Shown: in pieces, positions 1 through 64,000 of the stretch
Position numbering within the stretch: position 1 is the first letter of the stretch
Layout: every line of letters begins with the position of its first letter
Assembly: GCA_963725245.1 (NCBI GenBank)
Contig: CAVRYC010000006.1
Span: 3,347 to 67,346 of the forward strand
Length of the DNA: 64,000 bases
Direction: 5' to 3'
DNA from: an uncultured Acidobacteriaceae bacterium
Lineage (GTDB): Bacteria; Acidobacteriota; Terriglobia; Terriglobales; Acidobacteriaceae
Notes under the pieces: model-generated
The model's database searches: none
The model's input: only the letters and a program-made list of their open reading frames with translations
What the model was told of the DNA's origin: nothing
Program-made: the position numbers and the translations under genes

Positions 1-407
1 TTGAAAATGCTGATGTACTTGAGCCGGCTGTCGCGCTTCAAATCCTGAATTCGCTGCGCGGCCAGACGCAGGAACTGTGAGATCTCCACGTCGCTCGCAT
101 TCCAGAGATGGCCGTCGTGGCGGGGATTTTCGAGTAGAACTTCGTGCGCGCCGATGGATCGCATGCGGTCGTAGAGGCCGTCGCCGCGGCGGGTCGCCTC
201 GCCCTCGATGTGGTAGAGCGCATTGGGATGGACGACGGAGCGCGCCGACCATGCGCTGCCATCCACTCCGGGTAAGTTGGCAATGACTTGCGCGGGCTGG
301 GCGGAGACACCGCAAAACCGGCAGGCTCGGGAGCGTGGAGCGGGGTCGGCGACATCGTCACCGGTGATCACCCAGGAACGGGTGATGGGATCTTTTCGGA
401 GTTCCAT
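1..407 (-). CDS. galT: galactose-1-phosphate uridylyltransferase-like protein (HIT superfamily), N-terminal part, runs off the window
   Basis: Own reverse translation from ATG (complement of 405-407): MELRKDPITRSWVITGDD..CRFCG..SVVHPNALYHIEGE..GAHEVLLENPRH. Absent from the ORF track because there is no stop inside the window. Confidence 0.6.
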   Translation of the reverse strand, partial: MELRKDPITRSWVITGDDVADPAPRSRACRFCGVSAQPAQVIANLPGVDGSAWSARSVVHPNALYHIEGEATRRGDGLYDRMRSIGAHEVLLENPRHDGHLWNASDVEISQFLRLAAQRIQDLKRDSRLKYISIF

Positions 408-446
408 GGGCTAAGAAGAGCAAAATCGACGCGGGGAGTCAAATGG

Positions 447-568
447 AGAATTTTGTAATTTGGCAATTTTGTAATTTTGTAATCTGAAAACCCTCCGGCA
501 GGCTAGAGTAGTAGGACTGACAAAATTGCAAATTACCAAATTGGAGATTACAAAATTACCAATTCCTC
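447..568. repeat. AT-rich inverted array of ~7-nt words (AATTTTG/TAATTTG and complement ATTACAA/ATTACCA)
   Basis: Left arm gagaattttgtaatttggcaattttgtaattttgtaatc; right arm acaaaattgcaaattaccaaattggagattacaaaattaccaattcc. Same family and same 3' end (TTACCAATTCC) as 17314-17405. Confidence 0.85.
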
Positions 569-569
569 T

Positions 570-3324
570 ATGTCTGAGCCCTCGACGCCGCTGATGCGGC
601 AATATGCCGCCATCAAGAAAGAGCATCCCAACGCTCTGCTGTTCTTCCGGCTGGGGGATTTCTACGAGCTTTTCTTCGACGACGCGGTGCTGGCCGCGCG
701 CGAGTTGCAGATCACGCTGACTTCGCGCAATAAAGAAAAGGGCATGGCCATCCCCATGTGTGGCGTGCCTTACCACGCCGCCGAGGGCTACATCTCAAAA
801 CTGATCCGGCGCGGGTTCAAGGTCGCGGTCTGCGAACAGGTAGAAGACCCGCGCCTGGCGAAGACGTTGGTGCGGCGCGAGGTGACGCGCGTGGTCACGC
901 CGGGAACGGCAGCGGATTCGTCGCTGAACGCCGAGGAGAACAACTTTCTGGCGGCGGTGGCAACGGTCGGGGATCGCGTTGGTTTTGCGGCGCTGGATCT
1001 TTCAACCGGCGAGTTTCGGGCGACCGAGTTTGCGGGCGAATCGGCTGGACGCCGCATTCAAGAAGAACTTGAACAATTACGGCCAAAAGAAATGCTGTAT
1101 GGATCTTCGGCGCCGCTGCTTGGAACGAGCGCGAGTGGGCAGACGCGGAGTCCTCGCCCGTCCGCGTGGCCGAGCGCTCATGCGAGCACGCCACCGTCCC
1201 CACACGGCACCGCGCCTGCTCGGATCCGGCGGGCTGGGCCGAAACTCCCCTCGACGACTGGATCTTCGCTCCCGACCACGCCATTCCGCTCCTGGAGAAC
1301 CACTTCGGCGTGCTCTCGCTGGAGGGCTTCGGGCTGGCGGGGAAACGGGCGGCGGCTTCGGCGGCCGGGGCGATCCTGTATTACATCCGCTCAACGCAGC
1401 GCGGCACGCTCGATCATGTGGACCGCATCGGCTTCTACGAGCGGCAGAATTGCCTGGTGCTCGATGCGGTGACGGTGCGCAACCTGGAGTTGATCGAACC
1501 ACTTTTCGCTGGGACCGGATGCCGGCGTGACTCTGTTCCGCTGCCTCGATGCGACCGTGACGCCGATGGGCAAGCGCTTGCTGCGCACATGGATGCTGCG
1601 TCCGTCTCTGGATCGGGCCGAGATCGAAGGCAGGCTGGATGCAGTCGAGGTGCAGGTAAAAGATACGGTGCGGCGCGAAGAATTGCGCCGGGCGCTGGAT
1701 GGAATTCTGGACCTGGAACGTCTGCTGAGCCGCGTCACGCTGGAAACAGCGAATCCACGCGACGTGCTGGCTCTGGCGGCATCGCTCGGCGCGAATTCCC
1801 AAGGTGCGAGCGGTGTTGGCTGGACTGTCCGAGCGTGTCTGAGTCACGACTTCCGAGTCACGACTGTCTGCACGCGACTGGGCACGCTGCATATCGCGAT
1901 CGACGAACTCAGCGATCTGCGGGAGAGGATCGACGGCACGCTGGTTCCGGAGCCGCCGCTCACCCTGAGCGATGGCGGGGTGATCGCCGCGGGCGTCGAC
2001 AAAGATCTGGACGAACTGCGCGACCTGAGCCGCAACTCGAAGCAATACCTGGCGCAAGTGGAGACGCGCGAACGCGAGCGGACGGGGATTGGCTCGCTCA
2101 AGGTAAAGTTCAATTCCATTTTTGGCTACTACATTGAGATTTCGAAAGCGAACCTGCACCTTTCGCCCGCCGACTACGAGCGCAAGCAGACGCTGGTGAA
2201 TGCCGAGCGCTTCACGACTCCGGAACTGAAAGAGTATGAGTCGAAGATTCTCGATGCCCAGGAGAAGATTGTCGAAATCGAGCGGCGTCTGTTTGCCGAG
2301 TTGCGTTCTGCCATTGCCGCCGAGGCCAAGCGCATCCGGCAAACGGCGCTGGCACTGGCCGAAGTGGATGTGCTCGGCTGCCTGGCGCACATTGCGGCGC
2401 TGCGGAATTATTGCCGTCCGCGTTTTGATGAAGCTGAAAAGTCCGAGGATGGCGGCGATCTGGAAATTGTCGAAGGGCGTCATCCGGTGATCGAACTGCA
2501 GGAACTGGCGGCAGGCAGCGAGCGCTTCGTTCCGAACGATCTGTTTCTGGATTCCTCCACTCACAACATCATCGTGCTGACCGGGCCGAACATGGGAGGC
2601 AAGAGCACTTATCTGCGGCAGGCGGCGCTGATCGTGATCATGGCGCAGATGGGCTCGTTTGTTCCCGCGCGCGCCGTGCGGCTGGGAATTGTCGATCGCG
2701 TCTTCACCCGCATTGGCGCAAGCGACAACGTGGCCCGTGGGCGCTCGACGTTTATGGTCGAGATGACGGAGACCGCGGCGATTCTGCACACGGCGACGGC
2801 GCGGTCGTTGATCCTGTTAGACGAAGTCGGGCGCGGCACTTCCACTTATGACGGACTGGCGATCGCGTGGGCCGCTGTCGAGTATCTGCACGCGCGAGTG
2901 CATGCCAAAACTTTATTTGCCACCCACTATTTCGAGCTGACCGAATTGGCTGAACAATTGAGTGGCGTGAAGAACTATCATGTATCGGTCAAAGAGACCG
3001 GCGGAAGCGTGGTTTTTCTCCGCCGAGTCGAACCGGGCGCAGCCGACCGCAGCTACGGAATCGAAGTAGCAAAGCTGGCGGGATTGCCGAACGAAGTCGT
3101 GGTGCGTGCGCGCGAAGTGCTGGCCGAGCATGAATCGTCCGAGCGTCGGCTTTCAGGGCATCTGACGCCAGGCTGCTTCCACTGAGCCGGAGCGTCCGAC
3201 GCAGTTGACCATCTTCACGCCGCTGTCGCAGCCCGTGCTGGAAAAGCTTCGCGAAGTAGATTTGAACCGGCTGACGCCGCTCGAGGCGCTAAACTTGCTG
3301 GCGGAGTTGAAAAAAGAAATCTAA
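570..3324 (+). CDS. mutS: DNA mismatch repair protein MutS, with about 3 apparent frameshifts
   Basis: N-terminus [39 protein letters not shown]; Walker [11 protein letters not shown]; STFMVEMTE. Reading continues across ORFs 570-1472, 1166-2137 and 1527-3185, plus a tail ending [14 protein letters not shown]. Frame breaks near 1130-1225, 1512-1520 and 3140-3190. Confidence 0.9.
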
Positions 3325-3395
3325 CCGCCGAGACGCGGAGTGCGCGAAGAAAGGTAGGCAGATCACTGTAAGCGCAGGCAACTGGCAGGAATACC

Positions 3396-4262
3396 ATGGA
3401 ACTTGGCACCTGTAAGCTCTGTCTAAAGGAAAAACCTCTCGTCCGCAGCCATCTGATGGCTCGAGGGGTCCATGATTTCTGCCGCACGCCAAATGACAAT
3501 CCTATTTGGAGACGAGTAAAGTCATTATGCAGTCCAGCCTACGACTCGTCCGCTGCATCTGCGGGGAGTGTGACGGCGACATACTGAGTCGTGCAAGCGC
3601 GAGCAAATCTGGGCCCTTTTGCCGCTGCTTGCGGACAGCCGGCAAGATCTGGACAATTTCCTTTTCCAAGACATCTTGCTGGAGGACACACCCGGAGCTC
3701 AGCGATGGCGACTCGGAAAATGTACGCGGCATCAAGGAGGGATACCCAGAGATTGATGTCGCGAAGCTCGCACTCATTTTATCGCAATGGGGGTCAAGAT
3801 TTGGAAAGCATCGGTCCACCATGGAGGAAGGCTGGCCTTGAAACAGAGCCGCTCAAATCAGCTTGCCAAGTATGGAGAATTCGTGTCGCTGCTCTTGCGC
3901 CTGCTCGGGAAGGCTTCCGAACTCGATATGGACCGGCGTTGGCCGTAGGAGTCATACCACCTGCGGTAAAGACGAAAGGAATCTGCCGCCCAGACGCGGG
4001 GGTCCGCCGAGAAATCCGCCAGAGAAAATGGAACAGACTGGACTTTGCTCACAGGAATTCAGAATTCGACAGTAATTGGATCATGCTAGTCGGGATACGA
4101 TTTCCTCGTTTTTTGCACTTGGAAGCTGATTCTGCGATTCGCCGTTATCTGCGCTTGGTAATCACCTCCAACAAGTATTGTTTCCCATGTGATCGACAGG
4201 ATCGGCAAGTTATCAAGCAGTGTATCATTCAAGATTGCCTTCTCGTTCAAGGCTGCACGTGA
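3396..4262 (+). pseudogene. fragmented Cys-rich ORF of unknown function in a visibly lower-GC patch
   Basis: Starts MELGTCKLCLKEKPLVRSHL. A second CxxC (CICGECDG) lies in a different frame. The best reading hops between all three + frames. No family recognised. Confidence 0.25.
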
Positions 4263-4321
4263 GGCTCGCGATCATCTTGCTGAGAATCTAAAAAGGTAAA
4301 GATCGCATAAGAAAAACCGAT

Positions 4322-5454
4322 TTGCAAAGTGTACGCATGCCATCGAATCACTCGTGGAATATTGACTATGAATCACGACAGATTGCACGACGATCATTGG
4401 GTTCGAAAAAGCAGGTTAGGTCTGGCATTACTGATTGCCTTGAGCACAACCAGAAGCAAAGTCGCGCGACTCAAATAAATATCGGCCAACTCCTCATCAT
4501 CGGCTTCGACGGGACCGGGATGTCTCCGCGCCTCGCTTCCTTGCTCACGAAGATTCAGCCGTCGGGCGTGATTCTGTTTGCCCGCAACATCGCTGCCGCC
4601 GAACAGACGCACGCGCTTCTGCGGGAATGCCAGAAGTGCGTGGCCACGCCTCTATTTACTTGCGTGGACCTCGAAGGTGGCTCGGTGGACCGTTTCCGCA
4701 ACGTGATCGGTCGGACGCCTTCTGCGGCAGAGGTTTTTGCCACAGGCAGCCGCGCCCTCTATCGCAAGCATGGGTGGTTGATCGGAGAGAATTGCCGTGC
4801 GCTAGGCTTCAACGTGGATTTTGCCCCCGTGCTCGACTTAGCCTTCGAGGCTTCGCGTTCGGTGATGAGTTCGCGGGCGGTTTCGGACGATCCTAGGCAG
4901 GTGGTTATTTATGCACGCGAATTTCTGCGCGGATTAGGCGAGGCCGGAGTGCTCGGCTGCGGCAAACACTTCCCCGGACTGGGCGAGGCCACTCTTGATA
5001 CACATCATGAACTGCCCAGCGTGGAAAAACCGCTGCGCAAATTGTGGGACGAGGATCTGGTTCCGTATCGCGTTGTCTGCGGCGCGAATTGCCTATCATC
5101 ATGGTTTCGCATGCGGCTTATTCGGGGGTCACAAAGGACGGACCAAAGAACGAACTCCGGCATCGCTATCGAAAAAATGGATCACCGGCATTTTGCGCAA
5201 GAAAATCGGTTACAATGGCCTGGTCGTTCGGACGATATGGAGATGGGCGGCGCTCTGGCGGCTGGCCCGATCGAGCAAGTGACGGTCGGGCACATCCGCG
5301 CCGGGGGCGATCTTGGCCTGATCTGTCACAAGAAGAGATCATTCTGCGGGCGCACGAATCCCTGATCCATGAAGCTGAACGCGACGGCCAATTTGGCCGC
5401 CGCGTGCGAGGAATCGGCAGGGCCGTGCTGTTGCGCGTTCAAGCTCGCGTTTAA
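4322..5454 (+). CDS. nagZ: beta-N-acetylhexosaminidase (glycoside hydrolase family 3, NagZ-like), at least 4 apparent frameshifts; both ends uncertain
   Basis: GQLLIIGFDGT, VILFARNI, GFNVDFAPVLDL, KHFPGLGEATLDTHHELP, IIMVSHAAY, GLVVSDDMEMGG. These motifs are recovered from ORFs 4322-5365, 5044-5454 and 4995-5282. Confidence 0.8.
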
Positions 5455-5598
5455 GAAGAAGGTTGATAACAATTCCGGCGCGACGCCGCGTTCCCGCTCC
5501 CACTTCCGCACGAGTCGAAAAGCTAACGCGGCAGCTCTGGGAGTTCGGGGAAGAAATCCGGCTGGGTACGCTTGCTCGCTCGGGAAGAAGGCTGGAGC

Positions 5599-6813
5599 AT
5601 GATCGTTGCCGGTGTGATGAGCGGCACTTCGGCGGACGGAATCAATGTGGCGCTGGTGCGGTTCGCCTCCGACGGAGCTGGACGGGCCAAAGGCCCGTCA
5701 CCACACAAACACCTGCGCGCAACTTCGCGCTTCTGGCTCACGAAGAATATCCGTTCCCTGCCCGATTCGACGCGCAATCCTGGAAATGATGAACGCGGAG
5801 TTGGCCCGCGTTGCGGATCTGGCCCGGCTGAATTTTCTTCTCGGCGAACTGTATGCCGAGGCAGTGGGGAAGACTGCGCGCAAGCATCGCGTGAAGTTGA
5901 CCTGGTTGGCTGCCATGGACAGACACTGTATCACCAGGGAATGCCAGAGCGATTTCTCGGGCGACGATTGGCAGCGACTTGGCAGACCGGGGAAGCCGCG
6001 GTGATGGCGGCGCGGCTGGGCGTGCCGGTGATTTCTGATTTTCGTCCCGCGGATATAGCGGCGGGAGGGAAAGGTGCGCCGCTCGTACCGTTCTCGATTA
6101 TCTTTTTTATCGCGATCATGTATCGGGACGCTGGCACGACCGCATGCAGGGCCGGATTGCGCAGAATATCGGTGGAATTGCGAATCTAACGGCGATTCCC
6201 GCGGGCGCTTCGCTGCACCAATTAGTCGCCTTTGACACCGGGCCCGGCAACATGGTGATCGATGCGGTGATGGAGGAACTTTCGCAAACGCTATGATCGT
6301 GATGGCAAGGTTGCGGTGTCTGGGCGAGTGCTGAATGGCGTGATCACGCAGTTGCTGCGGGCGCGGTTTTTTCGGCAGAAGCCTCCACGGACAGCGGGCC
6401 GCGAAGAATTTGGACGCGAATATGTCGGCAGATTTCTTCAGGTGTGCCACGGCGCCCGCAAGCCCGACGTGGTGGCAACGGCAACGGGCTTGACCGCGCG
6501 GTCCATCGCCGAGGCAGTGCAACGATTCGTGATGCCGCGATTTTCTCCACGGCGCACGCTGCGCAAACACCAGATGATTGTCTCGGGCGGAGGGGCGAAG
6601 AATCTGACACTGATGGCTATGTTGCGGGATGAGATCGCAACCCTCGGGATCGGGCTACGCTTCTCGGATGATTTCGGCCTTCCGGCGGAAGCGAAGGAAG
6701 CAGTGGCGTTTGCCTTGCTCGCGCATGAGACGTGGCATAGGCGGCCATCCAATGTGCCCTCGGCTACGGGAGCCAGGCGGGCGGCGATTCTGGGAAAGAT
6801 CTCCTATGCGTGA
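5599..6813 (+). CDS. anmK: anhydro-N-acetylmuramic acid kinase, at least 4 apparent frameshifts
   Basis: MIVAGVMSGTSADGINVALV, LVGCHGQTLYH, ISDFRPADIAAGGKGAPLVP, FDTGPGNMVID, and the C-terminus MIVSGGGAKN..FALLAHETWH. The reading is spread over ORFs 5572-, 5645-, 5463- and 6316-6813. Confidence 0.8.
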
Positions 6814-6844
6814 GGCGGCAGCGCAAGAAGGACCAGCGCAAGAA

Positions 6845-6920
6845 AGAATTGTCATCCTGAGCGAAGCGAAGGACCTGCTTTGCGCCCGCTCCCGATACAC
6901 CACCACCAGGATGACAATTC
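6845..6920. repeat. GTCATCCTGAGCGAAGCGAAGGACC-family element bounded by a 14-bp inverted repeat
   Basis: gaattgtcatcctg (6845-6858) and caggatgacaattc (6907-6920). Related copies at 19845-19929, 21807-21918 (reverse orientation) and 56013-56136. Confidence 0.9.
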
Positions 6921-8424
6921 TGTTGCTAGTCACCGCCGGAGTGGTGCTGCCTCTCCTCTCCTGTTCCCAAGCTCCCGATCCCACCACGCTGGTGATGATT
7001 ATTGAAAGCAGCCCAACCAATCTTGATCCCCGAGTCGGGATTGACGCGCAGTCGGAGCGCATTGGCGAACTACTCTTTGACGCGCTGCTGACTCGCGATG
7101 AGCACCTAAATGTTCAGCCCGGCCTGGCGGAGCGTTGGGAGATTCCGGATCCCTTGACCTACATCTTCCACCTGCATCCCGGCGTAACCTTTCACGATGG
7201 GCGCCCGCTTACCTCCCGCGACGTTAAGTGGACGTTCGACTCGCTGCTCGAGGGAAAGATTCGCGGCACGAAGTCGGCGGCATACCGTTTCGTGGACCAC
7301 ATCGATGCGCCCGAAGAATTCACCGTGGTATTTCATCTGAAGGAGCCGAACGCGACCTTGCTGTGGAACCTCTCGGAGGGGGCGATCGGCATCGTGCCCT
7401 ACGGAATGCTCGACGAGATCACGCGGAATCCGATGGGCTCGGGACCGTTCAAGTTTGTCAGCGCCGAGCAAGATAAAGAAGTCGTAGTCGAGCGCAACGA
7501 CAATTACTGGGGTGCAAAGGCGCGCCTGGCCAGGGTACGCTTCACCGTGGTGCCCGACGCAACCACGCGGGCGCTGGAATTGCGCAAGGGCAGCGCCGAT
7601 GCCGCGATCAATGCTCTTACTTCCGACACCATTGTGGCGCTGGAGCGCCAGTCGAATTTACAGGTTGAGCGCGCGCCGGGCACGGTGCTTTCCTATCTCG
7701 CATTTAACCTGCGCGACCGGACCTTGCAGGATGTGCGGGTTCGCCGGCGATCGCGTATGCCATCGACCGCGGCCCTCTTCTCGAATACATCTGGCGCGGC
7801 TTCGCACAACCGGCTCGGAGTGTGCTCCCGCCGCAAAGCTGGGCGTATGACCCGGATGTGGCGGCCTACCCACACAATCCGGAGAAAGCCCGCCAGATGC
7901 TCGACGCCGCCGGCTACCAGGCTCGCGATGGCGTTCGCTTTCACTTGACCATGAAGACGTCTACGGAGGAATCCACGCGGTTGCTGGCTGCGGTGTTGCA
8001 GCAGCAGTTGCGGGATGTGGGCATTGCGCTCGATATCCGCACGTTCGAGTTCGCCACATTTTTTGCCAACGTCACCAGCGGTGCTTTCCAGGTTTATTCT
8101 TTGCGCTGGATCGGCGGCAACGAAGTCCGGATATTTTTGAGTATTCCTTTCACTCCAACCGATTCCCGCCCAAAGGCGCCAACCGCGGTTTCTATCCAAT
8201 CGGAGGATCGACGGGTTGATCGACCGGCGCGCCGCGAAACCGATCAGAATGCCCGCCGACGACTGTACTTTGAAGTTCAGGAAGTGCTAGCACAAGATGT
8301 TCCGTATATAGACCTGTGGTACTTCGATAACGTGCTCGTGCACACGCGGCGCGTGCGGAACGTGACCCTGAATCCGTCGGGAAATTACGACTTTCTGAAG
8401 ACGGCGGAGATCAGTAGCCAGTAG
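6911..8424 (+). CDS. ABC transporter substrate-binding lipoprotein, family 5 (peptide/nickel type), 2-3 apparent frameshifts
   Basis: Signal peptide plus lipobox MTILLLVTAGVVLPLLSCSQ; ESSPTNLDPR, ERWEIPDPLTYIFHLHPGVTFHDG, PMGSGPFKF. Continues in ORF 7822-8424. The ATG at 6911 lies inside the right arm of the 6845-6920 repeat. Confidence 0.8.
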
Positions 8425-8446
8425 CCAGTTGCCGGTTACCAGTACG
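8412..8446. repeat. one-armed tandem heptamer array
   Basis: cagtagc cagtagc cagttgc cggttac cagtacg. Overlaps the stop codon of the preceding gene. Confidence 0.7.
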
Positions 8447-8484
8447 CGAAGCATCCGCAATTTTCAGCGTGTTACCATCGTCTC

Positions 8485-9276
8485 TTGAAAATTCTTTTTA
8501 TCGGTGACATTTTTGGCCGCCCCGGACGGACAATCGTAAAAGATCGCCTACCTGAACTGCGCCAGCAGCACGGCGTGGATCTGGTCATCGCCAACTGCGA
8601 AAATGCCGCGGCTGGCTTCGGAATCACACCTCCGCTGGCGGAAGAGCTTTTCGATTTGGGTATCGACGTGATGACCACTGGAAATCACGTCTGGGACAAA
8701 CGCGAAATCATCGAATACTTCCACATGGCGGACGGCAATCCACACAGTCCGGCGCGCCGCCTGCTGCGGCCTGCGAATTTTCCGCATAACCTGCCCGGTT
8801 GGGGAGTGTACGAAAGCCAAAAAAACGGCGTCGGTTATGCCGTCGTGAACCTTCAGGGGCGTGTGTTCATGGGGTCAAGCGACGATCCCTTTCGCTACGC
8901 CGATCGACTTCTGGAACAGATAAAGTCGAAGGTCGTGTTGGTGGATTTCCATGCCGAGGCCACGTCCGAAAAAATCGCCTTCGGCTGGTACGTCGACGGA
9001 CGCGACACCGCCGTGGTGGGCACGCACACGCACATCCCCACCGCGGATGAGACCGTCTTACCCAAGGGCACCGCCTACATCACGGACGTCGGCATGACCG
9101 GCCCGTACGACAGCGTCATTGGGGTCAAGAAAGAATTAGTGATTGAGAAATTTCTCAGCGGGATGCCAGCCCGCTTCGAAGCGGCCAACGGAGACGTCCG
9201 ACTGTGCGCCGTGCTGGTCGAGTGCGATGCCCAGACCGGGCGTGCCACGCGGATGGAACGGCTGATGCTGCGGTGA
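8485..9276 (+). CDS. ymdB: YmdB-family metallophosphoesterase (2',3'-cyclic-nucleotide phosphodiesterase-like)
   Basis: Intact 263-aa ORF with TTG start. MKILFIGDIFGRPGR, VIANCENAAAGFGIT, TTGNHVWDK, DFHAEATSEK, GTHTHIPTAD. Confidence 0.85.
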   Translation: MKILFIGDIFGRPGRTIVKDRLPELRQQHGVDLVIANCENAAAGFGITPPLAEELFDLGIDVMTTGNHVWDKREIIEYFHMADGNPHSPARRLLRPANFPHNLPGWGVYESQKNGVGYAVVNLQGRVFMGSSDDPFRYADRLLEQIKSKVVLVDFHAEATSEKIAFGWYVDGRDTAVVGTHTHIPTADETVLPKGTAYITDVGMTGPYDSVIGVKKELVIEKFLSGMPARFEAANGDVRLCAVLVECDAQTGRATRMERLMLR

Positions 9277-9376
9277 ACCTCTCCCTCATGTGCCGACTCC
9301 TCCCGTTACGACCGTAGCTCCCAAGCCCGATTTCTCTTGCAAGACAGCAGCAGCCAGGCATTCTATAGTAACTAAT

Positions 9377-11211
9377 ATGCGATGGTTGCCAGCAGGCATT
9401 GTTTTGTTGCTTGCCGGAATGTGTCTGGCCACAGACACTCCCCCGGCCGCTGCGCCATCGCTCTGCTCCAATTCCAAGGGCGCGCCCGCCTGCCAGGGTC
9501 CTGTCAAAGACCTGAAGGCCGCTCGTCAAGCATTCGCGCGCGGGCTGAAACTCGAGAAATCGAAAAATCTGGACCAAGCCTTTTACGAATTTGAGGAAGC
9601 GTCTCGCCTGGTCCCGCAAAACGTGGAATACCTGACCGCGCGGGAGATGACGCGTCAACATCTGGCCGGAATGCATCTGCAACGCGGAAACAGCGACCTG
9701 CTCGATGGCCGGCAAGTGGAGGCGCTGGCGGAGTTCCGAACGGCGCTCAATCTCGATCCGCAGAACGAATTCGCTCAGCAACGGATAAGCGACGCCCTGG
9801 GCCCGCGCCGGTGCGCGTTGCAAGCCCGCCGCAAGTTGTCGCCAGCGCCGAGGCGATCGCCGCTAAACCGATCGACGGACGCCACGACTTCCACTACCGC
9901 GGCGATTCGCGCGGTCTGCTCACGTCAGTCGCTGCAAGCTATGGGCTGACGGTGATCTTCGACGATACCTTCGCCAGCCGCCGCGTGCGCTTCGATATTG
10001 AGAATGCCGATTTCGCAACCGCCCTGCAGGCGGCCTCCGCGGCCACCAAGAGCTTCAGCGTGGCCCTGGAAGACAATATTCTTTTTGCCAGCGCTGACAC
10101 CCAGAAAACCACCGCTCCTACGACCGCATGGGCATGCGCTCGTTTTACATCGCGGGCGGCGATCCTGCCAAGGATTTGAACGACCTGATGAGCACACTGC
10201 GGACGCTCTTTGAGTTCAAGTTCGTGAACCTCAACGCCGCGTCGAGCACGATCACGGTGCGCGGGCCGAAGGCGGCACTGGAAGCCGCCACCCAGTTTCT
10301 CGAAGAGTTCGATAGTCCGCGTCCGGAAGTAATGCTCGATCTGAAAGTCTTCCAGGTGAGCCACACCTACATGCGTACGATCGGGCTGCACGTCCCGGAT
10401 ACTTTCAATCTTTTCAATATTCCGGTGGCCGCACTCGCGGCTCTTGGCGGACAAAACATTCAGAGCCTGATCAACCAACTGATTGCCTCTGGCGGTATCA
10501 ACCAAGCCGGCAATCAGACCATTTCCGCCCTGCTCGCGCAATTGCAAGGCCAGCAGAATTCCATCTTCAGCCAGCCGCTCGCGACCTTTGGCGGCGGGCT
10601 CACGCTGATGGGCCTTAGTCTGGATAATCTCTCCGCCGCGCTTACCATGAATGCCAGTTCCGTCCGCGAGCTTCAGCACGTCCACCTGCGGGCCTCCCAG
10701 GAAAAGGACGCCACTTTTAAGCTGGGAGAGCGCTATCCCATCCTCAACGCCAGTTTTGCGCCGATTTATAACAGTCCGCCATCGCGCAGGTCGTCGGGAA
10801 TAACTCGTACACTGCGGCCTTTCCTTCCGTCAATTATGAGGACATCGGGCTCACCCTCAAGGCGAAGCCGCTGGTGCACAACAATTCAGACGTGGCCCTC
10901 GAGCTGGAGCTACAATTCCGCACTTTGGGCGCTACAAGCTCAAATGGCGTTCCGATAATTTCCAATCGTGAGTACAAGGGCGGGATCATGCTCAAGGAAG
11001 GTCAACCGGCGGTCGTAGCGGGAATGGTCACTGCTTCCGAGCAGAGGAGCCTGAGCGGTCTGCCCGCGTTTTCCAAGTCCCGGGCTTCGGCCTCCTCACC
11101 TCGCAGAGCACCAAGCAGGAAGAGAACGATGAGCTGCTGATCCTGATCACGCCGTACGTGGTCCGTAGCCCGGAGCGCACCGAACCGCGGGAAATCTGGA
11201 TGAGCAAGTAA
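9377..11211 (+). CDS. secretin-family outer membrane protein (type II/III secretion system protein, GspD/PilQ-like) with a TPR-like N-terminal region, about 4 apparent frameshifts
   Basis: Signal peptide MRWLPAGIVLLLAGMCLA. Secretin C-terminus recovered by frame stitching: GGIMLKEGQPAVVAGMV..LSGLPAFSQVPGFGLL..ELLILITPYVV. Pieces in ORFs 9290-, 9811-, 10128- and 10874-. Confidence 0.75.
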
Positions 11212-11307
11212 ATCGGGTCATCTGGATCGGGCAAGGGGTCTTTTGAAGTCGGAGCTTCATTTGGGTTTCAGTGTTCCTTCGATCACCCGATGACCCGATG
11301 ACCCGAT
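11212..11307. repeat. inverted array of ATCGGGTCAT / GATGACCCGAT words between convergent genes
   Basis: Left arm aatcgggtcatctggatcgggc; right arm gatcacccgatgacccgatgacccgatc. Confidence 0.7.
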
Positions 11308-12221
11308 CTACTTCTGGCTCGCCTGGAAATCCACAATCTTCTTTAACAGATCAACGGGCGCACCGCCGGGTACGTTCCGTCCATTGATGAACAGAGTCGG
11401 CGTGGCACTGACGCCCACCGACTTGCCCAGTGCAATAGAGGCTTCGATTCGGGCTTTAGTATCCGGCTTGGCGGCGCAGGCGGCGATTTCGTCGGCACTC
11501 ACGCCCGATGCGGTTGCGATGGCCTTCAGCTTTTCGTCGGCATTGGCCTGGGTGATATTGGCCTGCTCGTCAAACGTCTTCTGGATAAATTTCCAGACTG
11601 CATCATTCGAAGGCTGCCCGGCGCAGCGCGCCCAACGCATTCGATATAGCCGGCGGCTTTCTCTGCCCAGTCGTGCGCAGGCAGCGGAAAATTCTGGAAA
11701 ACAAAGTGGGCCTCGGGCTCCTGCGCCAGCAGTTGCTCAATCCCGGGCGCGGCCTTCGCACAGTGCGGGCACTGCATATCGCTGAACTCGACAATCGTCA
11801 CCGCAGCCTTCGCCGGTCCTTTGGCGGGGCCGCTCACGCCTTTTTCCAGCTTGGCGCGGGATCGTCAAAAGGCTTCGCACCAAAGGGCAGAATGTCGCCC
11901 GAAATTGCATGCTTGCCATCACCACTGACCAGCAACCGATTCTGGTTCGAGCCCTGTGAGTTCGTAATGACTATTGAAACCTCCGCCAGTCCCGGCACTT
12001 CGGAGGGACGAATATCAGTCACCTTCCACGTCACCGTGGGATCGTAGCCAAACATTGGAACAGGAACGAGTCAACCGCGTCTTCGGTGGGCAGAGCCGTC
12101 GGGCTTCCGCCGCGGGTGAAGGGGCCGCTGCTTTGGCCGCCGACTTTGCCGGGGGAGCCGATTGAGCTTGAGCGATAGCGATGCCGGACAACAGAAGACC
12201 AGCGAGCAGTGTGCGTTGCAT
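11308..12221 (-). CDS. DsbA/thioredoxin-fold thiol:disulfide oxidoreductase, secreted, about 3 apparent frameshifts
   Basis: Signal peptide MQRTLLAGLLLSGIAIAQAQ. Active site VEFSDMQCPHCAK. C-terminus VSATPTLFINGRNV. Pieces in ORFs 12015-, 11834-, 11526- and 11308-. Confidence 0.75.
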
Positions 12222-12392
12222 GATTGTCATAGGTTTTGAGTTCGTTTGGAATTCGATTGTTACAAAAAGCGGCGCCGTTGTCATTTCCGAAGCTTCGCCA
12301 GTGGAGAGTCGGGCGACCTGCCCGGCCGCCGAACTGCTGGACCGGCGAGAAGCCCGCCCCTCCATCGAATATTTCATCAGGCGGTCACGGTG

Positions 12393-14036
12393 CTAGAGCT
12401 CCGACTTGGCCGCGATCGGGAATCTCCGCCCATAGCCGAACGCCTTGGCGGAGATCTTGATGCCGGGCGCCGCTTGTTGCCGCTTGTATTCGCTACGCTC
12501 AATCATGCGGATGACTCGCCGCACCAGATCCAGATCGAAATTGCGATTGCGAGCAATCTGTTCGGCCGAGCACAACTCCTCCACGAAGTCCTCGAGAATC
12601 GCATCGAGCACATCGTAGGGTGGCAGTGAATCTGAATCTCTCTGATCCGGACGCAATTCGGCCGACGGCGGCTTCTCGATGGTCGCTTCCGGAATCACTC
12701 TGCGCCGCGAGTTCACATAAGCGCTCAGGCGGTACACCAACGTCTTCGGTACATCCGAGATCACGGCCAACCCACCCACCATATCGCCGTAGAGAGTGCA
12801 ATAGCCGACGGCCAATTCGCTTTTGTTGCCGGTCGAAAGCACTAGCGCGCCAAACTTGTTCGACATGGACATCAGCAGCAATCCGCGGGCGCGGGACTGA
12901 ATGTTTTCTTCGGTGACGTCCTGCGGCAGCCCGGCAAACACCGGCGCAAGCGTCTGGCGCACGGCTTCGTAGATCTCCTCGATCGAGAGCAGTTCGAAGC
13001 GAATCTTGAGGTTGCCGGCGAGTTCGCGCGCATCGTCAATGGATCCTCGCGAGGAGTACGGTCCGGGCATGCCGACTCCGATAACGTTCTCGGGGCCGAG
13101 CGCATCGGCCGCAATCGACGCGGTGAGCGCGGAATCGATGCCTCCGCTGAGTCCGATGATCGCCCGCTCGAAGCCGCATTTGTGAACATAATCTCGCGTG
13201 CCCAGAACCAGCGCTTCATACGCGCTGGCTTCTTCACCCACAATCTGTGCGGTGCATGTCTCCGCGTCAGCTTCTGGGAGTCGAAATAGATCAGGTCTTC
13301 CTCGAACGACTTCCCTTGCGCGATTACCTGTCCCGTCGGGCGCAATCACCAGGCTCGATCCGTCGAAGACCAGGCTGTCGTTGCCCCCGACCTGATTGAC
13401 CATCGCGACCGGAACTTTCTGATTCCGCGCGATGGCCGTCAGCATGTCGCGGCGCAGTTCGCGCTTGCCCAGCCAAAACGGCGATGCGGATATGTTGAGC
13501 ACGAAGTTGCCGCCGGCGCGGACCAATTCTTCCACCGGGTCGACGCCATAAAGCCGCCGGTTCCAAAAGCGCTTGTCGTTCCAGGCATCCTCACAGATGG
13601 TCAAAGCCATCTGCTTGCCGCAAAAGCTGAAGAGTTGCTGGCTCTTGGCGGGAGCGAAGTTGCGCATCTCGTCGAAAACGTCATAGGTGGGCAGCAGCAT
13701 CTTCGACTGGATGAAGTCGATGCGCCCTTCGCGCAGCAGGGCGGCGGAGTTCATCACTTTCTTGCCGGAGTCCGCATCGGCCGGGGTTACCGTCCCGCAG
13801 ATCACGGCAATGCCCTGCGTTTCGGCGGCGATCCTCTCGACGGTCGCGCGACAGCGCGCCACAAACGACGGCCTCTCGACCAGATCGCGCGGCGGATAGC
13901 CGCAGACGGAGAGTTCCGGAAACAGAATCAGGCCGGCGCCAGCGCTCCGCGCCTGCAGCGCAAACTGGATGATCTTGGCAGCGTTGCCAGAGAAGTCCCC
14001 CACGGTGGGGTTGATCTGGCCCAGGGCAATCTTCAC
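12393..14036 (-). CDS. nadE: glutamine-dependent NAD+ synthetase
   Basis: CN-hydrolase half (VKIALGQINPTVGDF, LILFPELSVCGYPP, ALTICEDAW) plus synthetase half (GLSGGIDSAL, LSTGNKSELAVGY). GTG at 14036 is preferred over the track start at 14126. Two compensating frame shifts near 13265-13335. Confidence 0.9.
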   Translation of the reverse strand: MKIALGQINPTVGDFSGNAAKIIQFALQARSAGAGLILFPELSVCGYPPRDLVERPSFVARCRATVERIAAETQGIAVICGTVTPADADSGKKVMNSAALLREGRIDFIQSKMLLPTYDVFDEMRNFAPAKSQQLFSFCGKQMALTICEDAWNDKRFWNRRLYGVDPVEELVRAGGNFVLNISASPFWLGKRELRRDMLTAIARNQKVPVAMVNQVGGNDSLVFDGSSLVIAPDGTGNRAREVVRGRPDLFRLPEADAETCTAQIVGEEASAYEALVLGTRDYVHKCGFERAIIGLSGGIDSALTASIAADALGPENVIGVGMPGPYSSRGSIDDARELAGNLKIRFELLSIEEIYEAVRQTLAPVFAGLPQDVTEENIQSRARGLLLMSMSNKFGALVLSTGNKSELAVGYCTLYGDMVGGLAVISDVPKTLVYRLSAYVNSRRRVIPEATIEKPPSAELRPDQRDSDSLPPYDVLDAILEDFVEELCSAEQIARNRNFDLDLVRRVIRMIERSEYKRQQAAPGIKISAKAFGYGRRFPIAAKSEL

Positions 14037-14045
14037 GCTCTTAGT

Positions 14046-14090
14046 GTAAAAGGTCGAGGCGTAGAAGGTCGAGGCGTACCAGAAGCCTGA
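14046..14090. repeat. 3 x 15-bp tandem repeat just upstream of nadE
   Basis: gtaaaaggtcgaggc gtagaaggtcgaggc gtaccagaagcctga. Confidence 0.7.
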
Positions 14091-14186
14091 AGCGCTCAGT
14101 GAAGGTATCCTACCGTCGTGAGTCATGAGTCTTCAGACCTGCGACCCTCCAGCCTCTGAATCGCAATGCTTCAATGCCTCCATCGC

Positions 14187-15172
14187 TCAATGTATGTTAG
14201 CCCAGTTGGGACCTGGGTCCTGGACCCGACCGGCGGCGGCGCGGCGGTCGCCACCGGCGGCGGGGTGCGACGGGTTTGCGGGATTGGACTCCGGCATCTC
14301 TTCTCCGGGACGCCTCAACGTGGGCGCGTTCGCCGGGCGTTCTTCCTGTTTCTTGGCAACGGTTGGTGCACCGAGATCGACTTCCTTTTCGACGCGCACG
14401 ATTTTCTGGCCATCCACCTTCATGGTCTCGACGCGCACCACTTCGTCGCCAACAAAGCGCACAAAATCCACGTCCTGCGGGGGCGTGCCGTAGATCCATT
14501 CTTCGTACTCAACTCCGTCCTCAACTCGTCGGCACGCTCGCGCACTTTCTTTGGCGGACGTCCCTTGGCATAGATCACCATGTCGTGGTTCATTCCCACC
14601 AGCACGTGGTGATTCTTGATCGCCTCTTTGACTTGCGGAGAAACCGTTTCCAGATAGGCCTCGAGCGGCGGACTTGGCATCGAAATCAAACACCGGACGC
14701 AGCAACTCCTTCAGCTCTGGCCCGGTCATCTCCGGAACATACTTGTCGAAGTAGAGATCCACGAAAGAGCCGCGGGCGTTGGCGGAGGGATCGCGAGGGC
14801 GCAATCGGCTCGCACTCCATTCGCACCTGCAATCTCGATGTGCTGGTACCACTTCTGTTTCTTGATGGGACCGCCGTTGATCTCAAAGCGGATGTGGTCG
14901 TCTTTGATGACGATGTCGCTGATGCGGGCCCGGTCGCCCGGCTTCGCGGCCGGTCCCCAGAGCGCCATCAAATGTTGCAGTTCCGGGCCGCTGGGGGTTA
15001 CGGTTCCGTTCTTGAGTTTCAGTCCGGTCTTCCCCATCGGAAAACTCGTGCGGATGTAAACCAGTTCTTCATTGAAAGCGTGGATGATTTCTTGGCGGGT
15101 TTCCTTGGAAATCCTTGGGGGCGGAGTATTCCCGGCGAGCGCCAGCGAGGAGAAGACTAGAAGGATCGCCAA
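14187..15172 (-). CDS. secreted hypothetical protein, 3-4 apparent frameshifts
   Basis: Signal-like N-terminus MAILLVFSSLALAG. Sensible reading continues through ORFs 14726-15172, 14420-14689 and 14187-14852, e.g. VLVGMNHDMVIYAKGRPPKKV and EWIYGTPPQDVDFVRFVGDEVVRVE. No family recognised with confidence. Confidence 0.5.
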
Positions 15173-15257
15173 GAGCCGACAACAAACGAGTCAACTTGGA
15201 AGGACCGCATGCAGCACCCCGGGCCCACTGGCTTAATTATAAACCGCTGCAAAAGCA

Positions 15258-15328
15258 GTTCTCAGTTCTCAGCCCGAGAAGCCGCCGGGCTTAGATGCTG
15301 AGAACTGAGAACCGAGAACTGAGAACTC
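15258..15328. repeat. inverted array of GTTCTCA / TGAGAAC heptamers
   Basis: gttctca gttctca gcccgagaagccgccgggcttagatgc tgagaac tgagaac cgagaac tgagaac. Confidence 0.9.
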
Positions 15329-15412
15329 CGCATCGGTCACCGGCGCTGAGGTACTTCGGTAACGGTGAGCTGTACTTTAAGCACCTGAGGTCAGCACTCA
15401 AAGCAACTTAGA

Positions 15413-17310
15413 ATGGATGCAGAACGGACCAGCCCATCCCCGCGCTTGGGCCGACAGGATTGCCTTTTGCCTTTGAAGCTTCCCATTCCCGCGCGCATTC
15501 CGCTCCTGTACGTCATCCTAGGCGTGCTGCTGGCGATCAGTGTCCTGCCCATGTACTTCTACTCGGCGCAGATCGAGACCATGAACCGGGAGCGCCTCAA
15601 AACCAACGAAATGCTGCTGCAAAATACGGTCACGCGTTCGCTGGCCGACGACATCTCCCAGCACCAGGAAGCGCTGCGCATGATGCTGGCCAATTTGTCG
15701 TCGTCGATTCAGGTAATGATGCTGGCCAATCCCAGCGGGAACGACCTTAGCGCGCAGAAACTTCTGACGCCCGAGCTGCGGGCGATGCTGGAGAATTTTG
15801 TTTCGTCGTCGAACGACATTGCTTATGCCACGCTGCTGAATGCCGATGCCAAAGGAGTTTCCGCCGGGCGTATCGAGCCCGACGCCTTTCTGCAGCGGGA
15901 ACTGGAGCGCGCCTATCAAGCCGCCCGCGAAGGCCGCGTCTATAGCGGCCAGCCGTTGATGGTGGGCAGCGGAAAATCGGCGCGCACGGTCATGTTGGTC
16001 AGTTCGCCGATCATGTATGGCGGACGCTTCCTGGGGATGATCGGGTCGGTGGTGGATATGGACTACCTGATCCGCCGGCTGCAGCAAGTCAGCCTGAGCG
16101 GATTGATGCCCTACGTCGTGGACAGCCAGGGCAGGCTGGTGGCGGCCGCGACGGCGCAATATGCCACCGGGCAGGACATGAGCCACTTCGAGATCGTCCG
16201 CAGCTTTGTGGGCGAAGGCTCGAAAGCCCAGTTGGCGGCGACCCGCGAGTTCACGATTCGCGACGGCAAAGACACGACCGAAATGCTGGGAACGTACAGT
16301 CCGGTGACTTCGCTCGATTGGGCGGTAGTGGTGCAGAAGCCGCGCGAAGATGCCTATCGCGGAATCTACGAGATGCAGCGCACCGGACGCTTGCTGGCAT
16401 GGCTGGCGGTGTTTGTGAGTGTGGGTCTGAGCATTTTTTCGGCGCGGCGCATCACCAGCCCGCTGCAAGTGCTGGCGCAGTCCAGCCGGGCCATTGCGCG
16501 CGGCGATTTTTCCCAGCGCGTGCACCTGAAAACGCGCACCGAGATCGGCGAACTGGCGACCACTTTCAACACCATGTCGGACGAACTGGAACAGTTCGTT
16601 GAAGACCTGAAGCGCGCCGCCGAAGAAAACAAAGACGCTGTTCATGGGGTCGATCCAGATGCTGGCCGGCGCGGTCGACGAAAAGGATCCTTACACGCGC
16701 GGCCATTCCGACCGGGTCACGAAATATTCGCATGATGATCGCGACAGAGATGGGCCTGGATCCGGGATTTCTGGAGATCCTGCGCGTCTCGGCGCAACTG
16801 CACGATGTCGGCAAAATCGGCATCGAAGACCGCATCCTGAAAAAACCGGGCGCTCTGACTCCGGAAGAATTCGAGATCATGAAGACGCACACCACCAAGG
16901 GCGCGAACATTCTGCGTCCGGTGCCGCAGTTGCGCGAGATGCTGCCCGGAATCGAACTGCATCATGAGGCGCTCAACGGCCGCGGATATCCTTATGGTCT
17001 AAAAGGCGACGAGATCCCGCTGCTGGCGCGCGTGATCGCGGTCGCAGACACCTTTGACGCTCTGACCACGAACCGTCCTTACCAGAAGGCGCACGATCCG
17101 GTGGATGCCCTGCGCATCATTCAAAATCTTTCGGGACAGCGCCTTGACCCCAAGGCGGTGACCGCGCTCATGGCGGTGTTTTACCGCGGAGAAATTCGCA
17201 TTCAGAAATCACTGACGCAAACGATCACCGCTGGAATCGACGCGCGCATCGCGTTCCGGCGCCCCGTCGCACCTGTCGATCCTCTCACCGTCGAAACCAC
17301 CCGCACCTAA
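15413..17310 (+). CDS. membrane sensor protein with extracytoplasmic domain, HAMP and HD-GYP (c-di-GMP phosphodiesterase-type) domains, 2 apparent frameshifts
   Basis: HAMP: ITSPLQVLAQSSRAIARGDFSQRV..IGELATTFNTMSDEL. HD-GYP: DPYTRGHSDRV, LHDVGKIGI, HHEALNGRGYPYGL, DTFDALTTNRPY. Frame breaks near 16640 and 16725. Confidence 0.8.
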
Positions 17311-17313
17311 AAA

Positions 17314-17405
17314 CATTTGGTAATTTGGTATTCGTAATTTTGTAATTTGAACCAATCACTTGGGTTTCAAATTACCAAATCACAAATTACACAATTACCA
17401 ATTCC
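17314..17405. repeat. AT-rich inverted heptamer array, second copy of the 447-568 family
   Basis: catttggtaatttggtattcgtaattttgtaatttgaa .. ttcaaattaccaaatcacaaattacacaattaccaattcc. Confidence 0.85.
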
Positions 17406-17442
17406 CTCCTCGCTCGATTCTCCTATAATCGTTGGACACCTC

Positions 17443-18400
17443 ATGATTCAAACTCTTTTTGGCAGTCTGGACGAAGAAAAGAAACCAAGTTTTATTGAGC
17501 GCATGAAGGAGGCCGTCTCGCGCACGCGCGAGAACCTGGCCGAGCGCATCGAAGATGTCGTCTCCATCGGCAAGGAGATCGACCGCTCCACGCTGGACGA
17601 TCTGGAAGCCACGCTGATTGGCGCCGACCTCGGCACCACCACCACCCATGAGGTTCTGGAGAAGCTGCGCGACAAAGCCGATCGCAAGCAGATCAAGGAT
17701 GTGAATGAACTGAAACGGCTGCTGAAAGAAGAACTGCTGGCGATTCTGACCTCGACCGGTGCGCAGCCCGTCACCAAGGTGGACGGCACGCCGGAAGTGA
17801 TCATAGTGGTGGGCGTAAACGGCACCGGCAAGACGACCACCATCGGAAAATTGGCGCAGGTATTTCGCGCGCAAGGCAAAGACGGTGCTGCTGTGCGCGG
17901 CGGATACGTTCCGCGCCGCGGCGATCGAGCAACTCGAAATTTGGGGACAGCGCACGGGAACGGAAGTGATCAAGACGAAAGCCGGGGGCGATCCATCCGC
18001 TGTGTTGTTCGACGCGCTGCAATCGGCAACGGCGCGCAAAACCGATTACGTGATCGTCGATACTGCCGGCCGTCTGCATACCAAGCAAAACCTGATGCTC
18101 GAACTCGAAAAGATGAAGCGCACCGCACAACGCATCGTGCCCGGCGCGCCGCACGAGACTTTGCTGGTGATGGATGCCACCACCGGCCAGAATGGATTGC
18201 AACAGGCGCGGCAGTTCACGCAATCGTCCGGAGTCACGGGAATCGTGCTGACCAAGCTCGATGGCACGGCCAAAGGCGGCGTCGTGGTGGCAATTTCGCG
18301 CGAGTTGGGGCTGCCGGTGCGGTATGTAGGCGTCGGGGAAAAGGCGGGCGATCTGCTGCCGTTTGACGCGAAGGAGTTTGTGGAGTCGCTGTTTGCGTAA
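17443..18400 (+). CDS. ftsY: signal recognition particle receptor FtsY, 1 apparent frameshift near 17888
   Basis: [53 protein letters not shown] at 17443, in the frame of ORF 17347-. Confidence 0.9.
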
Positions 18401-18669
18401 CAGCGGCAGACGGGGCAGTGCGGAAGTATCAGGGCACGTCTTCAGCTGGCCGTACCTCGTAGATGAATCCGCTTCGGGCGAACTGTCGACCCGAGGCCCT
18501 GAGCAGCGAAGATCCTTGGCTGGAGTGCATCGCCAACATACGTGGTCCGGAAAAGATACAGGCGCAACTAAAATTGTGCCGACCCGACGAGGAGGACGAA
18601 GACCCCTACCCCTCGCACTGTAATTGCTTTTCTCCGCGTCTCTGAGCTCCGTGGAGAACTGGTGCGAGA

Positions 18670-19832
18670 ATGACCATCGACGAACAACACATGCGAAGGG
18701 CGCTCGACTTGGCGCGAGCCGGCGTCGGCCTGGTGTCGCCGAATCCGGCGGTGGGCGCGGTTGTGGTGGACGCGTCGGGCCGCGAAGTTGGAGCGGGCAC
18801 GCACACCTATGACGGCGTAAAGCACGCCGAAGTTCTCGCCCTGGAGCAAGCGGGCAATGCGGCACGAGGCGGAACTCTCTACCTGAATCTGGAGCCATGC
18901 TCGCATCAGGGCCGAACCGGGCCGTGTGCCGATGCCGTGATCGCGGCCGGAATCCGCCGCGTGATCTGCTCCATGGAAGATCCGAATCCGCGTGTGGCGG
19001 GTCAAGGATTTGCCAAGCTCCGCGCGTCAGGAATCAAAGTAGAGGTCGGCTTATTCCAGGCGGAAGCCAAGAAGCTGAATGAAAGTTTTGCCAAGTACAT
19101 CCGGCTGCGGCAAACCGCTGGTCACACTGAAATCGGCCATGACCCTCGACGGGAAAATCGCCGACGCCACCAAACCGGGCGCGGAACACAGTCGGAGCCG
19201 CTCGGCCACGCCTGCGACCGAAGGCGCGCGCAGCGGATACCACTGGATCACAGGCGAAGTGGCGCGCGCGCACGTGCAGCAACTGCGCCATCAGAGTGAC
19301 GCGATCCTGGCTGGAGTAGGGACGGTAATGGCGGACGATCCGCTGCTCACCGACCGAAGCGGCCTGCCGCGGCGGCGCAAACTGCTGCGCGTGATCCTGG
19401 ATTCCTACTTGCGCATCCCACCTGCGTCGCGAGTGATCCAGACCGCGGAGCACGATGTTCTGGTGCTGTGTTCCAATGCGGAGGAACAGACGAAGCAGGC
19501 GCTCGAAGCGAAAGGGATTCGCGTACAACAAATATCGGGCCAACGCCGACGGACGGCCAGACTTCGCAGCGATTGTCCGGAGCCTGGGAGAGTTGGAGAT
19601 CACCAGCCTGCTTATCGAAGGCGGAGCGCTGGTAAACGGCGCGGCCCTGGCGTCGGGCGAGGTGGACAAGGTGTTTCTCTACTACGCGCCGAAGATTTTT
19701 GGCGAGGGCGCAGTTCCCTTCATCGCCGGTGAAGATTTGCACGGGCGGGCACAGTGCGTGCAGCGGTTCGAGTTGCATCGCTTCGGCGAAGACTTCGCGG
19801 TCGAAGGCTATTTGCGCGACCCGTACGCGTGA
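18670..19832 (+). CDS. ribD: bifunctional riboflavin biosynthesis deaminase/reductase RibD, 2 apparent frameshifts
   Basis: Deaminase HAEVLAL, LEPCSHQGRTGPC. Reductase LKSAMTLDGKIA, ITSLLIEGGALVNGA. Pieces in ORFs 18670-, 19079- and 19455-19832. Confidence 0.9.
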
Positions 19833-19844
19833 GGCATTGATCAT

Positions 19845-19929
19845 AGTTGTCATCCTGAGCGAAGCGAAGGACCTGCATTTGTTTGCAGCGACGGAATGCA
19901 GGTCCTTCGCTTCGCTCAGGATGACAATT
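19845..19929. repeat. near-perfect palindromic copy of the GTCATCCTGAGCGAAGCGAAGGACC family
   Basis: gttgtcatcctgagcgaagcgaaggacctgcat .. atgcaggtccttcgcttcgctcaggatgacaattg. Confidence 0.9.
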
Positions 19930-19964
19930 GAATTGCTGACAACTTGGATGGAGGTATAGCTCTT

Positions 19965-20623
19965 ATGTTTACCGGAATTGTCGAAGAAGTGGGCAAGGTA
20001 GTAAAGATCGAGCAACCCGGTGAGAACCGCCGCATCACCGTCGAGGCGGCGAACACCCCGAAAGAACTGGGAACTGGCCACAGCGTCTCCGTAAGCGGCG
20101 TTTGCCTGACGGCGCTGGATATCAAAACAAAATCATTCTGCGCCGACTTGGCGCCGGAAACCTGGATACGAACTTCATTCTCACGCATGCACGAGGGCGC
20201 GCTCGTCAACCTGGAGCTGCCGATGAAGGCGGATGGACGCTTCGATGGCCACATCGTTCAGGGCCACGTGGATGGCGTGGGCAAACTGATCGAGTTCGAG
20301 CGAATCGTCGACTCGGAGGCCGGGATTCCGAGAACTGGTGGCTGCACATTGAAATCCCGTCGGAGATCGAGAAGTACACGGTGTTCAAGGGATCGATCTC
20401 GATCGAGGGCATCAGCCTTACGGTCGCCAAGCTCGAAGGCAATCGCTGCACGATCGCCATCATTCCCCATACCGTCGAAATGACCAATCTCGGATCGCTG
20501 AAGCCGGGAGACCCTGTGAACCTGGAAGCCGACGTGATCGCGAAGTATGTCGAGAAGATGATGAAAGGCGAGCCCGCGCAGAGTTCGATCACCGTGGAGG
20601 AATTGGTGCGGCAAGGATTTTAG
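19965..20623 (+). CDS. ribE: riboflavin synthase alpha chain, 1 apparent frameshift near 20320
   Basis: MFTGIVEEVG, GHSVSVSGVCLT, GHIVQGHVDG, KGSISIEGISLTV, IIPHTVEMTNL. Confidence 0.9.
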
Positions 20624-20625
20624 AG

Positions 20626-20714
20626 CAGTTGTCGGTGTCAGTGGTCAGTTGTCAGCGAATGCCATCGTGTTGTCGCCGTTCGCTGACCACTGATCACTGA
20701 GAACTGGCCACTTG
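20626..20714. repeat. inverted array of CAGTGGT/CAGTTGT heptamers between convergent genes
   Basis: cagttgtcggtgtcagtggtcagttgtcagcgaa .. ttcgctgaccactgatcactgagaactggccactt. Confidence 0.8.
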
Positions 20715-20717
20715 CTT

Positions 20718-21497
20718 CTACGCTTCCAGCTTCAACTCATCCAGTTCCAGGAACTCCTGAATGATGGGCTCGGTGGATTTCTCCATGTCCTTGTAGGGCC
20801 CAAAGAAAATCGCGCGGCCTTCGTAGAGGAAGACGACACGGTCGGCCAGTTTCTTGGCCAGGCGCATGTCGTGCGTAACCACGACCGAGGTCAGGTGCAG
20901 TTGCAGTTTCAGCCGGGCGATGAGATCGCCGAGCAGATTCCCCATCATCGGATCGACCATGGTGGTGGGCTCGTCGTAGAGCACGCACTCGGGTTGGGCG
21001 GCGAGCGCTCGCGCGATGGCGACGGAACGTTTCATCCCGGTAGAAAGGTCGGAAGGCAACAAGTCGCGCATCTCCTTGACTCCGACCATTTCGAGGAGGC
21101 CATCGACGACCTGGTAAATCTGGTCTTCTGAAAGCTCTCTTTTTTCGCGCAAGGGGAAGGCAACGTTTTCGCCGACCGTTAAGGAATCGAAGAGGGCGCC
21201 GTTCTGGAATACCATGGTGACTTTCTTGCGGATTCCTTCGAGTTGTTCCTCGTTGTAGCCGGTGATGTCCTGGCCAGCGACAATGACGCGGCCTGAATCC
21301 GGCTTCAGGAAGCCCATGATGTTGTGGAGCGCCACCGATTTTCCGACGCCGCTGCGCCCGAGAATGCAGACCATCTCCCCCGGCAACACGTCGAAGCTGA
21401 CGTCCTGGAGAACGACCCGATCTCCAAATGCTTTGGAGACGTCCTTAAACTCGATGTAGGGAGATAGTGTCTCCGCAGCAGCCATGGCTATCAGCAT
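20718..21497 (-). CDS. ABC transporter ATP-binding protein, MlaF-like
   Basis: Intact 259-aa ORF. Walker A GRSGVGKS, signature LSTGMKRSVAIARAL, Walker B VLYDEPT. No permease gene is adjacent in this window. Confidence 0.8.
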   Translation of the reverse strand: MLIAMAAAETLSPYIEFKDVSKAFGDRVVLQDVSFDVLPGEMVCILGRSGVGKSVALHNIMGFLKPDSGRVIVAGQDITGYNEEQLEGIRKKVTMVFQNGALFDSLTVGENVAFPLREKRELSEDQIYQVVDGLLEMVGVKEMRDLLPSDLSTGMKRSVAIARALAAQPECVLYDEPTTMVDPMMGNLLGDLIARLKLQLHLTSVVVTHDMRLAKKLADRVVFLYEGRAIFFGPYKDMEKSTEPIIQEFLELDELKLEA

Positions 21498-21806
21498 GGC
21501 ATGAGATGCCAGCGCGGCTCAAGGGCTGCGTATCTGCGGGTAGCGGGCCGGTTTCCGAGTAGCCAGCAAACCGCCGAGTGACGAGCCGATTCCGGAGTTG
21601 TGAGCGCTATGGCGATATCAAACCTGGGGGCCCTGTCCGCGGTGGAAACCGGCAGTTACTAGTAAGGTATTAAACAATTAGTACGGATACCCCCCTCCCC
21701 CCCGAGCTATTGGAATCATGGGGTTAGGTGGTTTTGACGGTCCAAATCTTTGGTTCTTAAGGTAGTTATATGTAAAATCTTGCCGGATAAGGACTTGCGA
21801 GCTCCG

Positions 21807-21918
21807 TTCGCTTCGCTCAGGATTTCGGCAGCGGGCTCCCGCTTCGCTCACGCCTCAAACTGCGAGATCCTTCGCTTCGCTCAGGATTTCGGCAGCGGGC
21901 TCCCGCTTCGCTCACGCC
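21807..21918. repeat. two direct copies (64-bp period) of ttcgcttcgctcaggatttcggcagcgggctcccgcttcgctcacgcc
   Basis: Copies at 21807-21854 and 21871-21918. Contains the reverse complement of the TCCTGAGCGAAGCGAA core. Confidence 0.85.
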
Positions 21919-22365
21919 CGCTAGACGCCTCAACTTAGTTCATCAATTGTCAAAGAGCGGTGAAGAAGGCAATGAGGCAGCGGGGAACGTCCGCTGTTCT
22001 TGAGCGGCATATTCCGTCACTGCCCCGATGCAAGTGCATATTCTCGCATCGGGCGGGATGGGTGTATGTGATGGTGCGCACTGGGCGATTGTGATGAAAA
22101 AAGGGTTGGAACCTCTCCACCCGTCCGCGGTGGAAACCCACTCATCGCAAAGTGCGCAATGAGTGGGGCACCCGGCCAGTTCATTGACTTACGCGGAAAA
22201 CTGTCAAAACAGGGGCCTGACAAGATTTGCCAGAATCGAGGAGCAGGTCTCGAAGCTTTGCTGGTGGGGTCGCCCGGCTTGGCCGACGCCAATGTGATCG
22301 ATGCGATTGGGTGGTTTTGAGCGCTATCGGGATTTTTCGCCAACTACAAGCTAGGGACCGCTGGT

Positions 22366-22659
22366 CTAGCGATGCAATCGCTTGCTAAGGAACAAGAAGC
22401 CGGCGCTGCAACCAAGGCCGAAGATGAGTAGTGGAATGCCGATCACCCAATATCGTCCGTAGATCGAAACAGGGTCCCAACCGACCGACCCGTCTGCGGG
22501 AATTCCTAGAACGTACCTGTCGTATATAGAGAGCGACACGAGCAGTAACGCCAGCGACAGCACAATCGTCAACACTCCAGTGGCAAGACTCCCGAAAAAC
22601 AGCAGTACCCAGCGCATAAGGCATTCTAAGCCTGAAAGCTGATCAACGAGTGTAATCAA
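22366..22659 (-). CDS. small hydrophobic membrane protein, hypothetical
   Basis: 97-aa ORF with three hydrophobic stretches (WVLLFFGSLATGVLTIVLSLALLLVSL, YWVIGIPLLIFGLGCSAGFLFL) in a lower-GC region. Start may be the internal Met at 22617. Confidence 0.4.
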   Translation of the reverse strand: MITLVDQLSGLECLMRWVLLFFGSLATGVLTIVLSLALLLVSLSIYDRYVLGIPADGSVGWDPVSIYGRYWVIGIPLLIFGLGCSAGFLFLSKRLHR

Positions 22660-23061
22660 CAGTTACCGATTCGGTTAAGTGCTCCGCCGGGAAGAAGAAG
22701 GCCGCAAGCCGCCATGAGTAGATTCATGCCCCTTGACAAGGGCTCTTTTAGGGCGCAATACTGCCAGCACGTTTCGGGCCTTTTCCTGATAGGCACTCTT
22801 TCTTTTCTGGGGTTCTGGGGCTCTGGCTTTCTAATCCGTAGCGAACCTTGCAGGCGCAAGTTCAGCAAGAAGTGCGTCACGAGGCGCACCGCTTTGCTTC
22901 GCGGGGTAGTCCGAGCGGAACCGCTGTGGGTATGTCTGCGCTGGCAACAACCGAGGCCGGTGTCGGCGCTCGCAGCAAGCTATAAGGAGAAGATTATGAA
23001 ATTCGCAAAACTGAGGTGCATCGGGTGCATCATGGCGCTGGCGAAATCCAAGGGGCAGATT

Positions 23062-23756
23062 ATGAAAGCGAGAGCGTTGGTGTTGTATACCATCGCTGTA
23101 TTCGTTGTGCTGTCGGTCTCGGCTGGCTCGGCGTTCGGGCAGTTCGAGCATGAGCAGAGGGTGCAGTTCGAAATCCCGTATGAGTTTACCATCGGTTCAA
23201 AGGTGCTACCAGCGGGGACGTATACTTTCTCAACGGACATGGAGAAGTCTTCGCTCCGAGTGCAATCGGGCACCAGCGTCCATTTCGCGCACATCATCTA
23301 TCGGCCCAGCGGGCCAGCCGTATTTTTCCGGGACGGCTCCCTTGTATTTGACAAGACGGATGGCGGCCGCATCCTCAGCGAAGTATGGATGCCCGAGACG
23401 GATGGATTAGTTTTGCACAGTATCCCGAAAAACCACAGGCGCGAGGTCTTATTGGGTATCAATCTAGACCCGACCCGCAAAGTCTCTGGAAGAGCAGCTT
23501 ACAATCTGACGTGCGGCAGATGTCATGGCCCGGACGGCAAGGGTGATGAGAGAGCGGACAAATTCTTCAATATCACAATTCCGAGGCTCAGCTCAGCAGA
23601 GGTGCAAGGCAAGTCGGACGAGGAGTTGAGAAAGCAAATCACTGAGGGCGGCCGCGTGATGCCTCCTGTCGAGATCGATGAATCCGGGTTCCGTCATCGT
23701 CTCCCGCCGCAAGCGTGGACGCCGTGATTGCTTACATGCGTACTCTGAAAAGGTAG
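23062..23756 (+). CDS. secreted protein with a C-terminal class I cytochrome c domain, 1 apparent frameshift near 23715
   Basis: RBS aggggcagattATG; signal peptide MKARALVLYTIAVFVVLSVSAGSAFG; heme motif CGRCHGPDGKG. After the frame change the C-terminus reads VDAVIAYMRTLKR. Confidence 0.7.
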
Positions 23757-24036
23757 TTTGACCTTGGAGTCGCTTTGATCTTTGGTCGTGGGTCCCGAGC
23801 AGTGTCCCGTAACTGCCGAATCACGTCACCCGCCCTGCTCAAATAGATCCGTAGCAAACGGAAAGCACGACGCTCGGTCTCGGGCGGCTCTTCTTCACCC
23901 CTGCCGGCGGTTACGCGTAACTGTCGTTAACAGGCGTTAGCGCTCACGACGAGGAGGGGCCCGATTCTGGTCGTGTCCCGGGCAAACCGGAGACCCACCC
24001 ACTAACTATCTAGGATGGGGAGTCGAAATCCCGGCC

Positions 24037-24673
24037 CTAGGCTGCCAGCCGGTCCTGCGGGGTGTTCAGGTTGAAAAAACTCTGCTCGGAAAAGCCGGCT
24101 GCCGCTAGTTCGTCCTCTTCGATCACCCGGACGGACACACTGGAAAATGCCGCATCGATCTTGTACTTCCCTGCCCGCAGAGCCTGCTCGGCGGCTACGG
24201 AAAAGTCGCGTCGATAGACGGCACAGAGTGGCTGGAATCCTTTGCTGGTGCGAGGCACGGTGACGATGGCATGGTTATCTTCGTCTTCGGCGGTCGCGAA
24301 AAGAAACGTCGAGCAGTTCCCGGGAGACGAAGGGCATGTCCACGGCGAGCATCAGGTTCAACTCGGCTGTTGAATGCACGAGCGCGGCGTGAATACCGGC
24401 GAGGGGACCGCATCCGGGAAAAATGTCGGCCACGACGGATCCATATTTCGCAGCGTCATATTTCGCGGCGTCATATTTCGAAGATCCGTACTCCGCAAAC
24501 TTGCCCGGGTCGCCGACGATCGTCACCTTGTCGCAGACCGCGCCCATCACGGTAAGCGCGCGATCCAAGAGTGTTTGCCCGCCAAAATCCAGAAAGGCTT
24601 TATCCGCACCCATGCGAGAACTCTTGCCTCCGGCGAGAAGAAAGCCCATGCGCAACAGCTCGGTTTGTGCCAT
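24037..24673 (-). CDS. mobA: molybdenum cofactor guanylyltransferase MobA, 1 apparent frameshift near 24290
   Basis: GFLLAGGKSSRMGADKAFL, GPLAGIHAAL, LAVDMPF. C-terminal part in ORF 24037-24258. Confidence 0.8.
24440..24484. repeat. 3 x 15-bp in-frame tandem repeat inside mobA
   Basis: tccatatttcgcagc gtcatatttcgcggc gtcatatttcgaaga. Encodes SSKYDAAKYDAAKYG on the minus strand. Confidence 0.85.
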
Positions 24674-24743
24674 ATGAAAAAGCATAAGGCCTAAACCGCG
24701 ATACACGAAAGTAACCTATTCAGAACGGCCAAGCCGTCGGAAG

Positions 24744-25310
24744 ATGAATGTGTCCAAGTACGGGGCACCACTCTTTATCATGTCGCAGAAACTCATGGAC
24801 GTTCTCATGTTGGGACACTGTTCGCACGAGTTTTCCTGGCCGCGCCGCGCGGCGAATGGAGAGTACTACCAAGTCTGCATGCTGTGCGCGACCACCTACC
24901 AGTATGACTGGAAGAGCATGCGTCGCGGAGGCCGGGTGGAAGCGACGGCGGAGACCGCCGCCGTCCGACAGCGATCCAGCCAAAAGCAACCGACCTGGAT
25001 GCCCCGGGCACGGCGCCTGCGAACGAACCTTCCGCTGCGCTACCGCGGGAAGAATCTCCATACCTGGTACGAAGGAATGATCCAGAACATCAGCCAGTCG
25101 GGGGTGCTGTTTCACGGCCCGCAGCAACTGCCGGCGAATGCGCTGGTGGAACTGATCTTCGAGATGCCCGAAGAAATCTCCGGCCAAAAGAATAGCAATG
25201 TACTTTGCCAGGGGAGGCTGATTCGCGTCAAGGACGCGGTTGACAATACCGAAGACGCTTTCGGGCTGGTGGCCTCCATCCTCGATTACAAGTTTCTCCA
25301 CCAGCAATGA
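24744..25310 (+). CDS. PilZ-like domain protein with an N-terminal Cys/His zinc-ribbon-like segment
   Basis: GHCSHEF..YQVCMLCATTY; then RARRLRTNLPLRY followed about 20 residues later by IQNISQSGVLF, which matches the (D/N)xSxxG motif. The RxxxR motif is non-canonical. Confidence 0.6.
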   Translation: MNVSKYGAPLFIMSQKLMDVLMLGHCSHEFSWPRRAANGEYYQVCMLCATTYQYDWKSMRRGGRVEATAETAAVRQRSSQKQPTWMPRARRLRTNLPLRYRGKNLHTWYEGMIQNISQSGVLFHGPQQLPANALVELIFEMPEEISGQKNSNVLCQGRLIRVKDAVDNTEDAFGLVASILDYKFLHQQ

Positions 25311-25358
25311 CCTGCGAACGGGGCCCGAAACGCGAGCGGCTTGCGCGGTCGGCATTTC

Positions 25359-25403
25359 TTTCCGATTCCCCTCTTTCCGATTCTCCTTTTTCCGATTATC
25401 CTG
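25359..25403. repeat. 3 x 15-bp tandem repeat
   Basis: tttccgattcccctc tttccgattctcctt tttccgattatcctg. Confidence 0.8.
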
Positions 25404-25539
25404 CCAACCGACATGCGTCGCGGCGGTTGCAGCGCGCCCCCGTCTGCTGCTAGAGTTTTCTCGGCACATCGAAAGCACTCTTGCCCACATGATCTAACCG
25501 CAGTGCGCCCGCTGGCTGGAGCCGACAGCTTTTTTAAAA

Positions 25540-26992
25540 ATGTCTGAACTTGGGGCTAATCTGAAGAATTGGATCGCGCGGAATCGATATTCGGCGCTGG
25601 TGCAATACTTGGGAGCCGCGCTTGCGCTGTGGGTGGCGCTCAGTTGCTGGACGCTTTCCGCCGCGCTGCACCGCCATCTCTTTGTACTTTTGCTGGCGGC
25701 GGTGCTTTTTACGGCTCGCTTCCTGGGCTTTGGTCCCGCGGTTTTCTGCTCGCTGGTTTCGACCGCTTGCCTGGATTTCTTCGCTCTTCCGCTACTTCGG
25801 CTTCCGCATAGGAACGAGCGCCGATCTGGAGCGGCTGGCGGCTTTCCTTGCCATTTCGATGTTCGCCGCGAGCATGGCTCGGCAGAAAACCTTGGCGGAA
25901 TTGCGCGCCGATCGCACGACCCGCGAGATGGCTGCGATCGTGGAATACTCCTGCGACGCAATTTACAGCTCCCGCCCTGATGGCACGATCACCAGTTGGA
26001 ATCGCGCCGCCGAACAGCTTTATGGCTACCCTGCCGAGGAGGCAATCGGGTTGCCGGTGGCGCGTTTAGCGCCGCCAGAGCGCCTCGACGAGGTGGATCG
26101 CAACCTCGCGCTCCTCAATGGCGGCGGGCGCGTGGCTTCCTATCGGACCGAGCGCATGCGGAAGGACGGCACACGCTGTCCGATACTGCTCTCGGTGTCG
26201 TCACTTCGAAACGCGCGCGGCAAAATCGTAGGAACGTCGGCCATCGCACGCGATCTTTCCGCCGAGAAGCAATCCGAAGAAGCCATGCGCCGCAGCGAAA
26301 AGCTGGCCACCGCAGGCCGGCTCGCCGCTTCGATTGCGCACGAGATCAACAATCCGCTCGAGGCCGTCGTCAACCTGCTTTACCTGGCGCGCCATGACTC
26401 CCGCCACGCCGTGGGGTATCTGACCCAGGCCGAGCAAGAGGTGGGCCGCGTGGCACGATTGGCCCAACAAACTTTGGGATTTGTCCGCGATGCCAGTTCT
26501 CCGGCTTCAATGGATCCTGCCGCCATCATGGACGAGATTCTGCACTTGTATTCCCGCAAACTGCGAAGGCCGGCATATCCGCGTAACGCGACGCTACCGC
26601 GGCTATTGCGCCGTCAATGGCTATGCGGACGAGTTGCGGCAGTTACTGGCGAATCTTCTGGTGAATGCGGTCGATGCGATGGCGGACGGAGGATCTCTGC
26701 AAGTCCGCGTGGCCACGGGCCGCGACTGGTCCAGCGGCAGGGACGGGAATCTGCATCACGGTGGCCGACAACGGCAGCGGGATTTCCCGCGACAAACTGC
26801 GCAAAGATCTTCGAACCTTTCTACACCACGAAAAAGGACACTGGGACCGGGCTCGGATTGTGGGTCTCGCGCGGCATTGTGCAGAAACACGGGGGATCGA
26901 TTCGGGTGCGGAGCCGGACTGACGGACGCGCGACCGGAACGGTGTTCGTCATCTTCTTGCCCCAGCAGCACGAAATCAGCCGGGCGGCATGA
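25540..26992 (+). CDS. sensor histidine kinase (membrane N-terminal domain, PAS, HisKA, HATPase), at least 3 apparent frameshifts
   Basis: PAS: IVEYSCDAIYSSRPDGTITSWNRAAEQLYGY. H-box: LAASIAHEINNPL. ATPase: ITVADNGSGI (alternative frame) and FEPFYTTKKDTGTGLGLWVSRGIVQKHGGSI. Confidence 0.8.
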
Positions 26993-27120
26993 GCAGCGCT
27001 TTCCTCATTGCTCACAATGACTTGCAGGCAGCAGAAGTACAGTGACCTTCGTACTTAGAAGGCCCCCGCCGCAGCGGCTTATAATCATTTAAATCCAAGC
27101 AGACTGGGCACTTAGCCCGT

Positions 27121-28086
27121 GTGGAACCTTGTCACGTGGAACCTTTTCTTGCAGCTGCGATCTTCGCCTTTGGGCTGTGCTTTGGCAGCTTCCTGAACGT
27201 GTGTATCTACAGGTTGCCGCGTGGCAAGTCGGTGGTAACGCCGCGCTCCGCGTGTCCGCATTGCGGAGACTTGATTCCTCTCTACCACAACGTGCCCGTA
27301 CTGAGCTGGCTGATTCTTCGCGGAAAGTGCCGCTCGTGCAAGCGGCCCATATCCCCGCGCTACCTGCTGATCGAACTGCTCACGGGCTTGCTCTTTCTCG
27401 GCTGTTACACGCATCTTGGCTTGACTCTCGGGATGCTGAAATGCGCCGTGCTCGGCTACCTGCTGCTGGGCCTGATCTTCACCGATGCGGAAACCAAGCT
27501 TCTTCCCGACGCGCTGACTCTGCCCGGGCTGGCTCTGGGAATTTTGTTCAGCCTGGTGGTTCCGGTAAATGACCTGGCTTCGCGAATCATGCCTGGCATG
27601 GTATCGCCAGCGATGAGAAGCGAGATTTCGTGGCGCATGTGGTCCTTGTCAGACTCATTGCTGGGAGCGGCGGTCGGCGCCTCGTTTCTCTACGGCGCGG
27701 CGGCGATTTACCTGCGCGCCCGTGGGGTCGAAGGGATGGGATTCGGCGACGTCAAGCTGATGGCGTTGATCGGCGCCTTCCTCGGAACCAAGCTCACGGT
27801 CTTAACCATTTTTGCGGCGTCGCTGGCGGGTTCGATATTTGGACTGAGCATGGTGCTCGCCGTCTGGATGAAGCGGACTCGCCGCTTTGAGGCGCGCGGC
27901 ATTTCTTCGCGTTCTGTGGATTTCTTCTGGCATTTCCTCAAAGAGGCTCGGCGGCGCGCCTGGCAATCGGCGCGCCTGGTGCTCCGCTTTTACGAGATGC
28001 CGTTTGGCGTGTTTCTCGGCAGCATGGCGATTTTGTCGTTCCTCTTTGGAAACCGGCTCCTGCAGTGGTATTGGAGGGCGCTGTGA
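27121..28086 (+). CDS. pilD: prepilin peptidase / N-methyltransferase (A24 family, PilD)
   Basis: Intact ORF. FGSFLNVCIYRLP, CPHCG..LRGKCRSC, GFGDVKLMALIGAFLG. Confidence 0.85.
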   Translation: MEPCHVEPFLAAAIFAFGLCFGSFLNVCIYRLPRGKSVVTPRSACPHCGDLIPLYHNVPVLSWLILRGKCRSCKRPISPRYLLIELLTGLLFLGCYTHLGLTLGMLKCAVLGYLLLGLIFTDAETKLLPDALTLPGLALGILFSLVVPVNDLASRIMPGMVSPAMRSEISWRMWSLSDSLLGAAVGASFLYGAAAIYLRARGVEGMGFGDVKLMALIGAFLGTKLTVLTIFAASLAGSIFGLSMVLAVWMKRTRRFEARGISSRSVDFFWHFLKEARRRAWQSARLVLRFYEMPFGVFLGSMAILSFLFGNRLLQWYWRAL

Positions 28087-28976
28087 GGCTGCTGGCGAAT
28101 CCGCTGGTGAATCCCATGATACTGCGCATGGTCCTGCTTCTCGTCGCAGCCATCGCAGCTTTCGGGTTGGGCTTATTCCTGATCCGGCGCCTGCGGAAGA
28201 ATCTCTCCCAGGAATCCGAAGCGCTGAATCATGCTCCGTTGGCGGCGGAGGGGTTGCCCGTGCACGCTTATCACGCCGTCATTCAGCAACTGAAGCAGCA
28301 GAAACATGAGCTCACCACCCGGCAACTCTCGGAGCGCAGAAAAGCCAAAGCCTCCGACACGCTGAGCTCGACCATACTCTCGAACCTTTCCTGCGGCGTT
28401 CTGTTTTTGAATACCAGCGGTCTAGTGCGGCAAGCGAACTCGGCGGCGCGCCAGCTGTTGGGATTCGCCTCGCCGGTGGGACTTCATGCCGACGATCTTT
28501 TCCGCACGGCAACGTTGCGCCCGGAAAACAATTGCCCGGTAAAGAATGGATCATCTTCAGAAGCGACCGTCGAGCAAGCTCTTGCCCCCGCTCTGGCGGG
28601 GAAGTCGGCAATTCGAGGGTTGGTGTTGAATTATTTCACAAGGGATGGAGAGAGCCGCGTACTCGAAGTGGCTGCTTCTCCGGTTCTGGCCGAAGATGCC
28701 AGTCTCATGGGCACGACTCTTGTGCTGACGGACAAAACCGACATCGAGCGCATCCGCCACGATCAAAAGGTGCATCAGGAAATCTCTTCGGAACTGGCGC
28801 TCGGACTGCGCCATTCCCTGACGACGATTGCGGGATACGCGCAGCAACTGGCGTGCAGCCGGGATGCGGAACTGGCGCGCCATTTGGCGGATGGCATCGC
28901 CCACGAAGCGGCGCAATTGGACCGGACCATTGGCAGCTTCCTGGGAGGCGTCGGGGTTGTATCCACGAGTTTTTGA
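28083..28976 (+). CDS. membrane PAS-like / HisKA (DHp)-only protein lacking an ATPase domain
   Basis: GTG at 28083 overlaps the pilD stop (GTGA). One TM segment (MILRMVLLLVAAIAAFGLGLFLI). H-box-like ELALGLRHSLTTIAGYAQQL. The ORF ends about 40 aa later and is followed by a hairpin (gcaagccgcgat..atcgcgggcttgc). Confidence 0.55.
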   Translation: MRLLANPLVNPMILRMVLLLVAAIAAFGLGLFLIRRLRKNLSQESEALNHAPLAAEGLPVHAYHAVIQQLKQQKHELTTRQLSERRKAKASDTLSSTILSNLSCGVLFLNTSGLVRQANSAARQLLGFASPVGLHADDLFRTATLRPENNCPVKNGSSSEATVEQALAPALAGKSAIRGLVLNYFTRDGESRVLEVAASPVLAEDASLMGTTLVLTDKTDIERIRHDQKVHQEISSELALGLRHSLTTIAGYAQQLACSRDAELARHLADGIAHEAAQLDRTIGSFLGGVGVVSTSF

Positions 28977-29030
28977 TATTAGCGAGGGCAAGCCGCGATC
29001 ACAATCGCGGGCTTGCGAAAGGATGATGAC

Positions 29031-29621
29031 ATGAAGCACACAAAACTTATGGCAATCGTTACTCTGCTCCTGCTCGGGGCCAGCGCTGCAGCCGCTCAGT
29101 CACTGGGGGATTACGCGCGTGCGGTTCGCAAGAACAAAGCCGAGACGAGTTCGACCGCCCGCCACTACGATAACGACAATCTGCCTACCAACGAAACTCT
29201 TAGCGTGGTCGGGCCGCCGCCGGGGGCCGATGCCAACGCAGGGCAGAAAGCGGCTGCCGTCGATCGCTCTGCAGCGGCGGGCACCGAACGCCAGAAGTCG
29301 GCGGAGGAGTGGAACGACAAAATCGACAAACAGAAAGCAAAAATCGATTCCCTGAATCACGAGGTCGACCTCGACCAGCGCGAACTTCATCTGCGCGTGG
29401 CCGCACAGTATAGCGATTCGAGCGCCGCCGCCCTCGCCATCCGCGAGGCACAGTACAGGACCGACATCGACGCCAAGCAGAAAGCGCTTGATGCCGCCCG
29501 GCAGCAACTCGACGAGATGCAGGAGCAGGCGCGCAAGGCCGGGGTGTTGCAGAGAATGCAATGGGCAAAGACAACAATAAAACAGCGGCAAGGACAACAA
29601 CAAGTAAAGATCGGCGATTAG
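29031..29621 (+). CDS. secreted coiled-coil hypothetical protein
   Basis: RBS aaaggatgatgacATG; signal peptide MKHTKLMAIVTLLLLGASAAAAQ; charged, Gln/Lys-rich remainder. Confidence 0.6.
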   Translation: MKHTKLMAIVTLLLLGASAAAAQSLGDYARAVRKNKAETSSTARHYDNDNLPTNETLSVVGPPPGADANAGQKAAAVDRSAAAGTERQKSAEEWNDKIDKQKAKIDSLNHEVDLDQRELHLRVAAQYSDSSAAALAIREAQYRTDIDAKQKALDAARQQLDEMQEQARKAGVLQRMQWAKTTIKQRQGQQQVKIGD

Positions 29622-29642
29622 ACGTCTTCCCTGCCCTGGGGA

Positions 29643-30144
29643 TCAGGATTTTCCCATGCGCTCCCGAATCTGGCGCGCGTGATGCCGCCCATGGACCCAG
29701 TGGAACTTGCGCCACTCGCTGGCCGTCAACGGTCCCAGGAACAGGTGGTCCATGATTTTCGTGCGGGCGCCGAACCGGCGCTCGCAAGCGTCCAGGCCCG
29801 AGCCCATCTTCTGCAGCTCAGGCGCGATGGCTTGCGTACCTCTTCCGGCGGCAGTCCTCGCGGCGTAACACGTTCCGGGGCCTTGCGGCCTCCGGGGAGA
29901 TACCCCAGATTCACGACCAGCTGCGCAGCCAGGCGATGCTTCAGCGTGCCGCGCGTAGCCAACGGAGCACCCTGTTCCAGGCATTTTGCCAATCCGCGGT
30001 TGGTGTTCTGGAAGGTGAGCAAAAGATGCTCTAGTATTTGCGCCGCATTCCACTTTCCGGCAGGAGCATGCGCCAAGCCGCGGTGGTGGCACCGCCCGTT
30101 GCATCTTCGAGTTCCTGCCGCAAACGTTCGAGATAGGAATCCAT
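29643..30144 (-). CDS. DinB-superfamily (DUF1569-like) protein, 2 apparent frameshifts
   Basis: MDSYLERLRQELEDA (own translation from 30144), WNAAQILEHLLLTF, and C-terminus LTASEWRKFHWVHGRHHARQI. Confidence 0.6.
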
Positions 30145-30232
30145 GGCACCGATTCAGTACAATGAGTCGCGAAACGACACGTCGCGAAACCAAGGCCAAA
30201 CTACTACGGAAAGCCCGACCAGGAAATCGTCG

Positions 30233-30925
30233 ATGAAAAAACCAATCGTCGTGGTGGCAGTTGCAGTTGCCATTCTAGCAGCAGGGTTGATGTCCGGGTG
30301 CTCTTCGGAGCCGAGCAAGCCGGCAACGGCGGAGAAGCCTCAACCGAAGGCGCCGGAGGCAATCACCGGAAGCAGCGCGTTCTATAAGTGCTACATCTCC
30401 GCCCGCGGCTGGGCGCAGGATGCTCAACCGTATCGGGTGGAGTCGCAACCTGCCACGGACTCCAAGGGCCGCGACGGCAAGGCGGGAGAGTGGCGTGCCG
30501 GATTCGCCTCGCCATCGCAGCGCGCGACCAGACCCTATACCTGGGCAAACGGCGATATTTCTCATGGCGTCGAGGACACCTACAGCCCGACGAATTCCAG
30601 CACCCAGGTCTCAATGTCCAGTTTCTCAAAGTGGATACGGACAAGGCCTTTGCCGTCGCCCAGCAGCATGGCGGAGAAAAATTGCTGGAGAAAGAACCCG
30701 ACACGCCAGTTCTTTTACGGACAAGGCCTTTGCCGTCGCCTAGTAGCACTGCGGAGAAAAGTTGCTGGAGAAAGAACCCGACACGCCGGTTTGTATGTGC
30801 TGGACTGGAACCGGCAGACGAACGAACTCCTATGGCACGTAATCTATGGAACGGACCGCGATACCGCCAAGCTGCGGGTGGCGGTGAACGCATCGACCGG
30901 GGAGTTTTCGCGGGTGGAGAAGTAA
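30233..30925 (+). CDS. lipoprotein with a PepSY-like C-terminal domain, disrupted by an 80-bp tandem duplication plus a frameshift
   Basis: Lipobox AAGLMSGCSS. In the alternative frame: VDTDKAFAVAQQHGGEKLLEKEPDTPV. Then YVLDWNRQTNELLWHVIYG..VNASTGEF. Confidence 0.6.
   Translation: MKKPIVVVAVAVAILAAGLMSGCSSEPSKPATAEKPQPKAPEAITGSSAFYKCYISARGWAQDAQPYRVESQPATDSKGRDGKAGEWRAGFASPSQRATRPYTWANGDISHGVEDTYSPTNSSTQVSMSSFSKWIRTRPLPSPSSMAEKNCWRKNPTRQFFYGQGLCRRLVALRRKVAGERTRHAGLYVLDWNRQTNELLWHVIYGTDRDTAKLRVAVNASTGEFSRVEK
30637..30796. repeat. diverged 80-bp tandem duplication inside the lipoprotein gene
   Basis: Copy 1 at 30637-30716 and copy 2 at 30717-30796, both starting acggacaaggcctttgccgtcgcc. Copy 2 carries tag tag where copy 1 has cag cag, plus several other substitutions. 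Confidence 0.85.
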
Positions 30926-30926
30926 G

Positions 30927-31016
30927 TTGCTTCGGGCTACGAGCTTCGAGCTTCGGGCTGCAAGCAAACAGGAACCGATGCTCGAAGCTCGCGGCTCGTA
31001 GCTCGTAGCGAAGTGG
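30927..31016. repeat. inverted array of GCT(A/T)CGA heptamers
   Basis: gttgcttcgggctacgagcttcgagcttcgggctgcaagc .. gctcgaagctcgcggctcgtagctcgtagcgaag. Confidence 0.85.
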
Positions 31017-31029
31017 TCGCCTGGAACTG

Positions 31030-31554
31030 TTAGCCGGCAATCTGGTACTCGCTCTTAACCAAGCCGCTCGGATAGTGGTGCGTAGCTACGTGATGCAGCC
31101 GCACATCGCGCGGCAAGGCGCCGAAGAGAGGAATTCCGTCTCCAATGAGCACAGGCACACGAGTGATAACGAGACGTTGAACCAGGCCTGCGCGCAGGAA
31201 TCCTTGAATCGTGATCCCTCCGTCGATATAGACGTGGCGGGCGCCACTGGCAGCAAGTTTCGAAACGATCTCAGCCGGAGGCCCAGCCATCTGTTCCAGA
31301 ACGCCTCCGCGCACCGCGGAGAAGTCGAGGGGCCGGCTGCTCAGCACAACCACGCGCCTGTCACCGTACGGCCAGGTCTCAAAGGTCAGAACCGTTTCGA
31401 AGGTCTTGCGACCTATCACCAGCGTATCGACGCTTGCTATGAACTCGCCATAGCCGTGGGGTTCGCCGCCGCCCTCCGGCAGAAAGTCGAGATCGCCATT
31501 CGGCCGCGCGATGAAGCCGTCGACGCTGGTCCCGATAAAGACAGATACCTTCAT
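31030..31554 (-). CDS. dihydrofolate reductase family protein (RibD C-terminal domain type)
   Basis: Intact 174-aa ORF. MKVSVFIGTSVDGFIARPNGDLDFL, TLVIGRKTFE, VYIDGGITIQGFL. Confidence 0.75.
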   Translation of the reverse strand: MKVSVFIGTSVDGFIARPNGDLDFLPEGGGEPHGYGEFIASVDTLVIGRKTFETVLTFETWPYGDRRVVVLSSRPLDFSAVRGGVLEQMAGPPAEIVSKLAASGARHVYIDGGITIQGFLRAGLVQRLVITRVPVLIGDGIPLFGALPRDVRLHHVATHHYPSGLVKSEYQIAG

Positions 31555-31580
31555 AGTGGGCTCCTCACCTGTGGGAGTAA

Positions 31581-31677
31581 ATTGCTTCCGGGCTTCGAGC
31601 TACGAACTACGGGCTGCGAGCGAGCCGGGACCGGGTTGCTCAAGCTCGTAGCTCGTAGCCCGCAGCTCGAAGCGCTC
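31581..31677. repeat. second copy, same orientation, of the GCT(A/T)CGA heptamer hairpin
   Basis: attgcttccgggcttcgagctacgaactacgggctgcgagc .. gctcaagctcgtagctcgtagcccgcagctcgaagcgctc. Confidence 0.85.
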
Positions 31678-32221
31678 ATTGCGCTTTCCCCAGCCGGTCG
31701 AGCGCAGCGTGCGCATCCTTGGCAAACGGGCCTTCGGGCAGAATCTTCAGATACTGCTCGTAGTATTTCGTGGCGTCGGTTTTATCTCCGAGTTTTTCCT
31801 GGCACTCGGCGAGACGGAAGCTGGCGACGGCGTCGTTGTCTTTGTAGTAGAGAGCTTCCTTGTAGCGCTCGCGCGCGGCGCGATAGTTCTTGCGCCTGAA
31901 GTAATAATCGCCGACCTCAATGTCTTTCAGCGCCTTCATCGGGTTCCAGGGATGGAACTCCTGGACGCCGGAGGTGTCGGGGCTGTCGCCGACGTCCAGA
32001 TCCCCGACGGCAGACTTGCTGGCAGGATGGTTCTTGGCATCGTCCTTGGGCGCGCTGATATCGATTCTTGTATCGAGGCTGGAGCTTACCTCGGCCTCAC
32101 GATTGCGGGCGGCAGCCTTGTCCGAGGCGGTCTTGTCCGAAACCGTCTTGTCTGACGCATCCTGCGCCAGCGAAAAAGTCGTCAGCAGCGCCAAAGAAAC
32201 AATCAGGAATCGAATACGCAC
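31676..32221 (-). CDS. secreted tetratricopeptide-repeat protein
   Basis: Intact 181-aa ORF. Signal peptide MRIRFLIVSLALLTTFSLAQ. TPR-like GDYYFRRKNYRAARERYKEALYY..AECQEKLGDKTDATKYYEQYL. Confidence 0.65.
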   Translation of the reverse strand: MRIRFLIVSLALLTTFSLAQDASDKTVSDKTASDKAAARNREAEVSSSLDTRIDISAPKDDAKNHPASKSAVGDLDVGDSPDTSGVQEFHPWNPMKALKDIEVGDYYFRRKNYRAARERYKEALYYKDNDAVASFRLAECQEKLGDKTDATKYYEQYLKILPEGPFAKDAHAALDRLGKAQ

Positions 32222-32488
32222 GCCTCAATTGTATCGCTGCAGAGCGCGGTCGAAGTGGGGCCGATGAGCGCAAACGTGAGTGGCGTCGCTAGTCGCGGCA
32301 CAGTGATCCCCGATGATCACATTGCAGAGGATTGAGTCTGCGACCGCGCAGGCCTAGAATTAAATTAGAGATGAAAAGATCAATTTGCGGATCGAGTCTC
32401 GATTTCGGGACCTCGATTGGCAAAGTTCACTTGACCCAATTCTGGGTCGAGCGATCTGCTACCGTCGCGCTAACACCAAGGAGGAATT

Positions 32489-32698
32489 ATGGAACTCACG
32501 TTAACCGCAGAGGAACGGGAGCTTTTGTTGGAGATTCTTGGTGAAAGACATAGTGCACTGCTGAGAGAGATCTCACATACGGACCATCGCGAATTCAAGC
32601 TTGCACTGCGTAAGAGGGAAAAGCTTCTCGAGTCTATCGTGGACCGTCTCAGAGTCATGCAACCAGAGTTGGAACCGATGCAGGAACTTTGCCGCTGA
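32489..32698 (+). CDS. small helical hypothetical protein (69 aa)
   Basis: Strong RBS aaggaggaattATG. MELTLTAEERELLLEILGERHSALLREISHTDHREFKLALRKREKLLESIVDRL. Confidence 0.6.
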   Translation: MELTLTAEERELLLEILGERHSALLREISHTDHREFKLALRKREKLLESIVDRLRVMQPELEPMQELCR

Positions 32699-32757
32699 CA
32701 CTCCTGTCGCCAACCGCGCGGAGAAGGGCCGATAAGCGAAAACGTCAGACAGAATCC

Positions 32758-32792
32758 AAAAAAAACAGGCCGCCCACAAAAGGGACGGCCTG
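32758..32792 (-). terminator. rho-independent terminator for the OmpA-like gene
   Basis: Hairpin caggccg-cccacaaaaggga-cggcctg (32766-32792). It is followed on the minus strand by a run of 8 T (32758-32765). Lies between convergent genes. Confidence 0.7.
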
Positions 32793-32831
32793 GTTTGGCA
32801 AAGTCCTCCGGGGAGGAGGGGAAACTTGTAC

Positions 32832-33588
32832 TTATAACGACGGCGGATTCGCGCTCGCCGTCGGCGTCTGGTTGCTGGGCGCTTGCGCTGGTGTCGTTGC
32901 CGCCCCAGTGTTGGTCATCAGGCGGATATTCACACGGCGATTCTCGGCGCGGCCGCTGGCGAGTTTTATTGGTTTCGACCGGCTTATCCTTACCCAGCCC
33001 GATCACATAAATCTTGTAGGCCGGAACGCTTTTCTCCGCCGCCAGGTACTGAATTACGGCATCGGCGCGGCGCTGGCTCAGTTCGTAGTTGTACTCGGCG
33101 CTGCCCACCGAGTCGGTCGCACCCTCTACCGTGATGATATATCCCTTGGTAGTGGTGACGCTGGCGGCAAGCTGGTCGATGGCTTCTTTGGCATCCTTCG
33201 TTAGATTGTCTTTGTTGAATCCGAAGTGCACCGCCGTCTCCACCACCGGGCGATAGTTATCGAGGTTGACGACCGCGTTGGTCAGAGCGTCCACTCGCTG
33301 GGTCGCGCCATTCGCCGACAGTTGCGCCTTATCGGCTTCGCTTCCCGCAGCCAGAGCCTTCTGGTCTGCCGCCGCCGCACGGGTCTGCACGTCCTGGATG
33401 CCGGCTTGGGCGCGCTGGTCGACGTCCTTGATGTCCCTTGAGTTCTTCGCGGTCAGGTCGTCGAGTTCATTGGTCTTATTGATCAGCGGCGTGGTCTGTT
33501 GACGGACGTAATTCTTGGTTGAACATCCGATCGTTGCGAGCAGTGTCGCCGCCAGCATTAGGGTCAATCTCAACGAGGTGCGATTCAT
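32832..33588 (-). CDS. OmpA-family lipoprotein with a coiled-coil N-terminal region, 1 apparent frameshift near 32965
   Basis: Lipobox LLATIGCSTK. OmpA domain VHFGFNKDNLT, GATDSVGSAEYNYELSQRRADAV. After the frame change: GRAENRRVNIRL. Confidence 0.8.
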
Positions 33589-33861
33589 AAGGTTCAGGGC
33601 TCCTTGCCCAAATATTGCTCTGTGCTGAAATCTGTTTTCAGATCCTGTAAAAGTCTGCGAACTGGTCGCGCTCCTACTTAAAGCACGGGGAATGCCATTT
33701 CGCGTTCTCAAAATAAACGGCTAAATCGCTTCATATCAATACCTTGGAGCCTGACCCTTGATAACAGACGAACCCGCACCCAGGCAATCGCGATATGAAC
33801 CGTAGAAATTTTATACTGTTTGTTTTCTGCTGCTGATTATAGACGCGGGCAACTGATTGCA

Positions 33862-35099
33862 CTAGCCGCTAGACTGTTGCCTGACGAGATTCCAGCACTG
33901 CCGAGCGATCATCCAGTCTTCCTCGGCGTGAATAACTAAAACGCGGACGCCTGCATCGGAAGCGGAGATGTCATTATCATTTTTCAAAGGCGAGGCGTTC
34001 TTCTCCTGGTCGAGCTTCAGGCCAAGGAAGGCAAAATTGTCACACACCGCAGCGCGAACTTCGGGTGAGTTTTCGCCGACTCCCGCAGTGAAAACGAGGG
34101 CGTCAACTCCGCCGAGCACCGCGATCATGGCGCCGATTCCCGATCGCAGGCGATGGATGTAAATATCAAGCGCCAGTTTTGCGCGCGCCATTTTTGCGGG
34201 TTCGTCGCCGTTCTTGCTGGCGGCAAGAATCTGCCGCATATCGCTCGAAATTCCCGATACACCGAGTAGTCCCGACTTCTGATTGAGGACTTCATCAAGT
34301 TGCTGGCCCGAGAGCTTTCTCTGTCGCATCAGATAGGTAAGGATGCCGGGATCGACGGAGCCCGACCGCGTGCCCATCATGAGGCCCTCGAGCGGGGTAA
34401 AACCCATGGTCGTATCCACGCTTCGGCCTTCGCGAATCGCCGCCAAAGAACAGCCATTCCCCAGGTGGCAAGTAACCAGCTTCAGCGAATTCAGGTTCTT
34501 GCCCAGCAACTGCGCCGCTCGCTGTGCGCAATATTGATGATTGATCCCGTGGAATCCGTAGCGGCGAATTCCCTGCTCGAACCACTCGTAAGGCCCAGGA
34601 TAGGTAACTGCCGATAAAGGCATGTTGCGATGAAAGCCGGTGTCGAAGACGGCGATCTGCGGCACTTGACCCAGCAACTTCGCGACCATCTCCATGCCTT
34701 CGAGTTCGGCGCGATTGTGGAGCGGGGCAAAAACGGAAACGCTTTCGATCGCCGACTTAACCTCAGCGGTAACCAGCGCAGGCTCGAAATGTTGCGGGCC
34801 GCCGTGGACCACCCGGTGTCCCACCACATCGATGTCGGAAGGGCCGGAAATCGCTTGCGTCTCGCCGCTCCACAAGCTCTGAAGCAGGCGCTCAATGGCT
34901 TCCCCGCGAGAGCCCACCGACATCTGGTCTTTTCGGGAAACGCCACGGGAGTTCTTGATCGAGAATTCAGCCTGGTGATCCGTCCACTCGATCTTACCCT
35001 CCCAAACACAAGCCGGTGGATCGTCGGGAGGGTATCTCCAATTTCGTAGAGACAGCTCTTCTGGCTGCTGGAGCCGGAGTTGAGAACAAGCACTTTCAT
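33862..35099 (-). CDS. ackA: acetate kinase, 1 apparent frameshift near 35020
   Basis: MKVLVLNSGSSSQK (ORF 34491-35099), then VGHRVVHGG, AVFDTGFH, YGFHGINHQY, HLGNGCS, VFTAGVGENS (ORF 33862-35109). Confidence 0.9.
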
Positions 35100-35116
35100 T
35101 CGATGCCATCTCGGTT

Positions 35117-35240
35117 TGGGTAGGGCACGGCTTCAGACCCTGCGGAAAAACTCGTGTTTCGTATCAGGGTATCGCTTTAGCGATACCGTAAGTCCTTCGA
35201 AATCAAACGCCCCTTTAGGGGCTTGCGCGCGGAAGTCAGC
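35117..35240. repeat. composite repeat: module X (GGGTAGGGCACGGCTT..TGCGGAAAAA) plus two-hairpin module Y (TTCGTATCAGGG..)
   Basis: Y = tttcgtatcagggtatcgctttagcgataccgtaagtccttcgaaatcaaacgcccctttaggggc. Further copies at 40779-40900 and 51229-51300. Confidence 0.85.
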
Positions 35241-35268
35241 ATTCGTTCGGTTCACGATGAGATGACCA

Positions 35269-37676
35269 CTAGTACGGCCAAGTCCAGTCGCGGATTTCCG
35301 GCATATCGTCTCCGCGTTCGCGAATGTATTGCTTATGCGCGACCAGTTTGTTGCGCAGCAACTGCTTGAAGTGGCCTCCGACTTTCTGCAGTCTGGGAAC
35401 CCGGTCCACCACATCCCCCGCCAGGTGGAAGCGGTCAAGATCGTTCATCACCGTCATATCGAACGGGGTGGTGGTTGTGCCCTCTTCTTTATAGCCCCGC
35501 ACATGGAGATTGTCATGATTGTGCCGGCGATAGGTGAGGCGGTGAATCAGCCAGGGATAGCCGTGATAGGCGAAGATAATCGGCTTATCCACCGTGAACA
35601 TGGAATCGAAATCAAGATCGGAGAGACCGTGGGGATGCTCGCTCGAAGGCTGAATGGTCATCAGATCGACGACATTGACCACGCGAATCTTGATGTCGGG
35701 AAAATGCTGCCGTAAAAGATCGACCGCCGCCAAGGTTTCGAGCGTGGGCACGTCGCCCGCGCACGCCATCACGACGTCGGGTTCGGCCCCCTCGTCTGTA
35801 CTGGCCCACTCCCAGATGCCAATCCCGGTAGTGCAGTGTTCGATGGCCGACTCCATGTCGAGAAACTGCAATGCAGGTTGCTTGCCGGCGACGATGACGT
35901 TGACATAATGCCGGCTCCGCAGACAATGATCGCCCACGGAAAGCAGGCAATTAGCGTCGGGCGGAAGGTAAACGCGGACGATGTCGGCTTTCTTATTGAT
36001 CACATGATCGATGAAGCCAGGATCCTGATGGGTGAAGCCGTTGTGATCCTGCCGCCACACGTGAGAAGTCAACAAGTAGTTGAGGGATGCGATCGGACGC
36101 CGCCACTCGATCTCGCGTGTAACCTTCAGCCATTTGGCGTGCTGGTTGAACATGGAATCGATGATGTGGATAAACGCTTCATAGCAGGAGAAGAAGCCAT
36201 GGCGCCCGGTGAGCAGATAGCCTTCCAGCCAGCCCTGGCACATGTGCTCACTGAGCATCTCCAGCACGCGGCCGCGCTGCGAGAGATGTTCGTCCACCGG
36301 GAGGGTGGGCTCCATCCATTCCTTGTCGGTAACCTCAAAGAGAGCGTCCAGCCGGTTCGAGGCCGTCTCATCCGGGCCGAAGACGCGGAAGTTCTTGGCG
36401 TCCGCGTTCAGCTTCATCACGTCGCGCAAAAATCCGCCGAGCACGCGCGTGGCTTCCGCATTCTCGGTGCCAGGTTTCGGAACCTTGACGGCATAATTGC
36501 GAAAGTCGGGCATGACCAAATCGCGCAACAACAAGCCGCCGTTGGCATGCGGATTCGCCCCCATCCTGCGCTCGCCCTTGGGAGCCAATTCCGCGAGTTC
36601 CGGAATTAACTTGCCGTTCTTGTCAAACAATTCCTCGGGCCGGTAACTTTTCATCCAGTCTTCCAGGATCTTCAGGTGTTCCGGCTTCGACTGCAGATCG
36701 GCCACCGGCACTTGATGCGCGCGCCATGTACCCTCTATGGGCTTTCCATCGACCACTTTCGGGCCCGTCCAACCCTTCGGGCTGCGCAGGACTATCATCG
36801 GCCAGGCGGGCAGGCTCGAATCCCCACCGTTGCGAGCGTAGGCTTATCTTGAATCGAGCGAATTTCCTTTACGATCGTGTCCAAAGTTCCGGCCATCAGT
36901 TGATGCATTTCTTCCGGCACGTGCCCCTCGACGAAATAGGGTTTCCAGCCGTAGCCGGTGAAGAGATTGGTAAGCTCCTGATCATCCATCCGGGCAAGCA
37001 CGGTTGGATTCGCGATCTTCCAGCCGTTGAGATGAAGAATCGGCAACACGGCGCCGTCACGCGCGGGATTCAGAAATTTATTGCCATGCCAGCTCGTGGC
37101 TAGCGGGCCCGTTTCCGCCTCGCCGTCTCCCACCACGCAACAGGCGAGCAGGTCGGGGTTGTCGAACACCGCGCCACAGGCGTGCATGATCGAATAACCC
37201 AGTTCCCCACCTTCGTGGATGGAGCCCGGAGTTTCAGGCGCTGCATGACTCGGAATTCCTCCGGGAAAGGAAAATTGTTTGAACAGCCGCTGCAGGCCCT
37301 CTTCGTTTTGCGTGATGTTCGGATAAAACTCGCTGTAGCTGCCCTCCAGGTAGGTATTCGCGACCATTCCGGGGCCGCCGTGGCCGGGGCCGGCCAGGTA
37401 GATGACATTCAGATCGTAGTTCTTGATCAGGCGATTGAAATGGGCGTAGATGAAGTTCAGACCGGGCGTGGTCCCAAAGTGGCCGAGCAGTCGCGGCTTG
37501 ACGTGCTCGATCTTCAGCGGTTCGCGGAGAAGCGGATTGGCGTACAGATAAATCTGGCCGACGGAAAGATAGTTGGCCGCACGCCAGTAGGCGTCGATCT
37601 TGCGCAACTCTTCGGGCGTCAGGGGCTGCATGGAAGTATGATGCTGCGGGGAGTTTACAGAGGCTACGGGAGTCAT
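35269..37676 (-). CDS. xfp: xylulose-5-phosphate/fructose-6-phosphate phosphoketolase, 1 apparent frameshift near 36843
   Basis: [38 protein letters not shown], and the C-terminal half [32 protein letters not shown]. ORFs 36795-37676 and 35269-36798. Confidence 0.9.
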
Positions 37677-38116
37677 CGAATCCAGCCTTTCTATTTCGTG
37701 CTGTTTCGTATCTTAATTTCTCGGAGTCACCTCCGCCAACACCCGTCAGGACGTACCCCGGATATCTGACCGCCGGCCACGCTCCAGCACTAGGGAGTTC
37801 GATTAAGTCCCCGAGGTCCCCCGTGCACCCGTGTACCCTGTGGTTAAGCCTTTTGCCACACTTAATCAGAGTTTCCCTAGCACGTGGAAACCTCACTTTG
37901 CCAGCACTTCGTAGACGCCCTGACGCCCGAAGTATAGGCCAGAAGAACTCCGCCCGGAACCGCGCTCCTGGTCTGGTCTCATTTCTATTTCCCACTTTCT
38001 ATTCCCCACCAGGCATTCCCTCTGCGATACTCATCACAGAAGCTACCGCCCGTCATGGCTGCAGAAATTGCGGGCGCTGAGACTGGAAACAAGTTGGGGA
38101 GGGGAGGATTGCCATA

Positions 38117-38592
38117 ATGATGTTATATCGTCTCGTTCGGCTGATCGAGAGCCACTCCCAAGCACTCGCTGCTGGCCTTCTCGATCAAGTCCGGAATTCC
38201 AAGTTGACCCAAACTTCCAACAAAACGTCCCACCTGAAGATCTGAACGAACGGGTGGGCGAGATCTACCGTCATCTGGGCGAGTGGCTCATGGGCAAGGA
38301 TGAACTCCAACTGGAGCAGCGCTATTTGCAAATTGGCGCGCAGCGGGCCGGCCAGCGCGTGCCGATGAGCGAGGTGATTTGGGTGATCGTTTTGACCAAG
38401 GATAACCTGTGGGAGTTCATCAAGAAAGAATCGATTCTGGATCGCCCGGTGGAAGTTTTCGGCGAACTGGAAATGCTGCAGTTGCTGGAGCAGTTTTTTG
38501 ACCGGGCAATTTACTATGCCTCGGTCGGTTACGAACAGGCGGTCGCGAACCCAGCTCTCAGGGAAACGGGCGCATCATCCAAGGAAGTATAA
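38117..38592 (+). CDS. hypothetical protein, 1 apparent frameshift near 38220
   Basis: RBS ggaggattgccataATG. MMLYRLVRLIESHSQALAAGLLDQVRNS joins ..FQQNVPPEDLNERVGEIYRHLGEWL..IWVIVLTKDNLWEFI.. in ORF 38068-38592. Confidence 0.5.
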
Positions 38593-38693
38593 AGTATTAT
38601 AAGGAGACGGCCGCTATAGCTGTCATAGGGGATCGAATACACGAGAAGAGCGGGCTCCAACGAGAGGTCTCCGGCTCCGCGGAGTCCGGCTGG

Positions 38694-39080
38694 ATGGACA
38701 CCATGCCACATAAAAATCGCGACATTCTTGAAATCCTGCGGCTCGAGTTGAAATTCCTGGAAGAGGGCGGCTATGCTGACACGCCCTTCGCGCCCTGGCG
38801 CGCCCCCTACATTTTTGAGGATTCTCCAAGCTGCCTGAACTTTGGGGATGCCGCCCGGCCCCATCCCTGCATTGATTGCCTGCTGACGCAGTTGGTTCCC
38901 CCGGAATTCCGAAAGAAAGACGTGCCGTGCCGATTCATTCCGCTCAACGACAAAGGTCAGACGATCGACTCCCTCTACCGCACCGGCACACAAGAAGAGA
39001 TCGAAGAGGCCCTGCGCGACTGGCTCCGCCGGGAGATCAGCCGGATCGAAGCCGAACGAACCGTTCCCGAGCGCAAATAG
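38694..39080 (+). CDS. hypothetical protein with four cysteines (128 aa)
   Basis: Intact ORF. SPSCLNFGDAARPHPCIDCLLTQLVPPEFRKKDVPCRFIPL. No family recognised. Confidence 0.5.
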   Translation: MDTMPHKNRDILEILRLELKFLEEGGYADTPFAPWRAPYIFEDSPSCLNFGDAARPHPCIDCLLTQLVPPEFRKKDVPCRFIPLNDKGQTIDSLYRTGTQEEIEEALRDWLRREISRIEAERTVPERK

Positions 39081-39154
39081 CCCGCACAGGCTTGTTGCGC
39101 ACACGCTTTTGCGCAACCACTTTTGCGCAACCACGGAACAGGAAGTCCCGGTGG

Positions 39155-39868
39155 TCAGGAATGAACCATTTCTTTCAGCGCGGCTTTGTTGCGGATAATC
39201 AGGGTCGCGCCTTTTAATTGCACCAGTTGTTTCTTCTTGAACTGCGAGAACAAGCGGCTGACGGTTTCACGCGTCGTGCCAATGATTTCGGCGATTTCCT
39301 CATGCGTCAAGGTCAGCTTCAACTGCAGAGGATCGCCATTGCCCACGGCATTCGACCACCCCAGCAGTAATTGTGCGAATCTCTCGGAAGGGGAGTTGGT
39401 GAGTCCCAGGGCGCGGATCCCTTCATACGCCGTGTAGTAATTGCGGCTTAGCTGCTCCGCTACTCGCACCGCCACTTCTCCATATTCACGCATGAATTGC
39501 AGCAAGGCATCCCGGGTAATGAAATTTGCCTGGCCCGGCTCGATCATCTCGGCGGTCACTTCGTAAGGCCGGTTGGAAATCGTGGCGCTGAGCCCCAGGA
39601 CATCTCCCGCTTCGGAGATCTTGGTGATGACGGTTTTGCCCTCATCCGATGAAGTCGAAAGCTTCGCTTTCCCCGTGCACAGCACAAATACCCCGCGTGG
39701 CTGCTGTCCCTCGATAAACAGCATCGCGGATCTTGGGTAGACCGCGGTGGATCGGATCTCATTCAACCTGTGCAGCGCGACCACCGGCAGATTGCAGAAT
39801 AAATACTCCTCCCGCATCGGGCAGGTGAGGCAGTTGTCGAGGATGTTGAGCCCGTAGGGCGCGCGCAT
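39155..39868 (-). CDS. Crp/Fnr-family transcriptional regulator with an N-terminal Cys motif
   Basis: Start at the internal Met (MRAPYGLNILDNCLTCPMREEYLFC). cNMP-binding-like fold (GVFVLCTGKAKLSTSSDEGKTVI). C-terminal HTH (LTHEEIAEIIGTTRETVSRLFSQFKKKQLV). Confidence 0.85.
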   Translation of the reverse strand: MRAPYGLNILDNCLTCPMREEYLFCNLPVVALHRLNEIRSTAVYPRSAMLFIEGQQPRGVFVLCTGKAKLSTSSDEGKTVITKISEAGDVLGLSATISNRPYEVTAEMIEPGQANFITRDALLQFMREYGEVAVRVAEQLSRNYYTAYEGIRALGLTNSPSERFAQLLLGWSNAVGNGDPLQLKLTLTHEEIAEIIGTTRETVSRLFSQFKKKQLVQLKGATLIIRNKAALKEMVHS

Positions 39869-39907
39869 TCGTAACCGTCTTCCGCGCAAAATTGTATCAC
39901 TGATCAC

Positions 39908-39923
39908 TGTGATCAGGATCACA
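39908..39923. promoter_or_regulatory. perfect CRP/FNR-type palindrome TGTGATCAGGATCACA upstream of the Crp/Fnr gene, in the region divergent to the OsmC-like gene
   Basis: 7-bp arms TGTGATC / GATCACA. Lies 40-55 bp upstream of the regulator start codon. Confidence 0.6.
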
Positions 39924-40139
39924 AAAGAACGTGACTTCACGCATGGTCTCGCAAGCCATCTGCGAGCAGAATCTATTACCACGGGAGTGTGTGGAAGCTG
40001 TGCAGATGAAGGCCTCCATGAGCACCCCCCACTACCCGCACCCGAAGCTGCGGCCAAAGTCGTAACATTTCGAGCTTTCCTACTGCGTTCTTGATGCCTC
40101 TGTGACTTTCAAATGCGGAACAAGAAAGGTGATGACACC

Positions 40140-40670
40140 ATGGCAGAAGGACATCGGTTTCGAGTAGTGGCCTGGTGGGCCTCCGGCCGGACTGGCATTG
40201 CAAAATCCAGTTCTGCGCCCAATGCCATCCACTTCACTTCGCCGCCTGCTTTTGGCGGCTTGGAGGGCCGGTGGACACCGGAGGACTTGCTGCTCTGCGC
40301 GGTCGCCAGTTGCTATACCACAACCTTTCGCACCCTCGCAGAATACTCAAAGTTCGAGTACACCGACCTGCAGGTGGAAGCGGACGGTGTGATCGGCAAG
40401 AGTGCCGCCGGATACAGCTTTGGCGAGGTGTTGATTCGCGCGAATCTGACGATTTCGCAGGAAGATGAACGGGCACAGGCCATCAAGCTTTTACACAAGG
40501 CTAAGGAGCAATGCCTGGTGTCGCGCGCCCTCGCGCTCGAACAGAGATTTGAACCAAGCGTGCAGGTGGGTGAACCACGAGTGGAAACTAGCCGGCCTTT
40601 GCCCGCTTTCCCACAAAGACGCTGTGACGTTGACGCGCGCAATCGCAACGGTTGGCGCATGATTCGGTAG
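40140..40670 (+). CDS. OsmC/Ohr-family protein
   Basis: GRTGIAKSSSAPNAIHFTSPPAFGG..WTPEDLLLCAVASCYTTTF..KAKEQCLVSRAL. Confidence 0.7.
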   Translation: MAEGHRFRVVAWWASGRTGIAKSSSAPNAIHFTSPPAFGGLEGRWTPEDLLLCAVASCYTTTFRTLAEYSKFEYTDLQVEADGVIGKSAAGYSFGEVLIRANLTISQEDERAQAIKLLHKAKEQCLVSRALALEQRFEPSVQVGEPRVETSRPLPAFPQRRCDVDARNRNGWRMIR

Positions 40671-40778
40671 TGTCTCAGTTTCAAAACCGGGACCCTGCCC
40701 GCTCCGGGACGCTGCCCGTGCTTCCAAGAAGACGCGGCTGAACATTCCCCGATAGTTTTCCTCATAGAACTGGTCTAC

Positions 40779-40900
40779 CGTTTCGTATCGGGGCATCGCT
40801 TCAGCGATGCAGTAAGTTTTCCGCAATCAGACGCCCCTTTAGGGGCTGCGGGCGCAAAGCTAGACTTTTTCCGCATCCTTTGAAAGCCGTGCCCTACCCG
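40779..40900. repeat. composite repeat: module Y followed by inverted module X
   Basis: tttcgtatcggggcatcgcttcagcgatgcagtaagttttccgcaatcagacgcccctttaggggc .. tttttccgcatcctttgaaagccgtgccctaccc. Confidence 0.85.
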
Positions 40901-40997
40901 ACCCATTTAGGAGATCAGTTTTAGTCTATCCTCATAGTCTATCCTTTAAGCTGTCGGATTCTTCGCCGCGGCAAAGTTAAGGGGATGAGGAACCATT

Positions 40998-43754
40998 ATG
41001 AGTTCGAGCGAGGCTGGTCTCGTGGGACGACCGCCGAATCGTGAAGAGAAACAGACAGCACCAATGGGCTACGGCATGGACGCCATGTTCGCTCCCAGTT
41101 CGGTGGCCGTCATCGGTGCGACCAGTCGTCCTGGCACCGTAGGCCGCTCCGTTCTGGAGAACCTGCTGTCCGGTAAATTTCAGGGAAAAGTGTATGCCGT
41201 CAACGCCAAGAATCCGGAAGTGCTGGGGCTCAAAACCTACGCGAGCATTCGCGACATCCCCGGACAGGTGGATTTGGCTATCGTTGCCACCCCGGCAGTA
41301 ACGGTCCCGCAGGTCATTGGGGAGTGTGTGGATGCGGGCACCAAGGCTGCGGCTGTGATTTCCGCGGGATTCAGGGAGCGGGGCGCGGACGGCGCCGCGC
41401 TCGAGCAGCAAGTTCAAGAACAGTTGCGGCGCGGTACCATGCGCTTGCTGGGCCCAAACTGCATGGGCATCATGAACCCGACCATCGGGTTGAATGCCAC
41501 TTTCGTAAAAGATCCGCCCAAGGCGGGCAACGTCGCGTTCCTGAGTCAAAGCGGAGCGCTTTTGGTCGCGATCCTCGACTGGAGCGGCCGCGAACAAGTT
41601 GGCTTCAGCGCCATCGTTTCCACCGGCTCGATGCTCGATGTGGGCTGGGGCGATTTGATCTACTACCTGGGCGACGATCCGCACACCAAGAGCATCCTGC
41701 TCTACATGGAATCGGTGGGGGATGCGCGGTCGTTCGTGTCGGCGGCTCGTGAAGTCGCACTCACCAAGCCGATCATCGTGATTAAAGCCGGCCGCTCGGA
41801 AGCGGCCTCGCGGGCTGCGGCCTCACATACCGGCGCGCTCACGGGCAGCGACGAAGTGCTGGAGGCAGCCTTCCGCCGCTCCGGAGTGTTGCGGGTGCAC
41901 AGCATCTCGGATCTTTTCTATATGGCGGAAGTGCTCGGCCGACAGCCTCGCCCCAAGGGTCCGCGGCTTACGATTCTGACCAATGCGGGCGGCCCGGCAG
42001 TCCTGGCCACGGACGCGCTGGTAGCCAGCGGTGGAGAACTGGCCGAGCTTTCTCCGGAGACCCTCCGGCGCCTGAATGAGTTCCTGCCTGCCCACTGGAG
42101 TCACGGCAATCCTATTGATGTTCTCGCCGATACCGATTCCGAGCGCTATGCTCGCGCCCTCGAAATTGCTTCGCAAGATCCGAACAGCGATGGACTGCTG
42201 GTCATCCTTGTCCCGCAAGCCATGGCCGACCCTTTGCTGGTTGCAGAAAGCATGAAACCTTATGCCAAAGGATATGGCAAGCCCGTGCTCGCCAGTTGGA
42301 TGGGAGGCAACAGCATTGCTGCCGGCGAAGCCGTCCTGAATTCGGCGGGCATTCCAACTTTTCCTTATCCCGACACGGCGGCGCGGGCTTTCTCGCACAT
42401 GTTGCGCTACAACTACAATCTGCGCGGACTCTACGAGACTCCCGCACTTGCTGATCAGTCGGACGTGAACAGCGCATCCCGCAATCAGGTCGGGCAAATC
42501 ATTCAGAATGCGCGCAGGAAGGGCCGCGTTCTGCTCACCGAGGTGGAATCGAAGCAGTTGTTGTCGCTTTACGGCATCCCCACGGTGGAGACGCGCGCTG
42601 CGGCCAGCGAGGACGAGGCGGTCACGCTGGCTTCCGAGCTTGGCTTTCCCGTGGTGCTGAAAGTCTTTTCCGAAACCATCACCCACAAGACGGATGTTGG
42701 CGGAGTCAAACTGAACTTGCAGGATGAAGCGGCGGTCCGCTCCGCCTATCGCGCCATCGAGTCTTCGGTTGCGGAGAAAGCCGGCCCAGGGCAATTCTTG
42801 GGCGTCGTCGTGCAGCCGATGGTGAAGCTCGATGGCTACGAATTAATCCTCGGCAGCAGCGTGGACCCACAGTTTGGGCCGGTCGTCCTCTTCGGCTCCG
42901 GCGGCCAGCTGGTCGAAGTGTATCGCGACCGCGCGCTGGCGCTTCCACCACTGAACACAACGCTGGCGCAAAGATTGATGGAGCAAACCCGTATCTTCAC
43001 CGCGCTCAAGGGCGTCCGCGGCCGCAAGCCGGTCAACATGGTGGCTCTGGAGAACCTGTTGGTCCGCTTCAGCCAGCTCGTGCTCGAACGGCGGTGGATC
43101 GCGGAAATTGACATCAATCCTCTGCTGGCTTCACCGGAGCGCATACTGGCGCTCGATGCCCGAATCGTGTTGCATGGGCCCAACGTAACCCTCGACCAGT
43201 TGCCCAAGCCCGCCATCCGTCCCTATCCCTCGCAGTATGTCTCGTCCTGGACAATGCAGGATGGAACTCAGGTTAGCATTCGTCCGATCCGCCCCGAAGA
43301 CGAACCGCTGTTCGTTAAGTTTCACGAGACGCTTTCCGATCGCAGCGTCTATTTGCGCTACTTCTCCTCCCTCAGCCTGATTCGGCGGGTGGCGCATGAA
43401 CGCCTGTTGCGCATCTGTTTCGGCGATTACGACCGCGAAATGGTGCTGGTCGCCGAGAACACCGATCCCGCTACCGGAGAGCGCCGGATCATGGGCGTCG
43501 GGCGTATGAACAAGTTACACACTAGAAATGAAGCGGAGGTCGCGGCGCTGGTTTCAGATCAGTATCAACGGCGGGGTTTGGGATATGAATTACTCCGCCG
43601 TGTCGTCCAGGTTGCCCGCGATGAAAAGATAGCTTTAGTGTCCGCGGAAATGTTGCCCGACAACGTAGCGATGCGAGCCGTCTTTAAGCGCCTGGGCTTT
43701 CAAATTCGCATGGATGAAGATCTAACTTCGCTGCGGGCGACCTTGGACCTGTAA
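40998..43754 (+). CDS. Pat/PatZ-type protein acetyltransferase (ADP-forming acetyl-CoA synthetase-like domains fused to a C-terminal GNAT)
   Basis: Intact 918-aa ORF. CoA-binding [15 protein letters not shown]; succinyl-CoA-synthetase-like GPNCMGI; ATP-grasp region; [19 protein letters not shown]. Start may be the Met at 41064. Confidence 0.8.
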
Positions 43755-43797
43755 CCGTCTTCGCAAAACACTTTTCGCAAAACAAATGGAGACATTA

Positions 43798-43884
43798 ATG
43801 GGCAAGGTGCCCTGGCACGTCACGATGTCGCTGGACGGCTTCATCGCCGGGCCCAACGATGCGATGGACTGGGTGTTGGAGGTC
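43798..43884 (+). pseudogene. 5' fragment of a second RibD_C/dihydrofolate-reductase-family gene
   Basis: RBS ggagacattaATG. MGKVPWHVTMSLDGFIAGPNDAMDWV resembles the N-terminus of the 31030-31554 protein. Similarity then stops and GC drops. Confidence 0.5.
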
Positions 43885-44009
43885 TTTGTAGTCCTTAGGT
43901 CATTGGATTTCCCGAACCGCGAAAACTACCGTTACTATAGTCAGTTGCGGCGGTAGTAAAGCGTTAAGCTTGCCCTCTCCGCAACCGTAGAGTACGCTAT
44001 AGCTTCTAT

Positions 44010-44219
44010 ATGAGCGGTGAAACTATGAGCAGCGATCTTCGGTTTGAAGCACTGAAATCGGCCCCTCTCGATAGTTGGGTGGCCCTGTCCGAGGATGAGA
44101 GCAAAATAGTCGCTATTGGAAACTCCTACTCTGAAGTTGTAAGCAAAAGTGAAAGTGCCGGAGTGTCAGACCCGGTTCTCATAAAGACACCCAAAGTTTG
44201 GCTTCCAATGTCTGTGTGA
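44010..44219 (+). CDS. small DUF5678-like protein (69 aa)
   Basis: LDSWVALSEDESKIVAIGNSYSEVVSKSESAGVSDPVLIKTPKVW matches the pattern I recall for DUF5678 (..WVA..d.kVva.g.....v......g...P.i.k.P). The stop overlaps a GTG start (GTGA). Confidence 0.5.
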   Translation: MSGETMSSDLRFEALKSAPLDSWVALSEDESKIVAIGNSYSEVVSKSESAGVSDPVLIKTPKVWLPMSV

Positions 44220-44244
44220 GTCTCAAGATTCCATATAGGAAATA

Positions 44245-45684
44245 GACGTTGCCCGGAATTCCGTTGAAAGTTAGCGACTCTCGACCGTCATAGGCTACGC
44301 AACCTTCACTGCCTCGGCAACAGCCTTCTTCGAAACCGCGTTCGCCAGCGCAGTCAAGAGCGACGGAATCTCCCGATAGCCCTGCACCTTGTGGAACTGG
44401 CGCTCGGCCAGCAGCAGGCCGGAACCGACCCAACGCTCGATGTGGTCTCCCGCACGCCATCGTTTTACGTTGCGGCAAACCGTCTCCACGATGGAGAAGG
44501 CCGACTCGATCACGTTCGTGCTCGCCAGCGTGCGACGCAACTGGGCCGGCACCCGCAGACGATGAATCGTGATCGTCTCTTCCATGCCTTCCTCCAGGCT
44601 GCGGGCGGCGCTTGGATTCAGCTCCATCAGTTCGCGATGCAGCCGTTCCAGCGCACGCTTGGCATCGGCGTATTCGGTCATGGCGTAGGCGTTCTGCAGC
44701 TTCTTCTTGACCGCCGACTTATGTTCTTCGGGTAGGTGGTCCACCACGTTGCGCCGTTTGTGCACCTGGCAACGCTGGATGAAAGCCGCCTCGCCGGCAT
44801 GACGGCGCACCGCCGCCGCCAACGCCTTGCCTCCGTCCAGCACGTACAGCCGAGGCACGCTGAAGTCCAGCCCGCGCGAGGACAGATCGCCGAGTAACTC
44901 ACTGACCACTGCGGCATTCTCGGTCGCTCCTTCCCGCAAGCCCAACACGATTTTGCGCCCGTCCGTGCTGATGCCCAAGGCAACGATCATCTGCCGATCC
45001 CGGAACGGCGTGCCGTCGATCAGCACCGCACACAGTCGCAACTCGCCCAGCGGCCGCTCCATCAACTCCTGCAACTTCTCCCGGCTGGAGGCGATGAAGT
45101 TGTCGCTCACCGCCGACTTTTCCACCCCGTAGGCTTGGTGAAAGTCTTTCACCACCGCTCCATAGTTGCGCGTCGACAGCCCGCGCATCATCTTGTCCCA
45201 TACCGCGTGTTCCATCGGTCCACTGCGCTGGAACAGTTCGTAACTGCCCAGCCGTTGCTCGCGATTGTCCTGGCTGCGCAAACGGCTTCTCCGAATCGGC
45301 ACCTTCTGCCCGTCCACCACGCAGTAACCGTTTTCTTTTCCCCAGCGATGAGCGCGACGCTCGGGGTGCTGTTGATGACGCTCTCCGGCCAGGTGCCGAA
45401 CTTCCTCCTCCATGACCAAGTTCATCAACGCCAATCCGGCCTCGCGCAGCAGGTGGCCGACTCCTTCTTGCAGAAGTCCCACGACCTCGGCCATGGGAAA
45501 GATCATCTGGATGCTGGGGTTCTCTTCGCGGGCCAACTGGCGGAACTGTTGCACCGCGCGTTGTTGGTCGATCTGGTATCGTCTCCTCATAGCGACTCTC
45601 TCCTTTTTCTTGGCAGAAAAACTACCCTCGGTCATTATGACCGGGGTTGAGAGTCGCTACTTTCTACGAACTAACGGGCATCCT
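44245..45684 (-). mobile_element. IS256-family insertion sequence (1440 bp) with ~40-bp imperfect terminal inverted repeats and a 9-bp target site duplication
   Basis: TSD TAGGAAATA at 44236-44244 and 45685-45693. Left end GACGTTGCCCGGAATTCCGTTGAAAGTTAGCGACTCTCGACC. Reverse complement of right end AGGATGCCCGTTAGTTCGTAGAAAGTAGCGACTCTCAACC. Confidence 0.9.
44295..45635 (-). CDS. IS256-family transposase
   Basis: Intact 446-aa ORF. CAVLIDGTPF, YVLDGGKALAAAV, IQRCQVHKRRNV, STNVIESAFS. Typical of the Transposase_mut family. Confidence 0.9.
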   Translation of the reverse strand: MTEGSFSAKKKERVAMRRRYQIDQQRAVQQFRQLAREENPSIQMIFPMAEVVGLLQEGVGHLLREAGLALMNLVMEEEVRHLAGERHQQHPERRAHRWGKENGYCVVDGQKVPIRRSRLRSQDNREQRLGSYELFQRSGPMEHAVWDKMMRGLSTRNYGAVVKDFHQAYGVEKSAVSDNFIASSREKLQELMERPLGELRLCAVLIDGTPFRDRQMIVALGISTDGRKIVLGLREGATENAAVVSELLGDLSSRGLDFSVPRLYVLDGGKALAAAVRRHAGEAAFIQRCQVHKRRNVVDHLPEEHKSAVKKKLQNAYAMTEYADAKRALERLHRELMELNPSAARSLEEGMEETITIHRLRVPAQLRRTLASTNVIESAFSIVETVCRNVKRWRAGDHIERWVGSGLLLAERQFHKVQGYREIPSLLTALANAVSKKAVAEAVKVA

Positions 45685-46168
45685 TAGGAAATACCCGGCC
45701 CCTAATGCTCCCAGCGGGTTCTGCTATGCCGCATCGGTGCCGGTCAATATCGCCCTTCCTGCAAAGAATGCCCCACGTTCAAAACGGTTTGACGCAATCA
45801 TAGACTCTGGAGCATCGGCGTGCCTTTTCCATGCTTCAATAGGTCGCGCTATTGGACTGGATATTGAAAAAGGGACAAAGGATCAGGCTTTGGGTATCAC
45901 TGGGGCGGAGGATATTTTTCTTCACGAGATCACGCTGTACATTCCCGGAGGCCCCATTAAGACTGTTGCTGGGTTTTCTGACAGTTTGAGCATTGCGGGA
46001 CTGCTTGGAATGGCGGGCTTCTTTGAACACTTCAAGATCCTATTCGATCCGACTGCGCTCCAAGTGGAACTCGAACGCCTCTATCACGCTTAGGATTTAA
46101 AATATGCCTAGCAGACTTTCTTGAATCACTTGCATGAAGTGCATGCTTCCGACCAGCGTTTTCACGAG

Positions 46169-46184
46169 TGTGACCAGAGTCACA
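46169..46184. promoter_or_regulatory. perfect palindrome TGTGACCAGAGTCACA (CRP/FNR-type box)
   Basis: 6-bp arms TGTGAC / GTCACA. About 280 bp upstream of the PFOR start. Confidence 0.5.
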
Positions 46185-46336
46185 GAAAGCAAAATCGGCG
46201 CTATTTAAGATTGCCCAAGGACGCGGAGCGATAGGCTGGGCTCGCACCCTCGCCTTTTGGTTGAGGTTTTAGCCCGAGGTAACGAAGAAAAGGCAGCTTG
46301 ATGTTTCCCGTCCGGCCGCTCCTTATTCTTCTCATT

Positions 46337-46352
46337 TGTGACGTAAATCACA
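46337..46352. promoter_or_regulatory. perfect TGTGA-N6-TCACA box (TGTGACGTAAATCACA) upstream of PFOR
   Basis: Centre about 114 bp upstream of the ATG at 46459. Confidence 0.55.
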
Positions 46353-46458
46353 CGTCGCTGTGAGCAGCGTTCCCGACAATATCACCTTATTCCGTCATGC
46401 TTTACCTAACCATTTCCTCAGAACGAGCGGGGTTACAGAGAAAGCAGAAGGGGATTTC

Positions 46459-49400
46459 ATGAAGCGTAAATTCAAGACCATGGACGGCAACGAGGCAGTG
46501 GCCTATGTCGCCTACCGCCTCAATGAGGTCATCGCCATTTATCCCATCACCCCCTCGTCGAACATGGGCGAATGGGCGGACCAATGGGCGTCGGAAGAGG
46601 TGCCCAACATCTGGGGCAGCGTGCCCCACGTGATCGAAATGCAGAGCGAAGGCGGAGCTTCCGGCGCGGTTCATGGCGCGCTCCAGACCGGGGCCCTGTC
46701 CACGACCTTCACGGCGTCGCAAGGCCTGCTGCTGATGATCCCCAACATGAACAAGATCGCCGGCGAACTTACGGCTACGGCATTCCACGTCAGCGCGCGC
46801 ACGGTGGCAACCCACGCCCTCTCGATTTTCGGCGATCACTCGGATGTGATGTTCTGCAGAACTACGGGGTTCGCGATGCTCTCGTCGAACTCGGTCCAGG
46901 AGGCAATGGACCTGGCGCTCATCGCGCATGCGGCCACTCTCGAAACCCGCATCCCTTTCCTGCATTTCTTTGACGGCTTCCGCACTTCGCATGAAGTCAA
47001 CAAGATCGAGATGCTCACCGAAGACGACATGCACGCCCTCATCAACATGGATCGCGTCGTCGAACATCGGCAGCGGGCGCTTTCTCCGGACCATCCCGTG
47101 TTGCGCGGCACCGCGCAAAATCCCGACGTCTACTTTCAGGCGCGCGAAGCCTGCAATCCTTACTACGACGCCTGTCCGGACAAGGTCCAGGCGGTGATGG
47201 ATAAGTTTTCCCAGGTGGTGGGGCGTTCCTATCACCTCTTCGATTACGTGGGCGCGCCCGATGCCGAGCGCGTGATCGTCATGATGGGCTCCGGCGCAGA
47301 GACCGCCCACGAGACGGTTGATTATCTGAACCAGCACGGCGAGAAAGTTGGCCTGCTGAAAGTCCGGCTGTACCGCCCGTTCTCCGTCAAGCGATTCCTC
47401 GAAGCTCTTCCGCCAACCGTGCGCCAGATCGCCGTTCTCGATCGCACCAAGGAAGCTGGCGCCGGGAGAGAGCCGCTCTATCTTGACGTCGTCAGCGCGA
47501 TTCACGAAGGAATCAGGCTGGGCTATGGAACGCTGAAGGTCGCGCCGGAAATCGTCGGTGGACGTTACGGTCTCTCTTCGAAAGAATTCACGCCCGCGAT
47601 GGTCAAAGCCGTTTACGACAACCTGGCGAAGCCAAGTTCAAAGATGAAAGACCACTTCACCGTCGGCATTCAAGACGACGTGAGCCATAGCAGCCTGGAT
47701 TACGATTCCGATTTTTCCGTCGAGCCCGAGAGCGTGGTGCGCGCCATGTTCTACGGCCTGGGCGCGGATGGCACGGTGGGCGCGAACAAGAACTCGATCA
47801 AGATCATCGGCGAAAACACCGACAACTACGGGCAGGGATACTTCGTCTACGACTCCAAGAAGTCGGGCGCGATGACGGTTTCGCACCTGCGTTTCGGGCC
47901 GCAGCCGATCCGCTCCAGCTACCTGATTTCGAAGGCCAACTTCGTGGCCTGCCATCAATGGATTTTCCTCGAGCGCTACGACATGCTCAGCGCCCTGGTT
48001 TCCGGTGGCGTTTTCCTGCTCAATAGCCCTTTTAATAAGGACGAAGTTTGGGACCATCTGCCGCGCGAAGTCCAGACGCAATTGATCGCGCAAGAAGGCC
48101 CGGTTTTTCATCATCGACGCCTATCAGGTGGCGAGCGATACCGGCATGGGCTCGCGCATGAATACCATTCTGCAGACTTGCTTCTTCGCCATCTCCAAGG
48201 TTCTGCCTGGCGAACAGGCCATTGAAGCCATTCGCAAGTCGATCCGCGACACCTACGGCAAGAAAGGTGACGAGGTCGTGCAGCAGAACCTGCACGCCGT
48301 GGATGAAACGCTGTCCCACCTTTTTGAAGTCAGCGTACCCGACAAGGTCACGAGCCACGCCGAAATGCCGCCGGCGTTCTCTCCGCAGGCGCCGCAGTTT
48401 GAGCGCGATGTGCTCGGCGTAATCTACGCCGGCCACGGCGACGAGATCCCCGTGAGCGCTTTCCCCGTCGATGGAACCTTCCCCACCGGCACCGCCAAAT
48501 GGGAAAAGCGCAACATCGCGCTCGAAATTCCGGCGTGGGATACGAAGATCTGTATTCAGTGCGGCAAGTGCGCCATGGTCTGCCCGCACGCCGTGATCCG
48601 CATCAAGGTCTACGACTCCAAGCAACTGGAGGGCGCGCCCGCGACCTTCAAATCTACCGAGGTGCGCGACAAGGACAAAGACTGGCAGGGCCTGAAGTAC
48701 ACCATCCAGGTTGCGCCCGAAGATTGCACCGGATGCGGCATCTGCGTCGACATCTGTCCCGCAAAGAACAAGAGCGAGACTCGCCTGAAAGCGATCAACA
48801 TGGTGCCGCAGCCGCCGCTGCGCGAGCCGGAGCGGGAGAACTGGGACTTCTTCCTCAAGATTCCAGAGCTCGATCGCCGGAAGATCAAGAGCACAAGTAT
48901 CCGCCAGCAACAGATACAGGAGCCTTTATTTGAATTTTCGGGAGCTTGTTCCGGGTGCGGCGAGACGCCCTATCTGAAGCTGCTTTCCCAACTCTTCGGA
49001 GATCGTTCCGTGATCGCCAATGCGACCGGCTGCTCTTCGATCTACGGCGGCAACCTGCCGACCACGCCTTGGGCCAAGAATCTCGACGGCCGCGGACCGG
49101 CTTGGTCGAATTCCCTGTTTGAAGACAATGCCGAGTTCGGCCTGGGATTCAGGCTCTCCATCGACAAGCAGGCCGAATTCGCCCGCGAGTTAGTTCGCCG
49201 TCAGTCTGCGTCCATCGGAGACGAACTGGTCACCGCTCTGCTGGAGAGTCCGCAAAAAGACGAGGCGGACATTTACGAGCAGCGGCAGCGCGTCGAACTG
49301 CTGAAGGAAAAGCTGAAGGGTCAGGACTCCCCGGATGCCAAGCAACTGCTGGCGCTCGCCGACATGCTGGTGAAAAAGAGCGTTTGGATCGTCGGCGGCG

Positions 49401-50063
49401 ACGGCTGGGCTTATGACATTGGCTACGGCGGCCTCGATCATGTGATCGCCAGCGGCCGCAACGTGAACCTGCTGGTGCTCGACACCGAGGTTTATTCGAA
49501 CACCGGAGGCCAAGCCTCGAAATCCACCCCCCGCGCAGCAGTGGCAAAGTTCGCGGCGGGAGGCAAGCCGGGCCTAAAGAAAGACCTCGGGCTGATGGCC
49601 ATGGCCTACGGCAATGTTTATGTGGCCAGCGTCGCCATGGGCGCCAAGGACGAGCACACGCTCAAGGCCTTCCTGGAAGCGGAAGCCTACGACGGCCCCA
49701 GCCTCATCATCGCTTACTCGCACTGCATCGCGCACGGCATCGACATGACGACGGCAATGTCGGACCAGAGAGTCGCGGTCGATTCGGGACAGTGGCTGCT
49801 CTATCGCTACCATCCGGAGCGCGCCCTCGCTGGCGAGAATCCGTTGATACTCGATTCCCGCACCCCCACGCGCAAAGTCAAAGACTATCTGCAGCAGCAG
49901 ACGCGCTTCAAGATGCTGCCAGAAGAGCAATCCTGAACACGCCAAACTTCTGTGGCAGGAGGCGCAGCAGGATGCTGAGGCGCGCTATCGCCTGTACGAG
50001 TATATGGCGCAGCGCAAACCACACAGGCTGCGGCTCTCGCGGAAGTGGTCCAGATACCAGTGA
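46459..50063 (+). CDS. nifJ: pyruvate:ferredoxin (flavodoxin) oxidoreductase, single-polypeptide NifJ/PFOR type, 2 or more apparent frameshifts (~48090, ~49920); 3' end uncertain
   Basis: RBS agaaggggatttcATG. MDGNEAVAYVAY..IYPITPSS; two ferredoxin motifs CIQCGKCAMVCP and CTGCGICVDICP; TPP region GGDGWAYDIGYGGLDH. Confidence 0.9.
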
Positions 50064-50134
50064 TTACGGGAAAATAGCGGCTCGCACCAAAGCGACTAAT
50101 CCAAAGCGACTTACATCTCGAAGAGGGAAACATC

Positions 50135-51163
50135 ATGGATCTAAGCACGAAATATCTTGGCCTGCAGTTGCGCACGCCGCTGGTCGCCTCCGCATCTCCG
50201 CTTTCGCAGGAAATCGACGGGATCCGCGCCCTCGAAGATGCCGGCGCCTCGGCCGTCGTCCTCTACTCCCTGTTCGAAGAACAACTGCGTCAGGAAGCCC
50301 TTGAGCTGGAACGCGATCTCAACGCCGGCACGGAGAGCTTTGCCGAATCGCTTACTTACTTTCCCCAAGCCGGCGAATACCACCTCGGCCCCGAGGGCTA
50401 TCTGAATCACATTCGCAAGGCCAAGGAAGCGGTGAAGATTCCGATTATCGCCAGCCTCAACGGTGCGACCCTGGGTGGTTGGACCAAGTATGCCAAGCAG
50501 ATCGAGCAAGCCGGAGCCGACGCCATCGAGTGCAATATCTACTTCATTCCAACAGATATGGCCCTCTCCGGTTCCGACGCAGAGATGCTCTACACCGACA
50601 TTCTCCGGGAGGTAAAGACTTCGGTTCGCATTCCAGTGGCCGTCAAGCTCAGTCCATTTTTCAGCAATTTGGCCAATATGGCAAAGCAGTTGGACCAGGT
50701 GGGCGCAGACGCCCTAGTGCTGTTCAACCGCTTCTATCAGCCCGATATCGACTTGGAAGAATTAGAAATTAAACCCAACGTGCTGCTCAGCGGCCCCCAG
50801 GATTTACGGCTGCCTCTGACCTGGATCGGCATTCTTTATGGCCGCATACGGGCCAACCTGGCGGCGACCAGCGGTGTGCATGGGCCCCAGGACGTAATCA
50901 AGCTGCTCATGGTCGGCGCCGATGTGACCATGATGTGCTCGGCTTTGTTGCGCCATGGGGTCGGGCTTCTTCGTTCCGTAGAACTAGGCGTTCGGGAGTG
51001 GATGGAAGCTCACGAATATGAATCCGTGCACCAGATGCAAGGCAGCATGAGCCAGCTCCGCTGCCCCGATCCGGGAGCCTTCGAGCGCGCCCAATACATG
51101 CGAGCCGTCAAGGGTCTGGAGCACGTGCTGCTACCTGGACGAGAGTCATTGAAGGTCTCGTGA
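50135..51163 (+). CDS. dihydroorotate dehydrogenase-like protein (TIM-barrel flavoprotein family)
   Basis: Intact 342-aa ORF. LRTPLVASASPLS, IIASLNG, AIECNIYF, PVAVKLSPFF, VLFNRFYQPDIDLE, AATSGVH. Confidence 0.7.
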   Translation: MDLSTKYLGLQLRTPLVASASPLSQEIDGIRALEDAGASAVVLYSLFEEQLRQEALELERDLNAGTESFAESLTYFPQAGEYHLGPEGYLNHIRKAKEAVKIPIIASLNGATLGGWTKYAKQIEQAGADAIECNIYFIPTDMALSGSDAEMLYTDILREVKTSVRIPVAVKLSPFFSNLANMAKQLDQVGADALVLFNRFYQPDIDLEELEIKPNVLLSGPQDLRLPLTWIGILYGRIRANLAATSGVHGPQDVIKLLMVGADVTMMCSALLRHGVGLLRSVELGVREWMEAHEYESVHQMQGSMSQLRCPDPGAFERAQYMRAVKGLEHVLLPGRESLKVS

Positions 51164-51194
51164 GCGGCGAATAGACGACGCGTTCTAGCAGCCC

Positions 51195-51300
51195 GTGGCG
51201 CAAGTCCGATTCCCCGCGGCGCAAGTCCGATTCGTATCAGGGCACGACTTCAGGCGTGCCGCAAGTGCCATGTTATGAATGCGCCTTTAGGCGCTGGCTC
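51195..51300. repeat. tandem ~21-bp repeat (g.ggcgcaagtccgattc x2) running into a third copy of two-hairpin module Y
   Basis: attcgtatcagggcacgacttcaggcgtgccgcaagtgccatgttatgaatgcgcctttaggcgc. Confidence 0.8.
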
Positions 51301-51412
51301 TTGGCGCCAGAGTTTCACCACCGGCTGCTAGCGGTCCACAATATTGCGCAATCACTCCCTGGCTATCTGACCAAGCGCATTTGAGCACCTCTGGCGAGTG
51401 GCATGGATTTGA

Positions 51413-51450
51413 TGTGACGCGCCTCACTGCGACTTGTGCGTAAGATCACC
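51413..51450. promoter_or_regulatory. two near-consensus CRP/FNR-type boxes upstream of the CoA-transferase gene
   Basis: TGTGACGCGCCTCACT (51413-51428) and TGTGCGTAAGATCACC (51435-51450). Confidence 0.4.
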
Positions 51451-51579
51451 GCCGCAAAACCGAGAGGCGTTTCTAATGGAATGTAATAGATGCGAGGCGG
51501 TCGCTGTGACAGGGATTTCGCCCTGCGATGAGTCCGGTGCTGTGGGGCTGTTGGGTAGCCCGGGCAAGGGGGAAAACTG

Positions 51580-52911
51580 ATGTCCTGGGAACTTGATTAC
51601 AAGAAAAAGTTGCGAACGGCAGATGAGGCGCTCGCTTGTGTGCAGTCGGGAATGCGTGTCTACATTCAGCCGGGCTGCGCTGAACCTGAGACTCTGGTCG
51701 AGGCGCTGATGCGCCGTGGTCCCGATGTGCAGGACGTCGAAATCGTGCACATGATGACCATGGGAGCCGCCCCTTATGTGGCTCCTGAGATGGCCGGGCA
51801 CTTCCGGCACAATGCAGTATTTATCGGCGCCAACGTGCGCCAGGCCATCAACGAAGGCCGGGCCGACTACACGCCGATCTACCTTAGCGATATCGAAGAA
51901 CTGTTCGAAACCGGCGCCATGCCAATTGATGTGGCCCTGCTCGAACTCTCTCCTCCCGACCCGCACGGCTTCTGCAGCTTCGGCGTGGGCGTGGATACGT
52001 CGCTCACGGCCGCCAAATGTGCGCACTACGTAGTGGCGCAGATCAACGATCAAATGCCGCGCACCTTCGGCGACAGCTTCATCCATGTGACTGAGCTGGA
52101 CGCCATTGTGGATTCCTCTCGGCCTCTGTGCGCCTTGAAGATCCCGGAAATCACCGACCTGCAAAGGGCCATTGCCCGCAACGTCGCTGATTTGATTGAC
52201 GACGGGGCCGTGCTGCAGACTGGTATCGGCGGAATCCCGAATGCGGTGCTGCCGCTTCTCATGGATCGCAAGGATCTCGCGGTCCACAGCGAATTGGTTT
52301 CCGACGGCGTGATTCCTTTAATCAACGCGGGCGTGATTACGGGTGCGCGCAAGAACTTTAAACCGCGCAAGATCATCCTGGGATTTGCTCTGGGCACGAA
52401 AAAGTTGTTTGATTTCGTGGACAACAACCCCATCTTCGAGTTCCATCCCACGTCCTATACCAACGACCCCGGATTCATTGCCCGCAACGACAACATGGTG
52501 GCGATCAACTCTGCGCTGCAGGTCGATCTCACCGGTCAGGTCTGCTCCGATTCGATCGGAAGCCAGTTCTATAGCGGCATTGGCGGACAAGTGGATTTTC
52601 TGCGCGGAGCTTCGCGCGCCAAGGGTGGCAAGCCGATCATCGCCATTTCCTCGACCGCAAAAGACGGCGCCATCTCGCGGATCGTGCCCATGCTCAGCCC
52701 GGGCGCGGGAGTGGTTACTTCGCGCGGTCTGGTCCGTTACATCGTGACCGAATACGGGGTAGCGTATCTGCACGGCAAGACCATCCGGGAACGGGCGCAG
52801 GCGCTGATCGAAATTGCGCATCCCGATTTTCGAGAAGAACTTTATCAATTTTCCGAGAAAACCTGGTTGCTGCAGCGGCCTTTAGTTGGGGCGCCAGCGG
52901 CAACAAGGTGA
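51580..52911 (+). CDS. acetyl-CoA hydrolase/transferase family protein (4-hydroxybutyrate CoA-transferase-like)
   Basis: Intact 443-aa ORF. ADYTPIYLSDI, LQTGIGGIPNAV, HSELVSDG, NSALQVDLTGQV, SGIGGQVDFLRGA. Confidence 0.8.
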   Translation: MSWELDYKKKLRTADEALACVQSGMRVYIQPGCAEPETLVEALMRRGPDVQDVEIVHMMTMGAAPYVAPEMAGHFRHNAVFIGANVRQAINEGRADYTPIYLSDIEELFETGAMPIDVALLELSPPDPHGFCSFGVGVDTSLTAAKCAHYVVAQINDQMPRTFGDSFIHVTELDAIVDSSRPLCALKIPEITDLQRAIARNVADLIDDGAVLQTGIGGIPNAVLPLLMDRKDLAVHSELVSDGVIPLINAGVITGARKNFKPRKIILGFALGTKKLFDFVDNNPIFEFHPTSYTNDPGFIARNDNMVAINSALQVDLTGQVCSDSIGSQFYSGIGGQVDFLRGASRAKGGKPIIAISSTAKDGAISRIVPMLSPGAGVVTSRGLVRYIVTEYGVAYLHGKTIRERAQALIEIAHPDFREELYQFSEKTWLLQRPLVGAPAATR

Positions 52912-52958
52912 ACGTCATCCAGGTGAACGTTAAAGAACGAACGTCAACGAGGTGAACG

Positions 52959-53255
52959 ATGGCAGGCCAAGCGCGCGGTAAAGTCACGGTCGATGTCGAA
53001 GAATGCAAGGGATGTGGGCTATGCGTGGAGTCCTGCCCGCCGAAGTGCCTGGAACTGGAGCCGGAGTTGAATGCTTACGGAGCTCACCCGGCGCACTATA
53101 CCGGCCACGACTGTACTGGTTGCGGAATCTGCTTTTATTGCTGCCCGGAACCGGGCGCGATTACCGTCTACCGCATAAAGGCGAAAGCCAAAGCGTTGAC
53201 ACCGGCGGCGGCGCAGGTGCTCGCGCCAGGAGGCGAACATGCGGCAACTCTGTAA
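52959..53255 (+). CDS. 2-oxoacid:ferredoxin oxidoreductase delta subunit (2 x 4Fe-4S ferredoxin)
   Basis: [12 protein letters not shown] and [12 protein letters not shown]. Confidence 0.8.
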
Positions 53256-54309
53256 GGGAAACGTGGCGGTGGTCAAGGGCGCGATCCTCGCCGGGTGCCG
53301 CGCCTACTACGGGTACCCGATTACTCCAGCCAGCGAAATCGCCGAGGCGGCCGCGCTCTACTTCCCGCAGGTCGGCGGAACATTTATTCAAGCGGAGAGC
53401 GAAGTCTCCGCCATCAACATGGTGTATGGAGCAGCTGCGGCTGGCGTCCGCGCCATGACTGGCTCCTCCGGCCCCGGCCTCAGCCTGATGCAGGAAGGTA
53501 TGTCCTATCTGGCCGGCTCGGAACTGCCCTGCGTGATCGTGGATGTAATGCGCGGCGGACCGGGACTGGGCAACATCGCGCCGGAACAAAGCGACTACTT
53601 CGCGATGGTGAAAGGCGGCGGCCATGGCAATTACCGCAATATCGTGCTCGCTCCCGCCTCGGTGCAGGAGATGGCCGACTTCACCATGTTGGCCTTCGAG
53701 CTCGCCGACAAGTACCGCAATCCCGCCGTGGTGCTGACCGACGGCTTCGTCGGGCAAATGATGGAGCCGCTAGAGCTCGCAGTTCCCGACAAAGACCATG
53801 AGATTCAGCTGCCGGAAAAACCCTGGGCGGTAAAGGGAACGCCAGAGACGCGTGCCAACCTCATCAGTTCCATTTATCTCGAAACCGACGAACTCGAAGC
53901 GCACCAGCGCAGAATGGAAGCCAAGTACATCCGCGCGCAAGAAGCCGAACCGCGCTCGGAGCTCTACCGCGCCGAGGACGCCGAAGTGCTGCTGGTCGGG
54001 TACGGCATCGTGTCGCGAGTGTTGATCTCTACAGTGGAAGCGCTGCGCAAGGACGGCGTGAAAGCCGGACTGTTCCGCCCCATCACTCTGTGGCCCTATC
54101 CTTCGAAGGCTCTGGTGGAAGCGGCGGCTCAGGCTAACGTGCAAAAGGTCCTGGTCGTCGAATTGAGCAATGGACAGATGGTAGAAGATGTGCGCCTCGC
54201 GCTGAACGGCAAGGTGCCGGTGGAGTTCTACGGCCGGGTAGGTGGCAACGTGCCCTCGGTCCGAGAGCTGCAGCAACAGGTGTTGACCCGCATGACCGTG
54301 GCGGTCTGA
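53239..54309 (+). CDS. korA: 2-oxoacid:ferredoxin oxidoreductase alpha subunit
   Basis: Intact [60 protein letters not shown]. Confidence 0.8.
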
Positions 54310-54350
54310 GACCAGTTCCAACGAGGATCTGGTTTGGAAGGACGACGAGA

Positions 54351-55340
54351 ATGGCAAACGAGAGCGTGATCGGCGTAGTGGATTCAGAGGTTAAGTCCGA
54401 GGTTAAGTCCGAACTTAAATCGGAGGTTAAGCTTTCCGAACCTAAGCCGGAAGCCAGCCCCGCTGTTGACCCTAAATTTGGCGTCAGCGTTAGCAACAAC
54501 GGATACGAACTAGTCCACTCCAAGTCGCCGCTGTTCTATGACCTCTACGAGCGCAAGTCGGAGCTGAAGCACCAGACCCACTACTGTCCCGGCTGCGGAC
54601 ACGGAGTGGTCCACAAGCTGATTGCCGAAGCGTTGCAGGACCTGGGGCTACAGGACAAAACGATCTTCGTAAGCCCGGTAGGCTGCTCGGTGTTCGCCTA
54701 CTATTATTTTGACGTAGGCAACGTACAGGTCGCCCACGGCCGCGCGCCGGCCGCAGCCACGGCCATCAAACGAGCGGGCCCCGACAAAATCGTCATCTCC
54801 TATCAAGGAGACGGCGACTTGGCGGCAATCGGCACGGCCGAGATCATTCATGCCGCCAACCGAGGCGAGAAGATCACCGTCTTTTTCGTGAACAATGCAA
54901 TCTACGGGATGACTGGCGGGCAGATGGCGCCAACCACCATGGTCGGGCAGAAGAGCACAACATCTCCCTGGGGCCGTCGGCCGTCGAACGAAGGCTTCCC
55001 TCTGCACATGGCAGAACTGATCGCCACGCTCGAAGCGCCCGCCTATGTCGAACGCGTGGCGCTATCGGACAACAAGAACATCATGAAAGCGCGGCGGGCG
55101 ATCCGCAAAGCACTAGAGATCCAGCGCGATGGCACGGGCTTCTCGTTTGTCGAAATCCTGTCGCCGTGCCCGACGATTTGGGGCAAGGACCCGGTGGAAG
55201 CGCGGCGCTGGGTTCTCGAAAAGATGACGCCAACCTTCCCCCTGAATGTCTTCCGCGACCGCAAGCCGGAGATTCCCGTCACCAATCAGCCCCCGCAACG
55301 GTCCGTAGCGGATGTGCTTGAGATCACTCCGAACATATAA
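54351..55340 (+). CDS. korB: 2-oxoacid:ferredoxin oxidoreductase beta subunit (TPP-binding) with a repeat-encoded N-terminal extension
   Basis: HYCPGCGHG, YQGDGDLAAIG, NNAIYGMTGGQ. The N-terminus SEVKSEVKSELKSEVK is encoded by 12-bp repeats. Confidence 0.8.
   Translation: MANESVIGVVDSEVKSEVKSELKSEVKLSEPKPEASPAVDPKFGVSVSNNGYELVHSKSPLFYDLYERKSELKHQTHYCPGCGHGVVHKLIAEALQDLGLQDKTIFVSPVGCSVFAYYYFDVGNVQVAHGRAPAAATAIKRAGPDKIVISYQGDGDLAAIGTAEIIHAANRGEKITVFFVNNAIYGMTGGQMAPTTMVGQKSTTSPWGRRPSNEGFPLHMAELIATLEAPAYVERVALSDNKNIMKARRAIRKALEIQRDGTGFSFVEILSPCPTIWGKDPVEARRWVLEKMTPTFPLNVFRDRKPEIPVTNQPPQRSVADVLEITPNI
54384..54431. repeat. 4 x 12-bp in-frame tandem repeat at the 5' end of korB
   Basis: tcagaggttaag tccgaggttaag tccgaacttaaa tcggaggttaag. 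Confidence 0.85.
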
Positions 55341-55962
55341 AGACGGGGCGCACGATACGTCCAAACCGAAACACGCCCATCGCTTCAAAGACGTTAAAAT
55401 CAAAATCGCAGGCCTCGGAGGACAGGGCGTGCTGCTAATGGGGCAACTCCTCATCGAAATGGGCATGCGCGAGGGCCTGGAAGTCAGCTGGCTGCCATCC
55501 TATGGTCCGGAGATGCGTTCGGGCAGCGCCCACTGCCATGTGTGCTTGTCGAAAGAGCGCATCGGGTCGCCGCTCGTCTCGCGCCCGGATGTGCTCGTAG
55601 CCATGAATGAGTTCTCGCTGCGCAAGTTTGCCCACGAGGTAGTGAGTGGCGGAGTCATTCTTTATAACGGCGTCAGCTTGCCTGCCGACTTTTATGCGCC
55701 GGAAGTACAGGCGGTCGCGATTCCGGCGGCGGAGATCGCCGACAAACTCGGTTCCACGAAGGCAGCCAACATAGTAATGTTGGGAGCGTTGCTCGAAGAC
55801 ACGGAGTGTCTGGCTCCCGGAACGGCATTGAGCGTACTCGAAGACAAGGTGAAAAAAGTCGATATGCTGGAAATTAACCGCAAAGCGCTCGCTGCCGGCC
55901 GACGGTTTATCGAGGAACAGGCCCACGTTGGCGCGGTAAGCCAGCCCGACGGCTTCGCCTAG
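55312..55962 (+). CDS. korC: 2-oxoacid:ferredoxin oxidoreductase gamma subunit; start uncertain
   Basis: IKIAGLGGQGVLLMGQLL, SYGPEMRSGSAHCHV, NIVMLGALL. Confidence 0.75.
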   Translation: MCLRSLRTYKDGAHDTSKPKHAHRFKDVKIKIAGLGGQGVLLMGQLLIEMGMREGLEVSWLPSYGPEMRSGSAHCHVCLSKERIGSPLVSRPDVLVAMNEFSLRKFAHEVVSGGVILYNGVSLPADFYAPEVQAVAIPAAEIADKLGSTKAANIVMLGALLEDTECLAPGTALSVLEDKVKKVDMLEINRKALAAGRRFIEEQAHVGAVSQPDGFA

Positions 55963-56012
55963 ACGCCCACGGGAAACCGAGTCCGGAGCGTCCCATGACC
56001 GATAACTTTCAT

Positions 56013-56136
56013 CCAATTGTCATCCCGAACGACTTAAATCGAATTGTTCCCGCGACTTCACCCAATTGTCATCCCGAACAAGTGAGGGATCTGCAGCTCC
56101 GCTCGGGATGACAAAGTTTGTCGGGATGACAAAGTT
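56013..56136. repeat. hairpin element with two copies of AATTGTCATCCCGAAC and two of the complement TCGGGATGACAAAGTT
   Basis: Direct copies at 56013-56029 and 56062-56078; inverted copies at 56101-56117 and 56120-56136. The core gtcatcccgaacaagtgagggatctgc is related to the GTCATCCTGAGCGAAGCGAAGGACC family. Confidence 0.85.
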
Positions 56137-56165
56137 CGTATAGTTACGATCCGAAGAGGCCTGCA

Positions 56166-57443
56166 ATGTCGACTGGCTGGACATCTCGTTACGCCCTACG
56201 CACCAAAAGCGTCACCAGCTCTCAAATCCGAGAGTTGTTGAAGGTCATCCAAAAACCAGGAATGATCTCCTTCGGCGGAGGCCTGCCCGCTCCCGATGTT
56301 TTCCCCGTCCAGCGCTTCGAAGAAGCCTGCCACAAAGTGCTAACCGAGCAGGCGGCTTCCGCCTTGCAGTACGGCGAAACCGAAGGTTACCGGCCCCTGC
56401 GCGAACTGATTGCGAACAACATGGCGCGCTACGGGATCAAGGCGAAGGTGGAGAACGTCTTGATCACTTCCGGCTCGCAGCAGGCGCTCGACCTGATCGG
56501 CAAGCTGTTTATCAATGCCGGAGATCGCGTGCTGGTGGAAGCGCCGACTTATCTCGGAGCGCTGCAGGCTTTCAACGTGTATGGCGCGGAATATGTGTCC
56601 GTCCCGATCGACGAAAACGGCCTCCGCACCGACCTGCTGGAAAAGCCTCTGCGTTCCGGCCCCAAGTTCATGTACGTCCTGCCCAACTTCCAGAATCCGG
56701 CCGGAACCACATTATCCGAGGGGCGTCGCCACGAACTGGTGCTGCTGGCGGACAAGTATGGCATTCCGATCATCGAAGATGACCCGTACGGCCAGTTGCG
56801 CTATGAAGGCGAGCACCTCCCATCGCTGGTCGTGCTCGACCGCGAGAACCTGCGCCGCGACGACGGCTATTCCATCGGCAACGTAATTTACCTGAGCACA
56901 TTCTCAAAGACGCTGGCTCCCGGGCTTCGATTGGGATGGATCGTCGCTCCTCCCGAGGTCATCAGCAAGCTGGCGCAACTGAAGCAGGGTGCCGATCTGC
57001 ACACTTCGACCTTCACTCAGTTCGTGGCCTACGAAGTCGCGCGCGATGGATTCCTCGACAAACACGTGAAGCTGATTCGTAAGATCTATGGCGAACGCCG
57101 CAACGTAATGCTGCAAGCTCTGGAAGAGTTCTTCCCGCCGGAAGTGACCTGGACTCATCCAAAGGGCGGCCTATTCCTCTGGGTAACTCTGCCCGCAGGA
57201 ATCGACATCCAAGCCCTTTTCAAATCGGCAATCGAGCAGAATGTGGCGTTCGTCCCCGGCGATTCCTTCTATGCCAACGATCCTCAGGAAGGCTCCCGCC
57301 ACATGCGCTTGAACTTTTCCAACGCCGCTCCGGAGCAGATTCGCGAGGGCATCCGCCGTTTGGCTGCGGCCGTGAAGAGCCATCTGACGGGCACGATGCT
57401 GCGATCACGCTGCCGCTCGAGGTGTAGAGGCTTAGCTGTTTAG
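56166..57443 (+). CDS. PLP-dependent aminotransferase, class I/II fold (2-aminoadipate / aromatic aminotransferase-like)
   Basis: Intact 425-aa ORF. ISFGGGLPAPDVFP, YGETEGYRPLRE, TSGSQQALDL, PNFQNPAGTTL, YLSTFSKTLAPGLRLGW. Confidence 0.8.
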   Translation: MSTGWTSRYALRTKSVTSSQIRELLKVIQKPGMISFGGGLPAPDVFPVQRFEEACHKVLTEQAASALQYGETEGYRPLRELIANNMARYGIKAKVENVLITSGSQQALDLIGKLFINAGDRVLVEAPTYLGALQAFNVYGAEYVSVPIDENGLRTDLLEKPLRSGPKFMYVLPNFQNPAGTTLSEGRRHELVLLADKYGIPIIEDDPYGQLRYEGEHLPSLVVLDRENLRRDDGYSIGNVIYLSTFSKTLAPGLRLGWIVAPPEVISKLAQLKQGADLHTSTFTQFVAYEVARDGFLDKHVKLIRKIYGERRNVMLQALEEFFPPEVTWTHPKGGLFLWVTLPAGIDIQALFKSAIEQNVAFVPGDSFYANDPQEGSRHMRLNFSNAAPEQIREGIRRLAAAVKSHLTGTMLRSRCRSRCRGLAV

Positions 57444-57647
57444 TTTGAACTTGACCTTGCGGACAGGGCTGCCAGGTTCCATGTATCGGACACCGATCCG
57501 AGGATTTTGAGTGTAATCGAGATTTTGCGCCAATTGGCTATTCAATTCGAGTCCAAGCAGATCAGAGTACATGCGCGGCGTCCTGGGAGCGGCGAAGCGA
57601 CGAGTTTCCGGCTTCGGCGTAGCGGGGGACCGGATTGGGTTACTCAA
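57432..57647 (-). CDS. 71-aa ORF of unknown function directly downstream of the NucS-like gene
   Basis: ORF track only. No RBS or family recognised. Overlaps the aminotransferase 3' end by 12 bp on the opposite strand. Confidence 0.2.
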   Translation of the reverse strand: MSNPIRSPATPKPETRRFAAPRTPRMYSDLLGLELNSQLAQNLDYTQNPRIGVRYMEPGSPVRKVKFKLNS

Positions 57648-57658
57648 ATGTTCAGTTT

Positions 57659-58706
57659 TCAGGTAACTGCGCTGGACCGCTTGGGTTGTTCTTGAGCAAG
57701 TGCTTTAAGCTCTCCAATCAACAGTTGGGCTTCTTTTGCGTTCTTCAACCGGATGAAATTTCTTCCCGCGGCTCTGAATGGTTCAAAATTCTTCGAGAAC
57801 CGGAGTCTTATCGTTTCTTGGCTCAAGCCGGTGGCCTCGGCTAGCTCCTTCGGCAACCAAACATCAAGTTGACCTTGAGGCGCATCTGCAAACTTTCCAG
57901 AAACATTAATTGCATAAGTCTTGTCCCCATTCGCATAATAACGAAATGAGCCTCCACCGGCACCGGTACACTTTTCCTGCCAAATATCCCGCATCTGACG
58001 GCAGATTTCGACGAGTTCCTCGGTCTGATTTTCCCTTGCCATTGCGAGAAACTCTGCTTCCGTGTACTTCGCGTGCCGTTTCCCCGGTTGCTTCTTGATG
58101 TTGGCCTCGGCTTCTTCTTTTGCGACGATGAATGTACGTACCAGCAGTTGGCGCCCGTCCTTTGTTTTGAAGAACCTAAAGCAAGCGGCGTTAATGTCCA
58201 CACCATAGGTCCCGGACAGATAGCGGATGATACGCTCGGTGCCGTCGTCAATTTCTGAGGCTACGATTCGCATCCCGTGGCTTGAGTTGATCACCTCGGG
58301 GAAACCGGAGTCTGGAAATTTGTCGGCAAATGCGGACCTAAGGTCAGAATACTTGGAGCTGGTCTTCTCGAAGTAGGCGGTTGCGATTTCGGTAACCTCG
58401 TCCTCGTCCAAATCCTTGACCCATGAAGCATAGTCGAGAGCTTGAGCCGTAACCTCACGTGGCGTCCTGTCGGCGTTTCAATTCCACGATTACCAACCCG
58501 CCGTCTGAGTCCATGCACAATAGGTCAATAAACTTGCCAAAGGCGGTTCCCACTTGCTGGCCGATCACCAGCAACGCAGGGTCGAGGATGGAGATATCCC
58601 TTTTCACCCATTCCTCAATTCGTTCCTCTTTGTCCAATTGCCAGGGCTGGACGTCCAATAATTCGTTCTCGGTCCCTACCTCCCACATCCGAACTTCCTC
58701 CGCCAT
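57659..58706 (-). CDS. NucS/DUF91-like PDDEXK nuclease domain protein with an uncharacterised C-terminal extension, 1 apparent frameshift near 58445
   Basis: LVIGQQVGTAFGKFIDLLCMDSDGGLVIVELKRRQDA then (frame change) REVTAQALDYASWV, i.e. D..(D/E)xK followed by Q..Y as in NucS-type nucleases. Lower-GC islet. ORFs 58455-58802 and 57659-58411. Confidence 0.6.
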
Positions 58707-58744
58707 CGACCACCCCCCTTTTAGCTCTCCCACCAAGAACCAAT

Positions 58745-59909
58745 CTACTCCAGCACGAAAATATTCTTCTCCGCGCACATCTCCTTCAGTACCTTCGGCC
58801 ATACCGTGACGCTGACTTCCCCAAGATGGGCTTTGCGGAGCAACAGCATCAATGTCCGCGACTGCCCGATTCCTCCGCCGATCGAGAGCGGAATCTCGTT
58901 GTTCAGGATCGCCTGGTGATAGGGCAGCCGCATGAAGTCCAGTTGCTTGGCCATCGTAAGCTGCTGTTTCAGGGTCTCGGCCGTAACCCGGATGCCCATC
59001 GATGTCAGTTCATGGCGCCGCTTGGTAACCGAGTTCCATACCAGGATGTCGCCATTCAGCCCATGCGTGTCTTTGCCGGTTTGATCGTGAGTGTCGGTCA
59101 CCCAGTCGTCGTAATCGGCGGCGCGCATCTCGTGCGGATAGCCGTCCTTCAACGGCCAGCCAATCCCGACGATAAAAACCGCCGGATACTTCTTGCAGCA
59201 CCGCGGTCTCGCGCTGCTTGCGCGGCAGATCGGGATACATGTCCAGAATTTCCTCGGCATGCAGGAAGGTCAACTCCTCCGGCAGATCCGGATAGCGCGA
59301 AGTCTTTCAATTGCGGGAACAGGGATTGCGCAAACTTTTCCGCTCCCACAATCACTTTCCAGATCTTGCCGACAACCGCTTTCAGAAATTCCAGGTTGCG
59401 CTGCTCGCTGGTGATGACGCGCTCCCAATCCCACTGATCGACGTAAGCGGAATGGTCGTGATCGAGGAAATAGTCCTTGCGGACGGCGCGCATGTCGGTG
59501 CAGATGCCCTCGCCGACTTTGCAATCGAATTGCTTGAGAGCGACGCGTTTCCACTTGGTCGCGGCTTGCACCACCTGCGCATCGACGGGATGCAGGTTGC
59601 GATCGTTCGAGATGTGGAACTGAATCGGCGTGCGCGACCCGTCGCGATCGAGCATGTCGTTGACGCCGCTCTCCACATCCACGATGAGCGGCACTTCGAC
59701 CATCATCAGGTTGAGTTCCTTGCACAGGTTGTCTGCGATATAGCGTTTCACCTGGAAGATGGCCTGCTGCGTCTCTTTCGGGGTCAGCAACGACCGGTAA
59801 TCCCGCGGCAGGATCTTTTCCAATTCTTTGTAATCGCCGATTCCCGGTCCCGCCAGGTCGGCTTTCTTGTCTTTATTTTTTCTGCATTATCCAGCACAAG
59901 CGTGCTCAT
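58745..59909 (-). CDS. asnA: aspartate--ammonia ligase (AsnA), about 3 apparent frameshifts
   Basis: VDQWDWERV, GIGWPL..HEMRAADYDDW, GLNGDILVWN, GGGIGQSRTLMLLL. RBS aaaggagaaatctcATG at 59909. Breaks near 59878, 59290 and 59190. Confidence 0.85.
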
Positions 59910-60036
59910 GAGATTTCTCCTTTGCAGACGGATTCCTGTCGCCGCGTCGCCGTGTTGTCGCGTCGCCGCCGGTTTACCAAAGTTTCGGATTAAGGGGGAG
60001 GCAGGGCCGGAGGCGGGTGTGCGGCGGCACCTTTGG

Positions 60037-60141
60037 CTACGTTCGCTGCGTGGAATGCTCCAGGATCACCGCGGCTGACAGCAGAATTCCAATGAGGCCA
60101 AATACCAACAACGCGAGCAGAGCCATCAAGAGTATCGGCAT
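60037..60141 (-). CDS. possible 34-aa hydrophobic peptide
   Basis: Own translation: gaggtgtagctATG then MPILLMALLALLVFGLIGILLSAAVILEHSTQRT*. Too short for the ORF track. Confidence 0.3.
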   Translation of the reverse strand: MPILLMALLALLVFGLIGILLSAAVILEHSTQRT

Positions 60142-60191
60142 AGCTACACCTCGCTGCTCGTATGATTGTCTCGCCTGCTTGCGGGCGACGC

Positions 60192-60294
60192 TGTGACCGC
60201 GGTCACCGGTTGGTGTGACCAGGTTACCAGAATGGCTCTCCTGGACGCGTCCCTCATGGCCCAGAAGTCACGATTTAGGGTGACCTGGGTCACT
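60192..60294. promoter_or_regulatory. cluster of three GTGACC-N4-GGT(C/T)AC palindromes upstream of the cytochrome c gene
   Basis: TGTGACCGCGGTCACC (60192-60207), TGTGACCAGGTTACCA (60214-60229), GGTGACCTGGGTCACT (60279-60294). Confidence 0.5.
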
Positions 60295-60469
60295 GCGGCT
60301 GTATCCCCCAAACGTTGAAACTCTCAATAGGCAGCGACGAGCTGCTGAGTTCTGTTACATCAGTTCTTGGAGGGTTGTATCGGTGGTTATTTTCGCAACA
60401 TGCGACGACTGCGAGAAGAACCGCTAATTTCATCAGGTTGCAAAATTCACAAGGAGAAGAAACGAAATC

Positions 60470-60787
60470 ATGAAGACGACAAAGCTGGTGATGCTGGTAA
60501 TGACAATCGCGGTGGCCCTATTCATCCTGATCCCCAATCTGTCATGGGCTGACGATGACGGAGCCGCTCTCTACAAAGCAAAATGCGCCACGTGCCACGG
60601 AGCGGATGCAGCTGGCAAGCCCGCAATGAAAGCTCCGAGCCTGATTTCGGACGAGGCCAAGAAGAAGTCGGATGCCGATCTGGCCAAGGCCGTCACGGAG
60701 ACGGCGAAGCACCCGGCCGCGGTGAAGAGTCTGGCCGCTGACGACGTGAAAGTGGTCGTGACTTACATTCGCAGCCTGCAGAAGTAG
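60470..60787 (+). CDS. small secreted class I cytochrome c
   Basis: RBS aaggagaagaaacgaaatcATG; signal peptide; heme motif CATCHG; C-terminus VVVTYIRSLQK. Confidence 0.8.
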   Translation: MKTTKLVMLVMTIAVALFILIPNLSWADDDGAALYKAKCATCHGADAAGKPAMKAPSLISDEAKKKSDADLAKAVTETAKHPAAVKSLAADDVKVVVTYIRSLQK

Positions 60788-61151
60788 TCATTGGCATGTC
60801 AGTCATTGGCTGTTCCTCTTTGCGCACGCCGCTGTCGCGCAACTGCGGGCAGCGGCTGAAGAAGGCGGAGGGTGAGTATGGAGATGTCCGGCTCAATTCG
60901 GCGGACGGAACGGAAACTGGCCGATCCGTCGCCAGCCGGAAAGCTTCTCCCCTGTTCGCTTTCTCACAGAGGAACAGCCCGCCCGGGTCCGGGAATGCAC
61001 ACCTCTCCGGACCCGGTTCTTTCTTTGCAGTCGAGTCGCCAAGAGTGTTCTGTACGGTTCCCAAGTCTGTTCCGTCACAGCGTACGCTTACCTCGTCACT
61101 TCATTCCACTGGAACGGAAGTCCCGCTTGGGAGCAACGAGGAGCAATTTCC

Positions 61152-61924
61152 ATGAGTAAGGCCCTGCTGTATGACGCGACGATGTGCATCGGCTGCAAAC
61201 AGTGTGAAGCGCCTGCGCGCAGCAGAACAAGCTGCCGTACGACGACAAGGTGGCAGCCGAGTCGGTGCAATCGGCACATAAATACACGGTCGTTATGACC
61301 AAGGACGACAAATTCATGCGCCGGCTGTGCATGCACTGTGAGCATCCCGCTTGCGCGTCGGTTTGTCCCGTGGGCGCCTTCCATAAGACCAAGGAGGGTC
61401 CGGTCGTATACGACGTCTGGAAGTGCATCGGCTGCCGCTATTGCATGGTGGCCTGCGCGTTTGCCCAGCCCAAGTACGAATGGCAATCGCTGAATCCGCG
61501 CGTGCGCAAATGCATTATGTGCCCGGACCGCGTGGTTGCCGGCAAGCAGACGGCATGTGCCGAGATCTGTCCGACCGGCGCCACAAAGTTCGGCGAGCGC
61601 GACGACCTCATTAAGGAAGCGCAGGACCGTATCCGTCAAAATCCATCCACCTACCTGCCTCGTATTTATGGTCTTAACGAAGTTGGCGGAACGTCGGTCT
61701 TTATTCTTTCCGGCGTGAACGTTGAAGAGTACGGCTATCCCGCGTCCGCAAAAATCGGCGACACCCCGATGCCGGAATACACCGGGCGAGTGATGGAGAG
61801 AATTCCAGACTTTATCCCGGTGTGGACGTTGGTGTTGGGAGGCATTTATTGGGTTTCGCATCGCCGCGAAGAAGTAGCCGCCGCTGAAGCAGAAGAAAAG
61901 AAGAAGAACGGGAGTGCGCGATGA
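61152..61924 (+). CDS. 4Fe-4S ferredoxin-type subunit of a membrane oxidoreductase (HybA/NrfC/PsrB-like), 1 apparent frameshift near 61208
   Basis: RBS gaggagcaatttccATG. CIGCKQCE, CMHCEHPACASVCP, CIGCRYCMVAC, CIMC..CAEICP. C-terminal TM helix. Confidence 0.8.
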
Positions 61925-63106
61925 AGATCAAGCTGACTTTTTGGAGAGTCGTATTCATTGTGATCATGGGCCTGGGCCTGTACTCCTCATTTATTCGCTA
62001 TTTCCGTGGCTTGGGCGCGGTTTCAAACATGACGGACCAGTTTCCCTGGGGCCTCTGGATCGGCTTCGACTGCCTGTGCGGGGTCATGCTGGCGGCGGGC
62101 GGCTTCTGCATGGTTGGCGCGGTTTACCTGTTCAACGTCGAGCGCCTGCACAGCGTTGTGCGCCCGGCGGTGTTGACGGCGTTCCTGGGCTATGTACTTT
62201 TCATCGTTGGACTGTTGTTCGACCTGGGCCGTCCCTGGTACATCTGGCATCAGCTCATCTACATGAACCCGCACTCGGTCATGTTCGAGGTGGGCATGTG
62301 CGTGATGACCTACACCACTGTGCTCTTCTTCGAATTCCTTCCCAACGTATTCGAGCGCTTCAATCTGAAGACTCCGATCAAGTGGATTAAGAAGATCTAC
62401 CCGGTGCTGATCGTCTTGGGCATCCTGCTCTCCACCCTGCACCAGAGTTCGCTCGGATCGCTCTATCTGATCATGCCGAGCAAGCTGCATCCCTTCTGGT
62501 ACACGCCGGCGCTGCCGTTCTTCTTCTTTGGCTCGGCGATTGCGGTTGGTTTGGCGATGACGATCTTCGAGTCCACGCAGAGCGCGAAGGCCTTCGGCCG
62601 TCACCTTGAACTTCCGGTTCTGGTCGAACTGGGCGGCGCCTTGCTGGTTGCTCTCTGGGTCAATGCCCTGCTGCGCTTCGAGGACTTACTTCCATCGCGG
62701 CCTGCTGGGACAGATCTTTAAGCCCAGCTACGAAGCGTACTTTCTGTGGCTCGAACTGGCGCTGGCCTTCGTGATTCCCATCACCATGCTCAGCTTCAAG
62801 AAGGTCAGGCTGTCGCCACAGTGGCTTGTATCTGGCCTCGATCTGTACCGTGCTCGGATTCATCACCAACCGCCTCAATATCAGCGCTCATCGGCTTTGA
62901 GACTTACGTCGGGCATCACTACATGCCGAAGTGGACGGAGTTCTCCGATGACCCTCATGATTATCGCGATGGGCTTCGCCCTGTTCGGGTTGGCAGTGAA
63001 GTACCTGCCTATCTTTCCCGAAGAACGACATCCAGTGAAGCCGCGTCTCCGAACCGAAACCGCGCCCGTGGTTGCTACGCCGGTATTAGGCCATGCGGGA
63101 GACTGA
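61921..63106 (+). CDS. NrfD/HybB-family integral membrane subunit (quinone-interacting), about 3 apparent frameshifts
   Basis: ATGA overlap with the preceding gene. Multiple TM helices. FPWGLWIGFDCLCGVMLAAGGF, GRPWYIWH, LHQSSLGSLYL. Pieces in ORFs 61921-, 62606- and 62746-. Confidence 0.7.
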
Positions 63107-64000
63107 GCCAATTCGCGGCGAGCTGGGATGGAAGCGGCTGACTCACAGCATCAGCGCAAAGTTGATCGGGTCTCTGTTGGCGGTCATGGTCGTCGATCTT
63201 CGCCCTTCTCGGATACTTGAATATCCGATTGCATCGCCAGCACCTGGAAGCAGCCACGCTGGCCAGCGCCGAGCGGGTCAGCGATGTAATCAAGCGCAGC
63301 ACCACCTACTACATGCTGCGCAACGATCGCGAGGGACTCTACCACGCGATCCAAACCATGGCGGACGAGCCCGGCATGGTCAAGGTGCGCATCCTTGACC
63401 AGGAGGGGCGGATCAGCTACTCCACCGATCCAGCGGAAGTCAGCCACGTTCTCGACAAGACGGCGGAGGCCTGCTACGGCTGCCACACTCAATCGCAGCC
63501 GCTGGCGCGCCTGAATCGCCCCGACCGCTTTCGCATTTATCGCAATGGCGGGCAGCGCGTGCTGGGAATTATCACTCCCATCGAAAATCAACCCAGCTGC
63601 TCGAACGCCGACTGCCACGCGCATCCTGCCAGCCAGCAGGTTCTGGGCGTGCTGGACACCAATCTTTCGCTGGCAAAAGCCGACGCGCAACTCGCTGTCA
63701 GCAGCGCCCGCATGCTGTATTACACCGCCGGGAGCAATGCTGATGGTGGCGGTATTGAGCTGGTTATTCGTGTGGCGAGTGGTCGGCAAACCCATCAAGG
63801 CGCTCAAGAATGGCACGGAACATCTTGCCCGAGGAGAGCTTGGTTACCAGATCGAAGTGCGATCCCAGGACGAAGTCGGCGACCTGGCGCATTCCTTCAA
63901 CGACATGAGCCTGCAGTTGCGCGCGGCGAATGAAGAAATCGTCACCTGGGCAAAGACCCTCGAAGATCGGGTCGAGCAGAAGACGAAGGAACTCAATCGC
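63093..64000 (+). CDS. sensor histidine kinase with a periplasmic domain carrying CxxCH and Cx4CH motifs, plus HAMP; partial at the window end; 2 apparent frameshifts
   Basis: TM1 LIGSLLAVMVV. Periplasmic AEACYGCHTQ and CSNADCHAH. After the frame change: TM2 and HAMP (VVGKPIKALKNGTEHLARGELGYQIEVRSQDEVGDLAHSFNDM). Confidence 0.7.

Follow-up and report, generated by a model that had tools for sequence, protein, structure and literature searches.

Arrays of tandem heptanucleotides were first described in 1990. No other long simple-sequence repeat is as common in bacteria, yet neither an origin nor a function has been accepted for them. In Xanthomonas, Rehm et al. 2015 (PMC4692102) found 70-75 convergent inverted pairs of GGGAATC heptamer arrays per genome. 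These arrays typically have about 4 units, about 90% of them are intergenic and they lie a mean of 28 nt after the upstream stop codon; the same sites vary between species, a stem-loop is possible and the authors call the function unknown (PMC4692102). In cyanobacteria several heptamers per genome (LSSR or STRR) lie between genes and are the commonest long unit, and slippage was proposed for them (Mazel 1990 and Mrazek 2007, as cited in PMC4692102 and PMC4679880). TAACTGA direct repeats were described by MacGregor 2015 (PMC4679880) in marine Beggiatoaceae, some Cyanobacteria and Bacteroidetes. They have 2-6 copies and are often directly before start codons, and their stop codons limit gene overlap (PMC4679880). 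The Beggiatoaceae genome BOGUAY has 169 direct sets and a single indirect repeat, and a translational-regulator site was proposed (PMC4679880). The known functions of REP sequences are summarized in PMC6006769, and RAYT/Y1-type genes exist in Acidobacteria (PMC3733652, PMC6006769).

We analysed a window of 64 kb, the whole stretch of DNA considered here, from a contig of an uncultured Acidobacteriaceae bacterium. An earlier note, made from the sequence alone, had listed eight intergenic loci in this window, most of them hairpins built from inverted arrays of degenerate 7-nt words, and all eight are present at their coordinates (Table 1). The note knew of no description of the design, which is incorrect, as the inverted GGGAATC arrays of Xanthomonas were already published (PMC4692102). 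Both systems have facing inverted heptamer arrays that are intergenic and follow stop codons, and the convergent two-array arrangement that defines the Xanthomonas pairs was found here. The acidobacterial octamer GGGTGATC/GGGTCATC is the GGGNATC motif with one extra base. However, Xanthomonas has one dominant G-rich word with G-quadruplex potential, whereas here there are dozens of words of 7 and 8 nt, most of which lack G-tracts. Only the ATCGGGTG/ATCGGGTC family resembles GGGNATC (others are, for example, GAACTGA, AATTTGT and GCTACGA), and judged by unit sequence the arrays as a group are not of the GGGNATC type, for which at least four G3 tracts give G-quadruplex potential. The phylum is also different, and divergent gaps, which are under-represented in Xanthomonas, hold 2 of the 8 window loci.

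The head-to-tail 7- and 8-nt units, in arrays longer than expected by chance, place the loci among the long-unit simple-sequence repeats of LSSR or STRR type, a class with units of 5-11 nt. With the cyanobacterial repeats they share different tandem heptanucleotides, an intergenic position, heptamers as the most abundant long unit and a proposed role of slippage, but the cyanobacterial repeats are mainly direct arrays, and neither an octamer class nor loop flipping is known to have been reported for them. A cyanobacterial origin of the DNA (STRR together with HIP1) was rejected: the HIP1 sequence GCGATCGC occurs only 3 times and NadE is of Acidobacteriaceae/Terriglobales type. The TAACTGA repeats are likewise intergenic arrays, and the unit GAACTGA is one base apart from theirs; unlike the present case they consist of one word, and inverted pairs are common here. 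Set against these known cases, the present loci differ in phylum, in the number of words per genome, in having octamers and in the evolutionary detail that they offer; the design itself was already published.

Table 1 Coordinates of the array loci and associated features of the 64-kb window
Feature	Position	Strand	Units and remarks
A, hairpin	447..568		mixed 7/8-nt units AATTTTGT/AATTTGG (449-485), complement (520-564)
B, one-armed array	8412..8446	+	five units CAGTAGC/CAGTTGC
C, octamer hairpin	11206..11313		ATCGGGTC/ATCTGG... and GATCACCC/GATGACCC
N-site remnant, decayed array and hairpin remnant	14115..14192	-	ATTGAGCG ATGGAGGC ATTGAAGC ... ACTCATGACTCACGAC
Sigma-70-like site (putative promoter)	15236..15265	-	10/12 consensus match: perfect TATAAT, -35-like CTGAGA
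D, left arm	15256..15273		CAGTTCT x2 plus CAGC; 16/16 complementary
D, loop (23 nt)	15274..15296		CCGAGAAGCCGCCGGGCTTAGAT
D, right arm	15297..15328		CTGAGAA x4 with one CCGAGAA variant; Tandem Repeats Finder 15298-15327
E, hairpin	17314..17405		AATTTGG/AATTTTG units
F, hairpin	20626..20714		CAGTTGT/CAGTGGT units; right arm holds one TGAGAAC unit
G, hairpin	30927..31016		GCTTCGA/GCTACGA units
H, hairpin	31581..31677		paralogue of G

Tandem Repeats Finder reported period-7/8 arrays on both arms at 449-562, 15256-15327, 17315-17403, 20626-20712 and 30929-31009, on one arm only at 11280-11307 and 31643-31673, and at the one-armed locus at 8412-8444. An inverted-repeat finder paired the arms at every two-armed locus. 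The 7-nt periodicity withstood a shuffled control: strong arrays of period 7 numbered 5 in the window and 0 in 30 dinucleotide shuffles, those of period 8 numbered 2 and 0, and in the same comparison no other period from 6 to 15 was enriched. By our own inverted-repeat finder the window contains 10 long inverted-repeat loci, 7 of which are the two-armed loci of the earlier note and 6 of which have period-7/8 arms, whereas 40 shuffles gave a mean of 1.5 long inverted-repeat loci and a mean of 0.075 with periodic arms (maximum 1). When folded as transcripts, the seven two-armed loci gave -26 to -55 kcal/mol with z from -3.4 to about -8, with the exception of A, which was weaker (-30 kcal/mol, z -2.6). 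Values for other loci were -44 kcal/mol for C, -36.7 kcal/mol (z -5.5) for D and -53.7 kcal/mol (z -8.1) for F; the fold of the one-armed array at 8412 was not significant (z -1.4). The description of the units as heptamers with octamers at one locus is right for C, which is octameric, but units of both 7 and 8 nt occur together in A (447-568) and in E (17314-17405). The list also lacked an array, a decayed ninth on the minus strand at 14115-14192, which sits between nadE and the gene upstream of nadE.

Gene context was assigned from Pfam and NCBIfam matches, our own dicodon gene model and tblastn anchors. The loci had been placed immediately after stop codons or between convergent or divergent genes. 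A and D lie between divergent start codons and not after stops; B, E and H each come after a stop codon, between two genes that run in the same direction. Locus A stops one base short of the mutS ATG at 570, the MutS N-terminus being identified. Locus B overlaps the TAG stop codon (8422-8424) of a peptide-binding-protein gene fragment (7822-8424). The octamer array is indeed present at the 11212-11307 position originally given for C, but the palindrome reaches into both stop codons: it takes in AAGTAA and CTACTT at its ends and thus fills exactly the gap between two convergent stop codons. Similarly, F fills the gap between the convergent stops of a ribE-like gene (20623) and an ABC ATPase gene (20718). 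Locus E begins 4 nt past the stop codon of an HD-domain gene (17310); at its other end about 18 nt separate it from a TATAAT box (17424-17429) that precedes ftsY (ATG at 17443). Locus G is downstream of the stop codon of a RibD_C gene (31030, minus strand), its left neighbour being an ORF (30143-30925) weakly supported as coding, and H lies between the stop codon of a TPR gene (31676, minus strand) and the start codon of the RibD_C gene (31554, minus strand).

Locus D lies halfway from the start codon at 15172 (minus strand) to the one at 15413 (plus strand) and reads CAGTTCT CAGTTCT CAGC, the loop, and then CTGAGAA CTGAGAA CCGAGAA CTGAGAA CTC. The first unit of its left arm provides the -35-like CTGAGA of the sigma-70-like site, which is the best such site in the scanned bases 1-20000 of the window and is directed at the gene-nadE operon; judged by consensus match, it is a putative promoter. 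The motif ACCGGCG is found on both sides of D, an arrangement that is at most suggestive of a target-site duplication.

The window NAD synthetase is 74-90% identical to NadE of Acidobacteriaceae metagenome-assembled genomes from peat and soil. For comparison we used 80 loci, each a stretch of about 21 kb that surrounds nadE in another species of Acidobacteriaceae (1.53 Mb in all), across which synteny is conserved. The design is not confined to the window, since it recurs in these 80 related genomes, at one syntenic region. There are 157 long inverted repeats in the 1.53 Mb, and 72 of them have arms of period 7 (37) or 8 (35) as judged by autocorrelation lag, mostly at the same intergenic sites across relatives; with all 80 loci drawn from a single syntenic region, shared ancestry inflates these counts. 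In the 1.6 Mb scanned for arrays there were 101 of period 7 and 27 of period 8, and periods 9-12 were nearly absent. By the gene calls of our own dicodon model, 92 of the 101 period-7 arrays and all 27 period-8 arrays are non-coding, whereas 33 of the 40 arrays of period 6 fall in coding sequence. Of the non-coding arrays, 44 of the 92 with period 7 and 19 of the 27 with period 8 have an inverted partner no more than 170 nt away. Roughly half of the arrays thus have one arm only, which is what an origin of arrays before pairing would predict. Hairpin density falls with distance from the organism of the window, from 7.6 per 100 kb at NadE identities of at least 86% to 4.1 at 82-86%, 1.7 at 78-82% and 0 below 78%. 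The hairpins usually begin 0-20 nt past a stop codon, and 34% of them lie between convergent genes vs 17% of intergenic gaps, a twofold enrichment.

The loci had been characterized as sharing architecture but not sequence, with a different word at each. The words are many, but they are not independent and the absence of shared sequence was overstated, as the words form a small related vocabulary. Loci G and H are 83% identical across flank, arms and loop, and A and E are paralogous, with an alignment of 77% over the arms. The 119 arrays comprise 43 distinct consensus units, of which GAACTGA is the commonest, and thus are not a high-copy conserved family of the REP/REPIN kind. CTGA is present in 10 of the 43 units (5.5% expected) and CNGA in 20 of the 43 (21% expected). 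Hybrids and one-step variants link ATCGGGTG to ATTGAATC and link GTTCTCA, GTTGCCA and GTGGTCA to one another. Loops cluster by orthologous site plus a few neighbours only; clustering unites the C-site ATCGGGTG hairpins with the ATTGAGGC hairpins of the N site 2.8 kb away. The units resemble published heptamers in 19% of cases vs 10% expected, which is not significant (p 0.09), and an identity of words across phyla was rejected on this result.

Comparison of orthologous intergenic regions, which the earlier note had recommended, showed unit gain and loss, loop flips, arm loss, hairpin collapse and both drift and replacement of the word. At the D site the flanks, including ATTATA, are conserved in 32 orthologues, 25 of which have a GTTCYCA hairpin between them; in about 7 of the 32 it is absent or decayed. 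Arms have 0 to 6 units, left and right numbers vary independently, some genomes have a single arm only and in one genome (L019) the word is GTTGCCA. In 5 genomes the loop core GAGAAGCGCCGGGATTAGAT has the forward orientation, and in 7 the reverse one. In L011 the D interior, which carries an inserted MITE, is inverted relative to L002 within the same flanks.

The gap at the C site is occupied by a ATCGGGTG octamer hairpin, by a ATTGAATC octamer hairpin with a different loop or by hybrids with ATCGGGT units outside and ATTGAATC units inside, and in other genomes by an unrelated palindrome (GTCATCCTGAGCGAAGCGAAGGA...) or a collapsed remnant. The C-site loops of L029 and L016 are inverted, and 25 of 62 orthologous C-site gaps (about 40%) have no significant structure. 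Orthologues of B keep the array and often also carry a CCTGAGA array, not complementary to the first, directly ahead of the following start codon (TTG); in L069 the B site is a true hairpin. The N site, decayed in the window, has intact ATTGAGGC hairpins in L002, L021, L026, L028, L029 and L032. The E-site hairpin is of AATTTGT, GGTCGTT or AGCTCTT type, a nested composite (L011) or absent, and the F site has a GTTCTCA-type hairpin, a GTGGTCA-type hairpin (the window, with one TGAGAAC unit retained) or an unrelated palindrome. Whole-unit differences in copy number between relatives, as seen in simple-sequence repeats, were found at the B, C, D and F sites. In two pairs of genomes that have diverged by 3.0% and 4.4% in nadE (97.0% and 95.6% identity), each arm at D and F has gained or lost 1-3 units between the members, and one of these genomes has a collapsed C hairpin; the members of the 4.4% pair have different words at E. 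Taken together, the orthologous sites indicate that the elements persist at their sites for long periods, yet change quickly by single units.

Given these results, we propose that the loci are long-unit (7- and 8-nt) simple-sequence repeats arranged as inverted pairs ('SSR palindromes'), which are kept by slippage plus arm exchange and have only generic stem-loop effects, an explanation that we consider to have about an even chance of being correct. Such palindromes would reside in the unconstrained intergenic DNA of an Acidobacteriaceae clade, and the whole-unit changes in arm length that are seen would be the work of replication slippage. MutS repairs loops of 1-4 nt well, and loops of 7-8 nt fall outside this range. 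The polymerase-footprint idea (Mrazek 2007, as cited in PMC4692102 and PMC4679880) would favour 7 nt. The second arm could be made by fold-back or template-switch copying or by inverted duplication. The opposite orientations of the interior in different orthologues show that recombination takes place between the two arms, in the DNA itself. Such exchange would keep the arms complementary and would spread unit variants, with the word drifting in concert; a low-power test for mirrored order of unit variants between the arms gave a weak signal (3 of 52 at 5%, mean excess +2). Decay is seen as arm loss, collapse to one unit pair, nesting of other palindromes and word replacement. Arrays may grow until a constrained base is met, be it a stop codon, a start codon or a promoter, and growth of this kind would have them abut gene ends. 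A stop triplet is present in 27 of the 43 units, weakly above the chance value of about 45% (p 0.03), and since most units have a stop triplet and a length that is not a multiple of 3, arrays cannot extend a reading frame. In the cell such palindromes would act as other long stem-loops or cruciforms between genes do, either as a barrier to 3' exonuclease or read-through or as a topological sink. This generic effect probably depends on neither sequence nor orientation, and single sites can probably do without it.

Slippage alone does not account for the pairing of roughly half of the arrays with an inverted copy no more than 170 nt away, for which we infer template switching, and it does not predict the CTGA and CNGA enrichment of the units. 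The twofold convergent enrichment, the position 0-20 nt after stops and the replacement palindromes at C and F would fit selection for some hairpin. A terminator was one of the roles suggested in the earlier note. As with Rho-independent terminators, a stem-loop follows soon after a stop codon, and where two genes converge some could serve both. Loci B, C, E, F, G and H are downstream of a gene on the transcribed strand; A and D, between divergent starts, are not. In contrast to terminators, which have stems of 5-12 bp and loops of 3-8 nt, the array hairpins have stems of 16-45 bp and loops with a median of 26 nt. A U-tract after the stem was not found as a feature of these hairpins: the 10 nt after the stem contain a mean of 3.2 T residues, and only 8% of the hairpins have at least 6. 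A scan with the terminator consensus listed no full array hairpin. The sole match at D (15280-15259, minus strand) is a short 7-pair stem in the left arm and loop, and a textbook terminator is present elsewhere in the window at 32766-32792 on the minus strand. A check for selection at the RNA level, by G-U asymmetry and by fold stability, showed no preference for the sense strand, which was the more stable in 16 cases vs 20 for the antisense strand, and Rfam gave no match at the gathering threshold in the whole window. Given the lack of a U-tract and of sense bias, the divergent position of A and D and the C-site orthologues without strong structure, the array hairpins are not classical terminators. 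One DNA strand of the syntenic region tends to be the more stable whatever the gene direction, an observation from few independent sites, and this strand-linked stability may be a mutational strand effect.

The main rival explanation is that the hairpins are selected in the manner of REP/BIME sequences for protection of mRNA 3' ends, for stopping read-through without a U-tract or for buffering of supercoils, and that the words are merely the easiest way to build and repair stems. Extragenic imperfect palindromes in inverted doublets of about 100 nt, hundreds per genome, after stop codons or between convergent genes and evolving within the genome, are features shared with REP, BIME and REPIN sequences. 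A selected role of this type would account for the very stable folds, for the position after stops with its convergent excess and for the finding that the C and F gaps hold some palindromic family in most close relatives. Locus D, between divergent promoter-like regions, is placed where negative supercoils would favour cruciform extrusion. In the twin-domain model of supercoiling, divergent transcription yields negative supercoils between promoters. However, selected hairpins fit poorly with the lack of sense-strand stability bias and U-tract, with the structureless 40% or so of C-site orthologues, with the common one-armed and collapsed derivatives and with the independent variation of left and right unit numbers at D. 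We therefore regard a REP-like selected role as a tentative possibility, and the two models that follow as less likely.

A second rival takes the hairpins to be non-autonomous mobile elements (REPIN- or MITE-like) that are moved by a hairpin-recognizing HuH-Y1 transposase, for which class 3 TnpA_Y1 or TIRYT proteins are the candidates. These proteins are concentrated in Acidobacteria and are tied to repeated 'atypical secondary structures' with a CnGA foot (PMC6006769, PMC3733652), about 600 of which are present in Solibacter usitatus (PMC6006769). In keeping with mobility, the same word with a similar loop recurs at more than one site (G and H; the C and N sites; the D and F sites), some hairpins lie inside others (the E site of L011 and the C sites of L020, L021 and L026), the E site has a different word in genomes only 4.4% apart and the units are CNGA-enriched. 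However, the hairpin feet show no excess of CNGA (within 10 nt in 13.5% of cases vs 13.2% background), GTAG is found at feet only where a TAG stop codon happens to follow G, and neither a target-site duplication nor a sharp boundary was found at the empty and filled D, E and N sites compared, a comparison in which intergenic divergence limits power. Paralogues are always close together (0.65 to 5 kb), which local duplication or conversion fits better than transposition. Moreover, loops are site-specific. In a metagenome-wide scan with the best conserved loop, TCAARRGNNCNNGGKTTTCRGRTTTT, about 36 of 49 matches were at two sites near nadE, one further site was recovered (L084/L094) and the others were unrelated, giving about 3 genomic sites in all. 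So few sites show that the hairpins are not high-copy copies of one mobile sequence, and speak against a mobile family with a dispersed loop. REP sequences, moreover, are fixed copies of 20-40 nt with a GTAG-type foot and a RAYT gene, whereas here the arms are tandem and words and loops are site-specific. Of the hallmarks that the REP-like or transposable hairpin of the earlier note would bring, namely a fixed sequence, target duplication and a dispersed loop, none was found, and we consider transposition improbable. The inference in that note of a common generating process rather than copies of one element is borne out insofar as many loci and genomes share the architecture, but some neighbours are paralogous (G and H) and the C and N sites share a loop.

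A third rival, drawn by analogy with the proposal for TAACTGA, is that the arrays are read by protein, with 7-8-nt RNA or DNA units serving as possible sites for S1, Csp or CsrA-like proteins and inverted pairing masking or exposing them. In favour of this, arrays run up to the start codon at A (mutS) and in orthologues of B (CCTGAGA before TTG), an NNNCTGA vocabulary is common to several families and GAACTGA has one mismatch from TAACTGA (PMC4679880). However, there are many unrelated words (AATTTGT, GCTACGA, ATCGGGTG and GGTCGTT), the word is replaceable at a single site, the similarity to published units is the non-significant 19% vs 10% (p 0.09) given above and no candidate protein was identified, all of which make protein reading a very doubtful explanation.

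It is also conceivable, though we think it quite unlikely, that inverted arrays are the substrate or product of a single-stranded DNA enzyme of the class 3 HuH-Y1 or TIRYT type, with arms growing by cleavage and rejoining at the CTGA or CCGA of the units. If this were true, the 7-8-nt unit would be the footprint of the enzyme and not a slippage length, and the 35-year-old heptamer puzzle (STRR, LSSR, GGGNATC and TAACTGA) would have a shared enzymatic cause.

The clade is an unusually good natural experiment, with many words, units of 7 and 8 nt and dozens of species that share intergenic sites. Alignments show directly where units were gained or lost, loops inverted, arms lost and words replaced. 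The Acidobacteria are a dominant and poorly studied soil phylum. If the hairpins are transcript ends that lack a U-tract or are topological insulators, they bear on the annotation of gene boundaries in Acidobacteria. If instead they are neutral, they are palindromes maintained by their own mutational mechanism, and a warning that a strong hairpin between genes need not be a terminator.

Besides the heptamer hairpins, whose arms are built of tandem 7- or 8-nt units, the window carries a second palindromic family of fixed sequence (TTGTCATCCTGAGCGAAGCGAAGGACCTGC...), the arms of which are perfect over 33 nt. Many further copies of this palindrome were found among the related loci (80 syntenic loci, L001-L080, from other Acidobacteriaceae species), and in L014, L018, L024, L031 and L042 it takes up the C site, a gap between convergent stops. 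The family has the appearance of an Acidobacteriaceae dispersed element akin to REPs or MITEs. In the convergent gap between ribE and the ABC ATPase gene (the F site), L005, L015, L029, L030 and L036 carry a palindrome of a third family (TGGAGAGCCGGGCGTC ... GACGCCCG..CTCCA) and lack a heptamer hairpin.

At the D site, between divergent starts, the loop of the GTTCTCA hairpin contains a MITE of 150-190 nt in L002, L011 and L031. The MITE is bounded by terminal inverted repeats TGTTTCATAAAT and, together with the surrounding loop, occurs in either orientation. Orthologues of the B site, a one-armed array in the window, share a conserved 22-nt core, TTTTCAGCGTGATAACATCGAA (e.g., L005, L007 and L027). 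The core is flanked on one side by a CCAGTAG array following the stop codon and on the other by a CCTGAGA/CCTGACA array, which is not complementary to the first and abuts the TTG start of a metallophosphoesterase gene.

Each of five window genes is broken into a pair of reading frames that overlap or adjoin, and as these are single genes in the relatives, this suggests indel errors of long-read assembly or else pseudogenes. Four other tandem repeats were found, of which the 80-nt duplication falls within a weakly supported ORF (30143-30925) adjoining the hairpin of locus G.

Features of the window other than heptamer hairpins
Feature	Position	Strand	Description
TTGTCATCCTGAGCGAAGCGAAGGACCTGC palindrome	19847-19927
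TTGTCATCCTGAGCGAAGCGAAGGACCTGC palindrome	21796-21918
TTGTCATCCTGAGCGAAGCGAAGGACCTGC palindrome	56011-56132
Split gene	570-3185		mutS
Split gene	6629-8424		peptide-binding protein
Split gene	10128-11211		unnamed
Split gene	14420-15172		upstream of nadE
Split gene	17443-18400		ftsY
Intrinsic terminator	32766-32792	minus	GC-rich 10-bp stem, 7-nt loop, T8
TTGCGCAA palindromes	39083-39134		three, 14-nt spacing, intergenic
Tandem repeat	24442-24480		15-nt unit
Tandem repeat	25357-25402		15-nt unit
Tandem repeat	54387-54431		12-nt unit
Tandem repeat	30636-30791		80-nt unit

Among co-directional (tandem-context) hairpins of L001-L080, RNA of one particular DNA strand folded more stably than that of the other in 29 of 36 cases irrespective of gene direction, a count drawn from a single syntenic region with few independent sites; the asymmetry may be owing to replication-strand mutational bias.

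The three TTGCGCAA palindromes resemble an operator array. A TATAAT box, conserved in most relatives, lies only 13 nt upstream of the ftsY ATG (17424-17443), a distance implying that the ftsY mRNA would be leaderless or nearly so. The textbook terminator shows that this genome employs classical terminators as well as array hairpins.

What the first reader, a model, noticed from the sequence alone, without database searches (positions are those of the whole stretch)
39908..39923. A TGTGA-N6-TCACA regulon linking the FNR/CRP-like gene, PFOR, the CoA-transferase/KOR cluster and the cytochrome/FeS/NrfD module
Perfect 16-bp palindromes occur in three places:
- Upstream of the regulator itself: TGTGATCAGGATCACA, 39908-39923.
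- Twice upstream of nifJ: TGTGACCAGAGTCACA at 46169-46184 and TGTGACGTAAATCACA at 46337-46352.

Near-perfect boxes occur upstream of the CoA-transferase (51413-51428 and 51435-51450). Three more lie upstream of the small cytochrome c gene (60192-60207, 60214-60229, 60279-60294).

I did not notice such boxes upstream of the housekeeping genes I read. The regulator has an N-terminal C-x2-C-x8-C motif plus a further Cys, reminiscent of the FNR Fe-S ligands. An oxygen- or redox-responsive regulon is therefore plausible.
Basis: partly seen in the sequence, partly recalled or inferred. Interest (0 to 1): 0.65.

Follow-up and report, generated by a model that had tools for sequence, protein, structure and literature searches.

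The report
Redox-type CRP/FNR regulon in peat Acidobacteria
The palindromic boxes are real binding sites of an uncharacterised four-cysteine CRP/FNR-family regulator that, across at least 80 species of peat-soil Acidobacteria, sits in front of genes for fermentative and low-oxygen energy metabolism, so they point to the switch these abundant soil bacteria probably use when oxygen runs out.

Summary
The conserved core is GTGA-N6-TCAC. The window has 7 copies against 0.68 expected. The seventh (62771) lies inside nrfD and is at chance level.

In 80 species-level Terriglobales loci (1.5 Mb) there are 352 copies against about 21 expected. Only 4 fall in the 49% of sequence covered by conserved protein matches. 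A box precedes the regulator in 80/80 loci, nifJ in 49/49 and the cytochrome c gene in 7/7. Control genes (pat, dhod, korA, aminotransferase) have almost none.

The CoA-transferase/KOR cluster usually follows a small unknown gene that carries the box. In the window's lineage the cluster has moved and has its own box.

New finding: 63% of boxes have a weaker partner exactly 22 bp away. Pairs sit near -63.5/-41.5 of conserved -10 elements, a geometry that suggests activation. At the regulator's own promoter the box overlaps the -35 region, which suggests autorepression.

The regulator has a CRP-type recognition helix (R-E-x3-R), lacks the cAMP-binding residues, and has four conserved cysteines arranged differently from FNR. 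Oxygen or redox sensing is plausible but untested.

The parts
39155..39868 (-). CRP/FNR-family regulator, 237 aa. N-terminal C13-x2-C16-x8-C25 plus C64. Recognition helix T-R-E-T-V-S-R.
   Evidence: Pfam cNMP_binding, HTH_Crp_2 and Crp. The four Cys are invariant in 81 orthologues. C13, C16 and C64 are kept in at least 90% of 33 homologues down to about 35% identity, and C25 in most.
39908..39923 (.). Primary box of the regulator/osmC divergent control region (TGTGATCAGGATCACA)
   Evidence: A perfect GTGA-N6-TCAC lies at -52 to -59 from the start codon in nearly all of 80/80 loci.
39931..39944 (.). Weak partner site (GTGACTTCACGCAT, 6/8 core), 22 bp from the primary box
   Evidence: Conserved as GTGAC-N5-(G/A)CAT in the loci.
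39891..39896 (-). Conserved extended -10 (TGnTACAAT) of the regulator's own promoter. The box centre is about 31-33 bp upstream of the start site it implies.
   Evidence: Alignment of 81 upstream regions. Peak of -10-like hexamers at 14 nt.
39967..39972 (+). -10-like hexamer CAGAAT of a divergent promoter toward osmC, 22 nt after the partner site
   Evidence: A hexamer with A2/T6 lies 21-24 nt after the partner in 80 of 81 sequences.
40113..40670 (+). OsmC/Ohr-family gene, divergent from the regulator; probable target
   Evidence: Pfam OsmC. Present next to the regulator in 77/80 loci. Promoter geometry.
38023..38038 (.). Degenerate box (TGCGATACTCATCACA) upstream of the unknown gene o174. It is a perfect box in most other species.
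   Evidence: Weight-matrix score 15.1. Alignment of the o174 promoters.
38117..38592 (+). o174, a conserved protein of about 155 aa with unknown function, read through a frameshift here. In most species it heads the CoA-transferase/KOR operon.
   Evidence: No Pfam or NCBIfam match.
46169..46184 (.). Distal nifJ box, without a partner site. TAAGAT lies 22 nt downstream.
   Evidence: At the same position only in the closest relatives; a second upstream box occurs at other distances in some species.
46337..46352 (.). Proximal nifJ box (TGTGACGTAAATCACA)
   Evidence: Every one of 49 loci has a perfect core upstream of nifJ, at -110 to -139 from the ATG in nearly all.
46360..46373 (.). Partner site of the proximal nifJ box (GTGAGCAGCGTTCC, 6/8), followed by the conserved GACAAT (46375-46380)
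46460..49936 (+). nifJ-type pyruvate:ferredoxin/flavodoxin oxidoreductase, in two reading frames here
   Evidence: Pfam POR_N, PFOR_II, POR, EKR, Fer4 and TPP_enzyme_C. Single-base insertions relative to L001. Covered by wetland and peat metatranscriptome contigs.
51413..51428 (.). Stronger box upstream of the CoA-transferase (core perfect, C at position 10)
   Evidence: Conserved in L001 and L006.
51435..51450 (.). Partner box (7/8 core), 22 bp downstream. TCTAAT (51472-51477) lies 22 nt after it.
   Evidence: sequence.
51580..55962 (+). CoA-transferase and 2-oxoacid:ferredoxin oxidoreductase subunit genes (probable operon, possibly with the aminotransferase gene at 56166-57443)
   Evidence: Pfam. 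No boxes precede korA or the aminotransferase gene in other species.
60192..60207 (.). Box that probably serves the leftward promoter (small membrane ORF 60037-60141 and asnA). GACAAT lies 22 nt away on the minus strand (60165-60170).
   Evidence: AsnA promoters in L050, L055, L059 and L073 have the same spacing.
60214..60229 (.). Weak partner of 60192 (6/8 core). The left half GTGAYC is conserved in 6 of 7 loci.
60279..60294 (.). Box of the cytochrome c promoter. GAAACT lies 23 nt downstream (60317-60322). A conserved half-site AGTCAC lies 22 bp upstream (60258-60271).
   Evidence: 7/7 loci.
60470..63106 (+). Cytochrome c, 4Fe-4S (NrfC-like) and NrfD-like membrane protein genes, with frameshifts
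   Evidence: Pfam; ORF list.
62771..62784 (.). GTGATTCCCATCAC inside the NrfD-like coding sequence. Chance-level match, not part of the regulon.
   Evidence: no partner; encodes V-I-P-I-T.

Best explanation
The boxes are operators of the adjacent CRP/FNR-family regulator, which defines a conserved regulon in Terriglobales and related Acidobacteriota.

Shown by sequence and comparison:
- The regulator has the CRP-type DNA-reading residues R-E-x3-R, which match a GTGA-N6-TCAC palindrome.
- The palindrome is strongly enriched, is almost confined to non-coding DNA, and keeps its position in front of the same genes across 80 species.
- It also accompanies relatives of the regulator that are only 38-47% identical.
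- Most boxes are the strong half of a composite operator, strong site - 8 bp - weak site, with centres 22 bp apart.

Inferred:
- Two dimers bind side by side on one face of the DNA.
- Where the pair sits about 63.5 and 41.5 bp upstream of the start site, it activates transcription in the class II manner. The start site is itself inferred from conserved -10 hexamers 22-23 nt after the promoter-proximal site. This geometry is seen at NfnA-like genes, the asnA side, cytochrome c, o174/CoA-transferase/KOR, osmC, and in one of two possible readings nifJ.
- At the regulator's own extended -10 promoter the strong site is centred about -31 to -33. There it would block RNA polymerase, giving negative autoregulation.

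Inferred with less support: the four conserved cysteines hold an oxygen- or redox-labile cofactor, most likely an Fe-S cluster. If so, the regulon switches on ferredoxin-linked fermentative and low-potential electron-transfer enzymes when oxygen falls.
For: Enrichment:
- 3 perfect 16-mers against 0.05 expected.
- 7 core matches against 0.68 expected.
- 352 against about 21 expected in 80 loci.
- 4 of 352 in protein-matching sequence that covers 48.6% of the DNA.

Conservation:
- Regulator 80/80.
- nifJ 49/49 and cytochrome c 7/7, against pat 1/69, dhod 0/35, korA 0/19 and the aminotransferase gene 1/16.
- The CoA-transferase lies 14-83 bp behind box-bearing o174 in about 40 of 48 loci, and has its own box where it has moved.

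Further targets in other species: NfnA-like, tandem Usp, malic enzyme, AsnA and hydrogenase-type Fe-S genes.

Distant relatives: four loci with 38-47% identical regulators hold 2-7 perfect boxes each, against 0.02-0.19 expected.

Tandem rule: 63% of boxes have a site with at least 6/8 core matches exactly 22 bp away, against about 1% at most other offsets from 14 to 40 bp, the next highest being 7% at 24 bp.

Promoter geometry: -10-like hexamers peak at 14, 22-23 and 44-45 nt after the box.

Protein:
- R200, E201 and R205 are nearly invariant.
- The rule linking R-E-x3-R to TGTGA is described in PMC1274295 and PMC5701242.
- The four Cys are conserved.
- The model has the CRP/FNR fold, pLDDT 91.7. 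Holo-FNR aligns over 230 columns, including the N-terminal extension.
Against: - No binding, expression or transcription-start data exist. The metatranscriptome contigs show only that nifJ is transcribed.
- Start sites are inferred from -10-like hexamers, and several of those are weak matches.
- At nifJ the partner site lies between the strong box and the conserved GACAAT. Either the geometry there differs, or the -10 element is the weaker CATGCT further downstream.
- A paralogous CRP-family protein could share the boxes. L081 and L082 encode a second one nearby.
- The cysteines do not align with FNR's C20/C23/C29/C122 pattern, and no solved structure matches the N-terminal segment by sequence. 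The cofactor and the signal are therefore unknown.
- Related sequences are not independent, so the counts overstate the number of independent events.
Confidence: 0.8

Rival explanations
1. The boxes are real operators, but they are bound by another CRP-family protein of the genome, for example a cAMP-dependent CRP or a paralogue with the same recognition helix. On this view the adjacent four-cysteine regulator is merely one of its targets.
For: TGTGA-N6-TCACA is the generic CRP consensus. Some related loci encode a second CRP-family gene close by. Only 64 kb of this genome is visible.
Against: - The box precedes this regulator in 80/80 species.
- It accompanies distant members of the same four-cysteine subfamily in four other lineages.
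- The subfamily keeps R-E-x3-R nearly invariant.
- Box-bearing targets cluster around the regulator gene.
Confidence: 0.1
2. The regulator binds the boxes but senses something other than oxygen. Candidates are nitric oxide or nitrosative stress (as for HcpR and NsrR-type systems), a thiol-disulfide redox state, or a metal. The cysteines might even be a structural zinc site, with the signal arriving elsewhere.
For: - The cysteine pattern differs from FNR: x8 spacing and a fourth Cys in the beta-roll at position 64 instead of the C122 position.
- Targets include OsmC, Usp, HSP20, GroEL, hemerythrin and ferritin-neighbouring genes in various lineages, which resemble a stress regulon.
- Desulfovibrio HcpR1 uses the same box for a nitrosative-stress regulon.
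Against: The core conserved targets in the window's lineage are enzymes typical of anoxic metabolism. They are oxygen-sensitive, ferredoxin-dependent enzymes (PFOR, 2-oxoacid:ferredoxin oxidoreductase, NfnA-like) and a cytochrome/NrfCD-like module. No hcp, nor or nir genes were seen among the targets.
Confidence: 0.3
3. The palindromes are chance matches, or copies of a dispersed repeat element, without regulatory function.
For: About one core match per 64 kb is expected by chance, and one intragenic match (62771) is of that kind.
Against: - Enrichment is 10- to 17-fold.
- The boxes are almost absent from coding sequence.
- The spacer N6 and the flanks vary while the core and the position stay fixed.
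- Spacing to -10 elements is fixed, and the partner site sits at exactly 22 bp.
Confidence: 0.01

Closest known systems
FNR of Escherichia coli / Aliivibrio fischeri (oxygen sensor with an N-terminal [4Fe-4S] cluster)
   Same: Same fold. Holo-FNR aligns over 230 columns with TM-score 0.83. Both have an N-terminal cysteine-rich extension ahead of the beta-roll. The predicted class II activation geometry, the predicted negative autoregulation and the target set dominated by anaerobic energy metabolism are also shared, though these are inferred here.
   Different: The cysteine spacing is C-x2-C-x8-C, not C-x2-C-x5-C. The fourth Cys is at position 64 in the beta-roll, and the position equivalent to C122 is not Cys. 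The recognition helix is R-E-x3-R rather than E-x2-S-R, and the box is GTGA-N6-TCAC rather than TTGAT-N4-ATCAA. The NCBIfam Fnr model scores 60 bits against a cut-off of 228.
CRP of E. coli, GlxR of Corynebacterium and CRP of Mycobacterium tuberculosis (cAMP receptors)
   Same: Best sequence and structure matches in the PDB: 3e-16 for GlxR and Foldseek 3.7e-19. Same DNA-reading residues and the same TGTGA-N6-TCACA-type consensus.
   Different: In the alignment to GlxR, the conserved Glu and Arg-Thr/Ser of the cyclic-nucleotide phosphate-binding cassette are Leu93 and Tyr102-Glu103 here. The protein carries four conserved cysteines that those proteins lack. The NCBIfam CRP model scores 52 bits against a cut-off of 266.
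Fnr of Bacillus subtilis and its clostridial/thermoanaerobacterial orthologues
   Same: This is a precedent for an FNR-type anaerobic regulator that uses a CRP-like box. PMC1274295 notes that the B. subtilis fnr orthologue Crp2 has a CRP-like motif.
   Different: From my own knowledge, the Bacillus protein holds its cluster at the C-terminus. Here the cysteines are N-terminal plus one in the beta-roll, with no C-terminal cysteines.
HcpR / HcpR1 of Desulfovibrio
   Same: R, E and R at positions 1, 2 and 6 of the recognition helix, a TGTGA-N6-TCACA box, and autoregulation (PMC5701242). Predicted regulons include ferredoxin-, hemerythrin- and cytochrome c-like genes (PMC1274295).
   Different: The HcpR proteins lack an FNR-type cysteine motif and centre on hcp and nitrosative stress. 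No hcp was seen among the targets here.

Membership tests
CRP/FNR superfamily | N-terminal cNMP-binding-type beta-roll, a long dimerisation helix and a C-terminal Crp-type helix-turn-helix | tested here: met
   Pfam PF00027, PF13545 and PF00325 all score above their cut-offs. The AlphaFold model has pLDDT 91.7 and TM-scores of 0.83-0.84 to GlxR and FNR.
FNR proper (Fnr/Anr/EtrA type) | Four cluster ligands in the pattern C-x2-C-x5-C near the N-terminus plus a Cys at the end of the beta-roll (C122 in E. coli) | tested here: not met
   The pattern here is C13-x2-C16-x8-C25 plus C64. My manual alignment to the E. coli FNR sequence, recalled from memory, puts Asn/Phe at the C122-equivalent position ('GQANFI'); no tool alignment to FNR was printed. 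The N-terminal segment matches no solved structure by sequence.
FNR proper (Fnr/Anr/EtrA type) | Recognition helix E-x2-S-R reading TTGAT-N4-ATCAA | tested here: not met
   The helix is T-R-E-T-V-S-R, with R200, E201 and R205 nearly invariant. The boxes are GTGA-N6-TCAC.
FNR proper (Fnr/Anr/EtrA type) | Score above the curated family threshold | tested here: not met
   NCBIfam NF008365 (Fnr) scores 60.2 bits against a cut-off of 228. FnrL scores 48.6 against 300, and FtrB 71 against 211.
FNR proper (Fnr/Anr/EtrA type) | Oxygen-labile [4Fe-4S] cluster that controls dimerisation and DNA binding | not testable with these tools
   This needs anaerobic purification and spectroscopy.
cAMP receptor protein (CRP/GlxR/Vfr type) | Phosphate-binding cassette residues that hold cAMP (Gly-Glu ... 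Arg-Ser/Thr) | tested here: not met
   In the alignment to GlxR these positions read Gly92-Leu93 and Tyr102-Glu103. Across the subfamily the second position is a conserved Pro-Tyr. NCBIfam CRP scores 52.4 bits against a cut-off of 266.
cAMP receptor protein (CRP/GlxR/Vfr type) | R-E-x3-R recognition helix and TGTGA-N6-TCACA operator | tested here: met
Class II CRP/FNR-dependent promoters | Operator centred near -41.5 from the transcription start, replacing the -35 element | tested here: inconclusive
   Conserved -10-like hexamers lie 22-23 nt after the promoter-proximal site. That would put the centre at -41.5/-42.5. No start site has been mapped.

The most novel reading that the evidence does not exclude
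The regulator would represent a distinct sensor class within the CRP/FNR superfamily. Three N-terminal cysteines (C-x2-C-x8-C) and one beta-roll cysteine would hold a redox-labile cofactor in a geometry unlike FNR's. The active form would occupy a 36-bp composite operator as two cooperating dimers with centres 22 bp apart. The same pair of sites would activate one promoter and repress the divergent one. This would be the master switch by which the Terriglobia that dominate peat move to ferredoxin-based fermentation under anoxia.
Probability: 0.3. Interest if true: 0.7.

Novelty: new variant of a known kind. Interest (0 to 1): 0.55.

Why it matters
Terriglobia are among the most abundant bacteria in peat and acidic soils. 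They are usually treated as aerobes, yet their genomes carry PFOR, Nfn, hydrogenase-type and cytochrome modules.

A conserved regulator and a readable operator code tie these genes together. That gives a concrete, testable model of how these organisms respond to anoxia. The regulon could be predicted in any metagenome-assembled genome from sequence alone, and metatranscriptomes could be interpreted in terms of one switch.

For the CRP/FNR field the finding adds three things:
- a widespread subfamily that combines CRP-type DNA reading with a cysteine set unlike FNR's;
- a strict 22-bp tandem-site rule;
- a shared control region that appears to repress one promoter while activating the divergent one.

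None of this was found described in the literature searched.

Tried and rejected
- A first search with the wrong spacing (GTGA-N8-TCAC) gave only chance-level hits. It serves as an internal negative control.
- Simple sigma-70 promoter scans of the regulator and nifJ control regions found nothing. The promoters were instead recognised from cross-species conservation.
- A sigma-54-like reading of the o174 promoter (TGGC-N11-GC) was considered and rejected. The spacing is off by one, and the GG is lost in one clade.
- Metatranscriptome contigs from four wetland and soil runs were laid on the nifJ region to find the start site. They show transcription of nifJ but no usable 5' end.
- A sequence search of the N-terminal half against the PDB was meant to place the cysteines on FNR. 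It returned no match covering residues 1-23.
- The 62771 and 11137 matches were examined as possible extra targets and rejected. The first is coding, the second has a core mismatch, and neither has a partner site.
- Literature searches for an Acidobacteria CRP/FNR regulon found nothing relevant.

Full report
**1. The observation**

The three perfect TGTGA-N6-TCACA palindromes are at the stated coordinates. Three are found where 0.05 are expected. With one mismatch allowed there are 7 against 1.31 expected.

- a CRP/FNR regulator (39155-39868, minus strand);
- an OsmC-family gene;
- a Pat-like acetyl-CoA synthetase/GNAT gene;
- nifJ-type PFOR;
- an acetyl-CoA hydrolase/transferase;
- three 2-oxoacid:ferredoxin oxidoreductase subunits;
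- an aminotransferase;
- a c-type cytochrome;
- a 4Fe-4S protein and an NrfD-like protein.

**2. Origin of the sequence and comparative material**

The regulator is 85-99% identical to proteins annotated from Terriglobales metagenome-assembled genomes. A scan of one genome per species returned 80 loci of about 20 kb. They come from peat, fen and soil Acidobacteriaceae/Terriglobales, including 'Candidatus Sulfotelmatobacter', and their regulators are 83-100% identical. The order regulator - osmC - pat - nifJ - dhod is widely conserved.

**3. The true motif and its enrichment**

All 80 loci carry a palindrome upstream of the regulator, at -52 to -59 from the start codon in nearly all. Only GTGA-N6-TCAC is invariant; the outer T/A is not.

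A matrix built from 315 distinct sites gives t-GTGA-Y-c-n-n-g-R-TCAC-a. This core occurs 7 times in the window against 0.68 expected. It occurs 352 times in the 1.5 Mb of loci against about 21 expected.

Only 4 of the 352 lie within tblastn matches to 22 window proteins, although those matches cover 48.6% of the DNA (p about 1e-93).

In the window, six matches are intergenic. The seventh (62771) encodes V-I-P-I-T inside the NrfD-like gene and is the expected chance hit.

**4. Which genes are linked**

| Gene | Loci with a perfect core upstream |
|---|---|
| Regulator | 80/80 |
| nifJ | 49/49 |
| Cytochrome c | 7/7, with two boxes in six of them |
| pat | 1/69 |
| dhod | 0/35 |
| korA | 0/19 |
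| Aminotransferase | 1/16 |

The regulator count is and the others. The nifJ box lies at -110 to -139 from the ATG in nearly all loci. The last four genes serve as controls.

The CoA-transferase has its own box in only 3 of 47 loci. In about 40 of 48 loci it lies 14-83 bp behind, and on the same strand as, a small unknown gene (o174) that carries a perfect box. Those loci commonly continue with the KOR subunits and the aminotransferase gene.

In the window's own lineage (window, L001, L006) the cluster sits behind nifJ-dhod instead and has its own boxes. There the o174 box has decayed to GCGA...TCAC, and the spacing to its partner site has changed. The cluster therefore keeps a box whichever way the genome is arranged.

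Other box-bearing genes in other species are an NfnA-like Fe-S flavoprotein (25 loci), tandem Usp (22), malic enzyme (11), AsnA, a UbiB-like kinase and a hydrogenase-type Fe-S protein.

**5. A tandem operator**

Of 364 perfect boxes, 63% have a second site with at least 6 of 8 core bases exactly 22 bp away. At most other offsets from 14 to 40 bp the figure is about 1%, the next highest being 7% at 24 bp.

In the window the pairs are:
- 39909 + 39931
- 46338 + 46360
- 51414 + 51436
- 60193 + 60215
- 60280 + 60258

They are these partners. The chance-level matches at 62771 and 11137 have no partner. Neither does the distal nifJ box at 46170.

**6. Promoter geometry (inferred; no start site is mapped)**

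Hexamers resembling a -10 element pile up at 14, 22-23 and 44-45 nt after the box.

- *NfnA.* The strong box is followed by 22 nt, then GACAAT or CAGAAT, and the start codon is about 30 nt further on. The weak partner lies upstream. This places the pair at about -41.5 and -63.5.
- *Leftward promoter at 60193.* It has the same pattern: GACAAT at 60165-60170 on the minus strand, leading to a small membrane ORF and asnA.
- *Cytochrome c promoter at 60280.* It also has the same pattern.
- *o174 and the window's CoA-transferase.* The strong box is the distal one, and the weak partner is 22 nt from the -10 element (GAGACT, and TCTAAT at 51472-51477).
- *Regulator's own promoter.* A conserved extended -10 (TGnTACAAT) follows the strong box by only 10-14 nt in most species. 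The box is then centred near -31 to -33 and should block RNA polymerase.
- *Opposite strand of the same region.* The partner site is followed after 21-24 nt by a -10-like hexamer in 80 of 81 sequences. One pair of sites would thus repress the regulator gene and activate a divergent promoter toward osmC.
- *nifJ.* This case is ambiguous. The strong box is followed by an invariant 23 nt and a conserved GACAAT, which would put the box at -42. However, the partner lies inside that 23-nt stretch. An alternative -10 (CATGCT/CATTCT) lies 22 nt after the partner.

**7. The regulator**

It has the CRP/FNR domains and a confident CRP/FNR fold. GlxR, M. tuberculosis CRP and holo-FNR are all close, with TM-scores of 0.80-0.84. 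No curated NCBIfam family is reached: FtrB scores 71 bits against a cut-off of 211, Fnr 60 against 228, and CRP 52 against 266.

The recognition helix is T-R-E-T-V-S-R. R, E and R are nearly invariant in homologues down to 35% identity. Published analyses tie these residues to TGTGA-type boxes (PMC1274295, PMC5701242).

In the alignment to GlxR, the cAMP-binding Glu and Arg-Ser/Thr are replaced by Leu and Tyr-Glu. It is therefore not a cAMP receptor.

C13, C16, C25 and C64 are invariant in 81 orthologues. In the wider family C13, C16 and C64 are kept in at least 90% of sequences, and C25 in most. The spacing (x2, x8) and the position of the fourth cysteine differ from FNR, and the C122-equivalent residue is not cysteine. 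The protein may work like FNR, but it is not a member of the FNR subfamily.

**8. Breadth of the family**

Regulators only 38-47% identical were examined in four other lineages. One is 'Candidatus Acidiferrales' and one is an organism with 71% G+C. Each again sits among perfect boxes, 2 to 7 per locus against 0.02-0.19 expected. The boxes precede Usp, HSP20, GroEL, hemerythrin, cytochrome c and multihaem cytochrome genes. The pairing of this protein subfamily with this box is therefore old, while the set of targets shifts between lineages.

**9. What remains open**

The signal and the cofactor are unknown. So are the transcription start sites, the role of the partner site at nifJ, and whether paralogues share the boxes.

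Metatranscriptome contigs show only that nifJ-like transcripts are abundant in wetland and peat samples.

No publication describing this regulon was found in the searchable library. That is not proof that none exists.

**10. Verdict**

This is a genuine, conserved transcription-factor regulon of a known general kind (CRP/FNR). It is run by an uncharacterised subfamily with a distinctive cysteine set and a strict 22-bp tandem-site architecture. The oxygen- or redox-sensing step remains an inference.

Noticed in passing
window 570-3185 (mutS), 35269-37676 (phosphoketolase), 38117-38592 (o174), 46460-49936 (nifJ), 58745-59909 (asnA), 61152-63106 (NrfC/NrfD-like): Many otherwise well-conserved genes are split over two reading frames. 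In nifJ the cause is single extra bases relative to the 96% identical L001 (near 48090 and 49920). The pattern suggests indel errors of a long-read assembly rather than real pseudogenes.
   Followed up: partly
window 43755-46159: About 2.4 kb is inserted between pat and nifJ compared with related genomes. It carries a Mutator/IS256-family transposase gene (44295-45635, minus strand) and a small ORF with a weak aspartyl-protease match. The junction lies about 10 bp before the distal nifJ box, and metatranscriptome contigs diverge there. Both nifJ boxes are intact.
   Followed up: partly
window 46381-46459 and nifJ leaders of L008-L080: The nifJ 5' leader is conserved between species. In many loci it contains a hairpin-forming stretch, CCGTTCCCTCAGAACGG, which could be a regulatory or stabilising RNA structure.
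   Followed up: no
window 38117-38592; o174 orthologues in about 65 loci: A conserved protein of about 155 aa (N-terminus MMMLYRLVRLIE...) has no Pfam or NCBIfam match. In most species it heads the CoA-transferase/KOR operon and carries one of the best-conserved boxes. Its function is unknown.
   Followed up: partly
window 33862-37676: Phosphoketolase and acetate kinase genes lie divergent from o174. Together with Pat, PFOR, the CoA-transferase and KOR, they make this 25-kb stretch a dense island of acetyl-CoA, acetyl-phosphate and ferredoxin metabolism.
   Followed up: no
L081, L082, L084, L086: In lineages with distant relatives of the regulator, the boxed genes are mostly stress and electron-transfer genes: Usp, HSP20, GroEL, hemerythrin and multihaem cytochromes. 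A second CRP-family gene is often adjacent.
   Followed up: partly
window 11137-11150: CTGATCCTGATCAC lies in an intergenic stretch. It has a weight-matrix score of 13.8, one core mismatch and no 22-bp partner, so it is probably not functional.
   Followed up: partly
window 57659-58802: Two minus-strand ORFs lie between the aminotransferase gene and asnA. One has no family match and the other has a weak NucS C-terminal endonuclease match. They look like an inserted nuclease-type module.
   Followed up: no

Follow-up and report, generated by a model that had tools for sequence, protein, structure and literature searches.

The window, a 64,000-nucleotide stretch of Acidobacteriaceae DNA, carries a small two-gene cassette that is preceded by a promoter-like block and interrupted by an insertion sequence (IS). 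The upstream gene (A) encodes a small acidic protein, and the downstream gene (B), once rebuilt, encodes a retropepsin-like protein. The features of the locus are as follows.

43970..43998, plus strand: promoter-like block of the cassette, putative in function, with a layout that recurs upstream of A
44010..44219, plus strand: gene A, small acidic DUF5678-family protein (257 homologs, structure model, family-level profile matches)
44216..44244, plus strand: 5' fragment of gene B, codons 1-10; the GTG start overlaps the stop of gene A, and the N-terminus VSLKIPYRKY agrees with homologs
44236..44244, no strand: left target-site duplication, TAGGAAATA, present as a single copy in contig L085
44245..45684, minus strand: IS256-family element (transposase at 44295..45635, ends, metagenome copies)
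45685..45693, no strand: right target-site duplication, TAGGAAATA, from the empty-site comparison with L085
45694..46093, plus strand: 3' fragment of gene B, codons 11-142, retropepsin-like core (motifs, homologs, structure model), with the core motifs DSGA (residues 47-50), PGG (94-96) and GLLGMAGFFEHF (112-123)

Gene A can be read as 69 aa from the ATG at 44010 or as 64 aa from the ATG at 44025. The second start is probably the one used, judging by a GGTGA Shine-Dalgarno-like site at 44016-44020 and by homologs of mostly 63-64 aa; as a whole, the 257 homologs lie mostly between 63 and 69 aa.

The initial annotation had described an IS insertion in a two-gene module, and we found the element, its 9-bp duplication and empty sites. 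The element (44245-45684, 1440 bp, minus strand) splits gene B at codon 10 and ends in imperfect terminal inverted repeats of ~40 bp. Its 446-aa transposase, on the minus strand, scored 221 bits with NF033543, against a cut-off of 150, and matched PF00872 at E = 7e-38. Assignment to the IS256 family follows from the Mutator-type DDE transposase, the inverted repeats and the 9-bp target-site duplication (8-9 bp expected), TAGGAAATA, at 44236-44244 and 45685-45693. There is one copy of the IS within the window; in soil and peat metagenomes it is multicopy, and its loose ends fall exactly at 44244/44245 and 45684.

When 44245-45693 was removed in silico, a single ORF of 142 aa was obtained, running from the GTG at 44216 to 46093, which corrects the size of ~160 aa first given for the second protein. 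The rebuilt gene B product shared 98% identity, from end to end, with the intact metagenomic protein P0001, also of 142 aa. An uninterrupted site was present in the independent contig L085 (883 bp, 96% identity), whose alignment blocks overlap by exactly 9 bp, corresponding to the target duplication, and which holds a single copy of TAGGAAATA. A second empty site was found in a contig of DNA run X2, where 44235 is joined to 45685, with 9 letters fitting either side. The window copy of the cassette is dead because the IS256-family element split gene B at codon 10, while gene A is intact; in an annotation of the window, gene B is an IS-disrupted pseudogene and gene A its intact orphan partner.

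The two proteins and their families

In B, the catalytic motif is DSGA, of which D47, S48 and G49 are invariant in 38/38 homologs, as are P94, G95, G96, G112, G115, F119 and F120; the motif is also retained in divergent CPR homologs. The LLG motif (hydrophobic-hydrophobic-Gly) takes the form GLLGM (residues 112-116). While all 38 homologs matched Asp_protease_2 (PF13650) at E<0.1 (best 2e-6), window B itself scored 21.4 bits, below the cut-off of 24.3, so that it belongs to a distant subfamily and not to the core members. With TIGR03698 (clan AA, AF_0612 type), it aligned over its full length, though weakly (17.1 bits; cut-off 57.35). The AF2 model of B (pLDDT 90.4, pTM 0.83) has a retropepsin fold with a flap hairpin, and its best Foldseek match in the PDB was Rickettsia APRc (5c9f, TM 0.69/0.73), with the XMRV, HIV-1, EIAV and HTLV proteases among the other top matches; a PDB sequence search with the B profile gave nothing significant. 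At the level of the family, these homolog matches and structural neighbors bear out the aspartic protease that had been proposed. We conclude that B is a single-domain, cytoplasmic protease of the retropepsin-like aspartic type whose catalytic motifs are intact; by analogy with retropepsins, all of which do so, it should act as a homodimer.

To our knowledge, few prokaryotic retropepsin-like proteases have been studied, all of them membrane-bound, secreted or of the Rim system. APRc/RC1339 of Rickettsia is a membrane-embedded retropepsin-like aspartic protease (PMC4140852; PDB 5c9f), the retropepsin-like osmotic stress proteases of P. aeruginosa are secreted (PMC11957051), and the retropepsin-like RimB of Pseudomonas acts within the RimABK complex (PMC11957791). 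B shares with bacterial enzymes of this type the single-domain fold, the D-S/T-G-A motif and the C-terminal LLG motif, and structurally it comes closest to APRc. Unlike APRc and the P. aeruginosa enzymes, it has no signal peptide or membrane anchor. It further differs from bacterial retropepsin-like proteases in an extra N-terminal beta-hairpin (residues 2-30), in a GFFEHFxIxFD signature, in lying below every curated cut-off and in being paired with a DUF5678 gene, which is unreported for any characterized member.

The window A protein has a pI of 4.5, and its AF2 model (pLDDT 82.8) shows an alpha-beta-beta-alpha-beta fold with a C-terminal tail that is conserved but unstructured. The initial description of A as DUF5678-like stood for the family but not for the window protein, which gave no match to PF18929 (DUF5678) at E<=1 and did not reach the gathering score of 23.2 bits. 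Among close homologs, 21/41 matched, weakly (best 7e-4), whereas, in CPR and Vicinamibacterales, the A-type proteins paired with B homologs passed that gathering score (25-37 bits). With a profile of A, the proteins encoded upstream of B homologs in CPR, Elusimicrobia and Vicinamibacterales were recovered at E values of 1e-5 to 1e-26, and five partners found in this way scored 25-37 bits on PF18929. A profile built from those upstream partners in turn retrieved 2893 proteins, with PF18929 in 120/120 of the matches listed. Through this transitive homology, A is classed, at family level only, as a divergent DUF5678 protein. It has the same ~50-residue core (xWVAlxxDexxvvaxGxxxxEaxxxaxxxGxxxPxlxxxP), and the same protease family is encoded downstream of bona fide PF18929 genes; the acidobacterial branch, window protein included, differs in being sub-threshold or undetected and in having its own conserved tail, KTPKxWLPISV. 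For both proteins, then, the HMM searches agree with the assignments at family level, and window A and window B each stay below the Pfam cut-offs.

A Pfam scan found no HTH, RHH or AbrB-type domain in A, a PDB sequence search with the A profile gave nothing significant, and Foldseek of the A model against PDB and BFVD returned no significant match. In the Foldseek ranking of the A model, a Pandoravirus 'DUF5678' protein came second (E=0.3), which we take as a hint only. DUF5678 is a family of thousands of proteins without a known function; neither the literature nor the PDB profile search and Foldseek revealed a function or a solved structure for it.

Pairing, transcription and mobility of the cassette

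A lay directly upstream of B in ~78/81 B-anchored loci, which came from Acidobacteriota, Bryobacterales, Vicinamibacterales, Acetobacteraceae, Elusimicrobia and CPR. In the opposite direction, a metagenome scan with the acidobacterial A alignment yielded 80 A-anchored loci, 10 of which were left out because the sequence ended too close to A; B or a B remnant directly followed A in 69/70 of the loci with room (56 intact, 13 broken), the remaining one being without B. These neighbor statistics show the co-occurrence that had been supposed for the two families. It extends to bona fide members of PF18929, whose genes in CPR contigs are followed, with a 4-nt overlap, by that of an Asp_protease_2 protein. 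The A and B proteins have co-diversified (Mantel r=0.79, p=0.001), and the cassette occurs in many soil and groundwater bacteria. As far as gene order can tell, A is thereby shown to be the obligatory small acidic partner of B, with a pairing that appears near-obligate in both directions. The initial annotation was aware of no functional description of this pairing, and our literature search likewise found no published description of a DUF5678/retropepsin pair.

The GTGA overlap of stop and start at 44216-44219, from which translational coupling had been deduced, is present in the window; in its support, 31/66 scorable pairs overlap by 4 nt, and the rest are mostly spaced by -1 to +9 nt. When metatranscriptome contigs were aligned to the two flanks in the window, those of three runs covered A and continued across an uninterrupted junction with B; the two genes, which abut or overlap, are co-transcribed. 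We rejected a gag-pro-like A-B fusion through programmed -1 frameshifting, as A and B differ between loci in relative frame and in spacing (-11 to +9 nt) and no A-sized N-terminal extension was seen in the best 150 of 1785 B-family representatives, which are mostly ~60-155 aa long (the two longest, 177 and 184 aa).

The promoter-like block was recognized only in a cross-locus comparison of the sequences preceding A. A layout of the form aagtt.caTTGAC-N17/18-TAcgcT...cgTCTAA was found in 76/118 distinct upstream sequences from unrelated genomic contexts, compared to 5.6% of control windows containing TTGAC. It sits 35-60 nt upstream of A and is bracketed by an imperfect inverted repeat. In the window, the block consists of a -35 element TTGCCC (43970-43975), a 17-nt spacer and a -10 element TACGCT (43993-43998); a generic promoter scan did not call it. 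We infer that the cassette is transcribed from a promoter of its own, the conserved TTGAC-N17-TACGCT block.

The block moves together with the cassette, whose GC content was lower than that of its flanks in 74/75 loci (mean difference 7.5 points, p=6e-14). In the window, the pair has 50.2% GC, compared to 58.3% for the whole window and 60.8% for the IS, in line with the low-GC islet noted at the outset, and by composition the cassette looks foreign. In one chromosome, two cassette copies lie in a 1.2-kb duplicated block. The flanking ORFs (n=150) matched 154 different Pfam families, mostly housekeeping. A conserved third component was rejected, since no gene family recurred in more than 4/81 loci and the flanking genes are unrelated. 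A defence-island or toxin-antitoxin-island setting was not supported, with mostly housekeeping flanks and no enrichment of defence genes; the sole toxin-antitoxin neighbor was a HicB-like ORF, present in one genome at two paralogous loci. A tblastn search of plasmid and phage collections with B found no copy, and a PHROGs search gave no match. Among close relatives, sequence is strongly conserved and synteny is stable. We regard the cassette as a self-contained, horizontally mobile two-gene unit.

Lesions were distributed unevenly between the two genes. We counted at least 12 independent B lesions with A intact, the IS256 insertion in the window being one more, and at most one A-only lesion, an asymmetry that is biased by a sample anchored on A, by long-read assemblies prone to indels among the MAGs and by B being a 2.1-fold larger target than A. 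Besides a 480-bp insertion and a DSG-to-ASG change, the B lesions include frameshifts, truncations and nonsense mutations. That A is retained may just as well reflect a function of A's own.

Possible roles of the pair

A strict, cross-phylum and apparently self-promoted cassette gives both the retropepsin-like and the DUF5678 families a testable functional context. Tentatively, we regard it as a candidate toxin-antitoxin-like cassette, in which A is proposed to neutralize the protease B. The pair would then work like a type II toxin-antitoxin or addiction module, with the TTGAC-N17-TACGCT block driving it and the overlapping stop and start coupling the translation of A and B. A would bind B, probably by its conserved, otherwise unstructured C-terminal tail, and keep the protease inactive, whereas free B would cleave cellular proteins and thereby harm the cell.

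Several traits are shared with type II toxin-antitoxin systems. The genes are small, adjacent and co-directional and form an autonomous unit, in which the upstream gene, for a small acidic protein, overlaps a larger gene for an enzyme downstream; the putative promoter is the cassette's own and is flanked by an imperfect inverted repeat; the cassette seems mobile, is low in GC and is patchily distributed; and the downstream gene preferentially decays with the upstream gene kept. The charges fit as well, with a median pI of 4.6 (acidic) for A and 7.8 (neutral to basic) for B. The autonomy, the low GC, the presumptive own promoter and the one-sided decay are consistent with a toxin-antitoxin or defence reading. 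Against it, typical type II antitoxins have a DNA-binding fold, whereas A has no recognizable DNA-binding domain or structural neighbor, and the pair matched no toxin-antitoxin or defence model in Pfam, NCBIfam and PADLOC scans. The housekeeping neighbors and the lack of a copy in the searched plasmid and phage collections also speak against it, and the strong conservation and stable synteny of close relatives would suit a useful role as well as a selfish one. We know of no toxin that is an aspartic protease.

A comparison can be drawn with yeast IA3, a proteinaceous aspartic-protease inhibitor of 68 aa that is disordered until bound to proteinase A. Gene A likewise encodes a small, acidic protein with a disordered segment, which is proposed to fold into or onto the protease; in contrast, IA3 acts on a two-domain enzyme of the pepsin type, and their genes do not share an operon. 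We are aware of no natural protein that inhibits a retropepsin, and if A acts in this way it would be the first of its kind, of structural interest for protease inhibition. More speculatively, the cassettes may make up a new widespread toxin-antitoxin/abortive-infection family, abundant in soil Acidobacteriota and CPR/Patescibacteria, with the first aspartic-protease effector and, as retropepsin inhibitor, the first function for DUF5678. Should the pair prove to be a toxin-antitoxin or defence module, it would bring new effector chemistry to such systems and help explain accessory genes in streamlined CPR genomes.

The pair might instead be a protease with a dedicated substrate, adaptor or activator, free of toxicity and forming an accessory regulatory unit, which we consider rather unlikely. 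B could process A (e.g., in the tail, KTPKxW-LPxSV), or A could recruit or activate B for regulatory cleavage, for which RimB in RimABK offers a model. The obligate pairing and co-diversification, the conserved yet unstructured tail, the missing DNA-binding fold and the housekeeping neighbors all suit such a role, as do the specific physiological substrates of characterized bacterial retropepsin-like enzymes (PMC11957791, PMC4140852, PMC11957051), and the survival of A after B loss would fit a role of its own. However, patchy cross-phylum spread, low GC, variable context and duplication are traits of selfish or accessory elements and not of integrated regulators, the pair has no linked genes for export, modification or a target, and, were A only the substrate of B, the loss of B in ~20% of loci with A intact would be unexpected.

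Abortive-infection anti-phage defence would be a specialized version of the toxin-antitoxin-like reading, in which A restrains B until A is removed or titrated upon infection, freeing B to cleave proteins of the host or the phage; we hold this to be improbable. Mobility, low GC and frequent effector loss would agree with it, and, in Sulfolobales, small proteins with a retropepsin domain are found alongside type III CRISPR loci (PMC3973734). Divergent B proteins also weakly matched PDC-M08B (2e-6) and PDC-M52B (4e-5), and window B matched the PADLOC PDC models at 1.4e-3, again weakly; these matches are partial and reflect a shared small retropepsin-like fold only. A-type proteins match no PADLOC model, and the cassette is therefore a member of neither PDC-M08 nor PDC-M52. 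The flanks without enrichment of defence genes and the searched collections without a phage or plasmid copy further weaken this version.

Finally, a reading in which A and B are neighbors by chance or their ORFs are spurious, as the sub-threshold Pfam scores of window A and B might suggest, has a negligible probability and is already refuted by the co-occurrence data, given near-universal adjacency across phyla, hundreds of homologs of conserved length for each protein, invariant catalytic residues, confident structure models and RNA contigs that cover the pair.

Gene B is inactivated in the window by an IS256-family insertion

The 2.6-kb islet is flanked by an ADP-forming acetyl-CoA synthetase/GNAT gene (end, 43754) and a pyruvate:ferredoxin oxidoreductase gene (start, about 46360). 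It holds the window's single copies of an insertion sequence (IS) and of a two-gene cassette, in which gene A encodes a small DUF5678-like protein and gene B a predicted retropepsin-like aspartic protease.

Features of the islet
43970-43975 and 43993-43998: TTGCCC and TACGCT, window version of a promoter-like block
44010-44219, plus strand: small ORF (A)
44236-44244 and 45685-45693: 9-bp direct duplication TAGGAAATA, bordering the IS256-family element
44245-45684: IS256-family element, imperfect inverted ends of ~40 bp
44295-45635, minus strand: transposase, 446 aa, IS256 family
45647-46093, plus strand: ORF downstream of the transposase, containing motif AIIDSGASACLF
~45877/45878: window position equivalent to the site of a 480-bp insertion in related contigs (L093, 5426-5905; also L094-L098), 100% identical in six contigs

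The transposase matched NF033543 at 221 bits (cut-off, 150) and Pfam Transposase_mut at 7e-38. When 44245-45693 was deleted in silico, GTG 44216, which shares GTGA with the stop codon of A just as the initial annotation had read it, was joined to the downstream ORF. This reconstruction of B is correct and yields 142 aa rather than the ~160 aa first proposed: nearly all of 344 B homologs measured 140-142 aa, and the top one, an intact metagenomic protein (P0001), was 98% identical across its full length. An independent contig (L085; 883 bp, 96% DNA identity) carried A and B without interruption and aligned to the window in two blocks overlapping by exactly the 9-bp duplication, while in a DNA run (X2) one contig linked 44235 directly to 45685, 9 letters being ambiguous. 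IS depth in metagenomes from soil and peat was 5-200x that of the flanks, and foreign sequence adjoined the IS exactly at 44244/44245 and 45684.

The element was highly multicopy in several of these metagenomes (word depth up to about 800, versus about 4 for the flanks) and was abundant in metatranscriptome contigs too; in these communities it thus seems to be active and expressed.

Predicted identities of proteins A and B

The aspartic protease assignment held for the homologs of B, 38/38 of which matched Asp_protease_2 (best, 2e-6), although the window's own B fell just short of the threshold (21.4 versus 24.3 bits); TIGR03698 aligned to it weakly, yet over its full length. Invariant in B were D47-S48-G49, P94-G95-G96, the LLG motif (G112...G115), and F119-F120. 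The AF2 model was confident (pLDDT 90.4, pTM 0.83) and included an extra N-terminal beta-hairpin; its best PDB match was the Rickettsia retropepsin APRc (5c9f, TM 0.69/0.73), followed by the XMRV, HIV-1, EIAV, and HTLV proteases. Together, the profile matches, invariant motifs, and modeled fold identify B as a predicted single-domain, presumably homodimeric, retropepsin-like aspartic protease. No signal peptide or anchor-like hydrophobic N-terminal segment was seen in B on inspection by eye, with no predictor used.

We also observed a conserved (I/L)PY(K/R)K(Y/F)P motif close to the B N-terminus, at residues 5-11 (window 44228-44244 and 45694-45697). It includes Tyr-Pro, a dipeptide classically cleaved by retroviral proteases, and one may speculate that the motif is an autoprocessing site.

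For A, a Pfam scan of the window protein gave no match, and the DUF5678 assignment of the initial annotation stood through relatives instead. DUF5678 was weakly matched by 21/41 close homologs (best, 7e-4). In genomes of CPR, Elusimicrobia, and Vicinamibacterales, a profile of A detected the products of the genes lying directly upstream of B homologs; five of these proteins scored 25-37 bits on PF18929 (cut-off, 23.2), with one more just short at 22.8. A profile built from these partners retrieved 2893 proteins, and PF18929 was present in 120/120 among the matches listed. By this profile evidence, A is a divergent DUF5678. The protein is acidic (pI 4.5), and its true start is favored to be ATG 44025, given a GGTGA site at 44016-44020 and homolog lengths. 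Its model predicts an alpha-beta-beta-alpha-beta fold with an unstructured but highly conserved C-terminal tail (KTPKxWLPISV); no structural neighbors were found in PDB or BFVD.

A widespread, mobile, and self-contained operon

The operon of DUF5678 and retropepsin-like protease is widespread, mobile, and self-contained. Across 185,579 species genomes, a scan anchored on B yielded 80 loci, to which one further homologous locus (L001) was added; they were mostly from Terriglobia, with some from Bryobacterales, Vicinamibacterales, Acetobacteraceae, Elusimicrobia, and several CPR lineages. The proposed pairing was borne out across genomes, an A homolog lying immediately upstream on the same strand in about 78 of the 81; the exceptions were a contig end and damaged loci. 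The gap between A stop and B start was -4 nt (ATGA or GTGA) in 31/66 scorable pairs; most others fell between -1 and +9 nt. Of 80 metagenome loci anchored on A, 10 ended too near A to judge; in the 70 scored, B lay directly downstream in 69 (intact in 56, damaged in 13) and was missing from one. For three bona fide PF18929 proteins on long CPR contigs, the next gene in each case overlapped by 4 nt and encoded a protein of 131-141 aa (weak Asp_protease_2 match annotated in 2/3 look-ups), and these pairs were surrounded by ribosomal and other core genes. Distances of A and B co-varied (Mantel r=0.79, p=0.001) with equal mean divergence. Among 1785 B-family representatives, the 150 best all lacked an N-terminal extension roomy enough for an A-type domain.

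The cassette is an autonomous unit of foreign appearance. No third gene family recurred nearby in more than 4/81 loci, and 150 immediately flanking ORFs gave 154 different Pfam families, mostly housekeeping (e.g., GyrA, M17 aminopeptidase, DHDPS, SOD, and PBPs). GC of the pair was below that of the flanks in 74/75 loci (mean difference, 7.5 points; Wilcoxon p=6e-14). One complete Terriglobia chromosome (OZ252023.1) carried two copies (L073:5417-6649 and L075:5420-6647) sharing a 1.2-kb block, 92.6% identical, between otherwise unrelated flanks; right after B, the block also holds an ORF for a HicB-like antitoxin of 70 aa. Upstream of A, a promoter-like block (aagtt.caTTGAC-N17/18-TAcgcT...cgTCTAA) was conserved in 76/118 distinct upstream sequences, compared with a TTGAC frequency of 5.6% among control windows. 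Contigs from three metatranscriptome runs covered A and crossed an uninterrupted A/B junction, with DNA carry-over in the libraries possible.

In the window (43970-44009) and in the homologous loci alike, this block upstream of A lies between the arms of an imperfect inverted repeat (TTGACG ... CGTCTAA), which could be an operator for autoregulation.

Decay of B and interpretation of the cassette

Close relatives of the window locus (94-96% identical, same flanking genes) lacked the IS; in them B is interrupted after codon 72 by the 480-bp insertion, and A is intact. Three alleles thus occur in the window lineage, one intact, one disrupted by the IS256-family element, and one by the 480-bp insertion. 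The insertion contains short tandem duplications; no terminal inverted repeats were found in it, nor copies of it within the window. Among the A-anchored loci, the 13 with a damaged B and the single one lacking B amount to 12 independent alleles. A was intact in all of them, and the lesions of B included frameshifts, truncations, a nonsense codon, a large rearrangement, and a change of the catalytic DSG to ASG. Lesions of A only numbered at most one in the B-anchored sample (a C-terminal read-through in a long-read MAG). Since B is just 2.1 times the length of A, this asymmetry exceeds a target-size effect, subject to anchoring bias and possible indel errors of long-read assemblies.

In two metagenome contigs (L166/L167; Ga0302324_100000106, Ga0302325_10000137), the B homolog reads IVASG where others have IDSG, having lost the catalytic aspartate, and is cut short after about residue 72; the A upstream of it is intact.

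We tentatively suggest that the cassette functions like a toxin-antitoxin module, in which A would neutralize a protease B potentially harmful to the cell. In favor are the order and overlap of the genes, the charge pattern, the autonomy and low GC of the cassette, its patchy spread across phyla, the preferential loss of B, and the imperfect inverted repeat on either side of the promoter-like block. Against this reading, A has no recognizable DNA-binding fold, the neighbors are housekeeping genes, plasmid or phage copies were not found in the collections searched, and no known toxin-antitoxin or defense family was matched, save weak fold-level matches of B to the PADLOC candidates PDC-M08B and PDC-M52B. 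Somewhat less probably, B is a non-toxic protease with A as its dedicated substrate or adaptor. Abortive-infection defense, a special case of the toxin-antitoxin-like model, seems improbable.

Characterized bacterial retropepsin-like enzymes are membrane-bound, secreted, or in the Rim complex (APRc, PMC4140852; RimB, PMC11957791; P. aeruginosa osmotic-stress proteases, PMC11957051), and, unlike B, have no reported DUF5678 partner. Little was known of prokaryotic single-domain clan AA peptidases in a 2009 survey (PMC2642776), and some archaeal type III CRISPR loci are found together with small proteins that have a retropepsin domain (PMC3973734). As in the initial annotation, which knew of no functional description, our full-text searches found no account of the DUF5678/retropepsin pairing, toxin-antitoxin and anti-phage contexts included; with the comparison to known enzymes, we therefore rate the cassette as a small two-gene unit resembling toxin-antitoxin modules and made of families not linked before.

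Just upstream of the cassette (43786-43956) is a remnant of 56 aa that resembles a RibD_C/dihydrofolate-reductase-like protein at its N-terminus (weak Pfam match, E=0.05); close relatives (L093-L096) keep it as an ORF of 61 aa, and a gene may have been cut down here when the cassette arrived. Downstream, the window's pyruvate:ferredoxin oxidoreductase gene (46459-50074) is split between two frames (residues 1-554 at 46459-48108 and 549-1209 at 48092-50074), and a stop lies at 49934-49936, reflecting either a pseudogene or an error in sequencing; it is one 1209-aa gene in the close relative L093 and is split at another place in L094.
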